Positions 1 through 64,000 of a DNA stretch of 64,000 bases are shown piece after piece (position 1 is the stretch's first letter; the number at the start of each line of letters is the position of its first letter). The notes below the pieces were generated by a model. The model was not told where the DNA came from. It saw only the letters and a program-made list of their open reading frames with translations, and ran no database searches. The stretch is from Lytechinus pictus. Taxonomy: Eukaryota. The translations under genes and the position numbers were made by a program. The stretch lies in NCBI RefSeq assembly GCF_037042905.1, contig NC_087250.1, positions 9,798,001-9,862,000 of the forward strand, in the 5' to 3' direction.

Positions 1-734
1 GCAACTAAGATACGCGCCTCCATATAGACCTACCCACAACTGATATCTAGACATTAAAAAGGTGGGTCTTTAGCAAGGTCTCAAGGGAGTTGGAACTATG
101 GATACGTGATTGTAATTTATTCCACTGGATTAGAACAAAAACGGAGAAGGCTCGATCACCATAACTGGTATTTGTACGTGGTCCTAAAGTTAGCTGCAAG
201 GTTTTTGCAGAACGAAGTGGTCTGAGTGAGCTAGAAGAGCGGAGAGAGATGAGGTTAGAGAGATATTCAGGAGCTAGGCCATTGATTATTTTATACGTCA
301 AAAGAAGATCTTTGAAAACGATGCGCTGGAAGCCAATAAAATGATTTCAGAATATGTGTGATATGTTCAGATTTTCTTGAAAGAGTAACAAGCCTTGCAG
401 CAGTATTTTTCATTCTTTCGAGTGGGCGTTAATGTGAGAGTGGGAAACCAGAGCGAGCAGAATTGCAGTAATCAAGGTGGAAAGATACAAAAGCATGTGC
501 TAGTTTAGCAGTTATGGTCATGGTGGTCGGGTCGAGTAGCTTCCTCATTTTTCCACAATTGGAAAATCAAATCCATGTAGCAACGTACCGTATTGAATTT
601 GACCAGTAACAGAGCCACCATTGGGGTCGTTACATGTGTCAAAATGGCTTATCAATCCTTTTCATTTGCTCTTTATATCGTAAGTTTCCTGTATTGCAGA
701 ACATGGATCGATGTCTTTTCGCTTTGTTTTCCAG

Positions 735-883
735 GGGTCCGTTGCAGAAAGAGTTGCGTTTATTAAAACGCAAGTAAAAAAATCAATCGCAAGTCCTAAA
801 TGCACGATGTTGATTGGTTGAAAATCAAGTTGCGCAAGATTTTTAGAGTTGCGATTGATTGCAACTCTTTCTGCAACGGGCCC
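735..883. mobile_element. 149-bp Harbinger-like MITE, present only in unit 1
   Basis: TIR GGGTCCGTTGCAGAAAGAGTTGC / GCAACTCTTTCTGCAACGGGCCC flanked by CAG and CTG. Units 2 and 3 have a single CAG (31228-31230 in unit 2). Confidence 0.85.
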
Positions 884-1179
884 CTGATTGACTATTAGTA
901 AATGTACATAATCTTTTTAAGCAAGACAGGCGCCCTTTTTAAGAGGTTGATAGTCCAGACAAATCCAAGGCTACCTTTACAAAATATGAAATAGGACACT
1001 TATTTTGACAATCAAAGCTTTACAGGTTTCAACATCGACACGGTAGCGAATTGGAGCGCAAAGAAAAGGGTTTTTGGGGCGGTCATCGTCTTCCCTTGCT
1101 GCTCTCACACTTGAACATTCTTTATTTCGAAACCTACTATCGGTTTTTTCATCCACATTCTGGTCGTTTTTATACATAC

Positions 1180-1284
1180 CGACTGCACATGTTGGTCCTT
1201 GAAACCTGGCTGAACAGGAGCAGGTGAAACCTTCCAGTGTTTCCGTGCATGTTCCTCCATTAAGACATGGGTTGGGTAAACAGT
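1180..1284 (-). CDS. Coding exon 3 (EGF) of the next gene copy
   Basis: Same EGF exon as 31521-31625. Confidence 0.9.
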
Positions 1285-1882
1285 CTGAGATCGAGAATTT
1301 GACGTGACACGACAAATTGAAGTAGATGGGAAAGTGAGTTAGCAGGGCATATAGAAACGGAGAAAAGAGACAAAGGCAGAAACGGGGAGACATAAAAAGA
1401 CAGAAGGGATGGTTTGGGAAATAAAAGTGATATTGCCATCTTTATCGTCAGAGGAACAATTGTATTCAAAACCTGTTATTTTACTCTCAAAACACTCGAC
1501 GAGCGGATCCAGGGGGGCACATTCGGCCCGTGCCACCCCCTTTTAGGAGGCATCAGTATTTTTTGTTTTGGTCATTCATAGACGTGAGGACTTATTTTTT
1601 TATTTTATTTATTTTTTTGGCTTGTCAAATTGTTCATGGAACAAAATGACATTTCTTTGATATTGAAGACCTTTTTTTGAATGTCATTTTTTTCTACATC
1701 AAATAACCTCGAATTGGTAGTGAGTTATTTTTTTTCCAACATTTTCCTATAAATACGTGCCTCCCCCTCCCCATTAGAAAATCCTGGATTCACCCAAGCT
1801 CGATACAATCCACACCCTTGTAGTACAAACTAGACAATGCTTTTTTTTCCATGGCGTGAAATTGGTAGTTTCATTAGTATGT

Positions 1883-2274
1883 GGGCGATTCCATGCTAGA
1901 AAAATCAGCAATTTTCTCAACATTTTTCAACCTGCTGTCCAGACGAACGAAGAACTTCAATTTGCTTTGTGGTAATATTGAAGGACTACTGGGTAGACAT
2001 GCAAACAACTGACAACCAACACAAATATGTTGTCCATAGTTGAATTAGAGCTTAAAATGTTGCGTGCCGTACGGGACATTTCTGCGTCCCGTACAACACT
2101 TTTTACCTCTAATATACCCACAATCTATTTTTTGTGTGTGTTGGTTATTAGTAATTCACATGACTACCCACGATAGCTTTATCATTGACAACAAAGAATA
2201 TTTTATTGCTCAAGCATTCGGCTAGGAAACTAGAAATTGTCAAAATGTCCCGTACGAAACGCATGGAATCGCCC
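1883..2274. mobile_element. MITE with 14-bp TIR and 4-bp TSD, Sola-like (unit-2 copy 32254-32645)
   Basis: ATGT-GGGCGATTCCATGC...GCATGGAATCGCCC-ATGT. Confidence 0.75.
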
Positions 2275-2983
2275 ATGTGGAATTCACAGCGGAGCAATTG
2301 CCCAGAGGAGCAAATTTCATCGAATCATTATGAGCCACCAATTTTCGACAACGAATTCTTGCTCTATGTCATAAAGGATACTCGATATTTTATCATACAT
2401 AAATCAAATTTTGTATACATATTGGTCAGAATAGCATCATGTGACCAAACATATTTTCACTATTTTGCGATGATGTTGAAAATGAAATGACCATTGAAGA
2501 AAATTGACTATTCCGTGATGTCAATAACGGAATAATGCACTATTCCATCATTGACATCTCATTATACTGACACACATCATGCAATCTCTCGGGCGCATCG
2601 GTCAGCGAGGCAATTCGACCGGGCAAATCTTTGGCGTAGGCACAAATCCGCGCGATATCTGTATTTCAGTTCAGATTAAAAATAGGATGAACTAGATGTG
2701 CAAGAACTAGATTATCAAGACGTATTGTTCTAACTTAATATTAAATGTACGATATAAAACAAATATACCAGGCTTTCATTTTGAAAGTAAAGAGGCAATT
2801 ATTCATTCTCGGTTGCACTGGCAAAATTAGTAATGCCAGTCCAACCTCGGACAAATAATTACGCAAGGCCTGATATGTTTCTATAATATAATTTCCCTGC
2901 TTCTGGACCCTCCGAACATCGTGGAGCGAAAACTCGCTGCAGATATAAAAATGACAGTCTTAAAAGAGGCTTTGACAACATAC

Positions 2984-3148
2984 CTGGGAGTTTGAAGATG
3001 AAGATGAATCGATTTGAAACGATTCTCTTTATCCCTGGCCAGTTGGTGTCATCTCTGACTATTAACTTGGGTTCCAGGGCAGCGATGTCTACCGTTTGCA
3101 GTAAGCCTGCTCCGCACCTTGCGTTTACTGGCATACCAAACTTTAAGA
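2984..3148 (-). CDS. Coding exon 2 of the next gene copy
   Basis: Same as 33355-33519 with intact splice sites. Confidence 0.7.
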
Positions 3149-3700
3149 CTGAAAAAAAAAATCAGACGAGATTCCAAGTCAGTCCCATCCCTACCGTCTT
3201 CGGTGAGCAAAAACAAATATGTGGCTTGGCCCTGGGAAGCGGGGGTATACTGGGGAGAAGGGGGGGGGGTATCTTTCTTTTTCTTTTTTCGCGAATTTTG
3301 TCGCCAAATTTGTCGTGATGTATATTAACCTTGCTTGAGCTGTGATCAAACCAGCGCCTGAAACTGGATGGAAGTTGTCCGGATTCCAGCAGGAGAGCCA
3401 ATTTGGGGAGTGTTATAGGATATCACGTATAAACGGAAGCGTAAAAGAAAACACTGGTACGCCGAGTACAAAACGAAATTGATTATTGATCATCGATTCT
3501 TTTTTTAAGTATCCATGGGACTAAGCTTGAAGGGAGGTTGATGATGTTGGAGAAGAATGCAATGAATAAGAGGGTTATCAACACAGAGCGTTCGTGCATA
3601 ATAAGCTAAAAGATAAATGCAAAATACCACAAAATATACGTATTGGGTTAGAAATATTACGGAATCCATGTGACATAAACGTAACTAAGTAAATACTTAC

Positions 3701-3755
3701 TCAAAAGCAAAAAGCTTGTTAGCACTAGAGATCTTCTAACGAAACCTCTCGTCAT
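3701..3755 (-). CDS. Coding exon 1 of the next gene copy (gene continues off the left edge of the window)
   Basis: Same sequence as 34074-34128. Confidence 0.7.
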
Positions 3756-4049
3756 CTTCTTCAACGCCGAGTATATTTACTGGAAACAAGAGATGCGTAA
3801 ATATGGACAAGTTTGTGTATTGATTTGATTTTTACGCATTTACATAGCATTTATGATTTATGTCATTCACGCAGACAAGTTATTACATGAATGATAATAA
3901 TAATACTTATTATTATTATTATTATATAACTTATCCGTTAGTATTTGCACATATGGGCAGTTGTAATTATATATTATAACGGTAATGGATTTGAGTTTTT
4001 TTCTAATCAGTATGACCATTTAGTTTCAAACGTTGTTCTTCCGAGGCCA

Positions 4050-4555
4050 AGTATAATAATAATAACAATAATAATAATAACAATAATGATAATAACAATG
4101 ATGATAACAACAAAAGCTGGATTTTTAAGCGATCTTTGTCTGAGGATACATAGCGCTGCAATAATTACCCCAGCTTTAACTGTGCTGCCATGGCCCTTGG
4201 AAGCGGGGTGCTGAGTGTATTAATCACCATTGGCAGCACCCCCAGGTATTCTGGCATAAATTGGGGGAAAATCTTAACCAAAATTACCCTCATTTTGTAG
4301 TAAAACCCCCTGTTTGTTGTTTTCTTTTTTCAAATTTCTTGAAACCAATTTGAGCTCCTGGAGGGCCCTGATACGTGCTAAAGCTGAAGCATTCAAGGAA
4401 TTTCTTCCTACAGGTTACCCATTCATCTCGCCTGGGTTGAGTGCAGCACAATGTGGGTAAATTTCTTGAAGGAAAGTAGACCATGGCTAGGAATCGAACC
4501 CACGTCCCTCAGATTAAAAGATGAGAGTCATAAAGTACTAGACCACGACACCCCC
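4050..4555 (-). mobile_element. Older tRNA-SINE with an internal insertion and a degenerate (TTA/TTG)n tail (unit-2 copy ~34423-34928)
   Basis: Minus strand GGGGTGTCGTGGTCTAGT...GGTTCGATTCCTAGCCATGG with the same CORE-like body. Confidence 0.65.
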
Positions 4556-5135
4556 ACATAAAGAGCAGAACAAATCGTAGCAGGTGATGGATGATCCGAT
4601 GTTATCTCTTTTCCTCAACTTTGCAGGGCGTATATATGTTACCATCATAATCATAACACACACACAAACAAAACTACACCACGGTCGTTTCCCTCCAGGG
4701 CTGCAACTTGTCACCTTTGTTATTTCTTTCTTGCTTTCACTTAGTTTACGAATGTTTTTCGAATGTTTTCCAAGGACGTTATGTGCGTCAACGCAGAGAA
4801 TAATCCTTTGTTCATAGGGGGGAACAATGCTTACCCCCCCCAAAAAAAAAATGACTGTCCTCTGACTGACGCTCATGATGGACATGATGGTAAAAATGGT
4901 AAAGATAATGTCTGTTACCTCTGCCTTGTTTCCTTTTGCATCCGCAAGCCTCACAAAATTAGTACAGACCTTAAAACATTCATACTTATCAAGGCAGAAT
5001 CTCCTAAGTCAAGAATACGCATGCATTCAATGCGCGCAAATTGTGTTTCGTCGCAGAGCAACACACTACAGCAGTGGCACGAAGACAGCATTTACGCATT
5101 GATTGTCAAGATCCCAACGTGAGTGATAGCTTTAA

Positions 5136-5730
5136 AGGGGAATCCAGCCCTGGCCATACACTGTTGTGTTGAGAAGGAGAAAAATAAATTAAAGAGAATG
5201 GTGATAGTTTGAAAGAAATTGGACAAGCAATAATAAAGTTATAGCTGTTTATAAATTGAGATCACTAATACTATGTAGATTTCAAATTGGCAAATGGGTA
5301 AGTAAATTATGACAAGGGGCAAGGACAACTTTCCCATAGGCCATGTACTTTATTATCAGCGATTTGTGGTTTTCTCCTAAGTACCCATTCCCCTGGGGCC
5401 TTAATCTAAATATAAAAAAAAGTAGTATATTGTTTTATGTCCTCATGAAAGAAAAACATAAATTAAAATAAAACTTTTGGGAAAAATGACATTTTAGCCA
5501 TAATATGCATTGGAGTACATGGAAGAGTATTCCTTGCCTTACATCACTATGACATCCCATATGCGGCCATTTGAAGTCTCCATGGGTATAGTGATTACCA
5601 ATATTTACAACTTTTAAAAATTCATAACTTTCTTGTTGTTTGTCCAAAATTGTTCAAACTTCCACCTATCAACTTGTCTGATTTTTCTTTTCCTTATAAA
5701 AACAAGTTTTTATTTGGGTTTGATTCCCCT
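5136..5730. mobile_element. Kolobok-like MITE with TTAA TSD (unit-2 copy 35510-36103)
   Basis: TTAA-AGGGGAATC...GATTCCCCT-TTAA with internal inverted symmetry. Confidence 0.8.
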
Positions 5731-6489
5731 TTAAAGGTATACGTTCCTGGAATTCATGAGGGCGTTGGACAAACTACGCTCAACTTGCGGCGCCAGCTAC
5801 TCATTGGCACCAGTGCAATACGACGCCTACGCAGATGCCACGTTCTGTATGCCCGAACTGCATGACGACTTTCAATTCGCGTATGCTTCAGCTGCTGTTC
5901 AAAGATCTTGGCAGGTTGGCCCCGCCTCCTACTGCAGTGACGTAAGCAGATCAACGCAGCGCAGTACTGTGCATAGGTACATGCACATCACTGGTGATTG
6001 ACAGCCGCATGCTAATTACATGTACGACAATGATCTTTGTAAAGAGGTAAGAGGCGAGTAGAGCAGTAACAATACCGTCCAACAGCGCCATACCTTTTAG
6101 TGAGCATATCCGAGATACCGAATTCAAATGATGACCGGAAGCACTCTCAAAACAAAACAGTCGAAATGACTAGTTAATCGGGTCAGTTGAGTGCAAACTG
6201 TCATTCTAGTCATGTGTATTCTAATTGTATTTTACTAGAACAGAGTTATTTCTGACTAGAATGTACGTCAGAAATGTGACTAGACATTGTCAGTAGCACC
6301 CAGCTGACTACTGATCTAGTCATTTTGACTGCTGTGATTCAAGGATGTGTGACCAGGGCTTCACAAGACAAAGAGCCTTGCTCTAAAACTGACCATGCTC
6401 ATGCATGGAATTAACTTCAAGAAAAAAATTAATAGGACGAACATCCATTTCCCCCAGATACTTTTCCTACCTACAACAGAAATGATTTA

Positions 6490-6638
6490 TACCTCGGTCA
6501 CATTTGCTCTACGGCGAGTCGAAAACAGCCGTTTTATTCATTTTTTCTAAACCACCTTTATGTAGCTGGTACAAAAATGCTAAAACGGTCGTTTTCGATT
6601 CGCCGTACGGCCGCCGTAGAGCAAATGTGACCGAGGTA
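6490..6638. mobile_element. Short hairpin MITE (unit-2 copy 36863-37011)
   Basis: 27-bp perfect TIR TACCTCGGTCACATTTGCTCTACGGCG. Confidence 0.8.
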
Positions 6639-6798
6639 TCAGTGTTAAACAGTGTGGGGGTATTCTGAACTTCGGTTTAATCTAAACTCTTGTCTAAAGT
6701 TGTGGTTTAACAATGAAAAGTCAGTCGTGGCACAAGTCTCTAGGAAAAAAGTATTTGGCAGACTAGTTAATTAGAATATAAAAATGTGTAAAAATAGT

Positions 6799-7430
6799 AA
6801 CTTATATATTTTTTCTTGCCATCCAGGCTGAAAGCTTGCTCATTGAAAATAAGGAGCGCGCAATTAAAACCAAACCATTCAATTTTTGGCCTCTCGTAGT
6901 TTTAACACTGGCTTAGACTATACTATAACTTACACCTTACTTCAGAATACCGTCCAACCTTATATATTTTTTCTTGCCATCCAGGCTGAAAGCTGGCTCA
7001 TTAAACATAAGGAGCGCGCAATTAAAACCAAACCATTCAATTTTTGGCCTCTCGTAGTTTTAACACTGGCTTAGACTATTCTATAACTTACACCCTACTT
7101 CGGAATACCGTCCAACCTTATATATTTTTCTTGCCATCCAGGCTGGAGGCTGGCTCATTAAACATAAGGAGAGCACAATTAAAACCAAACCATTTAATTT
7201 TTGGCCTCTCATAGTTTTAACACTGGCTTAGACTATACTATAACTTACACCTTACTTCAGAATACCGTCCAACCTTATATATTTTTCCTTGCCATCTAGG
7301 CTGGAGACTGGCTCATTAAACATAAGGAGCGCGCAATTAAAACCAAACCATTCAATTGTTGGCCTCTCATAGTTTTAACACTGGCTTAGACTATACTATA
7401 ACTTACACCCTACTTCGGAATACCGTCCAA
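6799..7430 (+). repeat. ~157-bp minisatellite, 4 copies (5 copies at 37172-37960)
   Basis: Unit AACCTTATATATTTTTCTTGCCATCCAGGCTG...CTTCGGAATACCGTCC repeated head to tail. Confidence 0.95.
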
Positions 7431-8294
7431 TAAGTTCTACGTAGGTTGAAAGTTTGGATCCGTCCCCGTCGATGGAAGTTGAGTCTGTAATAAGCAGCCG
7501 AAACGATGGCATATTTTATTGTTGGCTTCAACGATCTCAAACAGACTATACTTAAATAACAACGTGTCTTCCATCACAACACCTCGTACGTATTCAATAA
7601 ATGAATAATATTTTGACAACTGTAACTGTTTATGTTGATTCATATATTCAATAAATATTGGAAGAAAAAAAAAATTGCCTAAAATAACATCAAACTTTTT
7701 CTTTTTAATGATCAAACATAACAATGGTTTATAGTATTTTTACAGTCCATATCAATAAACATTTTTGAAGAACTGTAATATTACATTTCTAATGCTATGG
7801 TTACAGCACGTTGTTCGTGTCTTTGCACGAACTTATCTCACAACCTAAACTAATTAATGTTTATGATAATCAATAATTGTGAAAAATATATATTATAGAT
7901 TCACGTATTGGCTCAATACAGTCATAACAATAAACAGCCCAAAGTTAATGTTTTGTTTTTTTTTGCTTTGCCTTTTTTTGCCTCTGAATATGATTGATCT
8001 GATCATAACAAATTTGAGTAACTTTGAATAAACATTTGTTTGGAAAAAAAACATTTACTTTCGGATTTATTTTTTTCACTACATATATGCAGTAAATATA
8101 TATATATATGACCTAGATGGTGCAAACTGAAATATTGTTTTCTGTGGATCATTGTAATGCCGGGAGTGGCAGAATGGTGCAGGATTCAACTCTGAACATG
8201 GTATTTTCATGAATCAGAAGAGTGAATGGAGACATTTAGTCTAGTCTTACTTTCACTGTGATAAAAAACAATTTTTATGTTTTACATGTTATCA

Positions 8295-8479
8295 CAGTTA
8301 TATTGTGCTGCACTCAACCCAGGTGAGGTGAATGGGTACCTGGTAGGAATATATTCCTTGAAATGCCGAGCGCGTAAAATCTGCTTGAGCTACAGCCAGG
8401 GTAATAATATCCTAGTCCTTTGGAAGCGCATAGAGACGTTATTCATAATGTGCTATGCGCCATACAAGAACTGACTATT

Positions 8480-8495
<16 letters not shown>
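8295..8495 (+). mobile_element. 5'-truncated SINE followed by (TA)n (unit-2 copy ~40793-40990)
   Basis: TGTGCTGCACTCAACCCAGGTGAGGTGAATGGGTACC body, with the same tail type as 27763-28067. Confidence 0.75.
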
Positions 8496-8552
<57 letters not shown>

Positions 8553-8659
8553 CCACTCCCGCACTACCATTCACACATGCATGCACAGCATTATGATTGA
8601 TCTGATCTTTAAACAAATGAGTAACTTTGAATTAACATTTGTTTCGAAAAAAGCATTAA

Positions 8660-9253
8660 AGGACAAGTCCACTCCAACAAAAAGTTGATTTGAATAAAAA
8701 GAGAAAAATTCAACAAACATAACACTGAAAATAGCATCATAATCGGATGTAAAATAAGAAAGTTATTACATTTTAAAGTTTCGCTTAATTTTACAAAACA
8801 GTTATATGCTCATCCTGGTCAGTATGCAAATGAGGAGACTGATGACGTCATCCACTCACTATTTCTTTTGTATTTTATTATATGAAATATGAACTATTCT
8901 AATTTTCTCCTCATTGCCAAGTGAAACAACGATTAACTCCTCCCTGAACATGTGGAGTTAGCATTGTTTAACACTATATGGTTCAGTCAAGTTGGTCCTT
9001 GATATTATATATTGTATTGTATTGTAAATATTGTATAATTCAAACATAAAAAACAAAAGAAATAGTGAGTGATGAGCATCATCGACTGACTCACCTAGTT
9101 GTGCATATCACTGTTTTGTGAAAAATAAGCGAAACTTTAAAATGTGATAACTTTCTTATTTTACATCCGATTTTGATGAAATTTTCAGTGTTGTGCTAGT
9201 TTTATTTTTCTCTATTTATTCAAATCAACATTTTTTTTGGGTGGACTTGACCT
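8660..9253. mobile_element. Kolobok-like foldback MITE with TTAA TSD (unit-2 copy 41157-41739)
   Basis: TTAA-AGGACAAGTCCAC...GTGGACTTGACCT-TTAA with long imperfect arms. Confidence 0.85.
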
Positions 9254-9282
9254 TTAACTTAGGAATTAGATGGACAACTACA

Positions 9283-9385
9283 CCTGGGTTTCCTTATTCA
9301 TATAGTGCAGTGGGTTCTTAATGTGCAAAGGTGGTGACTTTCCTCTAGACAGGACCTCAAAATTAACGCCCTATCCGAGAGACGG
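9283..9385 (-). mobile_element. Deu/Nin-domain SINE fragment (unit-2 copy ~41769-41871)
   Basis: Minus strand CCGTCTCTCGGATAGGGCGTTAATTTTGAGGTCCTG...GCACATTAAGAACCCACTGCAC resembles the Deu-domain consensus as I recall it. Confidence 0.55.
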
Positions 9386-11199
9386 TTTTCTTCGACTGTA
9401 ACATAGCCAGCATCGATAGAACAGAAATGAAACGTATATTATTCAATCATGTATATTTTTGTTGTTTTTATATTTTTTTGTGAATTATGTTTTAAGGGGC
9501 TTGTTGAAAAATAGCCTGACGGTCAAGAGCTTTTTTACACCATATTGAAATTAACAAACAAACAAATAAACAGAACTGGAGCTTTTTTTTCCTTGTGCTG
9601 ATATATCCCTAGACACCTATAACAAACTTAGCACCTAAAAACACTCATAACATGCGTAACTGTAGGAACCGGTTTGTGCAACATCACCCAATAACAGGTA
9701 GGGGAGACCAGTGACAATTGTAACATGGGGCAAATGTAACAGAGGCTCCCACTAGTCCGGCAGCCCAGGAGATTTATTCAACCGGAAGCCGGACAAGCAA
9801 ATGACCCCATAGCTGGATGGCATGGACCCTGAAATTTACAAAAATGCATTGCTGCCGGGTTTTATCCGTGGTCTTCCCGCCGAAATGATCTATAACGTCA
9901 CTACAAAATGGCCCTATTTCACCATTTTTTTGACATTCTACACATCGCATGAAGTCAAGGTGGAATAGCTCAGCCAAACCATACTTGTTTTGTATGAAAC
10001 TTACAAAATATATTGTTCAAGTATTGAAAAGAGACATGCAAAATTTCACAAACAGGAATTATTGTTTACATATGCAAATTACGTCATGAAATTTGCATAT
10101 CATTAATTTTTGATATTTTTTGCATCAAAAATTGTCGAAAATCGATTTAGAAATTTATTTTCTTTTTTAGTGTACTTTTTTTGATATATTTCCTGTCAAG
10201 CATAATATCGTTCTCTTTATCTATATCTATACTTTTAGAAAATATATGTCAGTAATTGGAAAAGGCATTATAGACTGTGATTTTAGCCCCCTTTTCAATA
10301 TGGTGCGTATATAGAAATCGTGCGTTTTGGGCCTATTTTCACCATTAAGCTGAGGTGTGCGAACGATATGCCCACTTTATCGATGTTTCCTGCATTTTGC
10401 ATGATATTAAATCTTCGAAACAACATATTTTCATCTTAATTATGTCTCTGCTGATAAATAAATGATTTCAGCAAAGATTGATTGCCCACTGGGCAGTCTA
10501 TAGGTTACGTTTTCAGCCTAGTTTTCGACGACGAACATATACCATGTATGACTGCATTATTGTAGTCGAGTCGGAAATGGGAGTTCCTGTGCACCATCAA
10601 AGTATACTTTTAAATCAACGTTTTTGTATTCCCTGAAGTGTCTAGTTAATGAATCTTGATGTTTTCTTTGCAAAATCGTGTCCCACTGGGTTCAAATTGA
10701 TATTTTTGGCGGCCCTTTTGGATTTTTTTCAATGAAAATTCATTATTTTCATATTTTTGTGCAGAGAGTGTGACAATAGGACAATCTTACATGAATACGC
10801 ATTTTACTATGATTCGGATAGTAGAAATCGGTTGAAATCGTTTTCTGGACAGACCTGCTAATATATTTTGAAATAAATAAAAATATACCCCGAAATTGTC
10901 ATGCTTTTGGTCCAAAATTTGCATGTGCATTGATATCTATCTGCTCAGTCATTAACATCAACAACTATTGCAAAATATCAGCATTCGACACGAAAGAGGA
11001 TATATTATACCAAGAATACTGAAACGCTTCGTGACAGTATAAATGAATGTCTTAATTTGCTTAGTTAAAGGGAAAATACCATGTATTACTCGTTATTGCG
11101 ATAAAGTGACACAAAAAAGCAACCTCTGTGTCATAGGCACACCTGCAAGAGCCCGAGGAAGGTCCCCTTTCCCTATCAGTAGCTTGACTAAAAAATGAG

Positions 11200-12125
11200 A
11201 TTTTTTGAGCCCCCAATGTGACAAGATGGTGGTTCCTTTATGTAAAAAAACAACTCTTATTTTATTGAAATCACTTGGAGACAAAACAGTAGGCTCTTCT
11301 CTATCAGCTACATTATAAAGAAGTGAGGGCACAGCAAAGCCTACCCCCCCCCCTTACGGGACCGCCAAAGTCCCCCATCCTTTTTTCGTATTTTGCCCAT
11401 TTCTTGGAAAATTCGCAATTTTTGTAGCCCCCTTGAAGGGAAAAGACGTTTCTGCTTTGCAGTCAAGTCACCTTTATTGTTTTTAACCACTTGGAGATAA
11501 AATAATAGACTTTCCTCTATCTGCTACATATAGGGAAGTGCTGACACAGCGAAGCCTAAGCCTAAACCCTCAGGGTGCTGCCGAAGTCACTCACCCTTTT
11601 TTTTTGTATTTTACCTATTTATGGGAAAATATGCCATTTTGGAGCCCCCATTGAGGCAAAAAGCTTTTCTGCTAGGTAAAAATGCCACTTTTATTGTTTA
11701 AAACTATATGGAGACAAAATAATAAAGTTTCCTCTATCTGCTACATATAAAGAAGTGCTGATACAGCAAAGCCTATGCCCTTTGGGGACTGTCGAAGTTA
11801 CCCACCCTTTTTTTTTATTTCACCTATTTGTGGGAAAATATGCAATTTTTGGAGCCCCCATTGAGACAAAAAGCGTTTCTGCTATGTAAAAATGCAACTT
11901 TTATTTTTGTTACTGTATGGAGACAAAAAATGGAGGTTCCTCTATCTGCTACATAATAAAGAAGTGCTGGTACAACAAAGCCTACCCCCTCTGGGGACTG
12001 CCGAAGCTACCCACCTCTTTTACGTATTTTACCCTAATGGGAAAATATGCCATTTTTGGAGCCCCCATTGAGGCAAAAATCGTTTCTGCTATGTAGTAAG
12101 GCCACTTTTATTGTTTTTAAACTAT
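11200..12125 (+). repeat. ~210-bp diverged tandem repeat, about 4.5 copies (unit-2 copy ~43686-44611)
   Basis: An (G/T)AGCCCCC motif recurs at ~11207, 11425, 11641, 11851 and 12058, with CTCTATCTGCTACAT in each period. Confidence 0.85.
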
Positions 12126-12130
12126 ATGAT

Positions 12131-12328
12131 GGAGCGTTGTGGCCCAGTGGATAAGTCTTCTGACATTGAAACATTCTGCTGCACTCGACCCAGGTAAGGT
12201 GAATGGGTACCCGGCAGGATTAATTCCTTGAATGCACGAGCGCTGAAAGGCAGCTCGAGCTAAAGCCGGGGTAATCATAATAATAACGCGCCTCGGAATA
12301 GAATATTTCTGGATAGATGGCGCTATAT
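12131..12328 (+). mobile_element. tRNA-derived SINE with an internal deletion (unit-2 copy 44617-44814)
   Basis: Same head as the 21569-21838 copy, with the B-box region deleted. Confidence 0.8.
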
Positions 12329-13938
12329 TGGGATGCCGTTGGGATGAAAGTATATTTCAGGTGGAATTTTCTTTGAAGAAAAAAAAGTTATATTCGTGCC
12401 AAATGTATTCTACTGTCTGTTATTATACTTTCAAACATCGTTTAATAGAAATATATAAATGTCAAATCAATGATTTATATTACATTTTCTATCATGATAT
12501 GTCACTACTGGAAACCTATGTTTGTGTAGAAAAGTAACGAACAAAAATATGAAATGTTGTGTCACGTTTTTATTTTTATTTGTCTAAAATATGAAGATGT
12601 TTGGGGAAAAATGACACATAAATATTGTTCAACTCCCGATGAAAAAGCAAAGTGATAGAGGGGCATGATATACTCATTTGTTTGATATCAAATTCGTCAT
12701 GATAGCACAAATATTTTATAAGATACAGTAAAATCTTATGATGTTTGGCAAGTGTCAACTTTTCTTTGAGTTTCTTTGGTGTATGTAAATTTTTGGCCTC
12801 ATGGCAGCGTGCAAAGCCTTTCATATAAATGTTTTTAAAAAATACTGCTAAACCTCGAAAACAAAGAAAAAAGGGTGAAACACTCCATGTAATTTACAAA
12901 CCAATTCTCCATACGATTACAATCGACAATTGTTCACTGCCAAATATTTGTAAAAACATCACAATTCGAAATAATCAATTTACAGTGGTCAGAAAGGATT
13001 GTAACATATATATAAAAGGCGTAGAAATGGATAAAACTTCAATAGGCCGCTTTCTGAGAACAACAAGGGGAGCCCGGGCTTTAAATCTCAAAAGTACATA
13101 CACTTGATAGAACTTCCCCTACCAAGGCGGGGAAAACCTGTCCAGGGTCCCGATATCTCGCAATACTGCATACAAACGTCACCTACTGGCTAGCTCAGTG
13201 ACTTTGTCAAATTCGAGCAGGCTGGCAAATCACAACCCAGCATTCATTACACCGATATAATAATGGGTGTGACGTAATTATGAAAAGTGGGCAGCTCTCC
13301 GATAAACAAATCACTGATCGGCCACATGGTTTTCGTCAACGAGAAAGCCACAAATGTTGAGGATATAAATCCACAGGTGAGAGGTAACTCACTGAGGTTC
13401 GAGCCATTATCCATATCAAATTTTTTTCGGTATGGCCTAAATAGAGATCTCTCTTGGCTGGACAAAATTATATATTTTTTTTAAAATGATTTCAGGAATA
13501 TTTCATGAGTTAATCAGCAATAATCATCTTACTAGGCTATCAATTTACTTTTAGGTACTTTCATTCTTTCTTGTCTAGCACACATTTAATTCTCCTCCAA
13601 ACATGTTGACACTTGATTTCAAGATAGAGTAATATTGGAGTTCATTGTCACCTCATTTTATCCTGAATGAGTCTTATATTAAGAGGCCTTTATCGATTAC
13701 CTTATTCTTTTAATGCATATTCATGAGTCCAGGACGAAGCTGCTGTTTTGATACACCAATTTTCGACAGAGACTTTATAGGTTGATCTTTGTCACGAATG
13801 GGATTCGATAATACATGTTCTATGTTCTTGAAAGAGTTCTTCGTCGCAGCGCAACAACTTGATAATGAGATGGGGGTATTGTTGATGAGATATAGCTTGA
13901 GTATCGTCTGAGGCGGTTTTCCGTCATGCAAAAGATGT

Positions 13939-14222
13939 GGAGCGTCGTGGCACAGTGGATTAGTCTCCGGACTTTGAAACAGAGGGTCTTGGGTTCAAAT
14001 CCCAGCCATGGCGTAATTTCCTTCAGCAAGGAATTCATCCACAGTGTGCTGCACTCGACCAAGGTGAGGTAAATGGGTACCGGCAGGAAGTAATTCCTCA
14101 GAAAGCTGTGTGCACCTGCTTAGCCGGGTAATAATGGTAGCAGGGCCTGCTGGGAGAACAGTTTTCGGAACTGAAGTGGCTACCCTGGGTAAAAATACCG
14201 TTATTATTATTATTATTATTAT
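13939..14222 (+). mobile_element. tRNA-derived SINE, full length (unit-2 copy 46419-46702)
   Basis: Head GGAGCGTCGTGGCACAGTGG (A-box)...GGTTCAAATCCC (B-box), CORE-like body CCTTCAGCAAGG...AAATGGGTACC, (TTA)n tail. Confidence 0.85.
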
Positions 14223-14598
14223 CATACAGATCGAGCTTGTCTTGGTGGATACATATTGTAATCCTACCGAGTCTGGCCCGAATGCCTCTGGAAAGCAGAC
14301 AGCAAAAAAAAAAAAAACCAAGCATTTTATTTCAGAGACTCAAGGATGTAGGGAAGGGCAAGGGCAATATCACAGAATATTAACACAGTGACCAAACAAA
14401 ATCAATTCAATTCTTTATTCCATTTCCATTCAAAACACAATACAAAGAAATATACATCAGATACAATATTAGAGATGAGCATCCTTACTTCGTAAACAAA
14501 AAAAATCACAATGTCTTCCCTTTGAAGTAAATATAAAACAATAATAATGTTTGTAACTAATCATTTATATTGGGATTTATTCATTGTTTAGTCCATAC

Positions 14599-14760
14599 CA
14601 GGGCTCCATAACACAAAGGTTTGAACTCAATCGCTAAATACCAATGACCAATCAAGATCTTCGTTGCACGCGCACTCTGTTTAAAATACTGACCGGGAAC
14701 GTTCGGTGCGGTTCTTTCATACATGCAATTCATCGCAAGCCTTTGTGTTACGGAGCCCTG
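14599..14760. mobile_element. Harbinger-like MITE (unit-2 copy 47077-47238)
   Basis: CAGGGCTCCATAACACAAAGG...CCTTTGTGTTACGGAGCCCTG. Confidence 0.75.
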
Positions 14761-14847
14761 AACGTATTAATCTTGACTCAATGCAATGTCAAAACCTTAA
14801 TTTGCACCTGCCCCAAATTTAGTGCCGCCCTGTTTCCATGGCAATGT

Positions 14848-14940
14848 ACCGGTGCGTTGTTACGTACACCTGGAATCCAAGCAACATGGGCATGATGGGG
14901 AAGCTACGAACTTAAGCAGAGGTTCAAGGTTCGAGCCCTG
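14848..14940 (+). mobile_element. Decayed copy of the 7SL-like head (also 47326-47418)
   Basis: ACCGGTGCGTTGTTACGTACACCTGGAATCCAAGC...TGGGGAAGCTACGAACTTAAGCAGAGGTTC..GGTTCGAGCCCTG aligns by eye with 39435-39510. Confidence 0.6.
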
Positions 14941-15669
14941 CGTTACTGATTAATCGTACGCTTGATTTTTACTATGGATTGTACATCGTATTCAATGCAA
15001 TACTTAATAACATAATAATTATATACAATTGTTATACAATAATGGCTTAGCCAGTATATACATACGCAATGGCGGTCATAAAGATACATGATATATAAAA
15101 TAACCAATGTTACATAGTAATAATGAAAACATATAAAAGTCATTGTTGCTTTTGTCTGTAATCTGATTGCGCCACACCAGTCGAGCCAGTGCATACAGGG
15201 TGCACCTTGGGGGCGTTTGCCCCCCCCCCCTCCAAAAAAAAAACGCTTTCACCACCAAGACAAAAAAGAGATAAAATGTAAGGAAATAAAACAGAGATGG
15301 GTGAAATGTATGTATACTATCATTTTCTGAATATTAAGTCAAAATCTATCACTAGATTCGATTTTTGTAACAAAAAATATCAAAAGTTTTGCTCGCTCTC
15401 TTCGCTCACTCGCAACATTCTATTGATTTGTTTTCCCGGTACGCCATATCTGGCACCTCAGTTCCTTTGGCTCATCAAACCACTGAGTCGAGCTGAGTGA
15501 TTTGTTGAAAATAACATTATCTCCTTACGTTTTGTGCCATGAATATTCATGAGGCGTACTGACTAAATAAGCCCCATGATATCGTAATTTAATATGTCAA
15601 TCGCGTCGTAACCGAATTGAAGCCATTTTAGTCTTTCCCCGGATGAATAGCATTTCGGACTTTTCGCAA

Positions 15670-15954
15670 TTATTACGGGGAAACTCTCTACACCGCATCA
15701 ATCCCTTTGAAATTGCAAGTCAAACAACAATTGAGAGCAGAGAGGCTTTTGTCGAAAGTTGGTGGACCGGGACAGTATCGAAATATCTCGACTCTGGACA
15801 ACGACATATTTGCAATCGTTCGCCCGGTGCAAATCGTCGGATGATCTGCTGTACCAGTCCACCCACTTTCGACAAAAGCTGCTCAGCTCTCCATTGTGAT
15901 TTTAATTGCATTTCCAAAGGAATCAGTGCGTTGTAGAGAGTTTCCCCGTAGTAA
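15670..15954. mobile_element. Foldback MITE just downstream of the lectin stop codon (unit-2 copy 48150-48460)
   Basis: TACGGGGAAACTCTCTACA / TGTAGAGAGTTTCCCCGTA, plus internal inverted arms. Confidence 0.8.
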
Positions 15955-15970
15955 ATGCAAGGAGTCCCTA

Positions 15971-16198
15971 TTAACCACATGAAACAGGGACCTTGCAGAC
16001 AAAGGGATATTTTAAAAAACAGAATGTGTCTCGCCATCCCGAACGTACTACCCAGTACATTGTGCAATATGGATTGGACAAGTCCAGTCCATATCCAGCA
16101 AGCCATTTGTTGTAGTTGAACGGTGTCCCATCTGTCCAAACAAAGGGACCAGGTAAGCTGGGTCGGTGAAGCCCGATCCAGTACCCGTTATCACCAAT
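15971..16198 (-). CDS. Coding exon 5 (C-terminal half of C-type lectin domain and stop)
   Basis: Acceptor atttccctacag. In phase 0 it reads [32 protein letters not shown]...C...[21 protein letters not shown]. This frame is not shown in the ORF track. Confidence 0.92.
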   Translation of the reverse strand: MGDNGYWIGLHRPSLPGPFVWTDGTPFNYNKWLAGYGLDLSNPYCTMYWVVRSGWRDTFCFLKYPFVCKVPVSCG

Positions 16199-19100
16199 CT
16201 GTAGGGAAATGACAGATAAAATACCAAAGTAGGCTTACATATTTTCGATGAAATCTGGGCCCGTAGCAAAAAGAAAGTTTGAATGTATAACCACATTTGC
16301 TTTGATTTTTATGAAAAGCCTGATGTACTTCTGCCAACAGTTTTCTCACTAAAAGGCGCCCATGGCTTCATTGTGACACTATCCAAAAGGCGCGTACACC
16401 AAAATAACCATTCGAAACCGCACAGAATGGGGCCAAGGCCTTGAACTTTCCACCCATTTGCATAATTGTTTAATCTTGTAATGGCCCGTATTCTGAAGGC
16501 GGGTTTAATTTAAACCCTGGTTTAAAGTTGTGGTTTAACAATGGAAAGCCAGTTGTTAAATATATCTCTTACAGTATAAGTTTCATGTATCAGCTCATTT
16601 GACTCCCAAAACATTATTAATTGCCTGGGAAGGATAAGTGTGACAGTTGTTCTCACCAGTAAAGAATTAGTAAAGAGCCAGTAAACATGAGTAGCATTCT
16701 GTAAACAAATTTGAAAAATTTGGCTTCTTATAATTTTAGCACAGAGTTATACCCCCGTCACACTTATTCGGAATCAGCAGGAATCGAGCAGAAGCTGGAA
16801 AGAAAAAATATTCAAAAAATCTAGAAATTTTTGGGAGGAACTTATGAAATCATCAAACTGGAGTTGAAATTCAGTAAATTGACCAGGTGTATCATCATAC
16901 ACTAGTCAAATGAACCGCAATGGAGTCAGATTGATAATCGTGCTACGTTCTTGGACATTCTAGGGGCATTCTAAATATTCTGACTGCATTCTGAGTGCAT
17001 TCGAAATATTTTTGTCATTTCTTTTGGCCGTCCCGAAGGTTTTGGTCATGTTCAAAACATTCGAGGGGTATTCTCGAACGATGTTGGAAGTAGATTTAAA
17101 TGACCAATTGGTGGTCAAACAATAGTCCTTTCATTCAGGCCAATTCTGCTTGATTCGGAATAAGTGTGATGGGGGCTTAAGACCATGGTCTAAGCTAAAC
17201 CCGAATTCAGAATACGGGCCTATGGGTGCATGTTTAGGAATAAGTGACCCCTTATTCACTGTGATGGAAAATTTTATTTCAAAGCTGTCTTTAGCAGTCT
17301 CATTTGGCAGTAATGTTTATCAACCTATGGGCAGAATTCTGTGCAAAAATGAAATCGATTTGTTTATTCATGGATGAGTGAGCACGAATTAAAAAGGGAA
17401 AAGGGCGTATTTTCATTGTCACCGACTCTTCTTTAGGGGTTGTTAAGTGAATCATTGGGGCAAATTCAGATTCAAATGTGACTTCAACTGCTGTTGTTTT
17501 TAATCATCCATCATATTTATCACCACGCACTTTCCGAACTTTTTACACTTTCATGGTTGAGCGAGCACAATCGAAAACTCTTTTTACTGCATAAATGTAT
17601 TCTTTTCCTAACTCTTTTTACTGCATTCATGTATCATTTTCCTAACAATTTCTCAGGATCAGTTGAATTCATGGACAAATCAAGGCAGAATTTGAAAGTG
17701 GAGAGGGGCCAAGAAATTGGGGGAGGAGAGCGACTAACATTTTCCAATTTTAACATGTTTTAACTACCATTAACCCCTATGATGATCATGATACATCACA
17801 AAAAAATTGTGCTCACTCAACCATTATCAAAATTTTGTGTGGAGTGGCTAATTAATGGATAGTAAAACATAAAATTCACAAAAAAAACATACAGCAACAA
17901 CCTTTGCCTTACTTTCTGTTTACACCATCTGAAAAACGACTCTTGTGACTTTCAAAAATAGTCATTTTTAATTCAATCTTTGATTCACCGGCGTAAATCC
18001 ACTGTGAGGAGTGGGGAATGATTGACTTTTTTGACGATTTTATTTTCTGTCGATCTGACACTTGGGTATAAACACACACTCTCACTGACCCCCACAGACC
18101 CCCTTACACACATTTTTATATTTATTTTGCGAGTGATTACAATTTTCTAGTTTTTAATCGCATTTCCTAACATAAATTCTAAAATATGAGCGAGCAAAGC
18201 GTGCAAGCCAAAAATAACCACCTTTTTTGTTTTCAATCGCATTTTCAAATAGAAATTCTAAAATATGATGGTTGTTTATGACAGATATTCAAAGATTTTA
18301 CTAACGGATTAATTAAAATATATTTTCTTTCTTAAAAAGTGGATGGATATTTGTACACGCCATCCCCCCTCTCCAAAAAGTGGGGGGATGTATCCCCCGT
18401 CCCCCCGGGATTTACGCCAATGCTTTGATTACTCATGCATGACGCAACTGATCAATCTCATTCCCCCCAGGAGTTGTAGACAACCACCTACGAAATATCA
18501 TATTCTAAAATTATTCCGTTCAAAAGTTACAGCATTTTTATTTAGGGGGGAATTACTTTTTTGTTGTGTATATGTATGACTATATATTTAATCAAATCAA
18601 ATCGGTCGTGCGATCCAAAAGAGTAAATAGGGGGTAGTTTCATTAATATTTAAATATTGATGAAACACCGGGTCACTCGGCGGGAGCGTTGGTAATTTCA
18701 CCGAGCCTATTTATCAATCTATTTCAGGAGGTAAATCTACTTAAAAACAAACATTTTTTAAAACGTTTAACAAATCTTGAAAAAAAGCTTAGTTGAAATA
18801 TTCTTTTAAAAATGTGTTTGATGATTTTTTAACAGACTTTGATGTTCCTGTCATTACAGGTTGATAACATTGAAAGATAATTTTTAGCATTGAAAATATG
18901 TTATTAAGATGTTTCTTTAATTTCTGAACAAAAATCATCATGAAAATTTGGAAAATGGTTTTGTTAAACACTGATGAATTCTTCTCTATTAAGGATTTTG
19001 ATAAACGTAAAAAAATATTTAAAATAGTGTTTAATATCTTCTAAATACTTTATCATGACCTTTCTAGAACGTTAAATGTTATTGAAGTAATATTTTGATA

Positions 19101-22100
19101 ACATTTAAAAAAATGTTTTGTTTCTGAAAAGTATAATTAGTATGATATTATCAAAGCGTAAAAAAAAATTTACGTTTCGGGAAAACAAAAGATAATTCTT
19201 GTAAAGAATATTTAGCTATAATATTTTGAGAACATATTTTCTAAACTTTTATACAACTTTTAAATGCATTAATTAAGTTTTACCAAAGTTTCAAGATGGT
19301 ATTTTCTTATATCAAATGTATTTACCAACGCCGTAAATATAGAGATGTTAGTAAAACGTTATTTTGTTTCTGAAAAACAATATGCATCATAATAACATCA
19401 AAATAAGGATATTTGTTTTCTAATATGTTTAGTTATTTGTTTTAATATATACCAATACATATATATACAGTGCGTCCCAGAATAAACGAAACCGAGATTT
19501 AGCGATGATTTATCATAACTTAATCATAAATACAATATACAAATTACCTATCAATGTAAAGCTTAGAATCTCCTCTTTCATCTGATATTACTTAGATTAT
19601 TTCTCATTCACGCATGAGTGAGCAAAAACAATTTGAATAAAGGATACCAAAAACTCATTTGGCGGGGGGTATCTGAATTTCAAAAAGAAAATCACATGCC
19701 TAAAAAGTTCAATATCTGCTCTTTCATTTGATACCTTAATCACAAAAAATGGTCCAGAAGTAAAAAAGTTATGTTCCCTCGAAACAATGCTTGTATTTCC
19801 ATAATTTCATTAAATAAACTTGTTTTCACCGGTTTCCCACAGAAGCTATCGCACGGTTAACAAAAGACTTAGTGCATGGCTGATCTTCAACAAAACGGAG
19901 TATCGAGTGAGTTTGAACGCTAGCCTGTAAAACCTCTTCATCTTATGAAATTATTGAAATTCAAGCCTTATTTCAAATAACCAGAACTTTCTTATTTCTT
20001 GACCATTTTCTGTAATTGAGGTATCAAATTAAAGAGGAGATATTGAACTTTTTTAAAATGTGGTTTTCGTTTTGAAACCCAGATACAGCCCGCCAAATGA
20101 CGTTTCGTTATCCCCTCTTCAAATTGTTTTTGCTCACTCATGCGTGAATGAAAAATGATCTAAGTAATTCCAGATGAAAGAGGAGATTCTAAGCTTTACA
20201 ATGGTAGGTCATTTGTCTATTGTATTTGTGATTAAGTTATGATAAATTATTGATAAATCTCGGTTTCGTTTTTTGTGGGAAGCACTGTATATAATAATAT
20301 ACCAAGTATATTTCAGCGCCTTGAGCACATAATCAATGTGGATTTGGCGCTTTATAAATACTCTATGTTATTATTATTATTATTATTATTAATAGCATCA
20401 GTGGCGGACCGTGACTCGGAGGAGACAAAGCAATGGAGGGGCCCTGTATTGTTTGCGAACAATGCTGTGCCCCTCCAATGCTTTGTCTCCTCCGGGTCAC
20501 GGTCCGCCGCTGAATAGCATATTTTCACAATTTTTCAAGAACGTTTGTTGTTATTGTCACACACAATGCTGAACATTACAAAATGTGAGTAAATATATAT
20601 GTGTATATATTAATGTTAAAATTATATCATAAAAATGTCAAAATAAGGAGGTTTCTGATATTTTGTTAAACATCATTAAAAACATTGTAAAAACATTGCT
20701 AAAAATGTTTTGTTATAATATTTGAGAAACATAAACATGGCCGTGGGGCGTTACTAAACCGAATGTAAGTAAAGGTGACAAAATAATTACAATTATATTA
20801 CTGTATTTGCTTCGAGGGTCAATTCAGGGAATACTTGTTAAGGGTACAGTCTTATTTCCAATACTTGTTAGGGTACGGTTTCACACGCCAATACTTGTTA
20901 AGGGGTGTATTTTCAGAACATGGAAAATACTTGTTTAGGGTGCTTTTCGAAACCCAATGGACGTGCCTAGTATCCATTCGTCAATAGAAGTGCCCCCCCC
21001 CCCGGATCGCCCCGGATAGGTCTAATGATTCAAAAGGCTAAACAAAACAATTGCTGCATACCACACATTTAAGTTAGGGCCTTTTCACACGTAAATCTTG
21101 AATCATCATTGCAATGATGATTGCAATTCGTCTTTAGAATCATCGGACCTTTCACACGGAAAATTCGTATCGTAATTAGAATGAAACCTAACTGGAATTC
21201 ACCTCAGGAATAGAATTTGAATTCGTGAATGTGATTAGCGTTCGTGATTCTAGTTTGGTTCCAAACGTGCAAAAAAATCGTCACTAGCCTTTTTTTTTTT
21301 ACTGGAATCGTCGTTCAAATTACGATTTTTTTTTTCCCTGAGAAAGGACGGTTAGTGACCTGAAAATACTCACTAGCTTTCGCAATGTAGTTATGAAATT
21401 TAGTTCCTCTTCACTATGGATAGAAACCAGATCCCCACGACATGACTGTCCACTGGTGAAATTACGACAGGTATACATGGCGCCTGTAAAGCTTGCTAAC
21501 TCGTAAAATGATTCGTAGCAACTTCTTTCAAAGAGTTTCCATGATGAATACGGGCAAAGATCTGCAGGTAATAATAATAATAGGCATTTATATGGCGCCA
21601 TCTATCTAGAAATATTCTATTCCGAGGCGCGTTGTTATTAGTATTATTACCCCGGCTTTAGCTCGAGCTGCCTTTCAGCGCTCATGCATTCAAGGAATTA
21701 ATCCTGCTGGGTACCCATTCACCTCATCTGTGTTGAGTGCAGCACAGTGTGGATACATTTCTTGCTGAAGGCTGGGATTCGAACCCACAACCCTCTGTTT
21801 CAAAGTCAGAAGACTTATCCACTGGGCCATAACGCTCCACAATGTACAACAAAGAAAAGCAGAGATGGTGCCTATTATTAATTAAAATAGTTGGAATTCG
21901 GAGGGGTTTGAGTAATTTGTCTACTATTAAATCATACTGCATAGCTCATGTAGCTCTGATGCACATCGGGAATGCATTCACCCTTTGTATTCACAATGCA
22001 GTGTAACGGCAATCGCAGGTATAGCCAAAGATACTACAAGGCGAAGATCGGACACTTCGACGGTTTTTTGAAACGCTCGATATATGCTTATGGGGAAGGG

Positions 22101-22168
22101 CGCCAAACAGCGTTGAGTAAGTAAACCTTCGCATACCTGCACGTGACTGTGTATAATAATAATAATAA

Positions 22169-22211
<43 letters not shown>

Positions 22212-22722
22212 CCTGTAGTAGAGAACGACGATGTAAAACTTTTATGGGATTTTAATATCCAGACAGACAAGGTCATTGAAGCTAGACGACCAGACATCGT
22301 TCTCTTAAAGAAGAAGGAAAAGGAATGTCTCATCATAGATATTGCGATTCCGGGAGACTGCAGAGCTTGGCGTAAAGAGGAGGAAAAGATACAGAAGTAT
22401 AACGATCTGGCATGGGAGCTGAGAAGGATATGGAAGGTGAAGACGAAGGTGGTACCAATAGTCATCGGAGCCTTAGGAACAGTGACAACAAGACACAGAA
22501 GCTGTCTGGCTGTTCTAGGAGTCGAGGTGTCCTTTGAAACGATACAGAAGGCAAGCTTGCTTGGAACAGCTCATATCTTACGGAAGGTCTTGAATTAGAA
22601 AGAGAAGTGAACAATGAGAAGAGGACCCATTTGATAGAATATAGAACAATAACCCTAGATTTCTGGAAGAAGTCCGGTTGCTGTTTAATATACCAACATA
22701 ACATCAAGTTGTGGACAATGGA

Positions 22723-22778
<56 letters not shown>

Positions 22779-25700
22779 GAAATTATGGTCAAATAAAGAA
22801 AAGGAAAATCTTATGACTTGCTTCTACTTTGCGACTGATGTATCTCATAAAACTAGACATTACAGGAAGATAATGAGAGAAACGTGGCTTGAAAATAATG
22901 GTGATCCATCCGTTGGAGAGCAAGCTCTGGCAGACATGAAACAAAATATCCTTCGTACTCAATATTTCAGCGAGATTGAATTAGAGAGAATAAAACAAAA
23001 GGCACATATACTTTGTAGAAAAATTGATAATGCCGGTAATGACGAAACCAGCGACGATCATGGGGATGGTGATGACAAAAATGCCGGTCCTGACAATGCC
23101 AACGATGGCCATAGATATGCTGATGACAAGAATGCCGTCGATGGCGATGCCAACGGCGACCATGGTAATAAAGATGACAACGAAAACCATGATGGTGATG
23201 ACAATAATGTCGGTGTTGATGATTTCAACGATGGCCATGATGATGCTGACAACAATGATACCGGTGATGACGATACCAATGATGATCTCGGTGATACTGA
23301 AGTCAATAATGCTGGCAAGCCTAATGACGATGCCAACGACGACCATGCTGAAGCTAATAACGATGAAGCAGATAATGACAATGCTGCTATAAACGATAAC
23401 CATGGCGATGTTGTGAACAATGACACAGCTGATGATGACTATGATGCCGATATTGATGGTGAGAATGTGTATCATAAAGGCAGGAACGAAGGAGGCCAAC
23501 CAAATAAAGACGGGAGAGTAGAAACGTGTGACAAGAGATTATCAAGACATCCACCCAAGGCCAATGATACGACATGGCCAGCCAATTATAATGAAAATTC
23601 GAAGATCACAGATACACAATCGCTACACAGCAAAGTGAGGAGGAAAAGAGAAAAGAAATTATGGTCAAATAAAGAGAAGGAAAATCTTATGACTTGCTTC
23701 TACTTTGCGACTGATGTATCTCATAAAACTAGACATTACAGGAAGAGAATGAGAGAAACGTGGCTTGAAAATAATGGTGATCCATCCGTTGGAGAGCAAG
23801 CTCTGGCAGACATGAAACAAAGTATCCTTCGTACTCAATATTTCAGCGAGATTGAATTAGAGAGAATAAAGGAAAATGCCCAAAGTCTTTGTAGAGAACG
23901 AAAGCGTAATGCAACAAAGAATCAAGATGACAGGGGAAAACGAATAACAGATAAAGTAGACAAATTGCACGACACTAACAATGATAGAGAGAGATCGGGA
24001 AAAGGAGAAAACTCGGTAATCACCAACACTGAGAAGGTGAGAAATTCTATCCATGATGAAGGAAGTACAGTTTCTGGAAATACAGTGAATATATTTCTTG
24101 ACGAGGGGATTATATTCAACAATCAACAGGATGTTCGGACGCAGAGTGATAGGGGCTTACGAGATGGAGAACACAACCAAAGAATATCACAGGAACAACG
24201 TATGAATCGTCTTGATATGGACAGTGCTCAGAAGAAAAGAAAGAAAGATGACTACATCGCTCAATTTGGGGCGTGTTCCTTGTCTCTTCTACAAAAACTA
24301 GATGAAATCGAAACGGTAGACACACATATTGAGGCCGAATACCAAAGAGGAGCACATTTCTTTCAGTACTGTGACACATCTGACAACAAGCCCGCTGGTG
24401 GAGAGGGAAAGGGATCAACGATGAACAGAAGAAAAAACAGCTCTTATAAGACTGGATTCTCTTCACATGTAGACATACACCAACACTTGCAACAACCTAA
24501 AGTGAAATCTCGTACTCTTCGGGTTACAGCAATAGAAAAGGCTAAGAAAAGACAAGAAATTACTGAGACTGAACATGGGGACGATGTTGCCCATTTTCTA
24601 TGCGGTGGAGAGCCTCGCATTCAACAAGATAAAGAATGTGAAAGGAACGTATCGGGTAATATCAAATCATCTGTACCCGAGAGAGATGCGATTGTATCAC
24701 AAGACTCGACAAATGAAGACAGAGATTCCGATCAACGGCTGTTATCAGCACTGAGGAGCAACTTTGAATATGTGAAGGGAATATCAATATCAGATAGACC
24801 CCAAATTCCCAAGATCGACACAAGGTGCTGTACTACTAGGAGCGTGATCGACAAAGTAGATAAAATGCTTGAAAAGGTGCAATCTAGTCCTTCCAGTTTG
24901 TTGGAGATAAACTGTCTTATCTGGGCAGGAGCAAAAACTGTAACAGAACATATGGGACTCAAGCTTCATTCATCAAACCACTCTACCAATCATAAGAAGA
25001 AGGCTCCTGAATGGAAGAAAAGGCTACAAACCAAGATAGCAGAACTACATAAAGACGTGGCTCAACTCGGAGAAGTAGATAAGGGAAACATAAAATCCAA
25101 TCGGATGAAGAGCAATGCCAAAAGACTTCAGAAGAAATATCGCATTGACGATAAGACCCGTACTAGGACAACTGTTATAGAAACGCTCAAAATGAAGATA
25201 AATGCTCTCAAACACCGTGTTAAGAGATACACAAAGAGTAACAATTTCAAACGGCAGAATAAACTCTTCCATGGAAACAGAAAGAAATTCTTTCGTGAGC
25301 TGGATTCAAAGATGACTGAGACGAAAGATGTTCCATCGGCAGATGATATGAAGAACTACTGGAAAGAACTTTGGGATAATGATATCACTCACGAAGAAAC
25401 TCCCTGGATTCAGTCGGAAGCAGACAAATGGTCCAATGTGCCAGCGCAGCAGCTAGTAGACCTGACCTTACCTGAACTACAAAACTACAAAATACTAATC
25501 TACTGAAAATCATCAATGACATTATCAGAGGGAACAGGACTATTGAGAAATGGCTGCCAATTGGAAGGACCTATCTACTGTACAAAGGCAAAGACCCAAA
25601 ACAACCTAAGAACTATCGTCCAATCACTTGCCTTAATACTATGTATAAGCTGCTGACATCAACGCTTGCCATGCACATCGAACGACACATCGATGATCAT

Positions 25701-28700
25701 GACATAATGGAGGTCACTCAGAAAGGTTGTCGAAAAGGAAAGAAGGGTTGTAAAGATCACCTAATGACAAACAAAGCAATAATCGGTAATGCTCGCCAAA
25801 GACAGACCAATCTATCCATGGCTTGGATAGACTACAGGAAGGCATTTGACAGCGTACCACATAGTTGGATCATCAAAGTTCTAGAGATGTATCACATCAA
25901 TCCACAAATAGTCAAGTGCATATCAGCAGGCATGAAACAATGGAGCACTACTCTTTCGCTTACGATAGGCACCCGTTCGATGACAGTGGAGGGGGTCCGA
26001 ATCAAGAGAGGAATATTTCAAGGAGATTCCTTATCTCCTCTTTTATTCTGCTTAGCTCTCAATCCAGTATGCTCTCTCTTACACGCTACGAGTTATGGCT
26101 ACAGATACAAAGGGCAAGATGTATCTACGACAATAAACCATCTGATATATATGGATGATATCAAACTCTTTGCAAAAAATGACGATGAACTTCACAAGAT
26201 GATAGCAGTAGTTCAACATTTCAGCGATGACATCAAGATGTCGTTTGGTATAGACAAGTGTGCCAAAGTTACACTTGTACGAGGAAGGAGGGTAAATACA
26301 GGCGACATGTTTGTGCAAGATGAGGAAACATCAATCAAGGAACTGACTAATGATTCGACATATAAATATCTAGGCATAGCTGAGAACGATGTCATTAGCC
26401 ATAACACAATGAAGGAGAAGGCAACATCAGAATACAAAAGAAGACTCGGGCTGATCCTTAAATCCGAACTGAATGCCAAAAATAAGATTGAAGCGATCAA
26501 CACTCTAGCCATTCCTGTGCTTAGATACAGTTTTGGTATTGTTAACTGGAGACTAGCTGATATATGTGGCCTAGATATTATGACCAGAAAGCAATTAACG
26601 ATGCACAGATTACATCACCCAAAGGCCGCAATCGAAAGGTTGTACCTTCCCCGTGATCTTGGAGGAAGAGGTCTACAACAAATTGAGATGGTCTGGAATA
26701 TGGAAGCAACGAACCTCGCCAACTACCTATCCAATCCACCTGATATACTGACGAGTATATCCCTCGATTATGATAAATGTCAAGCAATATACTCCATTAA
26801 CAAGCAAGCATCTATCTTATTGGCACAACATCGACTGACACTACCCTACGGTGAAAAAGAGAAGGCAAGACTTAAATGCTCCTTTCACAAGAAACTTCAA
26901 GAGCAACTTAAATCCAAGCGACTTCATGGCCACCATGAAAAACAGATGCATCGGGAGTTCGTAGACCAGAAAGACACACATCAATGGCTTAAGTCGGCGG
27001 GACTAAGAGGTGAAACTGAAGGGTTCGTCTATGCTATTCAGGACCAGGTGGTGAGGACCCGTGCCTACGAAAAATCTATCCTCAGAAGAGACACAGACGA
27101 CACTTGCAGGATGTGTGGAAAAGAGACCGAAACAATCATGCATTTGGTATCAGCATGTTCGACTCTTGCTGGAACTGAGTACATCACAAGACATGACAAT
27201 ATTGCCAAAGTTATCCATTGGCAACTACTGAAGGATCGCGGTAAAATGACTTGTGATCACGCTTGGGAACATCAGCCACAAACGATCACCACGATCAATA
27301 ACAGCACCATATATTGGAACTGTGGCATACTAACGGATAGAACCATCAACTGCAACAAGCCGGACATCATCGTCAGAGACAACAACGTAGTAAATATCAT
27401 TGAGGTCTCTGTTCCCCATGATATCAACATTGCTGTAAAGGAAAGAGACAAACGGCTCAAGTATCAAGACCTAAGGATTGAGATCGAGAGGATGTGGAAC
27501 GTGAAAGCAGAGGTCACACCAGTCATCATTGGTCACTCAGGAATGGTGAAGAAGGGAATGGAAGCCTGCATAACCAAGATCTCTCCTCACCTTCGGATGT
27601 ACGACATTCAGAAGGCAGCTATCTTGGGTACAACCAGATTGATAAGAAAGACTCTCGGACATTAGTAGTGTAAAGTTCCTAGTTGCACTTGAAATTACTT
27701 GGTGCTTTTTGTTAGAGCAAAGTTATTCAAGAAAAAAATACGGACTTGATCCTGTTTAGAGGAATAATAATAATAAACAGTTCTTGTATAGCGCATATCA
27801 CGATTATGAATAATGTCTCTATGCGCTTCCAAAGGACTTGGATATTATTACCCCAGCTGTAGCTTGGCAGCCGTAATTACTAAGATTACAGCGCACACGC
27901 ATTTCAAGGAATAAATTCCTGCCAGGTATCCATTCACCTCACCTGGGTTGAGTGCAGCACAATGTGGATAAATTTCTTGCCGAAGGAAATTACGCCATGG
28001 CTGGGATTCGAACCCACAACCCTCTGTTTCAAAGTCCGGAGACTAATCCACTGGGCCACAACGCTCCACTAATTGTATAAAACCTATGGGGAAAATGAGA
28101 GGGGATTTTGGAGGGGTTTGAAGAGGGCTCAATGGTGGCGCATGGAAATAATTCCACGTTATATTACCAAGAAACCTCTGAAATATATTCATCTCAAATT
28201 TAAGGGGAATAAATTGAATGAAACAAATTCAAAATGTAAAATCGTCTATTCCTTCAGCCCTTCTTCATATCTCTCATATATTTTGTACACAACCATCTCG
28301 CGATACGCAAAGGTAAAAACAGGTCGTTATTTACTCAACGCTGTAGGGCGCTCTTCCCGAGCGTTTCCAGGGGGGTGAAACTCCGCTTCTGCATCCGGTC
28401 AGAATTGGGAAAAATTTTAGAGGGTCAAAAGTGGACACTGCTCCCATTTTTCAAGTACAAGCCTAGAGACACCGCCACTGTATTGGTACACCAGCGAAAT
28501 GGAGGCGTGGTCATGAAACGTCCTTCATGCATAGCGTAAATTAGCATTTTGTCACTAATTAGAATAATGTGCGACCTGATTGAATATCGTTGGTGTCGCT
28601 TTAGCTCGAGCTGCCTTTTAGCGCTCATGCATTCAAGGAATTAATCCTGCCGGGTACCCATTCACCTCATCTGTGTTGAGTGCAGCACAATGTGGATAAA

Positions 28701-31700
28701 TTTCTTGCTGAAATGAATTCTTATTTCTTATGAAATTAAATGAAAATTTCTTGCTAAAGGCTGGGATTCGAACCCACGACCCTCTGTTTCGAAGTCAGAA
28801 GAATTATCCACTGGGCCACAACGCTCCACAATGTACAACAAAGAAAAGCAGATATGGTGCCTATTATTAATTAGAATATTTGGAATTCGGAGGGGTTTGA
28901 GTAATATGTCTACTATTAAATCATACTGCATAGCTCATGTAGCTCTGATGCACATCGGGAATGCATTCACCCTTTGTATTCACAATGCAGTGTAACGGCA
29001 ATCGCAGGTATAGCCAAAGATACTACAAGGAGAAGATCGGACACTTCGACGGTTTTTTTAAACGCTCGATAAATGCTTATGGGGAAGGGCGCCAAACAGT
29101 GTTGAGTATTTAAACCTTTGCATATCTGCACTCGACTGTGTATAAAACCTATGGGGAAAATGAGAAAGGGGATTTTGGAGGGGTTTGGAGAGGGCTCAAG
29201 GGTGGCGCATGGAAATAATTACACGTTTTATTACCAAGAAACCTCTGAAATATATTTATCTCAAATTTAAGGGGAAAAAATTGACTGAAAAACTTTCCAA
29301 ATGTAAAATCGTCTATATCTTCAGCCCTTCACCATATCTCTCATATGTTTTGTACACAACCATCTCGCGATACGCAAAGGTAAAAAAAGGTCGTTACTTA
29401 CTCAACGCTGTAGGGCGCTCTTCCCGAGCGTTTCATTACGCGGTCTATGTACTGTCCGATCTTCCCCTTGTAGTATATTTGGTATAGCGTTTCGGGGGGT
29501 GCTGCATATGGGGAATAATACACGCAGCACCCCCTAGGAAAACCCCATCACCCCGCTGACACATTCATATGTTCTTGAAAGCATTCTGCGTCGCGGTGCT
29601 AAACTCCCTATTTAGATGCAATAGAGTTTCGTACCGCGACGCAGAATGTTTTTTTTTAGAACATAGGAATGTATTACAAAAAGGTTTTCGTGACAAGGGG
29701 TAACAAAGAGGTATTTGCCGAAAATTGGTGATACATAACAGAAGTTTTGTCCGGGACTCTGGACGAACGATATATTTGCAATTTTCGTGTTTTTTTAAAT
29801 ATATTTATTTCAATACGGTTAAAAAAATACTTGCTCTCAGCCGACAAGGCTGTTTCTCAGCAAGTCCGTGCAGTTCAATTTACAAAATTCTCAAAAACAA
29901 GTAAGAAAAATAAAAACGGGTGTTTTCTACTCGCCGTACGGGGAATGGGACCGCAGCGTTAGGACGAAACTGCTGATTTGGTTCACCAATATTCGACAAA
30001 GACCTCCCAGCTTTTCATTGTCATTTGACGCCTATTTTCATATCGGTTTGTGTTATAGGAAAAAGCGATCAGCCGATACAACGTGCAACTATTTACTACG
30101 TGGAATTTTAGACCAAGCTTCAGAAAAATTGAGGGGACGGAAACAGAACTACTCCATTGATTCATATGTCGGTTCGATAATGAGGGTGATGATGGTGAGG
30201 AAATAACATAAAAGATTAAATCCATGCTGCACATATGTTTCTTATACTCCACTTACTTCAGTTTAATTTGAATCCAAAGTTCAGAATAAAGGACGAATAA
30301 GCTTACTTAACATGTTTACCATCACAAGAATAATAGTAATAATAATGATATAACATTTATAGGGCGCTTAATACAGATGTTTCTAAGCGTTCAGTTTTCT
30401 GCTTTCTTTTGAATTACCGGGGAAAATAAAAAGTGGTCTTAATGATTTCAAAACAAAATTTAAAGAAACAAACGAAACGCAACTAAGATACGCACCTCCA
30501 TAATAATAGACCTACCCACAACTGATATCTAGACATTAAAAAGGTGGGTCTTTAGCAAGGTCTCAAGGGAGTTGGCATTATGGATACGAGATTGTAATTT
30601 ATTCCACTGGATTAGAACAACAACAGAGAAGGCTCGATCACCATAACTGGTATTTGTACGTGGTCCTAAAGTTAGCTGCAAGGTTTTTGAAGAACGAAGT
30701 GGTCTGAGTGAGCTAGAAGAGCGGAGAGAGATGAGGTAAGAGAGATATTCAGGAGCTAGGCCATTGATTATTTTATACGTCAAAAGAAGAACTTTGAAAA
30801 CGATGCGCTGGCGTATTGGAAGCCAATAAAATAATTACAGAATATGTGTGATATGTTCAGATTTTCTTAAAAGAGTAACAAGCCTTGCAGCAGTATTTTT
30901 TCATTCTTTGGAGTGGGCGTTAATGTGAGAGTGGGAAACCAGAAAGAGCAGAATTGCAGTAATCAAGGTGGAAAGATACAAAAGCATGGGTAAGTTTACT
31001 AGTTATGGTCATTGTGGTCGGGTCGAGTAGCTTCCTCATTTTTCCATGTTTGGAAAATCAAATCCATGTAGCAACGAACCATATTTAATTTGACCAATAA
31101 CAGAGCCACCATTGGGATCGTTACATGTGTCTAAATGACTTATCAATCCTTTTCATTTGCTCTTTAGTCTTCATCGAAAGTTCCCTGTATTGCAGAACAT
31201 GTATCGGTGTCTTTTCGCTTTGTTTTCCAGATTGACTATTAGTAAATGTACATAATCTTTTTAAACAAGACAGGCGCCCTTTATGAAAGTTCAGTCCAGA
31301 CAGATCTAAGGCTACCTCTTAAACATAAGAAATAGGACACTTATTTTGACAATCAAAGCTTTACAGGTTTCAACATCGACACGGTAGCGAATGGGAGCGC
31401 AAAGAGAAGGGTTTTTTCAGTCTGTGTCATCGTCTTCCCTCACTTCTCTCACACTCACTTTCTTTATTTCGAAACCTACTATCGTTTTTTTGTCCACATT
31501 CTGGTCATTTTTATACATACCGACTGCACATGTTGGTCCTTGAAACCTGGCTGAACAGGAGCAGGTGAAACCTTCCAGTGTTTCCGTGCATGTTCCTCCA
31601 TTAAGACATGGGTTGGGTAAACAGTCTGAGATCGAGAATTTGACGTGACACGACAAATTGAAGTAGATGGGAAAGTGAGTTAGCAGGGCATATAGAAACG

Positions 31701-34128
31701 GAGAAAAGAGACAAATGCAGAAACGGGGAGACATATAAAGACAGAGGCAGAAACGGGGAGACATAAAAAGACAGAAGGGATGGTTTGGGAAATAAAAGTG
31801 ATATTGCCATCTTTATCGTCAGAGGAACAATTGTATTCAAAACCTGTTATTTTACTCTCAAAACACTCGACGGGCGGATCCAGAGGGGCACATTCGGCCC
31901 GTGCCACCCCCTTTTAGGAGGCATCAGTATTTTTTGTTTTGGTCATTCATAGACGTGAGGACTTATTTTTTTATTTTATTTATTTTTTTGGCTTGTCAAA
32001 TTGTTCATGGAACAAAATGACATTTCTTTGATATTGAAGACCTTTTTTTGCATGTCATTTTTTTCTACATCAAATAACCTCGAATTGGTAGTGAGTTCTT
32101 TTTTTTCCAACATTTTCCTATAAATACGTGCCTCCCCCTCCCCATTAGAAAATCCTGGATTCACCCAAGCTCGATACAATCCACACCCTTGTAGTACAAA
32201 CTAGACAATGCTTTTTTTTCCATGGCGTGAAATTGGTAGTTTCATTAGTATGTGGGCGATTCCATGCTAGAAAAATCAGCCATTTTCTCAACATTTTTCA
32301 ACCTGCTGTCCAGACGAACGAAGAACTTCAATTTGCTTTGTGGTAATATTGAAGGACTACTGGGTAGACATGCAAACAACTGACAACCAACACAAATATG
32401 TTGTCCATAGTTGAATTAGAGCTTAAAATGTTGCGTGCCGTACGGGACATTTCTGCGTCCCGTACAACACTTTTTACCTCTAATTTACCCACAATCTATT
32501 TTTTGTGTGTGTTGGTTATTAGTTTTTCACATGACTACCCACGATAGCTTTATCATTGACAACAAAGAATATTTTATTGCTCAAGCATTCGGCTAGGAAA
32601 CTAGAAATTGTCAAAATGTCCCGTACGAAACGCATGGAATCGCCCATGTGGAATTCACAGCGGAGCAATTGCCCAGAGGAGCAAATTTCATCGAATCATT
32701 ATGAGCCACCAATTTTCGACAACGAATTCTTGCTCTATGTCATAAAGGATACTCGATATTTTATCATACATAAATCAAATTTTGTATACATATTGGTCAG
32801 AATAGCATCATGTGACCAAACATATTTTCACTATTTTGCGATGATGTTGAAAATGAAATGACCATTGAAGAAAATTGACTATTCCGTGATGTCAATAACG
32901 GAATAATGCACTATTCCATCATTGACATCTCATTATACTGACACACATCATGCAATCTCTCGGGCGCATCGGTCAGCGAGGCAATTCGACCGGGCAAATC
33001 TTTGGCGTAGGCACAAATCCGCGCGATATCTGTATTTCAGTTCAGATTAAAAATAGGATGAACTAGATGTGCAAGAACTAGATTATCAAGACGTATTGTT
33101 CTAACTTAATATTAAATGTACGATATAAAACAAATATACCAGGCTTTCATTTTGAAAGTAAAGAGGCAATTATTCATTCTCGGTTGCACTGGCAAAATTA
33201 GTAATGCCAGTCCAACCTCGGACAAATAATTACGCAAGGCCTGATATGTTTCTATAATATAATTTCCCTGCTTCTGGACCCTCCGAACATCGTGGAGCGA
33301 AAACTCGCTGCAGATATAAAAATGACAGTCTTAAAAGAGGCTTTGACAACATACCTGGGAGTTTGAAGATGAAGATGAATCGATTTGAAACGATTCTCTT
33401 TATCCCTGGCCAGTTGGTGTCATCTCTGACTATTAACTTGGGTTCCAGGGCAGCGATGTCTACCGTTTGCAGTAAGCCTGCTCCGCACCTTGCGTTTACT
33501 GGCATACCAAACTTTAAGACTGAAAAAAAAAAATCAGACGAGATTCCAAGTCAGTCCCATCCCTACCGTCTTCGGTGAGCAAAAACAAATATGTGGCTTG
33601 GCCCTGGGAAGCGGGGGTATACTGGGGAGAAGGGGGGGGGGGTATCTTTCTTTTTCTTTTTTCGCGAATTTTGTCGCCAAATTTGTCGTGATGTATATTT
33701 ACCTTGCTTGAGCTGTGATCAAACCAGCGCCTGAAACTGGATGGAAGTTGTCCGGATTCCAGCAGGAGAGCCAATTTGGGGAGTGTTATAGGATATCACG
33801 TATAAACGGAAGCGTAAAAGAAAACACTGGTACGCCGAGTACAAAACGAAATTGATTATTGATCATCGATTCTTTTTTTAAGTATCCATGGGACTAAGCT
33901 TGAAGGGAGGTTGATGATGTTGGAGAAGAATGCAATGAATAAGAGGGTTATCAACACAGAGCGTTCGTGCATAATAAGCTAAAAGATAAATGCAAAATAC
34001 CACAAAATATACGTATTGGGTTAGACATATTACGGAATCCATGTGACATAAACGTAACTAAGTAAATACTTACTCAAAAGCAAAAAGCTTGTTAGCACTA
34101 GAGATCTTCTAACGAAACCTCTCGTCAT
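15971..34128 (-). CDS. Complete spliced gene: secreted EGF + C-type lectin domain protein, 246 aa; join(34074..34128,33355..33519,31521..31625,21374..21561,15971..16198)
   Basis: All introns are GT-AG with matching phases (1,1,1,0) and 55+165+105+188+228 = 741 nt. Translation: [33 protein letters not shown]...[54 protein letters not shown]...[16 protein letters not shown]...YWIGLHR...[14 protein letters not shown]...PYC...WRDTFC...[10 protein letters not shown]. Additional undetected exons cannot be excluded. Confidence 0.8.
16483..17220. mobile_element. MITE (GGCCCGTATTCTGAA TIR) with a nested second MITE at 16750-17177 (unit-2 copy 48989-49726)
   Basis: Outer TIR GGCCCGTATTCTGAA / TTCAGAATACGGGCC. 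Inner TIR CCCCCGTCACACTTATTCGGAATC / GATTCGGAATAAGTGTGATGGGGG, flanked by TTA and TAA. Confidence 0.8.
17986..18422. mobile_element. hAT-like MITE with 8-bp TSD (unit-2 copy 50492-50928)
   Basis: CTTTGATT-CACCGGCGTAAATCC...GGATTTACGCCAATG-CTTTGATT. Confidence 0.8.
19468..20287. mobile_element. Tc1/mariner-like foldback MITE (unit-2 copy 51985-52804)
   Basis: TA-CAGTGCGTCCCAGAATAAACGAAACCGAGATTT...AAATCTCGGTTTCGTTTTTTGTGGGAAGCACTG-TA, with long inverted arms. Confidence 0.88.
20399..20512. mobile_element. 114-bp hAT-like hairpin MITE with 8-bp TSD (unit-2 copy 52916-53029)
   Basis: AATAGCAT-CAGTGGCGGACCGTGAC...GTCACGGTCCGCCGCTG-AATAGCAT. Confidence 0.88.
21374..21561 (-). CDS. Coding exon 4 (N-terminal half of C-type lectin domain)
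   Basis: [14 protein letters not shown]...AMYTC...[12 protein letters not shown]. Acceptor cctgcag, donor GTGAGT in phase 0. Confidence 0.92.
21569..21838 (-). mobile_element. tRNA-derived SINE abutting the exon-4 splice acceptor (unit-2 copy 54086-54355)
   Basis: Minus strand reads GGAGCGTTATGGCCCAGTGG...GGTTCGAATCCC...TATAAATGCC(TAT)n. Confidence 0.85.
22211..22722 (+). mobile_element. 5'-truncated R4/Dong element of a second family (endonuclease end plus 3'UTR)
   Basis: [21 protein letters not shown]...IIDIAIP...KYNDL...[10 protein letters not shown]...IQKASLLGT. Flanked by (AAT)n and clearly divergent from the long element. Confidence 0.9.
22711..25506 (+). pseudogene. N-terminal part of the R4/Dong ORF (duplicated N-terminal domain, D/N-rich spacer, pre-RT region)
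   Basis: 931-aa ORF containing [12 protein letters not shown] and YWKELW pre-RT blocks. It ends at a frameshift just before the RT domain. Confidence 0.8.
22777..27762 (+). mobile_element. R4/Dong-clade non-LTR retrotransposon (RT + restriction-like endonuclease), near full length, frameshifted
   Basis: RT motifs [34 protein letters not shown] and YMDD. CCHC knuckle CRMC...HLVSAC, then RHD and KPD...IIEVS...KY endonuclease motifs. (AAT)n on both flanks. Confidence 0.92.
25476..27665 (+). pseudogene. RT-RLE part of the R4/Dong ORF
   Basis: The frame is open from 25476 ([30 protein letters not shown]) into the 674-aa ORF at 25641-27665. Confidence 0.88.
27763..28067 (-). mobile_element. tRNA-derived SINE whose tail hosts the R4/Dong elements (unit-2 copy 60277-60581)
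   Basis: Full head, body and tail on the minus strand. TGTATAA is duplicated at 22150-22156 and 28074-28080. Confidence 0.85.
28598..28827 (-). mobile_element. 3'-truncated tRNA-SINE, part of a local duplication (unit-2 copy 61112-61341)
   Basis: Matches 21655-21838. Confidence 0.8.
29009..29486. mobile_element. MITE, uninterrupted copy (an interrupted copy lies at 22020-22156 + 28074-28367; unit-2 copy 61523-62000)
   Basis: TIR CCAAAGATACTACAAGGAGAAGATCGGACA / TGTCCGATCTTCCCCTTGTAGTATATTTGG. Confidence 0.75.
30330..31050 (-). mobile_element. Decayed L2-clade LINE 3' fragment (also 1-~560 and ~62845-63560)
   Basis: Minus-strand remnants [40 protein letters not shown] and LKTHLF. 3' end reads ...AAGCGCCCTATAAATG...TATTATT. 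Confidence 0.8.
31521..31625 (-). CDS. Coding exon 3 (EGF-like domain)
   Basis: Six-Cys EGF pattern [12 protein letters not shown]...FTCSC...FQGPTC. Phase 1-1 exon of 105 nt with ctcag acceptor and GTATG donor. Confidence 0.92.
33355..33519 (-). CDS. Coding exon 2 (end of signal peptide plus spacer)
   Basis: Acceptor ttttttttttcag and donor CAG/GTATG. Open 165-nt phase 1-1 exon [15 protein letters not shown]...FKLP. Confidence 0.72.
34074..34128 (-). CDS. Coding exon 1 (signal peptide [18 protein letters not shown]) of the complete gene copy
   Basis: Acceptor ctcttgtttccag precedes 34152, ATG at 34128, hydrophobic run, donor GTAAGT in phase 1. Confidence 0.72.
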
Positions 34129-37100
34129 CTTCTTCAACGCCGAGTATATTTACTGGAAACAAGAGATGCGTAAATATGGACAAGTTTGTGTATTGATTTG
34201 ATTTTTACGCATTTACATAGCATTTATGATTTATGTCATTCACGCAGACAAGTTATTACATGAATGATAATAATAATACTAATTATTATTATTATTATAT
34301 AACTTATCCGTTAGTATTTGCACATATGGGCAGTTGTAATTATATATTATAACGGTAATGGATTTGAGTTTTTTTCTAATCAGTATGACCATTTAGTTTC
34401 AAACGTTGTTCTTCCGAGGCCAAGTATAATAATAATAACAATAATAATAATAACAATAATGATAATAACAATGATGATAACAACAAAAGCTGGATTTTTA
34501 AGCGATCTTTGTCTGAGGATACATAGCGCTGCAATAATTACCCCAGCTTTAACTGTGCTGCCATGGCCCTTGGAAGCGGGGTGCTGAGTGTATTAATCAC
34601 CATTGGCAGCACCCCCAGGTATTCTGGCATAAATTGGGGGAAAATCTTAACCAAAATTACCCTCATTTTGTAGTAAAACCCCCTGTTTGTTGTTTTCTTT
34701 TTTCAAATTTCTTGAAACCAATTTGAGCTCCTGGAGGGCCCTGATACGTGCTAAAGCTGAAGCATTCAAGGAATTTCTTCCTACAGGTTACCCATTCATC
34801 TCGCCTGGGTTGAGTGCAGCACAATGTGGGTAAATTTCTTGAAGGAAAGTAGACCATGGCTAGGAATCGAACCCACGTCCCTCAGATTAAAAGATGAGAG
34901 TCATAAAGTACTAGACCACGACACCCCCACATAAAGAGCAGAACAAATCGTAGCAGGTGATGGATGATCCGATGTTATCTCTTTTCCTCAACTTTGCAGG
35001 GCGTATATATGTTACCATCATAATCATAACACACACACAAACAAAACTACACCACGGTCGTTTCCCTCCAGGGCTGCAACTTGTCACCTTTGCTATTTCA
35101 TTCTTGCTTTCACTTAGTTTACGAATGTTTTTCGAATGTTTTCCAAGGACGTTATGTGCGTCAACGCAGAGAATAATCCTTTGTTCATAGGGGGGAACAA
35201 TGCTTACCCCCCCCAAAAAAAAAAATGACTGTCCTCTGACTGACGCTCATGATGGACATGATGGTAAAAATGGTAAAGATAATGTCTGTTACCTCTGCCT
35301 TGTTTCCTTTTGCATCCGCAAGCCTCACAAAATTAGTACAGACCTTAAAACATTCATACTTATCAAGGCAGAATCTCCTAAGTCAAGAATACGCATGCAT
35401 TCAATGCGCGCAAATTGTGTTTCGTCGCAGAGCAACACACTACAGCAGTGGCACGAAGACAGCATTTACGCATTGATTGTCAAGATCCCAACGTGAGTGA
35501 TAGCTTTAAAGGGGAATCCAGCCCTGGCCATACACTGTTGTGTTGAGAAGGAGAAAAATAAATTAAAGAGAATGGTGATAGTTTGAAAGAAATTGGACAA
35601 GCAATAATAAAGTTATAGCTGTTTATAAATTGAGATCACTAATACTATGTAGATTTCAAATTGGCAAATGGGTAAGTAAATTATGACAAGGGGCAAGGAC
35701 AACTTTCCCATAGGCCATGTACTTTATTATCAGCGATTTGTGGTTTTCTCCTAAGTACCCATTCCCCTGGGGCCTTAATCTAAATATAAAAAAAGTAGTA
35801 TATTGTTTTATGTCCTCATGAAAGAAAAACATAAATTAAAATAAAACTTTTGGGAAAAATGACATTTTAGCCATAATATGCATTGGAGTACATGGAAGAG
35901 TATTCCTTGCCTTACATCACTATGACATCCCATATGCGGCCATTTGAAGTCTCCATGGGTATAGTGATTACCAATATTTACAACTTTTAAAAATTCATAA
36001 CTTTCTTGTTGTTTGTCCAAAATTGTTCAAACTTCCACCTATCAACTTGTCTGATTTTTCTTTTCCTTATAAAAACAAGTTTTTATTTGGGTTTGATTCC
36101 CCTTTAAAGGTATACGTTCCTGGAATTCATGAGGGCGTTGGACAAACTACGCTCAACTTGCGGCGCCAGCTACTCATTGGCACCAGTGCAATACGACGCC
36201 TACGCAGATGCCACGTTCTGTATGCCCGAACTGCATGACGACTTTCAATTCGCGTATGCTTCAGCTGCTGTTCAAAGATCTTGGCAGGTTGGCCCCGCCT
36301 CCTACTGCAGTGACGTAAGCAGATCAACGCAGCGCAGTACTGTGCATAGGTACATGCACATCACTGGTGATTGACAGCCGCATGCAAATTACATGTACGA
36401 CAATGATCTTTGTAAAGAGGTAAGAGGCGAGTAGAGCAGTAACAATACCGTCCAACAGCGCCATACCTTTTAGTGAGCATATCCGAGATACCGAATTCAA
36501 ATGATGACCGGAAGCACTCTCAAAACAAAACAGTCGAAATGACTAGTTAATCGGGTCAGTTGAGTGCAAACTGTCATTCTAGTCATGTGTATTCTAATTG
36601 TATTTTACTAGAACAGAGTTATTTCTGACTAGAATATACGTCAGAAATGTGACTAGACATTGTCAGTTGCACCCAGCTGACTACTGATCTAGTCATTTTG
36701 ACTGCTGTGATTCAAGGATGTGTGACCAGGGCTTCACAAGACAAAGAGCCTTGCTCTAAAACTGACCATGCTCATGCATGGAATTAACTTCAAGAAAAAA
36801 ATTAATAGGACGAACATCCATTTCCCCCAGATACTTTTCCTACCTACAACAGAAATGATTTATACCTCGGTCACATTTGCTCTACGGCGAGTCGAAAACA
36901 GCCGTTTTATTCATTTTTTCTAAACCACCTTTATGTAGCTGGTACAAAAATGCTAAAACGGTCGTTTTCGATTCGCCGTACGGCCGCCGTAGAGCAAATG
37001 TGACCGAGGTATCAGTGTTAAACAGTGTGGGGGTATTCTGAACTTCGGTTTAATCTAAACTCTTGTCTAAAGTTGTGGTTTAACAATGAAAAGTCAGTCG

Positions 37101-38631
37101 TGGCACAAGTCTCTAGGAAAAAAGTATTTGGCAGACTAGTTAATTAGAATATAAAAATGTGTAAAAATAGTAACTTATATATTTTTTCTTGCCATCCAGG
37201 CTGAAAGCTTGCTCATTGAAAATAAGGAGCGCGCAATTAAAACCAAACCATTCAATTTTTGGCCTCTCGTAGTTTTAACACTGGCTTAGACTATTCTATA
37301 ACTTACACCCTACTTCGGAATACCGTCCAACCTTATATATTTTTCTTGCCATCCAGGCTGGAGGCTGGCTCATTAAACATAAGGAGTGCGCAATTAAAAC
37401 CAAACCATTCAATTTTTGGCCTCTCGTAGTTTTAACACTGGCTTAGACTATACTATAACTTACACCTTACTTCAGAATACCGTCCAACCTTATATATTTT
37501 TTCTTGCCATCCAGGCTGAAAGCTGGCTCATTAAACATAAGGAGCGCGCAATTAAAACCAAACCATTCAATTTTTGGCCTCTCGTAGTTTTAACACTGGC
37601 TTAGACTATTCTATAACTTACACCCTACTTCGGAATACCGTCCAACCTTATATATTTTTCTTGCCATCCAGGCTGGAGGCTGGCTCATTAAACATAAGGA
37701 ACGCACAATTAAAACCAAACCATTTAATTTTTGGCCTCTCATAGTTTTAACACTGGCTTAGACTATACTATAACTTACACCTTACTTCAGAATACCGTCC
37801 AACCTTATATATTTTTCCTTGCCATCTAGGCTGGAGACTGGCTCATTAAACATAAGGAGCGCGCAATTAAAACCAAACCATTCAATTGTTGGCCTCTCAT
37901 AGTTTTAACACTGGCTTAGACTATACTATAACTTACACCCTACTTCGGAATACCGTCCAATAAGTTCTACGTAGGTTGAAAGTTTGGATCCGTCCCCGTC
38001 GATGGAAGTTGAGTCTGTAATAAGCAGCCGAAACGATGGCATATTTTATTGTTGGCTTCAACGATCTCAAACAGACTATACTTAAATAACAACGTGTCTT
38101 CCATCACAACACCTCGTACGTATTCAATAAATGAATAATATTTTGACAACTGTAACTGTTTATGTTGATTCATATATTCAATAAATATTGGAAGAAAAAA
38201 AAAATTGCCTAAAATAACATCAAACTTTTTCTTTTTAATGATCAAACATAACAATGGTTTATAGTATTTTTACAGTCCATATCAATAAACATTTTTGAAG
38301 AACTGTAATATTACATTTCTAATGCTATGGTTACAGCACGTTGTTCGTGTCTTTGCACGAACTTATCTCACAACCTAAACTAATTAATGTTTATGATAAT
38401 CAATAATTGTGAGAAATATATATTATAGATTCACGTATTGGCTCAATACAGTCATAACAATAAACAGCCCAAAGTTAATGTTTTGTTTTTTTTTGCTTTG
38501 CCTTTTTTTGCCTCTGAATATGATTGATCTGATCATAACAAATTTGAGTAACTTTGAATAAACATTTGTTTGGAAAAAAAAACATTTACTTTCGGATTTA
38601 TTTTTTTCACTACATATATGCAGTATATATA

Positions 38632-40594
38632 CAGTGCGTCCCAAAAAAAACTATACACTTTTGAAATGGCTGCCAAATAAAAAAATGTACCACTTTGGGG
38701 GAAAAGACTTATAGATATGGAAAGCCTATAAAGTCAACTTTCAAATGACACCAAAAAGTTGGAAAACTATTCATGCTTGAGCGAGCACTGCCCACTGAAA
38801 CAAAGGGTATGAAAATTAGGGTGGGCTGGAATTAGCCTTCCAATTTCTTTCAGTTTTTTTTGTTTGGTACTTGCAAAGTTGATGGTTATTTGGTGAATTA
38901 AAGATCAGTTGTGATCAGTTTGTTGTTTGTGAAAATTTAATGGTTATTAAATTGAAATTTAATGCATGAGTGATCATGAATTGGGTGCAGCATTTTGTCT
39001 TATCATGTGGGTCTCAACAATGTGTTCACGACAGTCAGGAGAAGAGGGGGTAATATGACTTAGGTAGGTGAAGTACGTTGATGGGATAAAGGTCAACAGA
39101 ACATTTAGCAACCCCTCTCTCAATCTCACCCCCCCCCCCGCTTATCTCCTCCTGAGAGACTAAGCTCAGCTAAAGTAGGATGGGCAGGAATTAGCCTTAC
39201 AGTTTTTTTGAGTGGTTAGTCCTTTGGAACTTGTTAAGCTAAATTAATGAGAGAGATAAGTTTTGGTTTCTTAGGCAAATTTCATGAGTTACTAAATTGA
39301 AATTTAATGCATGAGTGAACAGGAATTGTAATTTTATTGTTGCATATTCATCTTGTGAACCTCAGAAGTGTGTTCGTGAGAGTCAGAGTAATGTGATGGT
39401 ACCCGTTACAAGCAAGAGGGCGAGATATGCTAAGACTGGGCGTTGTGGCGTGCGCCTGTAATCCAAGCTATGTGGGGAAGTTACAAATTGATGCAGAGGT
39501 TCGAGCCCTGGTCACGTCTTTCGGATGGTGACGTTAAAGGTCGGTCCCAGACGTAAATAATCATTTCTGATTGATACACGTCTGACAAAACTCAAATACA
39601 CACTTGGTTAAAAGGGCATTCCTCTTCTTTTTTTTCCTTTTACAAATTGAAAGTCATATGTACCCTCCCCTCTCCACCTCCATTTCCCAGCCCCCAGCCC
39701 CCCCCCCTCTCTCTGTCTCACTTCCTGCATCATTTGTAGCCTATTCAAAACTTAACTGCCAAGTGACCGGTGGCTGATGGTCAGTTTTTTTTTTCAATGA
39801 TTACCAAGAAATTTAATGATTATGATGATTAATGAAATAATTAATTGAAAAAAAACTGAATGTTTGATTGATCACATTGCACATTGAATAAGTTGATTTA
39901 CTGATAAATTGTTGATTAAATGATTGATAGGAAAAAGTTGATGTCCCAATTCAGAATTAATCATTAAATCAACATTCTGCTCTGGACTTCACGCGTACAT
40001 GACAATAGCCATCAGTCTCTCAACAGGAGGGAGGGCGGGAGAGAGGGAGGGGGCGGGGGCTGAATGTTCTGTTGACCCTTATTCCATCAACCTACTTCTC
40101 TGACTTAAGTCCTATCTCACCCCCTATTCTCCCGACGCCCATGAACACATTGCTGAGATCCACATGATAAATTTGAAATGCTGCCCAAAACGAGATCCAA
40201 ATGATAAAGTTTAAATGCTCCCCAAAAAGTGTAACTTGTGTTCACTCATGCATTAAAGTTCAATTTAATAATTTATAAAATTTGCTTAAGCAACCAAAAC
40301 TGGTCATGGTTGATCATTAATTTATCACATCGCCCTTAACTTTGCAAGTTCGAAAGGATTTGCCTCTCAAAAACTTACATAAATCGGAAGGCTAATTCCA
40401 GCCCACCCTAATTTTCATACCCTTTGTTTCAGTGGGCAGTGCTCGCTCAAGCATGAATAGTTTTCCAACTTTTTGGTGTCATTTGAAAGTTGACTTTATT
40501 GGCTTTCCATATATGTAAGTCCTTTTCCCCAAAGTGCTACATTTTTTATTTGGCAGCCATTTCAAAAGTGTATAGTTTTTTTTGGGACGCACTG
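38632..40594. mobile_element. Non-autonomous Tc1/mariner-like foldback element, present only in unit 2
   Basis: TA-CAGTGCGTCCCAAAA...TTTTGGGACGCACTG-TA, with ~210-bp near-perfect TIRs plus longer imperfect arms. Empty (TA)n site at ~8093-8109 in unit 1. Confidence 0.9.
39434..39603 (+). mobile_element. Putative 7SL-RNA-derived SINE (Alu-domain-like head, B-box, Deu/Nin-like body)
   Basis: GACTGGGCGTTGTGGCGTGCGCCTGTAATCCAAGCTA resembles the SRP RNA 5' end. B-box GGTTCGAGCCC at 39498. CGTCTTTCGGATGGTGACGTTAAAGGTCGGTCCC follows. Decayed copies at 14848-14940 and 47326-47418. Confidence 0.65.
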
Positions 40595-40974
40595 TATATA
40601 TATATATGACCTAGATGGTGCAAACTGAAATATTGTTTTCTGTGGATCATTGTAATGCCGGGAGTGGCAGAATGGTGCAGGATTCAACTCTGAACATGGT
40701 ATTTTCATGAATCAGAAGAGTGAATGGAGACATTTAGTCTAGTCTTACTTTCACTGTGATAAAAAACAATTTTTATGTTTTACATGTTATCACAGTTATA
40801 TTGTGCTGCACTCAACCCAGGTGAGGTGAATGGGTACCTGGTAGGAATATATTCCTTGAAATGCCGAGCGCGTAAAATCTGCTTGAGCTACAGCCAGGGT
40901 AATAATATCCTAGTCCTTTGGAAGCGCATAGAGACGTTATTCATAATGTGCTATGCGCCATACAAGAACTGACT

Positions 40975-41049
<75 letters not shown>

Positions 41050-44000
41050 CCACTCCCGCACTACCATTCACACATGCATGCACAGCATTATGATTGATCT
41101 GATCTTTAAACAAATGAGTAACTTTGAATTAACATTTGTTTCGAAAAAAGCATTAAAGGACAAGTCCACTCCAACAAAAAGTTGATTTGAATAAAAAGAG
41201 AAAAATTCAACAAACATAACACTGAAAATAGCATCATAATCGGATGTAAAATAAGAAAGTTATTACATTTTAAAGTTTCGCTTAATTTTACAAAACAGTT
41301 ATATGCTCATCCTGGTCAGTATGCAAATGAGGAGACTGATGACGTCATCCACTTTTGTATTTTATTATATGAAATATGAAATATTCTAATTTTCTCCTCA
41401 TTGCCAAGTGAAACAACGATTAACTCCTCCCTGAACATGTGGAGTTAGCATTGTTTAACACTATATGGTTCAGTCAAGTTGGTCCTTGATATTATATATT
41501 GTATTGTATTGTAAATATTGTATAATTCAAACATAATAAACAAAAGAAATAGTGAGTGATGAACATCATCGACTGACTCACCTAGTTGTGCATATCACTG
41601 TTTTGTGAAAAATAAGCGAAACTTTAAAATGTCATAACTTTCTTATTTTACATCCGATTTTGATGAAATTTTCAGTGTTGTGCTAGTTTTATTTTTCTCT
41701 ATTTATTCAAATCAACATTTTTTGGGGTGGACTTGACCTTTAACTTAGGAATTAGATGGACAACTACACCTGGGTTTCCTTATTCATATAGTGCAGTGGG
41801 TTCTTAATGTGCAAAGGTGGTGACTTTCCTCTAGACAGGACCTCAAAATTAACGCCCTATCCGAGAGACGGTTTACTTCGACTGTAACATAGCCAGCATC
41901 GATAGAACAGAAATGAAACGTATATTAATCAATCATGTATATTTTTGTTGTTTTTATATTTTTTTGTGAATTATGTTTTAAGGGGCTTGTTGAAAAATAG
42001 CCTGACGGTCAAGAGCTTTTTTACACCATATTGAAATTAACAAACAAACAAATAAACAGAACTGGAGCTTTTTTTTCCTTGTGCTGATATATCCCTAGAC
42101 ACCTATAACAAACTTAGCACCTAAAAACACTCATAACATGCGTAACTGTAGGAACCGGTTTGTGCAACATCACCCAATAACAGGTAGGGGAGACCAGTGA
42201 CAATTGTAACATGGGGCAAATGTAACAGAGGCTCCCACTAGTCCGGCAGCCCAGGATATTTATTCAACCGGAAGCCGGACAAGCAAATGACCCCATAGCT
42301 GGATGGCATGGACCCTGAAATTTACAAAAATGCATTGCTGCCGGGTTTTATCCGTGGTCTTCCCGCCGAAATGATCTATAACGTCACTACAAAATGGCCC
42401 TATTTCACCATTTTTTTGACATTCTACACATCGCATGAAGTCAAGGTGGAATAGCTCAGCCAAACCATACTTGTTTTGTATGAAACTTACAAAATATATT
42501 GTTCAAGTATTGAAAAGAGACATGCAAAATTTCACAAACAGGAATTATTGTTTACATATGCAAATTACGTCATGAAATTTGCATATCATTAATTTTTGAT
42601 ATTTTTTGCATAAAAAATTGTCGAAAATCGATTTAGAAATTTATTTTCTTTTTTAGTGTACTTTTTTTGATATATTTCCTGTCAAGCATAATATCGTTCT
42701 CTTTATCTATATCTATACTTTTAGAAAATATATGTCAGTAATTGGAAAAGGCATTATAGACTGTGATTTCAGCCCTCTTTTCAATATGGTGCGTATATAG
42801 AAATCGTGCGTTTTGGGCCTATTTTCACCATTAAGCTGAGGTGTGCGAACGATATGCCCACTTTATCGATGTTTCCTGCATTTTGCATGATATTAAATCT
42901 TCGAAACAACATATTTTCATCTTAATTATGTCTCTGCTGATAAATAAATGATTTCAGCAAAGATTGATTTCCCACTGGGCAGTCTATAGGTTACGTTTTC
43001 AGCCTAGTTTTCGACGACGAACATATACCATGTATGACTGCATTATTGTAGTCGAGTCGGAAATGGGAGTTCCTGTGCACCATCAAAGTATACTTTTAAA
43101 TCAACGTTTTTGTATTCCCTGAAGTGTCTAGTTAATGAATCTTGATGTTTTCTTTGCAAAATCGTGTCCCACTGGGTTCAAATTGATATTTTTGGCGGCC
43201 CTTTTGGATTTTTTTCAATGAAAATTCATTATTTTCATATTTTTGTGCAGAGAGTGTGACAATAGGACAATCTTACATGAATACGCATTTTACTATGATT
43301 CGGATAGTAGAAATCGGTTGAAATCGTTTTCTGGACAGACCTGCTAATATATTTTGAAATAAATAAAAATATACCCCGAAATTGTCATGCTTTTGGTCCA
43401 AAATTTGCATGTGCATTGATATCTATCTGCTCAGTCATTAACATCAACAACTATTGCAAAATATCAGCATTCGACACGAAAGAGGATATATTATACCAAG
43501 AATACTGAAACGCTTCGTGACAGTATAAATTAATGTCTTAATTTGCTTAGTTAAAGGGAAAATACCATGTATTACTCGTTATTGCGATAAAGTGACACAA
43601 AAAAGCAACCTCTGTGTCATAGGCACACCTGCAAGAGCCCGAGGAAGGTCCCCTTTCCCTATCAGTAGCTTGACTAAAAAATGAGATTTTTTGAGCCCCC
43701 AATGTGACAAGATGGTGGTTCCTTTATGTAAAAAAACAACTCTTATTTTATTGAAATCACTTGGAGACAAAACAGTAGGCTCTTCTCTATCAGCTACATT
43801 ATAAAGAAGTGAGGGCACAGCAAAGCCTACCCCCCCCCCTTACGGGACCGCCAAAGTCCCCCATCCTTTTTTCGTATTTTGCCCATTTCTTGGAAAATTC
43901 GCAATTTTTGTAGCCCCCTTGAAGGGAAAAGACGTTTCTGCTTTGCAGTCAAGTCACCTTTATTGTTTTTAACCACTTGGAGATAAAATAATAGACTTTC

Positions 44001-47000
44001 CTCTATCTGCTACATATAGGGAAGTGCTGACACAGCGAAGCCTAAGCCTAAACCCTCAGGGTGCTGCCGAAGTCACTCACCCTTTTTTTTTGTATTTTAC
44101 CTATTTATGGGAAAATATGCCATTTTGGAGCCCCCATTGAGGCAAAAAGCTTTTCTGCTAGGTAAAAATGCCACTTTTATTGTTTAAAACTATATGGAGA
44201 CAAAATAATAAAGTTTCCTCTATCTGCTACATATAAAGAAGCGCTGATACAGCAAAGCCTATGCCCTTTGGGGACTGTCGAAGTTACCCACCCTTTTTTT
44301 TTATTTCACCTATTTGTGGGAAAATATGCAATTTTTGGAGCCCCCATTGAGACAAAAAGCGTTTCTGCTATGTAAAAATGCAACTTTTATTTTTGTTACT
44401 GTATGGAGACAAAAAATGGAGGTTCCTCTATCTGCTACATAATAAAGAAGTGCTGGTACAACAAAGCCTACCCCCTCTGGGGACTGCCGAAGCTACCCAC
44501 CTCTTTTACGTATTTTACCCTAATGGGAAAATATGCCATTTTTGGAGCCCCCATTGAGGCAAAAATCGTTTCTGCTATGTAGTAAGGCCACTTTTATTGT
44601 TTTTAAACTATATGATGGAGCGTTGTGGCCCAGTGGATAAGTCTTCTGACATTGAAACATTCTGCTGCACTCGACCCAGGTAAGGTAAATGGGTACCAGG
44701 CAGGATTAATTCCTTGAATGCACGAGCGCTGAAAGGCAGCTCGAGCTAAAGCCGGGGTAATCATAATAATAACGCGCCTCGGAATAGAATATTTCTGGAT
44801 AGATGGCGCTATATTGGGATGCCGTTGGGATGAAAGTATATTTCAGGTGGAATTTTCTTTGAAGAAAAAAAAATTATATTCGTGCCAAATGTATTCTACT
44901 GTCTGTTATTATACTTTCAAACATCGTTTAATAGAAATATATAAATGTCAAATCAATGATTTATATTACATTTTCTATCATGATATGTCACTACTGGAAA
45001 CCTATGTTTGTGTAGAAAAGTAACGAACAAAAATATGAAATGTTGTGTCACGTTTTTATTTTTATTTGTCTAAAATATGAAGATGTTTGGGGAAAAATGA
45101 CACATAAATATTGTTCAACTCCCGATGAAAAAGCAAAGTGATAGAGGGGCATGATATACTCATTTGTTTGATATCAAATTCGTCATGATAGCACAAATAT
45201 TTTATAAGATACAGTAAAATCTTATGATGTTTGGCAAGTGTCAACTTTTCTTTGAGTTTCTTTGGTGTATGTAAATTTTTGGCCTCATGGCAGCGTGCAA
45301 AGCCTTTCATATAAATGTTTTTAAAAAATACTGCTAAACCTCGAAAACAAAGAAAAAAGGGTGAAACACTCCATGTAATTTACAAACCAATTCTCCATAC
45401 GATTACAATCGACAATTGTTCACTGCCAAATATTTGTAAAAACATCACAATTCGAAATAATCAATTTACAGTGGTCAGAAAGGATTGTAACATATATATA
45501 AAAGGCGTAGAAATGGATAAAACTTCAATAGGCCGCTTTCTGAGAACAACAAGGGGAGCCCGGGCTTTAAATCTCAAAAGTACATACACTTGATAGAACT
45601 TCCCCTACCAAGGCGGGGAAAACCTGTCCAGGGTCCCGATATCTCGCAATACTGCATACAAACGTCACCTACTGGCTAGCTCAGTGACTTTGTCAAATTC
45701 GAGCAGGCTGGCAAATCACAACCCAGCATTCATTACACCGATATAATAATGGGTGTGACGTAATTATGAAAAGTGGGCAGCTCTCCGATAAACAAATCAC
45801 TGATCGGCCACATGGTTTTCGTCAACGAGAAAGCCACAAATGTTGAGGATATAAATCCACAGGTGAGAGGTAACTCACTGAGGTTCGAGCCATTATCCAT
45901 ATCAAATTTTTTTCGGTATGGCCTAAATAGAGATCTCTCTTGGCTGGACAAAATTATATATTTTTTTTAAAATGATTTCAGGAATATTTCATGAGTTAAT
46001 CAGCAATAATCATCTTACTAGGCTATCAATTTACTTTTAGGTACTTTCATTCTTTCTTGTCTAGCACACATTTAATCCTCCTCCAAACATGTTGACACTT
46101 GATTTCAAGATAGAGTAATATTGGAGTTCACCTCATTTTATCCTGAATGAGTCTTATATTAAGAGGCCTTTATCGATTACCTTATTCTTTTAATGCATAT
46201 TCATGAGTCCAGGACGAAGCTGCTGTTTTGATACACCAATTTTCGACAGAGACTTTATAGGTTGATCTTTGTCACGAATGGGATTCGATAATACATGTTC
46301 TATGTTCTTGAAAGAGTTCTTCGTCGCAGCGCAACAACTTGATAATGAGATGGGGGTATTGTTGATGAGATATTGCTTGAGTATCGTCTGAGGCGGTTTT
46401 CCGTCATGCAAAAGATGTGGAGCGTCGTGGCCCAGTGGATTAGTCTCCGGACTTTGAAACAGAGGGTCTTGGGTTCAAATCCCAGCCATGGCGTAATTTC
46501 CTTCAGCAAGGAATTCATCCACAGTGTGCTGCACTCGACCAAGGTGAGGTAAATGGGTACCGGCAGGAAGTAATTCCTCAGAAAGCTGTGTGCACCTGCT
46601 TAGCCGGGTAATAATGGTAGCAGGGCCTGCTGGGAGAACAGTTTTCGGAACTGAAGTGGCTACCCTGGGTAAAAATACCGTTATTATTATTATTATTATT
46701 ATCATACAGATCGAGCTTGTCTTGGTGGATACATATTGTAATCTTACCGAGTCTGGCCCGAATGCCTCTGGAAAGCAGACAGCAAAAAAAAAAACCCAAG
46801 CATTCTATTTCAGAGACTCAAGGATGTAGGGAAGGGCAAGGGCAATATCACAGAATATTAACACAGTGACCAAACAAAATCAATTCAATTCTTTATTCCA
46901 TTTCCATTCAAAACACAATACAAATAAATATACATCAGATACAATATTAGAGATGAGCATCCTTACTTCGTAAACAAAAAAAATCACAATGTCTTCCCTT

Positions 47001-48476
47001 TGAAGTAAATAGAAAACAATAATAATGTTTGTAACTAATCATTTATATTGGGATTTATTCATTGTTTAGTCCATACCAGGGCTCCATAACACAAAGGTTT
47101 GAACTCAATCGCTAAATACCAATGACCAATCAAGATCTTCGTTGCACGCGCACTCTGTTTAAAATACTGACCGGGAACGTTCGGTGCGGTTCTTTCATAC
47201 ATGCAATTCATCGGAAGCCTTTGTGTTACGGAGCCCTGAACGTATTAATCTTGACTCAATGCAATGTCAAAACCTTAATTTGCACCTGCCCCAAATTTAG
47301 TGCCGCCCTGTTTCCATGGCAATGTACCGGTGCGTTGTTAAGTACACCTGGAATCCAAGCAACATGGGCATGATGGGGAAGCTACGAACTTAAGCAGAGG
47401 TTCAAGGTTCGAGCCCTGCGTTACTGATTAATCGTACGCTTGATTTTTATTATGGATTGTACATCGTATTCAATGCAATACTTAATAACATAATAATTAT
47501 ATACAATTGTTATACAATAATGGCTTAGCCAGTATATACATACGCAATGGCGGTCATAAAGATACATGATATATAAAATAACCAATGTTACATAGTAATA
47601 ATGAAAACATATAAAAGTCATTGTTGCTTTTGTCTGTAATCTGATTGCGCCACACCAGTCGAGCCAGTGCATACAGGGTGCACCTTGGGGGCGTTTGCCC
47701 CCCCCCCCCCTCCAAAAAAAACACGCTTTCACCACCAAGACAAAAAAGAGATAAAATGTAAGGAAATAAAACAGAGATGGGTGAAATGTATGTATACTAT
47801 CATTTTCTGAATATTAAGTCAAAATCTATCACTAGATTCGATTTTTGTAACAAAAAATATCAAAAGTTTTGCTCGCTCTCTTCGCTCACTCGCAACATTC
47901 TATTGATTTGTTTTCCCGGTACGCCATATCTGGCACCTCAGTTCCTTTGGCTCATCAAACCACTGAGTCGAGCTGAGTGATTTGTTGAAAATAACATTAT
48001 CTCCTTACGTTTTGTGCCATGAATATTCATGAGGCGTACTGACTAAATAAGCCCCATGATATCGTAATTTAATATGTCAATCGCGTCGTAACCGAATTGA
48101 AGCCATTTTAGTCTTTCCCCGGATGAATAGCATTTCGGACTTTTCGCAATTATTACGGGGAAACTCTCTACACCGCATCAATCCCTTTGAAATTGCAAGT
48201 CAAACAACAATTGAGAGCAGAGAGGCTTTTGTCGAAAGTTGGTGGACCGGGACAGTATCGAATGTTGGTGGACCGGGACAGTATCGGAATATCTTGACTC
48301 TGGACAACGACATATTTGCAATCGTTCGCCCGGTGCAAATCGTCGGATGATCTGCTGTACCAGTCCACCATCTTTCGACAAAAGCTACTCAGCTCTCCAT
48401 TGTGATTTTAATTGCATTTCCAAAGGAATCAATGCGTTGTAGAGAGTTTCCCCGTAGTAAATGCGAAAAGTCCCTA

Positions 48477-48704
48477 TTAACCACATGAAACAGGGACCTT
48501 GCAGACAAAGGGATATTTTAAAAAACAGAATGTGTCTCACCATCCCGAACGTACTACCCAGAACATTGTGCAATATGGATTGGACAAGTCCAGTCCATAT
48601 CCAGCAAGCCATTTGTTGTAGTTGAACGGTGTCCCATCTGTCCAAACAAAGGGACCAGGTAAGCTGGGTCGGTGAAGCCCGATCCAGTACCCGTTATCAC
48701 CAAT
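48477..48704 (-). pseudogene. C-type lectin exon 5 of the preceding copy, with a premature stop
   Basis: TGG CGA GAC (WRD) has become TGG TGA GAC at 48537-48539. There is also a Y>F change (TAC>TTC). Confidence 0.85.
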
Positions 48705-51700
48705 CTGTAGGGAAATGACAGATAAAATACCAAAGTAGGCTTACATATTTTCGATGAAATCTGGGCCCGTAGCAAAAAGAAAGTTTGAATGTATAACCAC
48801 ATTTGCTTTGATTTTTATGAAAAGCCTGATGTACTTCTGCCAACAGTTTTCTCACTAAAAGGCGCCCATGGCTTCATTGTGACACTATCCAAAAGGCGCG
48901 TACACCAACATAACCATTCGAAACCGCACAGAATGGGGCCAAGGCCTTGAACTTTCCACCCATTTGCATAATTGTTTAATCTTGTAATGGCCCGTATTCT
49001 GAAGGCGGGTTTAATTTAAACCCTGGTTTAAAGTTGTGGTTTAACAATGGAAAGCCAGTTGTTAAATATATCTCTAACAGTATAAGTTTCATGTATCAGC
49101 TCATTTGACTCCCAAAACATTATTAATTGCCTGGGAAGGATAAGTGTGACAGTTGTTCTCACCAGTAAAGAATTAGTAAAGAGCCAGTAAACATGAGTAG
49201 CATTCTGTAAACAAATTTGAAAAATTTGGCTTCTTATAATTTTAGCACAGAGTTATACCCCCGTCACACTTATTCGGAATCAGCAGGAATCGAGCAGAAG
49301 CTGGAAAGAAAAAATATTCAAAAAATCTAGAAATTTTTGGGAGGAACTTATGAAATCATCAAACTGGAGTTGAAATTCAGTAAATTGACCAGGTGTATCA
49401 TCATACACTAGTCAAATGAACCGCAATGGAGTCAGATTGATAATCGTGCTACGTTCTTGGACATTCTAGGGGCATTCTAAATATTCTGACTGCATTCTGA
49501 GTGCATTCGAAATATTTTTGTCATTTCTTTTGGCCGTCCCGAAGGTTTTGGTCATGTTCAAAACATTCGAGGGGTATTCTCGAACGATGTTGGAAGTAGA
49601 TTTAAATGACCAATTGGTGGTCAAACAATAGTCCTTTCATTCAGGCCAATTCTGCTTGATTCGGAATAAGTGTGATGGGGGCTTAAGACCATGGTCTAAG
49701 CTAAACCCGAATTCAGAATACGGGCCTATGGGTGCATGTTTAGGAATAAGTGACCCCTTATTCACTGTGATGGAAAATTTTATTTCAAAGCTGTCTTTAG
49801 CAGTCTCATTTGGCAGCAATGTTTATCAACCTATGGGCAGAATTCTGTGCAAAAATGAAATCGATTTGTTTATTCATGGATGAGTGAGCACGAATTAAAA
49901 AGGGAAAAGGGCGTATTTTCATTGTCACCGACTCTTCTTTAGGGGTTGTTAAGTGAATCATTGGGGCAAATTCAGATTCAAATGTGACTTCAACTGCTGT
50001 TGTTTTTAATCATCCATCATATTTATCACCACGCACTTTCCGAACTTTTTACACTTTCATGGTTGAGCGAGCACAATCGAAAACTCTTTTTACTGCATAA
50101 ATGTATTCTTTTCCTAACTCTTTTTACTGCATTCATGTATCATTTTCCTAACAATTTCTCAGGATCAGTTGAATTCATGGACAAATCAAGGCAGAATTTG
50201 AAAGTGGAGAGGGGCCAAGAAATTGGGGGAGGAGAGCGACTAACATTTTCCAATTTTAACATGTTTTAACTACCATTAACCCCTATGATGATCATGATAC
50301 ATCACAAAAAAATTGTGCTCACTCAACCATTATCAAAATTTTGTGTGGAGTGGCTAATTAATGGATAGTAAAACATAAAATTCACAAAAAAAACATACAG
50401 CAACAACCTTTGCCTTACTTTCTGTTTACACCATCTGAAAAACGACTCTTGTGACTTTCAAAAATAGTCATTTTTAATTCAATCTTTGATTCACCGGCGT
50501 AAATCCACTGTGAGGAGTGGGGAATGATTGACTTTTTTGACGATTTTATTTTCTGTCGATCTGACACTTGGGTATAAACACACACTCTCACTGACCCCCA
50601 CAGACCCCCTTACACACATTTTTATATTTATTTTGCGAGTGATTACAATTTTCTAGTTTTTAATCGCTTTTCCTAACATAAATTCTAAAATATGAGCGAG
50701 CAAAGCGTGCAAGCCAAAAATAACCACCTTTTTTGTTTTCAATCGCATTTTCAAATAGAAATTCTAAAATATGATGGTTGTTTATGACAGATATTCAAAG
50801 ATTTTACTAACGGATTAATTAAAATATATTTTCTTTCTTAAAAAGTGGATGGATATTTGTACACGCCATCCCCCCTCTCCAAAAAGTGGGGGGATGTATC
50901 CCCCGTCCCCCCGGGATTTACGCCAATGCTTTGATTACTCATGCATGACGCAACTGATCAATCTCATTCCCCCCAGGAGTTGCTTAATGAGTGTAGACAA
51001 CCACCTACGAAATATCATATTCTAAAATTATTCCGTTCAAAAGTTACAGCATTTTTATTTAGGGGGGAATTACTTTTTTGTTGTGTATATGTATGACTAT
51101 ATATTTAATCAAATCAAATCGGTCGTGCGATCCAAAAGAGTAAATAGGGGGTAGTTTCATTAATATTTAAATATTGATGAAACACCGGGTCACTCGGCGG
51201 GAGCGTTGGTAATTTCACCGAGCCTATTTATCAATCTATTTCAGGAGGTAAATCTACTTAAAAACAAACATTTTTTAAAACGTTTAACAAATCTTGAAAA
51301 AAGCTTAGTTGAAATATTCTTTTAAAAATGTGTTTGATGATTTTTTAACAGACTTTGATGTTCCTGTCATTACAGGTTGATAACATTGAAAGATAATTTT
51401 TAGCATTGAAAATATGTTATTAAGATGTTTCTTTAATTTCTGAACAAAAATCATCATGAAAATTTGGAAAATGGTTTTGTTAAACACTGATGAATTCTTC
51501 TCTATTAAGGATTTTGATAAACGTAAAAAAATATTTAAAATAGTGTTTAATATCTTCTAAATACTTTATCATGACCTTTCTAGAACGTTAAATGTTATTG
51601 AAGTAATATTTTGATAACATTTAAAAAAATGTTTTGTTTCTGAAAAGTATAATTAGTATGATATTATCAAAGCGTAAAAAAAAAATTTACGTTTCGGGAA

Positions 51701-53890
51701 AACAAAAGATAATTCTTGTAAAGAATATTTAGCTATAATATTTTGAGAACATATTTTTTAAACTTTTATACAACTTTTAAATGCATTAATTAAGTTTTAC
51801 CAAAGTTTCAAGATGGTATTTTCTTATATCAAATGTATTTACCAACGCCGTAAATATAGAGACGTTAGTAAAACGTTATTTTGTTTCTGAAAAACAATAT
51901 GCATCATAATAACATCAAAATAAGGATATTTGTTTTTTAATATGTTTAGTTATTTGTTTTAATATATACCAATACATATATATACAGTGCGTCCCAGAAT
52001 AAACGAAACCGAGATTTAGCGATGATTTATCATAACTTAATCATAAATACAATATACAAATTACCTATCAATGTAAAGCTTAGAATCTCCTCTTTCATCT
52101 GATATTACTTAGATTATTTCTCATTCACGCATGAGTGAGCAAAAACAATTTGAATAAAGGATACCAAAAACTCATTTGGCGGGGGGTATCTGAATTTCAA
52201 AAAGAAAATCACATGCCTAAAAAGTTCAATATCTGCTCTTTCATTTGATACCTTAATCACAAAAAATGGTCCAGAAGTAAAAAAGTTATGTTCCCTCGAA
52301 ACAATGCTTGTATTTCCATAATTTCATTAAATAAACTTGTTTTCACCGGTTTCCCACAGAAGCTATCGCACGGTTAACAAAAGACTTAGTGCATGGCTGA
52401 TCTTCAACAAAACGGAGTATCGAGTGAGTTTGAACGCTAGCCTGTAAAACCTCTTCATCTTATGAAATTATTGAAATTCAAGCCTTATTTCAAATAACCA
52501 GAACTTTCTTATTTCTTGACCATTTTCTGTAATTGAGGTATCAAATTAAAGAGGAGATATTGAACTTTTTTAAAATGTGGTTTTCGTTTTGAAACCCAGA
52601 TACAGCCCGCCAAATGACGTTTCGTTATCCCCTCTTCAAATTGTTTTTGCTCACTCATGCGTGAATGAAAAATGATCTAAGTAATTCCAGATGAAAGAGG
52701 AGATTCTAAGCTTTACAATGGTAGGTCATTTGTCTATTGTATTTGTGATTAAGTTATGATAAATTATTGATAAATCTCGGTTTCGTTTTTTGTGGGAAGC
52801 ACTGTATATAATAATATACCAAGTATATTTCAGCGCCTTGAGCACATAATCAATGTGGATTTGGCGCTTTATAAATACTCTATGTTATTATTATTATTAT
52901 TATTATTAATAGCATCAGTGGCGGACCGTGACTCGGAGGAGACAAAGCAATGGAGGGGCCCTGTATTGTTTGCGAACAATGCTGTGCCCCTCCAATGCTT
53001 TGTCTCCTCCGGGTCACGGTCCGCCGCTGAATAGCATATTTTCACAATTTTTCAAGAACGTTTGTTGTTATTGTCACACACAATGCTGAACATTACAAAA
53101 TGTGAGTAAATATATATGTGTATATATTAATGTTAAAATTATATCATAAAAATGTCAAAATAAGGATGTTTCTGATATTTTGTTAAACATCATTAAAAAC
53201 ATTGTAAAAACATTGCTAAAAATGTTTTGTTATAATATTTGAGAAACATAAACATGGCCGTGGGGCGTTACTAAACCGAATGTAAGTAAAGGTGACAAAA
53301 TAATTACAATTATATTACTGTATTTGCTTCGAGGGTCAATTCAGGGAATACTTGTTAAGGGTACAGTCTTATTTCCAATACTTGTTAGGGTACGGTTTCA
53401 CACGCCAATACTTGTTAAGGGGTGTATTTTCAGAACATGGAAAATACTTGTTTAGGGTGCTTTTCGAAACCCAATGGACGTGCCTAGTATCCATTCGTCA
53501 ATAGAAGTGCCCCCCCCCCCGGATCGCCCCGGATAGGTCTAATGATTCAAAAGGCTAAACAAAACAATTGCTGCATACCACACATTTAAGTTAGGGCCTT
53601 TTCACACGTAAATCTTGAATCATCATTGCAATGATGATTGCAATTCGTCTTTAGAATCATCGGACCTTTCACACGGAAAATTCGTATCGTAATTTGAATG
53701 AAACCAAACTGGAATTCACCTCAGGAATAGAATTTGAATTCGTGAATGTGATTAGCGTTCGTGATTCTAGTTTGGTTCCAAACGTGCAAAAAAATCGTCA
53801 CTAGCCTTTTTTTTTTTACTGGAATCGTCGTTCAAATTACGATTTTTTTTTTCCCTGAGAAAGGACGGTTAGTGACCTGAAAATACTCAC

Positions 53891-54078
53891 TAGCTTTCGC
53901 AATGTAGTTGTGAAATTTAGTTCCTCTTCACTATGGATAGAAACCAGATCCCCACGACATGACTGTCCACTGGTGAAATTACGACAGGTATACATGGCGC
54001 CTGTAAAGCTTGCTAACTCGTAAAATGATTCGTAGCAACTTCTTTCAAAGAGTTTCCATGATGAATACGGGCAAAGAT
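53891..54078 (-). CDS. C-type lectin exon 4 of the preceding gene copy (5' exons lie beyond 64000)
   Basis: Same as 21374-21561 except NFITT>NFTTT. Confidence 0.85.
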
Positions 54079-54685
54079 CTGCAGGTAATAATAATAATAG
54101 GCATTTATATGGCGCCATCTATCTAGAAATATTCTATTCCGAGGCGCGTTGTTATTAGTATTATTACCCCGGCTTTAGCTCGAGCTGCCTTTCAGCGCTC
54201 ATGCATTCAAGGAATTAATCCTGCTGGGTACCCATTCACCTCATCTGTGTTGAGTGCAGCACAGTGTGGATACATTTCTTGCTGAAGGCTGGGATTCGAA
54301 CCCACAACCCTCTGTTTCAAAGTCAGAAGACTTATCCACTGGGCCATAACGCTCCACAATGTACAACAAAGAAAAGCAGAGATGGTGCCTATTATTAATT
54401 AAAATAGTTGGAATTCGGAGGGGTTTGAGTAATTTGTCTACTATTAAATCATACTGCATAGCTCATGTAGCTCTGATGCACATCGGGAATGCATTCACCC
54501 TTTGTATTCACAATGCAGTGTAACGGCAATCGCAGGTATAGCCAAAGATACTACAAGGCGAAGATCGGACACTTCGACGGTTTTTTGAAACGCTCGATAT
54601 ATGCTTATGGGGAAGGGCGCCAAACAGCGTTGAGTAAGTAAACCTTCGCATACCTGCACGTGACTGTGTATAATAATAATAATAA

Positions 54686-54721
<36 letters not shown>

Positions 54722-54722
<1 letters not shown>

Positions 54723-55233
54723 CCTGTAGTAGAGAACGACGATGTAAAACTTTTATGGGATTTTAATATCCAGACAGACAAGGTCATTGAAGCTAGACGA
54801 CCAGACATCGTTCTCTTAAAGAAGAAGGAAAAGGAATGTCTCATCATAGATATTGCGATTCCGGGAGACTGCAGAGCTTGGCGTAAAGAGGAGGAAAAGA
54901 TACAGAAGTATAACGATCTGGCATGGGAGCTGAGAAGGATATGGAAGGTGAAGACGAAGGTGGTACCAATAGTCATCGGAGCCTTAGGAACAGTGACAAC
55001 AAGACACAGAAGCTGTCTGGCTGTTCTAGGAGTCGAGGTGTCCTTTGAAACGATACAGAAGGCAAGCTTGCTTGGAACAGCTCATATCTTACGGAAGGTC
55101 TTGAATTAGAAAGAGAAGTGAACAATGAGAAGAGGACCCATTTGATAGAATATAGAACAATAACCCTAGATTTCTGGAAGAAGTCCGGTTGCTGTTTAAT
55201 ATACCAACATAACATCAAGTTGTGGACAATGGA
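54722..55233 (+). mobile_element. 5'-truncated second-family R4/Dong element, unit-2 copy
   Basis: Same as 22211-22722. Confidence 0.9.
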
Positions 55234-55290
<57 letters not shown>

Positions 55291-58200
55291 TAGAAATTAT
55301 GGTCAAATAAAGAAAAGGAAAATCTTATGACTTGCTTCTACTTTGCGACTGATGTATCTCATAAAACTAGACATTACAGGAACATAATGAGAGAAACGTG
55401 GCTTGAAAATAATGGTGATCCATCCGTTGGAGAGCAAGCTCTGGCAGACATGAAACAAAATATCCTTCGTACTCAATATTTCAGCGAGATTGAATTAGAG
55501 AGAATAAAACAAAAGGCACATATACTTTGTAGAAAAATTGATAATGCCGGTAATGACGAAACCAGCGACGATCATGGGGATGGTGATGACAAAAATGCCG
55601 GTCCTGACAATGCCAACGATGGCCATAGATATGCTGATGACAAGAATGCCGTCGATGGCGATGCCAACGGCGACCATGGTAATGAAGATGACAACGAAAA
55701 CCATGATGGTGATGACAATAATGTCGGTGTTGATGATTTCAACGATGGCCATGATGATGCTGACAACAATGATACCGGTGATGACGATACCAATGATGAT
55801 CTCGGTGATACTGAAGTCAATAATGCTGGCAAGCCTAATGACGATGCCAACGACGACCATGCTGAAGCTAATAACGATGAAGCAGATAATGACAATGCTG
55901 CTATAAACGATAACCATGGCGATGTTGTGAACAATGACACAGCTGATGATGACTATGATGCCGATATTGATGGTGAGAATGTGTATCATAAAGGCAGGAA
56001 CGAAGGAGGCCAACCAAATAAAGACGGGAGAGTAGAAACGTGTGACAAGAGATTATCAAGACATCCACCCAAGGCCAATGATACGACATGGCCAGCCAAT
56101 TATAATGAAAATTCGAAGATCACAGATACACAATCGCTACACAGCAAAGTGAGGAGGAAAAGAGAAAAGAAATTATGGTCAAATAAAGAGAAGGAAAATC
56201 TTATGACTTGCTTCTACTTTGCGACTGATGTATCTCATAAAACTAGACATTACAGGAAGAGAATGAGAGAAACGTGGCTTGAAAATAATGGTGATCCATC
56301 CGTTGGAGAGCAAGCTCTGGCAGACATGAAACAAAGTATCCTTCGTACTCAATATTTCAGCGAGATTGAATTAGAGAGAATAAAGGAAAATGCCCAAAGT
56401 CTTTGTAGAGAACGAAAGCGTAATGCAACAAAGAATCAAGATGACAGGGGAAAACGAATAACAGATAAAGTAGACAAATTGCACGACACTAACAATGATA
56501 GAGAGAGATCGGGAAAAGGAGAAAACTCGGTAATCACCAACACTGAGAAGGTGAGAAATTCTATCCATGATGAAGGAAGTACAGTTTCTGGAAATACAGT
56601 GAATATATTTCTTGACGAGGGGATTATATTCAACAATCAACAGGATGTTCGGACGCAGAGTGATAGGGGCTTACGAGATGGAGAACACAACCAAAGAATA
56701 TCACAGGAACAACGTATGAATCGTCTTGATATGGACAGTGCTCAGAAGAAAAGAAAGAAAGATGACTACATCGCTCAATTTGGGGCGTGTTCCTTGTCTC
56801 TTCTACAAAAACTAGATGAAATCGAAACGGTAGACACACATATTGAGGCCGAATACCAAAGAGGAGCACATTTCTTTCAGTACTGTGACACATCTGACAA
56901 CAAGCCCGCTGGTGGAGAGGGAAAGGGATCAACGATGAACAGAAGAAAAAACAGCTCTTATAAGACTGGATTCTCTTCACATGTAGACATACACCAACAC
57001 TTGCAACAACCTAAAGTGAAATCTCGTACTCTTCGGGTTACAGCAATAGAAAAGGCTAAGAAAAGACAAGAAATTACTGAGACTGAACATGGGGACGATG
57101 TTGCCCATTTTCTATGCGGTGGAGAGCCTCGCATTCAACAAGATAAAGAATGTGAAAGGAACGTATCGGGTAATATCAAATCATCTGTACCCGAGAGAGA
57201 TGCGATTGTATCACAAGACTCGACAAATGAAGACAGAGATTCCGATCAACGGCTGTTATCAGCACTGAGGAGCAACTTTGAATATGTGAAGGGAATATCA
57301 ATATCAGATAGACCCCAAATTCCCAAGATCGACACAAGGTGCTGTACTACTAGGAGCGTGATCGACAAAGTAGATAAAATGCTTGAAAAGGTGCAATCTA
57401 GTCCTTCCAGTTTGTTGGAGATAAACTGTCTTATCTGGGCAGGAGCAAAAACTGTAACAGAACATATGGGACTCAAGCTTCATTCATCAAACCACTCTAC
57501 CAATCATAAGAAGAAGGCTCCTGAATGGAAGAAAAGGCTACAAACCAAGATAGCAGAACTACATAAAGACGTGGCTCAACTCGGAGAAGTAGATAAGGGA
57601 AACATAAAATCCAATCGGATGAAGAGCAATGCCAAAAGACTTCAGAAGAAATATCGCATTGACGATAAGACCCGTACTAGGACAACTGTTATAGAAACGC
57701 TCAAAATGAAGATAAATGCTCTCAAACACCGTGTTAAGAGATACACAAAGAGTAACAATTTCAAACGGCAGAATAAACTCTTCCATGGAAACAGAAAGAA
57801 ATTCTTTCGTGAGCTGGATTCAAAGATGACTGAGACGAAAGATGTTCCATCGGCAGATGATATGAAGAACTACTGGAAAGAACTTTGGGATAATGATATC
57901 ACTCACGAAGAAACTCCCTGGATTCAGTCGGAAGCAGACAAATGGTCCAATGTGCCAGCGCAGCAGCTAGTAGACCTGACCTTACCTGAACTACAAAACT
58001 ACAAAATACTAATCTACTGAAAATCATCAATGACATTATCAGAGGGAACAGGACTATTGAGAAATGGCTGCCAATTGGAAGGACCTATCTACTGTACAAA
58101 GGCAAAGACCCAAAACAACCTAAGAACTATCGTCCAATCACTTGCCTTAATACTATGTATAAGCTGCTGACATCAACGCTTGCCATGCACATCGAACGAC

Positions 58201-60276
58201 ACATCGATGATCATGACATAATGGAGGTCACTCAGAAAGGTTGTCGAAAAGGAAAGAAGGGTTGTAAAGATCACCTAATGACAAACAAAGCAATAATCGG
58301 TAATGCTCGCCAAAGACAGACCAATCTATCCATGGCTTGGATAGACTACAGGAAGGCATTTGACAGCGTACCACATAGTTGGATCATCAAAGTTCTAGAG
58401 ATGTATCACATCAATCCACAAATAGTCAAGTGCATATCAGCAGGCATGAAACAATGGAGCACTACTCTTTCGCTTACGATAGGCACCCGTTCGATGACAG
58501 TGGAGGGGGTCCGAATCAAGAGAGGAATATTTCAAGGAGATTCCTTATCTCCTCTTTTATTCTGCTTAGCTCTCAATCCAGTATGCTCTCTCTTACACGC
58601 TACGAGTTATGGCTACAGATACAAAGGGCAAGATGTATCTACGACAATAAACCATCTGATATATATGGATGATATCAAACTCTTTGCAAAAAATGACGAT
58701 GAACTTCACAAGATGATAGCAGTAGTTAAACATTTCAGCGATGACATCAAGATGTCGTTTGGTATAGACAAGTGTGCCAAAGTTACACTTGTACGAGGAA
58801 GGAGGGTAAATACAGGCGACATGTTTGTGCAAGATGAGGAAACATCAATCAAGGAACTGACTAATGATTCGACATATAAATATCTAGGCATAGCTGAGAA
58901 CGATGTCATTAGCCATAACACAATGAAGGAGAAGGCAACATCAGAATACAAAAGAAGACTCGGGCTGATCCTTAAATCCGAACTGAATGCCAAAAATAAG
59001 ATTGAAGCGATCAACACTCTAGCCATTCCTGTGCTTAGATACAGTTTTGGTATTGTTAACTGGAGACTAGCTGATATATGTGGCCTAGATATTATGACCA
59101 GAAAGCAATTAACGATGCACAGATTACATCACCCAAAGGCCGCAATCGAAAGGTTGTACCTTCCCCGTGATCTTGGAGGAAGAGGTCTACAACAAATTGA
59201 GATGGTCTGGAATATGGAAGCAACGAACCTCGCCAACTACCTATCCAATCCACCTGATATACTGACGAGTATATCCCTCGATTATGATAAATGTCAAGCA
59301 ATATACTCCATTAACAAGCAAGCATCTATCTTATTGGCACAACATCGACTGACACTACCCTACGGTGAAAAAGAGAAGGCAAGACTTAAATGCTCCTTTC
59401 ACAAGAAACTTCAAGAGCAACTTAAATCCAAGCGACTTCATGGCCACCATGAAAAACAGATGCATCGGGAGTTCGTAGACCAGAAAGACACACATCAATG
59501 GCTTAAGTCGGCGGGACTAAGAGGTGAAACTGAAGGGTTCGTCTATGCTATTCAGGACCAGGTGGTGAGGACCCGTGCCTACGAAAAATCTATCCTCAGA
59601 AGAGACACAGACGACACTTGCAGGATGTGTGGAAAAGAGACCGAAACAATCATGCATTTGGTATCAGCATGTTCGACTCTTGCTGGAACTGAGTACATCA
59701 CAAGACATGACAATATTGCCAAAGTTATCCATTGGCAACTACTGAAGGATCGCGGTAAAATGACTTGTGATCACGCTTGGGAACATCAGCCACAAACGAT
59801 CACCACGATCAATAACAGCACCATATATTGGAACTGTGGCATACTAACGGATAGAACCATCAACTGCAACAAGCCGGACATCATCGTCAGAGACAACAAC
59901 GTAGTAAATATCATTGAGGTCTCTGTTCCCCATGATATCAACATTGCTGTAAAGGAAAGAGACAAACGGCTCAAGTATCAAGACCTAAGGATTGAGATCG
60001 AGAGGATGTGGAACGTGAAAGCAGAGGTCACACCAGTCATCATTGGTCACTCAGGAATGGTGAAGAAGGGAATGGAAGCCTGCATAACCAAGATCTCTCC
60101 TCACCTTCGGATGTACGACATTCAGAAGGCAGCTATCTTGGGTACAACCAGATTGATAAGAAAGACTCTCGGACATTAGTAGTGTAAAGTTCCTAGTTGC
60201 ACTTGAAATTACTTGGTGCTTTTTGTTAGAGCAAAGTTATTCAAGAAAAAAATACGGACTTGATCCTGTTTAGAGG
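55291..60276 (+). mobile_element. R4/Dong retrotransposon, unit-2 copy
   Basis: ORFs 55327-58020 and 58155-60179, with the same frameshift and a few substitutions. Confidence 0.92.
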
Positions 60277-62992
60277 AATAATAATAATAAACAGTTCTTG
60301 TATAGCGCATATCACGATTATGAATAATGTCTCTATGCGCTTCCAAAGGACTTGGATATTATTACCCCAGCTGTAGCTTGGCAGCCGTAATTACTAAGAT
60401 TACAGCGCACACGCATTTCAAGGAATAAATTCCTGCCAGGTATCCATTCACCTCACCTGGGTTGAGTGCAGCACAATGTGGATAAATTTCTTGCCGAAGG
60501 AAATTACGCCATGGCTGGGATTCGAACCCACAACCCTCTGTTTCAAAGTCCGGAGACTAATCCACTGGGCCACAACGCTCCACTAATTGTATAAAACCTA
60601 TGGGGAAAATGAGAGGGGATTTTGGAGGGGTTTGAAGAGGGCTCAATGGTGGCGCATGGAAATAATTCCACGTTATATTACCAAGAAACCTCTGAAATAT
60701 ATTCATCTCAAATTTAAGGGGAATAAATTGAATGAAACAAATTCAAAATGTAAAATCGTCTATTCCTTCAGCCCTTCTTCATATCTCTCATATATTTTGT
60801 ACACAACCATCTCGCGATACGCAAAGGTAAAAACAGGTCGTTATTTACTCAACGCTGTAGGGCGCTCTTCCCGAGCGTTTCCAGGGGGGTGAAACTCCGC
60901 TTCTGCATCCGGTCAGAATTGGGAAAAATTTTAGAGGGTCAAAAGTGGACACTGCTCCCATTTTTCAAGTACAAGCCTAGAGACACCGCCACTGTATTGG
61001 TACACCAGCGAAATGGAGGCGTGGTCATGAAACGTCCTTCATGCATAGCGTAAATTAGCATTTTGTCACTAATTAGAATAATGTGCGACCTGATTGAATA
61101 TCGTTGGTGTCGCTTTAGCTCGAGCTGCCTTTTAGCGCTCATGCATTCAAGGAATTAATCCTGCCGGGTACCCATTCACCTCATCTGTGTTGAGTGCAGC
61201 ACAATGTGGATAAATTTCTTGCTGAAATGAATTCTTATTTCTTATGAAATTAAATGAAAATTTCTTGCTAAAGGCTGGGATTCGAACCCACGACCCTCTG
61301 TTTCGAAGTCAGAAGAATTATCCACTGGGCCACAACGCTCCACAATATACAACAAAGAAAAGCAGATATGGTGCCTATTATTAATTAGAATATTTGGAAT
61401 TCGGAGGGGTTTGAGTAATATGTCTACTATTAAATCATACTGCATAGCTCATGTAGCTCTGATGCACATCGGGAATGCATTCACCCTTTGTATTCACAAT
61501 GCAGTGTAACGGCAATCGCAGGTATAGCCAAAGATACTACAAGGAGAAGATCGGACACTTCGACGGTTTTTTTAAACGCTCGATAAATGCTTATGGGGAA
61601 GGGCGCCAAACAGTGTTGAGTATTTAAACCTTTGCATATCTGCACTCGACTGTGTATAAAACCTATGGGGAAAATAAGAAAGGGGATTTTGGAGGGGTTT
61701 GGAGAGGGCTCAAGGGTGGCGCATGGAAATAATTACACGTTTTATTACCAAGAAACCTCTGAAATATATTTATCTCAAATTTAAGGGGAAAAAATTGACT
61801 GAAAAATTTTCCAAATGTAAAATCGTCTATATCTTCAGCCCTTCACCATATCTCTCATATGTTTTGTACACAACCATCTCGCGATACGCAAAGGTAAAAA
61901 AAGGTCGTTACTTACTCAACGCTGTAGGGCGCTCTTCCCGAGCGTTTCATTACGCGGTCTATGTACTGTCCGATCTTCCCCTTGTAGTATATTTGGTATA
62001 GCGTTTCGGGGGGTGCTGCATATGGGGAATAATACACGCAGCACCCCCTAGGAAAACCCCATCACCCCGCTGACACATTCATATGTTCTTGAAAGCATTC
62101 TGCGTCGCGGTGCTAAACTCCCTATTTAGATGCAATAGAGTTTCGTACCGCGACGCAGAATGTTTTTTTTTAGAACATAGGAATGTATTACAAAAAGGTT
62201 TTCGTGACAAGGGGTAACAAAGAGGTATTTGCCGAAAATTGGTGATACATAACAGAAGTTTTGTCCGGGACTCTGGACGAACGATCTATTTGCAATTTTC
62301 GTGTTTTTAAAAAAAATATTTATTTCAATACGGGTAAAAAAATACTTGCTTTCAGCCGACAAGGCTGTTTTTCAGCAAGTCCGTACAATTCAATTTACAA
62401 AATTCTCAAAAACAAGTTGAAAAATAAAAACGGGTGTTTTCTACTCGCCGTACGGGGAATGGGACCGCAGCGTTAGGACGAAACTGCTGATTTGTTTTAC
62501 CAATATTCGACAAAGACCTCCCAGCTTTTCATTGTCATTTGACTCCTATTTTGATATCGGTTTGTGTTATAGCAAAAAACGATCCGCCGATACAACGTGC
62601 AACAATTTACTACGTGGAATTCTAGACCAAGCTTCAGAAAAATCGAGGGGACGGAAACAGAACTACTCCATTGATTCATATGTCGGTTCGATAATGAGGG
62701 TGATGATGGTGAGGAAATAACATAAAAGATTAAATCCATGCTGCACATATGTTTCTTATACTCCACTTACTTCAGTTTAATTTGAATCCAAAGTTCAGAA
62801 TAAAGGACGAATAAGCTTACTTAACATGTTTACCATCACAAGAATAATAGTAATAATAATGATATAACATTTATAGGGCGCTTAATACAGATGTTTCTAA
62901 GCGTTCAGTTTTCTGCTTTCTTTTGAATTACCGGGGAAAATAAAAAGTGGTCTTAATGATTGCAAAACAAAATTTAAAGAAACAAACGAAAC

Positions 62993-64000
62993 GCAACTAA
63001 GATACGCACCTCCATAATAATAGACCTACCCACAACTGATATCTAGACATTAAAAAGGTGGGTCTTTAGCAAGGTCTCAAGGGAGTTGGCATTATGGATA
63101 CGAGATTGTAATTTATTCCACTGGATTAGAACAACAACAGAGAAGGCTCGATCACCATAACTGGTATTTGTACGTGGTCCTAAAGTTAGCTGCAAGGTTT
63201 TTGAAGAACGAAGTGGTCTGAGTGAGCTAGAAGAGCGGAGAGAGATGAGGTAAGAGAGATATTCAGGAGCTAGGCCATTGATTATTTTATACGTCAAAAG
63301 AAGAACTTTGAAAACGATGCGCTGGCGTATTGGAAGCCAATAAAATAATTACAGAATATGTGTGATATGTTCAGATTTTCTTAAAAGAGTAACAAGCCTT
63401 GCAGCAGTATTTTTTCATTCTTTGGAGTGGGCGTTAATGTGAGAGTGGGAAACCAGAAATAGCAGAATTGCAGTAATCAAGGTGGAAAGATACAAAAGCA
63501 TGGGTAAGTTTACTAGTTATGGTCATTGTGGTCGGGTCGAGTAGCTTCCTCATTTTTCCATGTTTGGAAAATCAAATTCATGTAGCAACGAACCATATTT
63601 AATTTGACCAATAACAGAGCCACCATTGGGATCGTTACATGTGTCTAAATGACTTATCAATCCTTTTCATTTGCTCTTTAGTCTTCATCGAAAGTTCCCT
63701 GTATTGCAGAACATGTATCGGTGTCTTTTCGCTTTGTTTTCCAGATTGACTATTAGTAAATGTACATAATCTTTTTAAACAAGACAGGCGCCCTTTATGA
63801 AAGTTCAGTCCAGACAGATCTAAGGCTACCTCTTAAACATAATAAATAGGACACTTATTTTGACAATCAAAGCTTTACAGGTTTCAACATCGACACGGTA
63901 CCGAATGGGAGCGCAAAGAGAAGGGTTTTTTTCAGTCTGTGTCATCGTCTTCCCTTACTTCTCTCACACTCACTTTCTTTATTTCGAAACCTACTATCGT
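62993..64000 (+). repeat. Tandem segmental duplication, start of unit 3
   Basis: Nearly identical to 30479-31490. Confidence 0.95.

What the first reader, a model, noticed from the sequence alone, without database searches (positions are those of the whole stretch)
39434..39603. Candidate 7SL(SRP RNA)-headed SINE with a Deu/Nin-like body in an invertebrate genome
Seen: the first ~45 nt (GACTGGGCGTTGTGGCGTGCGCCTGTAATCCAAGCTATGTGGGGA) parallel the SRP-RNA/Alu 5' end (GCCGGGCGCGGTGGCGCGTGCCTGTAGTCCCAGCTACTCGGGAG). A Pol III B-box GGTTCGAGCCC follows about 65 nt from the start, then CGTCTTTCGGATGGTGACGTTAAAGGTCGGTCCC, then a short (CA)n end. A separate decayed copy of head plus B-box lies in a different context at 14848-14940 (and 47326-47418), so it is dispersed. 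Known: 7SL-derived SINEs are rare and best known from Euarchontoglires (Alu, B1), and Deu/Nin-domain SINEs normally have tRNA or 5S heads. Inference: an independently evolved Alu-like family combining a 7SL head with a Deu/Nin core. I cannot confirm from here that it is undescribed.
Basis: partly seen in the sequence, partly recalled or inferred. Interest (0 to 1): 0.85.

Follow-up and report, generated by a model that had tools for sequence, protein, structure and literature searches.

The report
Sea urchin SINE with 7SL-like head
This 170-base stretch is one copy of a short retroposon (SINE) family in a sea urchin whose front end looks like the start of the signal-recognition-particle RNA, an origin described so far only for a few vertebrate SINEs such as human Alu.

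Summary
Window 39434-39603 has four parts. The first ~47 nt is the only region in its 451 bases to match Rfam's metazoan SRP (7SL) model (29.5 bits, E 5.7e-6, below the gathering score of 70). A canonical B box follows at 39497-39507. A 33-nt block matches the 5' block of the published Nin-DC SINE domain. The element ends in a short (AC)3 tail.

It is a real family. Searches starting from the antisense reading frame of the body found 13 spurious ORFs on 13 unnamed ENA contigs. They have unrelated flanks and (CA)n tails of variable length. Six carry head and body together.

The window is Lytechinus (sea urchin) DNA. This copy sits inside a 1963-bp Tc1-like non-autonomous transposon, itself a recent insertion in one copy of a ~32-kb tandem duplication.

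Still open: whether the head descends from the urchin's own 7SL gene (about 0.7), genomic copy number, TSDs, partner LINE and transcription.

Papers up to 2026 report 7SL-derived SINEs only in supraprimates, hagfish and a shrew mole. If the origin is confirmed, this is a new invertebrate lineage.

The parts
39434..39603 (+). Full SINE copy (about 170 nt): head, B box, Nin-like block, 3' region and (AC)3 tail
   Evidence: All 13 ENA antisense ORFs align to the window only within 39436-39612 on the minus strand. The segment is absent from the two paralogous sub-repeat units of the host transposon. The 5' limit coincides with model position 1 of RF00017 and with the start of similarity to the decayed copy.
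39435..39481 (+). 7SL-like head: equivalent of SRP RNA Alu-domain helices 2, 3 and 4, including the box A equivalent at 39439-39448
   Evidence: about 37 of 46 positions equal the Rfam consensus (my count from the printed alignment), and 1 of 14 pairs is flagged. Box A is 8 of 10 identical to the human 7SL box A printed. The same stretch is conserved as a nine-residue antisense motif in 6 of 13 other copies.
39497..39507 (+). Pol III box B (GGTTCGAGCCC), element positions 64-74
   Evidence: Read directly. It is retained in the decayed copy at 14930-14940. It is 6 of 11 identical to the human 7SL box B printed, so it is of the tRNA type.
39516..39548 (+). Nin-DC-like 5' block (GTCTTTCGGATGGTGACGTTAAAGGTCGGTCCC)
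   Evidence: By eye, 26 of 33 positions match the Nucella Nin-DC SINE stretch printed in supplement file 4 of PMC4758252. The motif search gave 1 match in the window and 0 in 100 shuffles.
39549..39597 (+). 3' region of unknown origin, presumably the part a partner LINE recognises
   Evidence: Its antisense translation is the most conserved part across the 13 copies, with invariant or nearly invariant columns in alignment A1. It has no match elsewhere in the window.
39598..39603 (+). (AC)3 tail
   Evidence: Read directly. In the other copies the antisense ORFs show runs of alternating V and C of different lengths just before the unrelated flank, which is a (CA)n tail of variable length.
39628..39635 (+). 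T8 run in the flank, the first possible Pol III terminator downstream of the element
   Evidence: Read directly. There is no run of four or more T inside 39434-39603. That it acts as a terminator is inference only.
38632..40594 (.). Host element: 1963-bp non-autonomous Tc1-like DNA transposon carrying the SINE copy
   Evidence: It is present only in duplication copy 2. The empty site is at 8097-8100 in copy 1. It is flanked by TA within a (TA)n run, and its termini are CAGTGCGTCCC...GGGACGCACTG. The arms 38680-38858 and 40369-40547 are 94% complementary. No ORF of 120 aa or more lies inside.
14848..14946 (+). Decayed head-plus-B-box copy without the Nin-like body
   Evidence: 68 of 81 aligned positions are identical to 39435-39515. 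It has no SRP hit of its own.
47326..47424 (+). The same decayed copy in the second unit of the tandem duplication (offset 32,478), so not an independent insertion

Best explanation
Window 39434-39603 is one roughly 170-nt copy of a multi-copy SINE of a Lytechinus sea urchin.

The element is modular, with five parts:
(a) A 5' head of about 47 nt that most likely derives from the 5' Alu domain (helices 2-4) of 7SL/SRP RNA and holds a 7SL-type box A.
(b) A spacer and a canonical tRNA-type box B at positions 64-74.
(c) The 5' block of the Nin-DC conserved SINE domain.
(d) A conserved 3' region of about 50 nt.
(e) A (CA)n tail.

Inferred mechanism. RNA polymerase III starts at the first base, using boxes A and B, and reads through to a T run in the flank. 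The RNA is then copied into new sites by the reverse transcriptase of an unidentified LINE that recognises the 3' region and microsatellite tail, so the partner would not be an L1-type, poly(A)-dependent LINE. The head, if it binds SRP9/14 as the 46-nt 5' Alu domain does in human cells, would bring the RNA to ribosomes that are making the LINE protein.

This particular copy landed in, or was carried by, a non-autonomous Tc1-like DNA transposon. That transposon later inserted at a TA in one copy of a young tandem duplication.

Shown: the family, its modular anatomy, its boundaries, the tail and the host transposon. Inferred: 7SL descent, transcription, SRP9/14 binding and LINE-mediated retroposition.
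For: Family and boundaries.
- The antisense frame of 39484-39591 found 7 proteins with E <= 0.001 among 1,835,955,588 representatives.
- A second search found 11 with E <= 0.001 among 14 candidates, 6 of them new.
- The union is 13 single-member ENA clusters on 13 contigs of different lengths.
- All 13 align to the window only inside 39436-39612. Their flanks match neither the window nor, with one exception, each other: P0123 and P0128 have similar 3' flanks.
- (CA)n tails of different lengths precede the flanks.
- The segment is missing from the two paralogous sub-repeats of the host transposon.

Head-body linkage. Of the 13, 6 carry the head motif in line with the body (P0121, P0122, P0123, P0128, P0130, P0132). 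One more (P0133) follows this copy to about 39494.

7SL origin.
- RF00017 scores 29.5 bits, E 5.7e-6, with 13 of 14 pairs in helices 2-4 not flagged and all three helix-2 pairs kept through changes on both sides.
- There is no tRNA hit.
- The tRNA-SINE control gives tRNA and not SRP.
- Box A is 8 of 10 identical to the human 7SL box A.
- The similar part is the same size as the 46-nt 5' Alu domain that binds SRP9/14 and is necessary for Alu retrotransposition (PMC12199147, abstract).

Nin block. Nin SINEs are known in sea urchin (SINE2-3_SP).

Organism: the window's LINE ORF is 99% identical to a Lytechinus pictus predicted protein.
Against: - The SRP hit is far below Rfam's gathering score (29.5 against 70). 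It does not appear when the whole window is scanned.
- Only about 47 nt are clearly 7SL-like. The model's helix 5 and 3' end are aligned with 5 of 13 pairs flagged, so the 3' 7SL part kept by all described 7SL SINEs is not shown.
- Box B is of the tRNA type, only 6 of 11 identical to the human 7SL box B.
- tRNA-derived mollusc SINE heads printed (Lsa_3, Nla_1) share about 15 of the first 17 nt and a TAATCC motif with this head. Part of the resemblance could therefore come from Pol III promoter constraints.
- No sea urchin 7SL gene was compared.
- No target-site duplication could be identified for this copy.
- 3 of 13 copies (P0124, P0126, P0129) diverge at the head/body junction (about 39511-39523), and P0127 diverges upstream of the B box. 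The body therefore also exists without this head, or with another one.
- The predicted RNA fold is no more stable than shuffles (z -0.06).
- Genomic copy number, transcription and partner LINE are unknown.
Confidence: 0.65

Rival explanations
1. The SINE family is real, but its head descends from a tRNA gene (or another Pol III-transcribed RNA) that lost its D-arm region. On this reading the likeness to the 7SL 5' domain is convergence driven by the shared box A and by chance.
For: - Box B is canonical tRNA type.
- tRNA-derived mollusc SINE heads (Lsa_3, Nla_1) printed begin almost like this head and contain a TAATCC motif.
- The SRP hit is sub-threshold and is lost in the whole-window scan.
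- The helix 5 and 3' 7SL part is not supported.
- Nin-domain SINEs described so far have tRNA or 5S heads.
Against: - No tRNA model hit at E <= 10 in 39300-39750, whereas SRP scores 29.5 bits.
- ARAGORN finds nothing.
- The tRNA-headed SINE in the same window behaves the opposite way.
- A tRNA origin needs two sizeable deletions. The 7SL alignment is contiguous over about 47 nt, keeps helices 2-4, and has compensatory changes in helix 2.
Confidence: 0.2
2. It is not a retroposon. The 7SL-like piece and its body would be cargo of DNA transposons, or a MITE-like unit that spreads only by hitch-hiking.
For: - This copy lies inside a Tc1-like non-autonomous element that moved recently.
- No TSD was found for the SINE itself.
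- SINE domains are reported to have spread inside a DNA transposon (PMC6887750, title and start of abstract in the listing).
Against: - The flanks of the 13 other copies do not match this transposon or any other part of the window.
- The microsatellite tail has variable length, and the 5' end is sharp at the first base of the RNA-like head. Both are retroposon marks.
- The two sister sub-repeats of the same transposon lack the segment.
Confidence: 0.07
3. It is a plain 7SL pseudogene or retrocopy, or a chance resemblance with no family behind it.
For: 7SL retrocopies are common in some vertebrates (PMC7245038, Introduction and Discussion).
Against: - The similarity stops after about 47 nt and no S-domain sequence is present. 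The model skips 225 positions.
- The same head-body-tail composite recurs in 6 of 13 other copies.
- 13 other copies exclude chance.
Confidence: 0.03

Closest known systems
SINE1-1_EBu of the hagfish Eptatretus burgeri (Kojima 2020, PMC7245038; abstract and sections 3, 5, 10 read)
   Same: Both have a 7SL-like head fused to a body and tail borrowed from an older SINE/LINE lineage. Both have a microsatellite tail ((AAC)n there, (CA)n here), which implies a non-L1 partner LINE. Both arose outside supraprimates and are chimeric in origin.
   Different: The hagfish element keeps 96 nt of the 7SL 5' end plus the 3' end (positions 97-140), with the usual central deletion. It was compared with the hagfish's own 7SL gene, its partner is an identified RTE LINE, and 2363 full-length copies were counted. 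Here only about 47 nt are 7SL-like, no 3' 7SL part is shown, the core is Nin-like, and the partner LINE and copy number are unknown.
Alu, B1, FLAM and the shrew-mole Urop SINEs (PMC13023118, abstract and passages; PMC12199147, abstract)
   Same: The 5' Alu-domain sequence has box A at the same place, and a box B lies some 50-60 nt further on. The conserved part here is the same size as the 46-nt 5' Alu domain that binds SRP9/14 and is necessary for Alu retrotransposition.
   Different: Those elements consist of 7SL sequence only (5' and 3' parts after a central deletion of about 183 nt), have A-rich tails, and are moved by L1. This element has a foreign core and a (CA)n tail, and it is in an echinoderm.
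Nin-DC / Deu-domain SINEs, such as SINE2-3_SP of Strongylocentrotus purpuratus and the Lottia, Littorina and Nucella Nin SINEs (PMC4758252 text and supplement file 4; PMC5804259 passages)
   Same: They share the 5' block of the domain (26 of 33 by eye against Nla_Nin). That domain is already recorded in Echinodermata.
   Different: The described members have tRNA or 5S heads. After GGTCCC this element does not follow the published domain, apart from a short ACGTAAA-type match.
V-domain SINE sequence spread by the MER6 DNA transposon in mammals (PMC6887750; only the title and start of the abstract were seen, in the listing)
   Same: A SINE sequence carried inside a DNA transposon, which can then copy it by cut-and-paste bursts.
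   Different: Here the SINE also exists on its own in many unrelated contexts. Whether other copies of this Tc1-like element carry it is unknown.

Membership tests
SINE (SINEBase definition, PMC3531059, passage) | Short (<1 kb) interspersed, non-tandem repeat | tested here: met
   The element is about 170 nt. 13 further copies lie on 13 contigs, with flanks that do not match the window.
SINE (SINEBase definition) | [quoted passage not shown] | not testable with these tools
   No genome is held and public DNA scans found nothing. Only 14 body-bearing copies and one decayed head copy were seen.
SINE (SINEBase definition) | At least 60% identity to tRNA, 5S rRNA or 7SL RNA over at least 60 nt | tested here: inconclusive
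   Against the Rfam consensus, about 37 of 46 positions match in the first 47 nt but only about 3 of the next 14 (my count). No real 7SL sequence could be used.
SINE (general) | Internal Pol III boxes A and B | tested here: met
   Box A at 39439-39448 is 8 of 10 identical to human 7SL box A. Box B GGTTCGAGCCC lies at 39497-39507. This is sequence evidence only; transcription was not tested.
SINE (general) | LINE-type tail and target-site duplications | tested here: inconclusive
   A (CA)n tail of variable length is seen in this copy and in most of the 13. No TSD is recognisable for this copy. The DNA of the other copies is not available.
SINE1 (7SL-derived SINEs) | 5' region homologous to the 5' end of 7SL RNA | tested here: met
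   RF00017 scores 29.5 bits, E 5.7e-6, starting at model position 1. There is no tRNA hit, and the control SINE gives tRNA and not SRP. The hit is below the gathering score and is absent from the whole-window scan.
SINE1 (7SL-derived SINEs) | 3' end of 7SL joined to the 5' part after a central deletion (about 183 nt in all described families) | tested here: inconclusive
   The model places 39510-39521 on its 3' end, but 5 of 13 helix-5 pairs are flagged. That is no better than weak.
SINE1 (7SL-derived SINEs) | Alu-domain helices 2, 3 and 4 can form | tested here: met
   13 of 14 pairs are not flagged, and helix 2 is kept by changes on both sides. The MFE fold also forms helix 3.
SINE1 (7SL-derived SINEs) | Descent from the host's own 7SL gene; SRP9/14 binding | not testable with these tools
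   No Lytechinus 7SL sequence and no binding assay were available.
Nin-DC / Deu SINE superfamily | Conserved 5' block of the domain | tested here: met
   26 of 33 positions match by eye against Nla_Nin. The motif is unique in the window, with 0 matches in 100 shuffles (I wrote the motif after seeing this copy).
Nin-DC / Deu SINE superfamily | Rest of the domain (variable region, second conserved block and beyond) | tested here: not met
   By eye against the sequences, nothing beyond a 7-nt ACGTAAA match follows GGTCCC. No alignment program was run on the published sequences.
Tc1/mariner non-autonomous element (the host of this copy) | TA target duplication, terminal inverted repeats, empty site | tested here: met
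   No transposase ORF lies inside. The superfamily name rests on the TA target and on CAGT termini as I recall them.

The most novel reading that the evidence does not exclude
Echinoderms hold an independently born, possibly still active SINE lineage. It kept from 7SL RNA only the ~47-nt 5' Alu domain, the same piece shown in human cells to bind SRP9/14 and to be necessary for Alu retrotransposition. It grafted that piece onto a Nin-core SINE moved by a non-L1 LINE. That would be a fourth independent origin of 7SL-headed SINEs, after the supraprimate, hagfish and shrew-mole lineages, and the first in an invertebrate. It would also be a natural experiment showing that ribosome targeting through the 5' Alu domain helps retroposition whatever the LINE partner.
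Probability: 0.5. Interest if true: 0.75.

Novelty: new variant of a known kind. Interest (0 to 1): 0.62.

Why it matters
SINEs born from 7SL RNA are extremely rare. Specialists writing in 2020 and 2026 list only supraprimates, hagfish and one shrew mole, and each new lineage has been used to ask why the Alu domain is kept.

A sea urchin family would extend this origin to invertebrates and to a stringent, microsatellite-tailed LINE partner. It keeps just the 5' Alu domain, joined to the ancient Nin core. It would offer an independent test of the idea that SRP9/14 binding, not 7SL ancestry as such, is what makes these heads successful.

It also matters for annotation. A head this Alu-like in an invertebrate assembly can be mistaken for human contamination or for a 7SL gene fragment.

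Tried and rejected
- No whole genome is held for the window.
- Exact-pattern scans of public DNA found nothing. A head-to-B-box pattern gave 0 hits in metagenome and viral contigs. A hook from the window's abundant tRNA-type SINE gave 0 hits in metagenome, genome and viral contigs. Body patterns gave 0 hits in genome and viral contigs.
- Sequencing runs: 24 were listed and no RNA holder was listed. The one lay of reads returned nothing for this stretch. Read depth, transcript ends and expression therefore stay open.
- Earlier findings of the scan held nothing on this genome or sequence.
- The decayed copy alone gives no SRP hit. The whole-window cmscan at E <= 1 lists only hairpin-type miRNA models and not SRP.
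- Thermodynamic folding of 39434-39638 is no better than shuffles (z -0.06), so there is no argument from stability.
- TSD search: I compared the flanks by eye and aligned the three sub-repeats of the host transposon. No convincing duplication emerged. MAFFT's suggested 3' limit near 39580 was rejected because the other copies continue to the (CA)n tail.
- Partner LINE: the window's own LINE (ORFs at 22702-27665) ends in an (AAT)n-type tail and shares nothing with this element.
- Papers: the 1988 sea urchin retroposon paper (PMC336326) is not held. The SINEBase supplements are not readable. One broad search was uninformative.
- Dfam, Repbase and SINEBase could not be queried.
Full report
**What is there.**
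Taking 39434 as position 1, the element has five parts:
- a head of about 47 nt;
- a spacer, then the box B GGTTCGAGCCC at 39497-39507 (positions 64-74);
- the block GTCTTTCGGATGGTGACGTTAAAGGTCGGTCCC at 39516-39548;
- about 50 nt of further sequence;
- (AC)3 at 39598-39603.

No run of four or more T lies inside the element. The first such run is a T8 at 39628-39635.

**Is the head 7SL-like beyond chance?**
- A cmscan of 39300-39750 against all 4227 Rfam families put Metazoa_SRP (RF00017) first, at 39435-39521 with 29.5 bits and E 5.7e-6. The gathering score is 70.
- The alignment starts at model position 1.
- By my count from the printed alignment, about 37 of the first 46 positions equal the consensus.
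- Of the 14 pairs in helices 2, 3 and 4, one is flagged as negative non-canonical. The three pairs of helix 2 are kept through changes on both sides.
- Beyond that the model skips 225 positions. Its helix 5 and 3' end are aligned poorly, with 5 of 13 pairs flagged.
- No tRNA model reached E 10 in that stretch, and ARAGORN found no tRNA in the window.
- As a control I scanned an equally long stretch around a tRNA-headed SINE of the same window (21500-21950). It gave tRNA (19.8 bits, E 0.15) and no SRP.

Two results count against the reading:
- The hit is far below the gathering score. No family reaches its gathering score anywhere in the window.
- The hit is not listed when all 64 kb are scanned at E <= 1 with the stricter filters. 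That scan listed only hairpin-type miRNA models.

On the promoter boxes, the box A equivalent (39439-39448) is 8 of 10 identical to the human 7SL box A printed in Kojima 2020. Box B is only 6 of 11 identical to the human 7SL box B and is of the canonical tRNA type.

**Is it a family?**
Within the window the only relative is 14848-14946. It matches 39435-39515 at 68 of 81 aligned positions (score 36, against 10.3 +/- 1.5 and a maximum of 16.5 in 300 shuffles). The similarity starts at the first base of the head and stops just before the Nin-like block.

The window therefore gives one independent decayed head copy, which has no SRP hit of its own.

No genome is held and exact-pattern scans of public DNA found nothing. 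I therefore used the one long open reading frame of the element, the antisense frame of 39484-39591 (36 codons), as a protein query.
- HMMER over 1,835,955,588 representatives found 7 proteins with E <= 0.001, at 69-94% identity.
- A word-indexed search with residues 33-78 of one of them found 11 with E <= 0.001 among 14 candidates, 6 of them new.
- The union is 13 proteins. Each is a single-member cluster from an unnamed ENA assembly, and they lie on 13 contigs of different lengths between 565 and 15,491 bases.

These proteins are spurious ORFs read across other copies:
- Two alternative frames of the same DNA appear among them.
- All 13 align to the window only inside 39436-39612 on the minus strand.
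- Their N-terminal parts, which lie on the 3' side of the element, match neither the window nor, with one exception, each other. They are preceded by runs of alternating V and C of different lengths, which is a (CA)n tail of variable length. The exception is P0123 and P0128, whose flanks resemble each other; this may be one locus in two species or a duplicated locus.

The sample is biased towards copies whose antisense frame happens to be open.

**Head-body linkage.**

| Copies | Number | What the ORF shows |
|---|---|---|
| P0121, P0122, P0123, P0128, P0130, P0132 | 6 of 13 | Runs from the tail through the body and B box into the head. Ends with the same nine-residue motif that this copy's head encodes; one has two substitutions (columns 201-210). 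|
| P0133 | 1 of 13 | Follows this copy to about 39494, then stops. |
| P0125, P0131 | 2 of 13 | End before the head, so they are uninformative. |
| P0124, P0126, P0129 | 3 of 13 | Diverge at about 39511-39523, the junction of head module and body. |
| P0127 | 1 of 13 | Shares the B-box region, then diverges. |

The last four could be 5'-truncated copies. Because their break points cluster at the module boundary, they could also be members of a sister family with the same body and another head. Only P0121 reads past the 5' end, and there it departs from the window at once.

**Boundaries in this copy.**
The copy lies in a 1963-bp insertion (38632-40594) that is present in duplication unit 2 and absent at 8097-8100 in unit 1. 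The flanking sequence is 98-100% identical.

The insertion has termini CAGTGCGTCCC...GGGACGCACTG and is flanked by TA within a (TA)n run. Its long inverted repeats have arms 94% complementary, and it has no ORF of 120 aa or more. It is a non-autonomous Tc1-like element that moved after the duplication.

Its interior holds three diverged copies of one sub-repeat. Only the middle one carries the extra segment that begins at 39434. MAFFT placed the 3' limit near 39580. The other copies show instead that the element continues to the (CA)n tail at 39603. I could not find a target-site duplication.

**The body.**
Supplement file 4 of Matetovici et al. 2016 (PMC4758252) prints Nin-DC SINEs. Against the Nucella sequence (GTCTTTCGGATGAGACGATAAACCGAGGTCCC) the block at 39516-39548 matches 26 of 33 positions by eye, with one extra base. 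The Lottia, Littorina and Potamopyrgus sequences are similar.

A motif built from them occurs once in the window and in 0 of 100 shuffles. I wrote the motif after seeing this copy, so the test is biased.

After GGTCCC the element does not follow the published domain, apart from a short ACGTAAA match. The same paper states that Nin-DC is part of the Deu domain. Luchetti and Mantovani 2016 list Nin in Echinodermata, through SINE2-3_SP of S. purpuratus. The body is therefore a partial Nin-type core and is not a surprise in a sea urchin.

**Organism.**
The reverse-transcriptase ORF at 25476-27665 is 99% identical to an NCBI protein named for Lytechinus pictus. The window is therefore sea urchin DNA.

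**How it most likely works (inference).**
- Boxes A and B, about 48 nt apart, would drive Pol III from the first base, with termination in the flank.
- The conserved 3' region and the (CA)n tail point to a LINE that recognises its template's 3' end, not an L1-type, poly(A)-dependent LINE.
- The window's own LINE ends in an (AAT)n-type tail and shares nothing with the element, so it is not the partner.
- The 7SL-like part is the same size as the 46-nt 5' Alu domain that Moldovan et al. 2025 found necessary for Alu retrotransposition and associated with SRP9/14 (abstract). If the urchin head binds SRP9/14, it would place the RNA at ribosomes.

None of this was tested.

**Rivals.**
The serious rival is a tRNA origin of the head.
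- For it: tRNA-derived mollusc SINE heads printed share about 15 of the first 17 nt and a TAATCC motif with this head. Box B is also of the tRNA type.
- Against it: no tRNA model hit, no cloverleaf, a contiguous 47-nt 7SL alignment with its helices intact, and the opposite behaviour of the control SINE.

I put 7SL descent at about 0.7 and the existence of the SINE family at about 0.9. A DNA-transposon-only repeat, a 7SL retrocopy and chance are each contradicted.

**Comparison and novelty.**
Kojima 2020 (abstract and sections 3, 5, 10 read) and Kosushkin et al. 2026 (abstract and passages) state that 7SL-derived SINEs are known only from supraprimates and hagfish, plus the shrew mole reported in 2026. 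They also state that all arose after a central deletion that keeps both ends of 7SL.

My searches for 7SL with SINE and sea urchin (7 papers) and for 7SL, SINE, invertebrate and head (10 papers) turned up no invertebrate case. Repbase, Dfam and SINEBase could not be searched, and the SINEBase supplements could not be read.

This element works like a hagfish-type chimera: a 7SL head on an older SINE body with a microsatellite tail. It differs in keeping only the 5' domain and in having a Nin core. Because the 3' 7SL part is not shown and the host 7SL was not compared, I file it as a 7SL-headed SINE candidate, a new variant of a known kind, and not as a proven SINE1 member.

Noticed in passing
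window 1-63700 (unit 1 about 1-30500, unit 2 about 30506-63000, start of a third unit at 63020-): The whole window is a tandem segmental duplication of about 30.4-32.5 kb at 97-100% identity. Every feature in it, including a LINE and several SINEs, therefore appears twice.
   Followed up: partly
window 38632-40594, against the empty site at 8097-8100: A 1963-bp non-autonomous Tc1-like element sits in only one duplication unit. It has long inverted repeats, is flanked by TA within a (TA)n run, and holds three internal sub-repeats. This is a sign of recent DNA-transposon activity in this sea urchin.
   Followed up: yes
window 6652-7424 and 37025-37954: An array of tandem repeats of about 158 bp is about 530 bp longer in the second duplication unit.
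   Followed up: no
window 22702-27665 (+), repeated at 55294-60179: A non-LTR retrotransposon has a 729-aa reverse-transcriptase ORF that is 99% identical to a Lytechinus pictus predicted protein, and a 934-aa upstream ORF with an acidic D/N-rich repeat region. Its 3' end carries an (AAT)n-type tail.
   Followed up: partly
window 21600-21840, 27900-28070, 28600-28830 (minus strand), and their duplicates: Several copies of a tRNA-headed SINE with a Deu-type core end in TAA-rich tails like that of the neighbouring LINE. They flank the LINE on both sides, so this may be a SINE-LINE partner pair.
   Followed up: no
window 19462-20293 and 20396-20517 (duplicates at 51979-52810 and 52913-53034): A 365-nt inverted repeat (85% complementary, 102 nt apart) lies next to a hairpin that scores 40 bits against the plant MIR408 model. 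That is surely a spurious hairpin match, and a reminder that low covariance-model E-values occur on palindromic repeats.
   Followed up: no
proteins P0123 and P0128 (unnamed ENA contigs): Two SINE copies have similar but not identical 3' flanks. This could be the same insertion in two related species or a duplicated locus. If it is orthologous, it would help date the family.
   Followed up: no

Follow-up and report, generated by a model that had tools for sequence, protein, structure and literature searches.

A probable 7SL-headed SINE with a Deu/Nin block in the sea urchin Lytechinus pictus

The window analysed is a stretch of 64,000 nucleotides of the Lytechinus pictus genome (NC_087250.1, positions 9,798,001 to 9,862,000 of the forward strand). 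Positions 38632-40594 are occupied by a non-autonomous DNA transposon of about 1.96 kb (no strand assigned), flanked by TA and bounded by long terminal inverted repeats (TIRs), CAGTGCGTCCC..., which were read directly in the sequence. Its family has 1821 first-look candidates in the genome. The transposon is confined to duplicate 2 of a segmental duplication, and is missing at about positions 8097-8100 of the paralogous copy. Nested within it, on the forward strand, is a complete copy of a SINE, which spans positions 39435-39603 (169 nt, with a minimal AC tail). The exact ends are set by the empty site found in six of six other copies of the host transposon, all reading gctaag-ac-ttggtt, and the copy matches the 169-nt consensus derived from 75 copies. 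The first-pass annotation had the element start at 39434, but the G at this position belongs to the flank, as the six empty sites demonstrate. Over at least 165 nt the window copy is 100% identical to sequences found at eight other places in the genome, and the T at consensus nt 131 assigns it to the youngest subfamily. The 39435-39603 interval is a real SINE copy, the recent insertion of a non-autonomous retroposon in a sea urchin of the Lytechinus type. Its nesting in a transposon missing from a paralogous segment 99.2-99.5% identical is counted as a sign of youth.

The SINE is very likely a mosaic of six parts, all read on the forward strand. The head (39435-39481) corresponds to the 5' domain of 7SL RNA, and takes in both the box A region and Alu-domain helices 2-4, as judged from identity to 7SL genes and alignment to RF00017. 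It is followed by a 16-nt linker (39482-39497), in which neither significant 7SL similarity nor a tRNA was detected, and by a tRNA-type RNA polymerase III (Pol III) box B motif, GGTTCGAGCCC, read in the sequence at 39498-39508. The latter corresponds to element nt 64-74, in keeping with the B box initially noticed about 65 nt from the start. The 5' block of the Deu/Nin-DC conserved SINE domain, assigned by eye on published consensuses, extends from 39511 to 39548, and includes the tract CGTCTTTCGGATGGTGACGTTAAAGGTCGGTCCC (39515-39548) already seen downstream of the B box. A 3' hairpin with 7-bp and 6-bp stems (39548-39584), predicted by minimum-free-energy folding, precedes the A-rich tail ACAAAACTCAAAT(AC)n (39585-39603), in which the (AC)n length varies among copies; the short (CA)n end originally described is the ACACAC at 39598-39603.

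A whole-genome search with the SRP model identified seven 7SL genes, scoring 272-283 bits. The start of the SINE is identical to these genes at 34 of 36 positions, and at 40-42 of 47-48 overall, a likeness that far exceeds what chance would give. Position 1 of 7SL coincides with the 5' end of the SINE, and the box A regions are identical, so that the 7SL-like head of about 45 nt proposed at first sight is confirmed at 39435-39481. The covariance-model comparison that had been suggested as a check did return a match to Rfam Metazoa_SRP at 39435-39521 (29.5 bits, E=5.7e-6), well below the gathering score of 70, in which positions 1 to about 47 of the RF00017 model are aligned with high posterior probability. 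Because the score falls under the gathering one, the default Rfam scan of the whole window is empty. Over the first 60 nt the similarity to 7SL involves 44 of 61 columns (72%), real homology being limited to about nt 1-47. According to SINEBase, SINEs share at least 60% identity with tRNA, 5S or 7SL RNA over at least 60 nt, and are short (<1 kb), interspersed, non-tandem repeats (PMC3531059); the element has 72% identity to the 7SL of its own genome over its first 60 nt, and is an interspersed, non-tandem repeat of 169 nt.

Past about nt 47 the SINE no longer resembles 7SL. A permissive alignment seemed colinear to about nt 97, but this extension was dropped, as in a targeted, if crude, test the similarity of linker and B box to 7SL was not above that of shuffled sequences. 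The last 70 nt of 7SL aligned to SINE nt 48-169 with a score of 8.0, the shuffle mean being 7.8 (260 of 500 shuffles equal or better). The best local 7SL score past the head is 14 (shuffles 9.5 +/- 1.6, with 11 of 500 as good), and the alignment is non-colinear. A 7SL pseudogene of about 300 nt, one of the early reservations, is ruled out by the short extent of the similarity, and the same holds for a P7SL-type retropseudogene made of full-length 7SL and poly(A), the tail being (AC)n.

Base pairs of helices 2-4 are retained in 64-75 of the 75 copies. The change of the C3-G pair to U3-A was considered as a compensatory sign of selection on the SINE, and dropped because the 7SL paralogue L037 similarly carries T3 and its pairing partner A45. 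Compared to shuffled sequences, the 50-nt head and the real 7SL 5' end both fold with z=0.13, and the minimum-free-energy fold of the whole SINE has z=-0.21. Since head and 7SL 5' end fold no better than shuffles, the covariance-model alignment is what the Alu-domain fold rests on. The head matches the 7SL genes of its own genome and bears their lineage-specific bases, which argues for an origin within this lineage, separate from that of Alu and B1, as had been supposed from the outset.

The 27-mer of the head, searched with up to 3 mismatches, has 1450 matches in the 811-Mb genome, at least 7 of which are true 7SL genes, and none when reversed as a control. The first 30 loci correspond to 27 full SINEs and 3 true 7SL genes. 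The family is young, and numbers about 1,400 copies. Mean divergence from the consensus is 1.9% in 75 distinct full copies, a sample biased towards best hits or exact-head hits. An older subfamily is marked by a 7-nt duplication at the B box (26/75 copies); other marks are a TA deletion (17/75) and T131 (12/75). Because diagnostic indels define subfamilies, amplification must have proceeded from master copies already bearing the head. Twelve of 94 distinct hits are truncated or diverged fragments, some of them 5'-truncated. In other copies the (AC)n run is 0-18 nt longer (mean 7). Target duplications range from 0 to 10 bp: duplications of at least 4 bp flank 33 of 75 copies (18% in shuffled flank pairs), those of at least 5 bp 19 of 75 (7% in shuffled pairs), and in the remaining 42 they are absent or undetectable. 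The window copy features a target duplication of 0-2 bp.

An old, 3'-truncated copy, made of the SINE head and a duplicated B box, is found in the window on the forward strand at 14848-14946. Aligned to the consensus of the form with a duplicated B box, it agrees with nt 1-88 in 75 of 99 columns, and its score of 46 exceeds the shuffle maximum of 19. The same copy is repeated, on the same strand, at 47326-47424 (74 of 99 columns). The first-pass annotation was right in calling these decayed copies, but they represent one locus doubled by a segmental duplication of about 32.5 kb, and not two insertions; the dispersal deduced from them is better documented by the 1450 genome-wide head matches.

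The GTCACG-TCTTTCGGATGGTGACGTTAAA...GGTCCC tract matches by eye the Nin-DC/Deu consensuses Nla_Nin, Pan_3, Lsa_Nin, Tgr_1 and BivaMD-SINE1, as given in the supplements of PMC4758252 and PMC4824008. By-eye counts are about 26 of 33 columns for Nla_Nin and 24 of 31 for Pan_3, and GTCACG is common to the SINE, Tgr_1 and BivaMD-SINE1. The 3' part of the domain (..GCACGTTAAAGA.CCC..GGCAAAATT) is, again by eye, missing or reduced to ACGTAAATAATC. Of the Deu/Nin body originally proposed, the 5' block alone is supported, by its by-eye match to published consensuses. Folded alone, the block does not differ from shuffles (z=-0.09).

The 3' hairpin has a minimum free energy of -13.0 kcal/mol, compared with -7.3 +/- 2.4 for shuffles (z=-2.41, 5 of 200 as good), and may be the structure that the reverse transcriptase of a partner LINE recognises. 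Hairpin and (AC)n tail would be recognised by the enzyme of a stringent CR1/L2-like LINE, and copying into new sites driven by this LINE would leave very short target duplications, or none. The DeuSINEs known from sea urchins carry tRNA heads and rely on CR1 partners (PMC3747384), and partners of the CR1 type fit the hairpin and the microsatellite tail found here. A search for LINEs ending with the SINE tail, which covered the window, some 290 kb of genomic loci and three pattern scans, gave none, and the reverse transcriptase element at 22702-27665 of the window (RVT_1) has no match to the SINE tail. Scans that excluded the SINE-specific upstream bases gave 46 and 80 matches, and among the matches listed most were single-base variants of the same upstream bases. 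Of 22 loci drawn from the tail scans, all but three (L073, L084, L087) are mutated, truncated or interrupted SINE copies, and no reverse transcriptase frame was found in any of the 22.

The B box fits the tRNA-type consensus, and together with the linker is no more similar to 7SL than shuffles are; 64 of 75 copies have GGTTCGANNCC intact. The run TTTT is absent in 71 of 75 copies. These features suggest that the element is compatible with Pol III transcription. Pol III would start at nt 1, guided by box A, which comes from 7SL, and by the acquired box B, and the transcript would lack an internal T4 terminator. The 7SL genes of the same genome appear to depend on conserved upstream motifs, which the SINE does not carry. 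An internal B box would be needed in the SINE, as it is in Alu and B1, because the upstream promoter of the 7SL gene has been left behind.

All in all, the data are best explained, with high probability, by a SINE with a 7SL head and a Deu/Nin block, recently inserted and propagated as a retroposon. Nucleotides 1-47 would have been copied from the 7SL (SRP) RNA gene of the host, starting from the first base of the RNA. Most likely, template switching or recombination would have joined the 5' end of a 7SL transcript or gene to an older Deu-type SINE, at a point lying between the A and B boxes of the latter. Two pattern scans for a sister family, in which this body would follow a tRNA head, found none; they gave 2 and 61 matches, the latter, among the matches listed, mostly one base off the SINE upstream bases; the chimera scenario is accordingly left without a direct witness. 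The 47-nt 7SL domain probably binds SRP9/14, and could in this way bring the RNA to ribosomes, as human Alu has been shown to do through its 46-nt 5' domain.

The family, real as it is, may already be catalogued in Repbase or Dfam, for example as an unclassified or 'SINE2' echinoid consensus, in which case the recognition of the 7SL head alone would be new; we deem this unlikely, though worth serious attention. Automated repeat libraries exist for many assemblies. Sea-urchin SINEs, among which the DeuSINE SINE2-3_SP, have long been in Repbase (PMC3747384). However, 7SL SINEs are stated in papers of 2020 and 2026 not to be known from any group other than Euarchontoglires, hagfish and a shrew mole (PMC7245038, PMC13023118), and no sea-urchin or other invertebrate 7SL SINE was met in the full-text literature searched. 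The reservation that the family might have been described before found no support in the searchable literature.

Far less probable is that no self-propagating family exists, the copies being repeated independent 7SL-SINE chimeric retrocopies, or passengers of larger repeats or segmental duplications. A larger context is indeed shared by some copies: one 5' flank recurs at L039, L040 and L070, next to a single SINE unit or a pair, and L014 and L015 agree in their 3' flank; the old copy in the window is segmentally duplicated, and target duplications are weak. Yet 7SL and body meet at the same junction in each of the 75 full copies, subfamilies share diagnostic indels, and the empty site is precise. 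Moreover, flanks that begin exactly at the element ends, and are for the most part unrelated, are seen in 27 of 30 exact-head loci and in the 24 of 30 best-match loci anchored by script, both element ends being common to all 24. Finding copies elsewhere with unrelated flanks also settles the early concern that the element might occur solely inside the host transposon.

A head of the usual tRNA-derived sort, resembling 7SL by chance or by convergence of A-box sequences, is hardly tenable. Some tRNA-derived heads start alike, the Lsa_3 consensus beginning with GACGGGCGCTGTGGCG (PMC4758252), and the B box of the SINE is of the tRNA type. The 34/36 match to the 7SL genes of the genome runs, however, through GTGCGCCTGTAATCCAGCTA, which is not tRNA-like; neither ARAGORN nor an Rfam search at E<=10, which gives Metazoa_SRP instead, detected a tRNA in the SINE, and sub-threshold SRP-model hits (L038-L040, three examined of 18) turned out to be SINE copies. 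Just as implausible is that the SINE belongs with the DNA transposons, either as a MITE or as a piece of its TIR-bearing host. The window copy does lie within such a transposon and has a target duplication of only 0-2 bp, but six of six other copies of the host lack the SINE, its ends are not inverted repeats, its microsatellite tail varies, and some copies are 5'-truncated.

The mobile elements that have been most successful in primates and rodents are found among the 7SL-derived SINEs. In the literature reviewed, 7SL-headed SINEs are described in supraprimates, hagfish and a shrew mole only (PMC7245038, PMC13023118), and the 7SL head has so far been reported from three vertebrate lineages among many described SINE families. 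The 7SL-headed sea-urchin family may be the first outside vertebrates, and the first with only the 5' domain of about 47 nt, a case of convergence in an echinoderm involving a non-L1 partner LINE and a minimal SRP9/14-binding module; we regard this as quite possible, albeit somewhat short of probable. It would show that the birth of 7SL SINEs is not limited to vertebrates, and that 7SL may contribute its 5' 47 nt instead of the whole Alu domain, and it would bring together a 7SL head, a body of the Deu/Nin kind, and a partner that has a microsatellite tail and is probably of the CR1/L2 type. The minimal SRP9/14-binding module of human Alu was defined in 2025 by deletion mapping, and a 5' Alu domain of 46 nt is reported to bind SRP9/14 and to favour retrotransposition (PMC12199147). 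As the piece retained in the SINE coincides with this domain, the family is a natural test of how general that function is. If the interpretation is true, docking to ribosomes or SRP9/14 would help SINEs at large to retrotranspose, and would not be specific to L1. Sea-urchin embryos are experimentally tractable. As to echinoid repeat annotation, about 1,400 loci should not be labelled as 7SL/SRP RNA genes or pseudogenes.

Like all members of the SINE1 group (Alu, B1, SINE1-1_EBu, Urop), the sea-urchin SINE has a 7SL-derived 5' part. In contrast, the 7SL 3' part, which follows a central deletion of about 183 nt and completes the Alu domain, is not retained, and box B, which in SINE1 derives from 7SL (human positions 76-86), is tRNA-type. 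The initial label 'Alu-like' was overstated, as the SINE lacks the 7SL 3' part kept by all described 7SL SINEs. Alu, B1 and FLAM of Euarchontoglires similarly have a head that starts from 7SL position 1, and retain the box A region together with the 5' helices of the Alu domain. Alu and B1 consist of 7SL sequence only, 5' and 3' parts being joined by the central deletion, and have a poly(A) tail for L1 (PMC7245038), whereas the SINE has 7SL nt 1-47 only, plus the Deu/Nin block, the hairpin and the (AC)n tail.

The hagfish SINE1-1_EBu is close in several respects, being a young element in which an independent, lineage-specific 7SL head was set on an older non-7SL SINE body and tail, with a non-L1 partner; it is reported to be of chimeric origin, an older tRNA SINE having been the other component (PMC7245038). 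It features, however, 5' and 3' 7SL parts, RTE-derived body and tail, and target duplications of about 17 bp (PMC7245038), whereas the sea-urchin SINE has the 5' domain alone, the Deu/Nin block, target duplications of 0-10 bp and an invertebrate host. Urop of the gracile shrew mole represents another independent birth of a 7SL SINE, but is dimeric, has the canonical central deletion and depends on L1 and poly(A) (PMC13023118). Tu-type elements of tree shrew and GarnAlu of bushbaby are likewise composites of 7SL-derived and tRNA-SINE-derived modules (PMC7245038). In these, whole SINE units are joined, which descend from a single SINE1 ancestor of Euarchontoglires, whereas here a 47-nt 7SL piece gives just the 5' half of the promoter region. 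With Deu and Nin-DC SINEs the element shares, by eye, the conserved block TCTTTCGGATG..GACGTTAAA..GGTCCC; in those SINEs a tRNA or 5S head goes with a Deu/Nin domain of greater length, whereas the sea-urchin SINE combines the 5' block, and a possible ACGTAAATAATC remnant, with a 7SL head.

The SINE is nested within a DNA transposon of about 1.96 kb (window 38632-40594), which has long terminal inverted repeats (TIRs) and is flanked by TA. The description of the sequence in the first-pass annotation was borne out on reading the DNA. Of the limits proposed there, the 3' end at 39603 holds, but the start at 39434 does not, as this G belongs to the flank and the 5' end is at 39435. All six other copies of the host transposon in which the matching site was compared feature an empty site, gctaag-ac-ttggtt, and the insert is therefore ACTGGGCG...ACAC, at 39435-39603. 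Its target duplication does not exceed 2 bp (AC). The host transposon is non-autonomous and has TIR ends CAGTGCGTCCCAAAAAAAACTATACAC... and a largely palindromic interior. Its family is young and very numerous: 1821 first-look candidates were found, and identity is 97-100% for the best 40. The window also hosts a tandem-like segmental duplication of about 32.5 kb (1630-31485 versus 32001-64000, 99.2-99.5% identity). The transposon is missing from the first duplicate, at about 8097-8100, so the duplication was followed by the insertion of the transposon, and this by that of the SINE; all three events are recent. The duplicates differ by the 1.96-kb transposon and by the copy number of an internal repeat of about 157 bp (around 6801-7430 and 37174-37960).

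The SINE is dispersed in the genome. In the 811-Mb assembly, a first look with a 170-nt query gave 1749 candidates. Scoring covered 40 of these and yielded a list of 41 matches, one of them at 93% identity and the other 40 at 99-100%; at least eight of the places listed, the window not counted, show 100% identity across 165 nt or more. The 5' end (A)ACTGGGCG and the 3' end ...CTCAAATACACAC, followed by variable (AC)n, are common to 24 of 30 fetched loci, the other six having no exact 40-mer anchor and being left out of the comparison. Past the shared ends, flanks of the 24 anchored loci are mostly unrelated. A head 27-mer occurs 1450 times in the whole genome at up to three mismatches (750 forward, 700 reverse), and its reversed control is never found. 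The first 30 exact head matches on contig C1 correspond to 27 full SINEs and 3 true 7SL genes. The 103 BLAST segments from all fetched loci reduce to 94 distinct places, of which 75 hold full-length copies, 12 hold fragments that are truncated or diverged, and 7 are the starts of true 7SL genes.

The family is young. The full-length copies, a sample biased towards good matches, diverge from their 169-nt consensus by 1.9% on average (median 1.2%, maximum 9.3%). Subfamilies are distinguished by duplication of the 7 nt GAGGTTC at the B box (26/75 copies), a TA deletion at nt 35-36 (17/75) and a T at nt 131 (12/75, including the window copy). Window 14848-14946 matches the consensus with duplicated B box at 75 of 99 columns, and locus L042 is a strongly diverged copy; given such old copies, the lineage is not new, and only its recent burst is. 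Target duplications are short: those of at least 4 bp flank 33 of 75 (18% of shuffled flank pairs), those of at least 5 bp 19 of 75 (7% of shuffled pairs), and none is detectable in 42.

Some copies have a peculiar organization. Head-to-tail SINE pairs about 190 bp apart, or single units, occur inside one larger repeated context (L039, L040, L070/L071, paired matches on contigs C2, C4, C7 and C18). The context has an identical 5' flank, ...tgcatttca, so the one or two SINE units are part of a bigger repeat. In L077 (G000:C15, about 7.688 Mb) the SINE tail is interrupted by an element of about 650 bp, with G/C-run inverted ends ccgggggggggg...cccccccccccgg and a duplicated target, acaaaactc. 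Independent copies in L041, L086 and L089 begin at nt 81-83, at the start of the Deu/Nin block, which could reflect either a preferred 5'-truncation point or a headless sub-element. A repeat including gggtctgga(g/a)(g/a)aaagac(t/a)a(c/t)gct directly adjoins SINE copies in L002, L014, L019 and L089, in the last of which it is joined to the truncated copy.

The head of the SINE derives from the 7SL RNA of the host itself. No match was found in the window by Rfam at gathering score. A permissive scan of 39300-39750 detected Metazoa_SRP at 39435-39521 (29.5 bits, E=5.7e-6), model positions 1 to about 47 being aligned at high posterior probability; no tRNA was found there by the same scan or by ARAGORN. 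RF00017, run across the assembly, gave about 6077 rough candidates, of which 25 were scored. Seven of the latter, at 272-283 bits, are 7SL genes of full length; the remaining 18 score 31.9-34.9 bits, and the three examined (L038-L040) are SINE copies. The 7SL genes begin ACCGGGCGTTGTGGCGTGCGCCTGTAATCCAGCTAC and the SINE ACTGGGCGTTGTGGCGTGCGCCTGTAATCCAAGCTAT, with 34 of 36 positions identical. This identity and the covariance-model match uphold the 7SL head of the first-pass annotation. The first SINE base is 7SL position 1, and the whole head is identical to each of the seven genes at 40-42 of 47-48 columns. It covers helices 2, 3 and 4 in the covariance-model alignment, with standard pairing of these helices in 64-75 of 75 copies.

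A plain 7SL pseudogene, for which similarity over about 300 nt had been named as the sign, is ruled out, as the likeness ends at nt 47 and is not significant beyond. Similarly, derivation by an Alu-type deletion keeping both 7SL ends is ruled out, since the 7SL 3' end was not found in nt 48-169: compared with the last 70 nt of 7SL, this tract scores 8.0, and of 500 shuffles, which average 7.8, 260 do as well. The SINE has a U3-A45 pair where six 7SL genes have C3-G. The same pair is found in the seventh gene, the paralogue L037 on contig C12, and was hence rejected as separate evidence that the SINE is under selection; it points to an L037-like paralogue as source of the head.

The element is a mosaic. 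At nt 64-74, the B box GGTTCGAGCCC conforms to the consensus of this promoter element, GGTTCGANNCC, and is intact in 64 of 75 copies; TTTT is absent from 71. From nt 77 follows the Deu/Nin block, GTCACGTCTTTCGGATGGTGACGTTAAAGGTCGGTCCC. This was compared by eye to the published consensuses Nla_Nin, Lsa_Nin, Pan_3, Lottia_Nin and Tgr_1 (PMC4758252) and to BivaMD-SINE1, a Meta+Deu SINE (PMC4824008). By eye, agreement reaches about 26 of 33 columns for Nla_Nin and 24 of 31 for Pan_3, and it includes TCTTTCGGATG, GACG(T/A)TAAA and GGTCCC with the spacing conserved. Nin-DC is described as part or variant of the Deu domain (PMC4758252, PMC5786205). Its 3' part is absent from the SINE or shrunk to ACGTAAATAATC, so the Deu/Nin-like body proposed earlier is recognizable in its 5' block only. 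A hairpin at nt 114-150 (-13.0 kcal/mol, z=-2.41, 5 of 200 shuffles as good) precedes ACAAAACTCAAAT(AC)n.

Other elements are found in the window. Retrotransposons at 22702-27665 and 55327-60179 feature a 934-aa low-complexity ORF and a 729-aa ORF. The 729-aa ORF carries RVT_1 (E=1.9e-23) and shares 99% identity, across 67% of its length, with a protein that NCBI names for Lytechinus pictus. The genome is hence from this sea urchin or one very closely related to it, in accordance with the invertebrate host of the first-pass annotation. The 3' end of the retrotransposon is AAT-rich and differs from the SINE tail. A tRNA-like head with A and B boxes lies on the minus strand at about 27990-28075 (similar at about 13995-14339), and the body after it ends in a run rich in ATT; it represents another SINE family, one with a tRNA head.

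Conserved motifs, GCCCTCAATAGGACAATAAA and ATATGTCCTTAATTTCGC, are found upstream of the 7SL genes and are lacking in the SINE, which would explain its need for a box B. GCCCTC... and ATAT(G)TCCTTA(A/T)TTT are upstream of all seven genes. In six (L031-L036), a B-box-like GGTTCGAGTC[CT], often followed by AGGTGT, lies 25-45 nt past the T-run, and no tRNA was found at it by ARAGORN. These flanking motifs may serve in the Pol III control of echinoid 7SL genes. Three genes (L031, L035, L036) are in tandem at G000:C10, 7.911-7.921 Mb, each with a SINE copy ending about 35 bp upstream of its start, probably one insertion copied with the array.

Transcription of the SINE by Pol III would start from the 7SL box A region assisted by the acquired box B. 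The hairpin and the (AC)n tail may be recognised by a stringent LINE of the CR1/L2 type; CR1 partners are reported for known sea-urchin DeuSINEs (PMC3747384). The 47-nt head plausibly has a role in SRP9/14 binding, because the 46-nt 5' Alu domain, as reported in PMC12199147, associates with SRP9/14, is needed for Alu retrotransposition and can promote retrotransposition. By analogy with the hagfish precedent (PMC7245038), the SINE probably originated when the 5' end of 7SL was fused to a Deu SINE that already existed. Genome pattern scans revealed no sister family carrying a different head.

In the general features examined, the element is a SINE. According to PMC7245038 and PMC13023118, 7SL-derived SINEs are known only from Euarchontoglires, from hagfish and from a single shrew mole, and those described there all arose after a central deletion that spares both 7SL ends. 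No invertebrate 7SL SINE was found in searches of the full-text literature. SINE1, as described so far, features the 3' part of 7SL and a box B derived from 7SL; neither is seen in the sea-urchin SINE. In the latter, a partial 7SL head is set on a Deu/Nin body.
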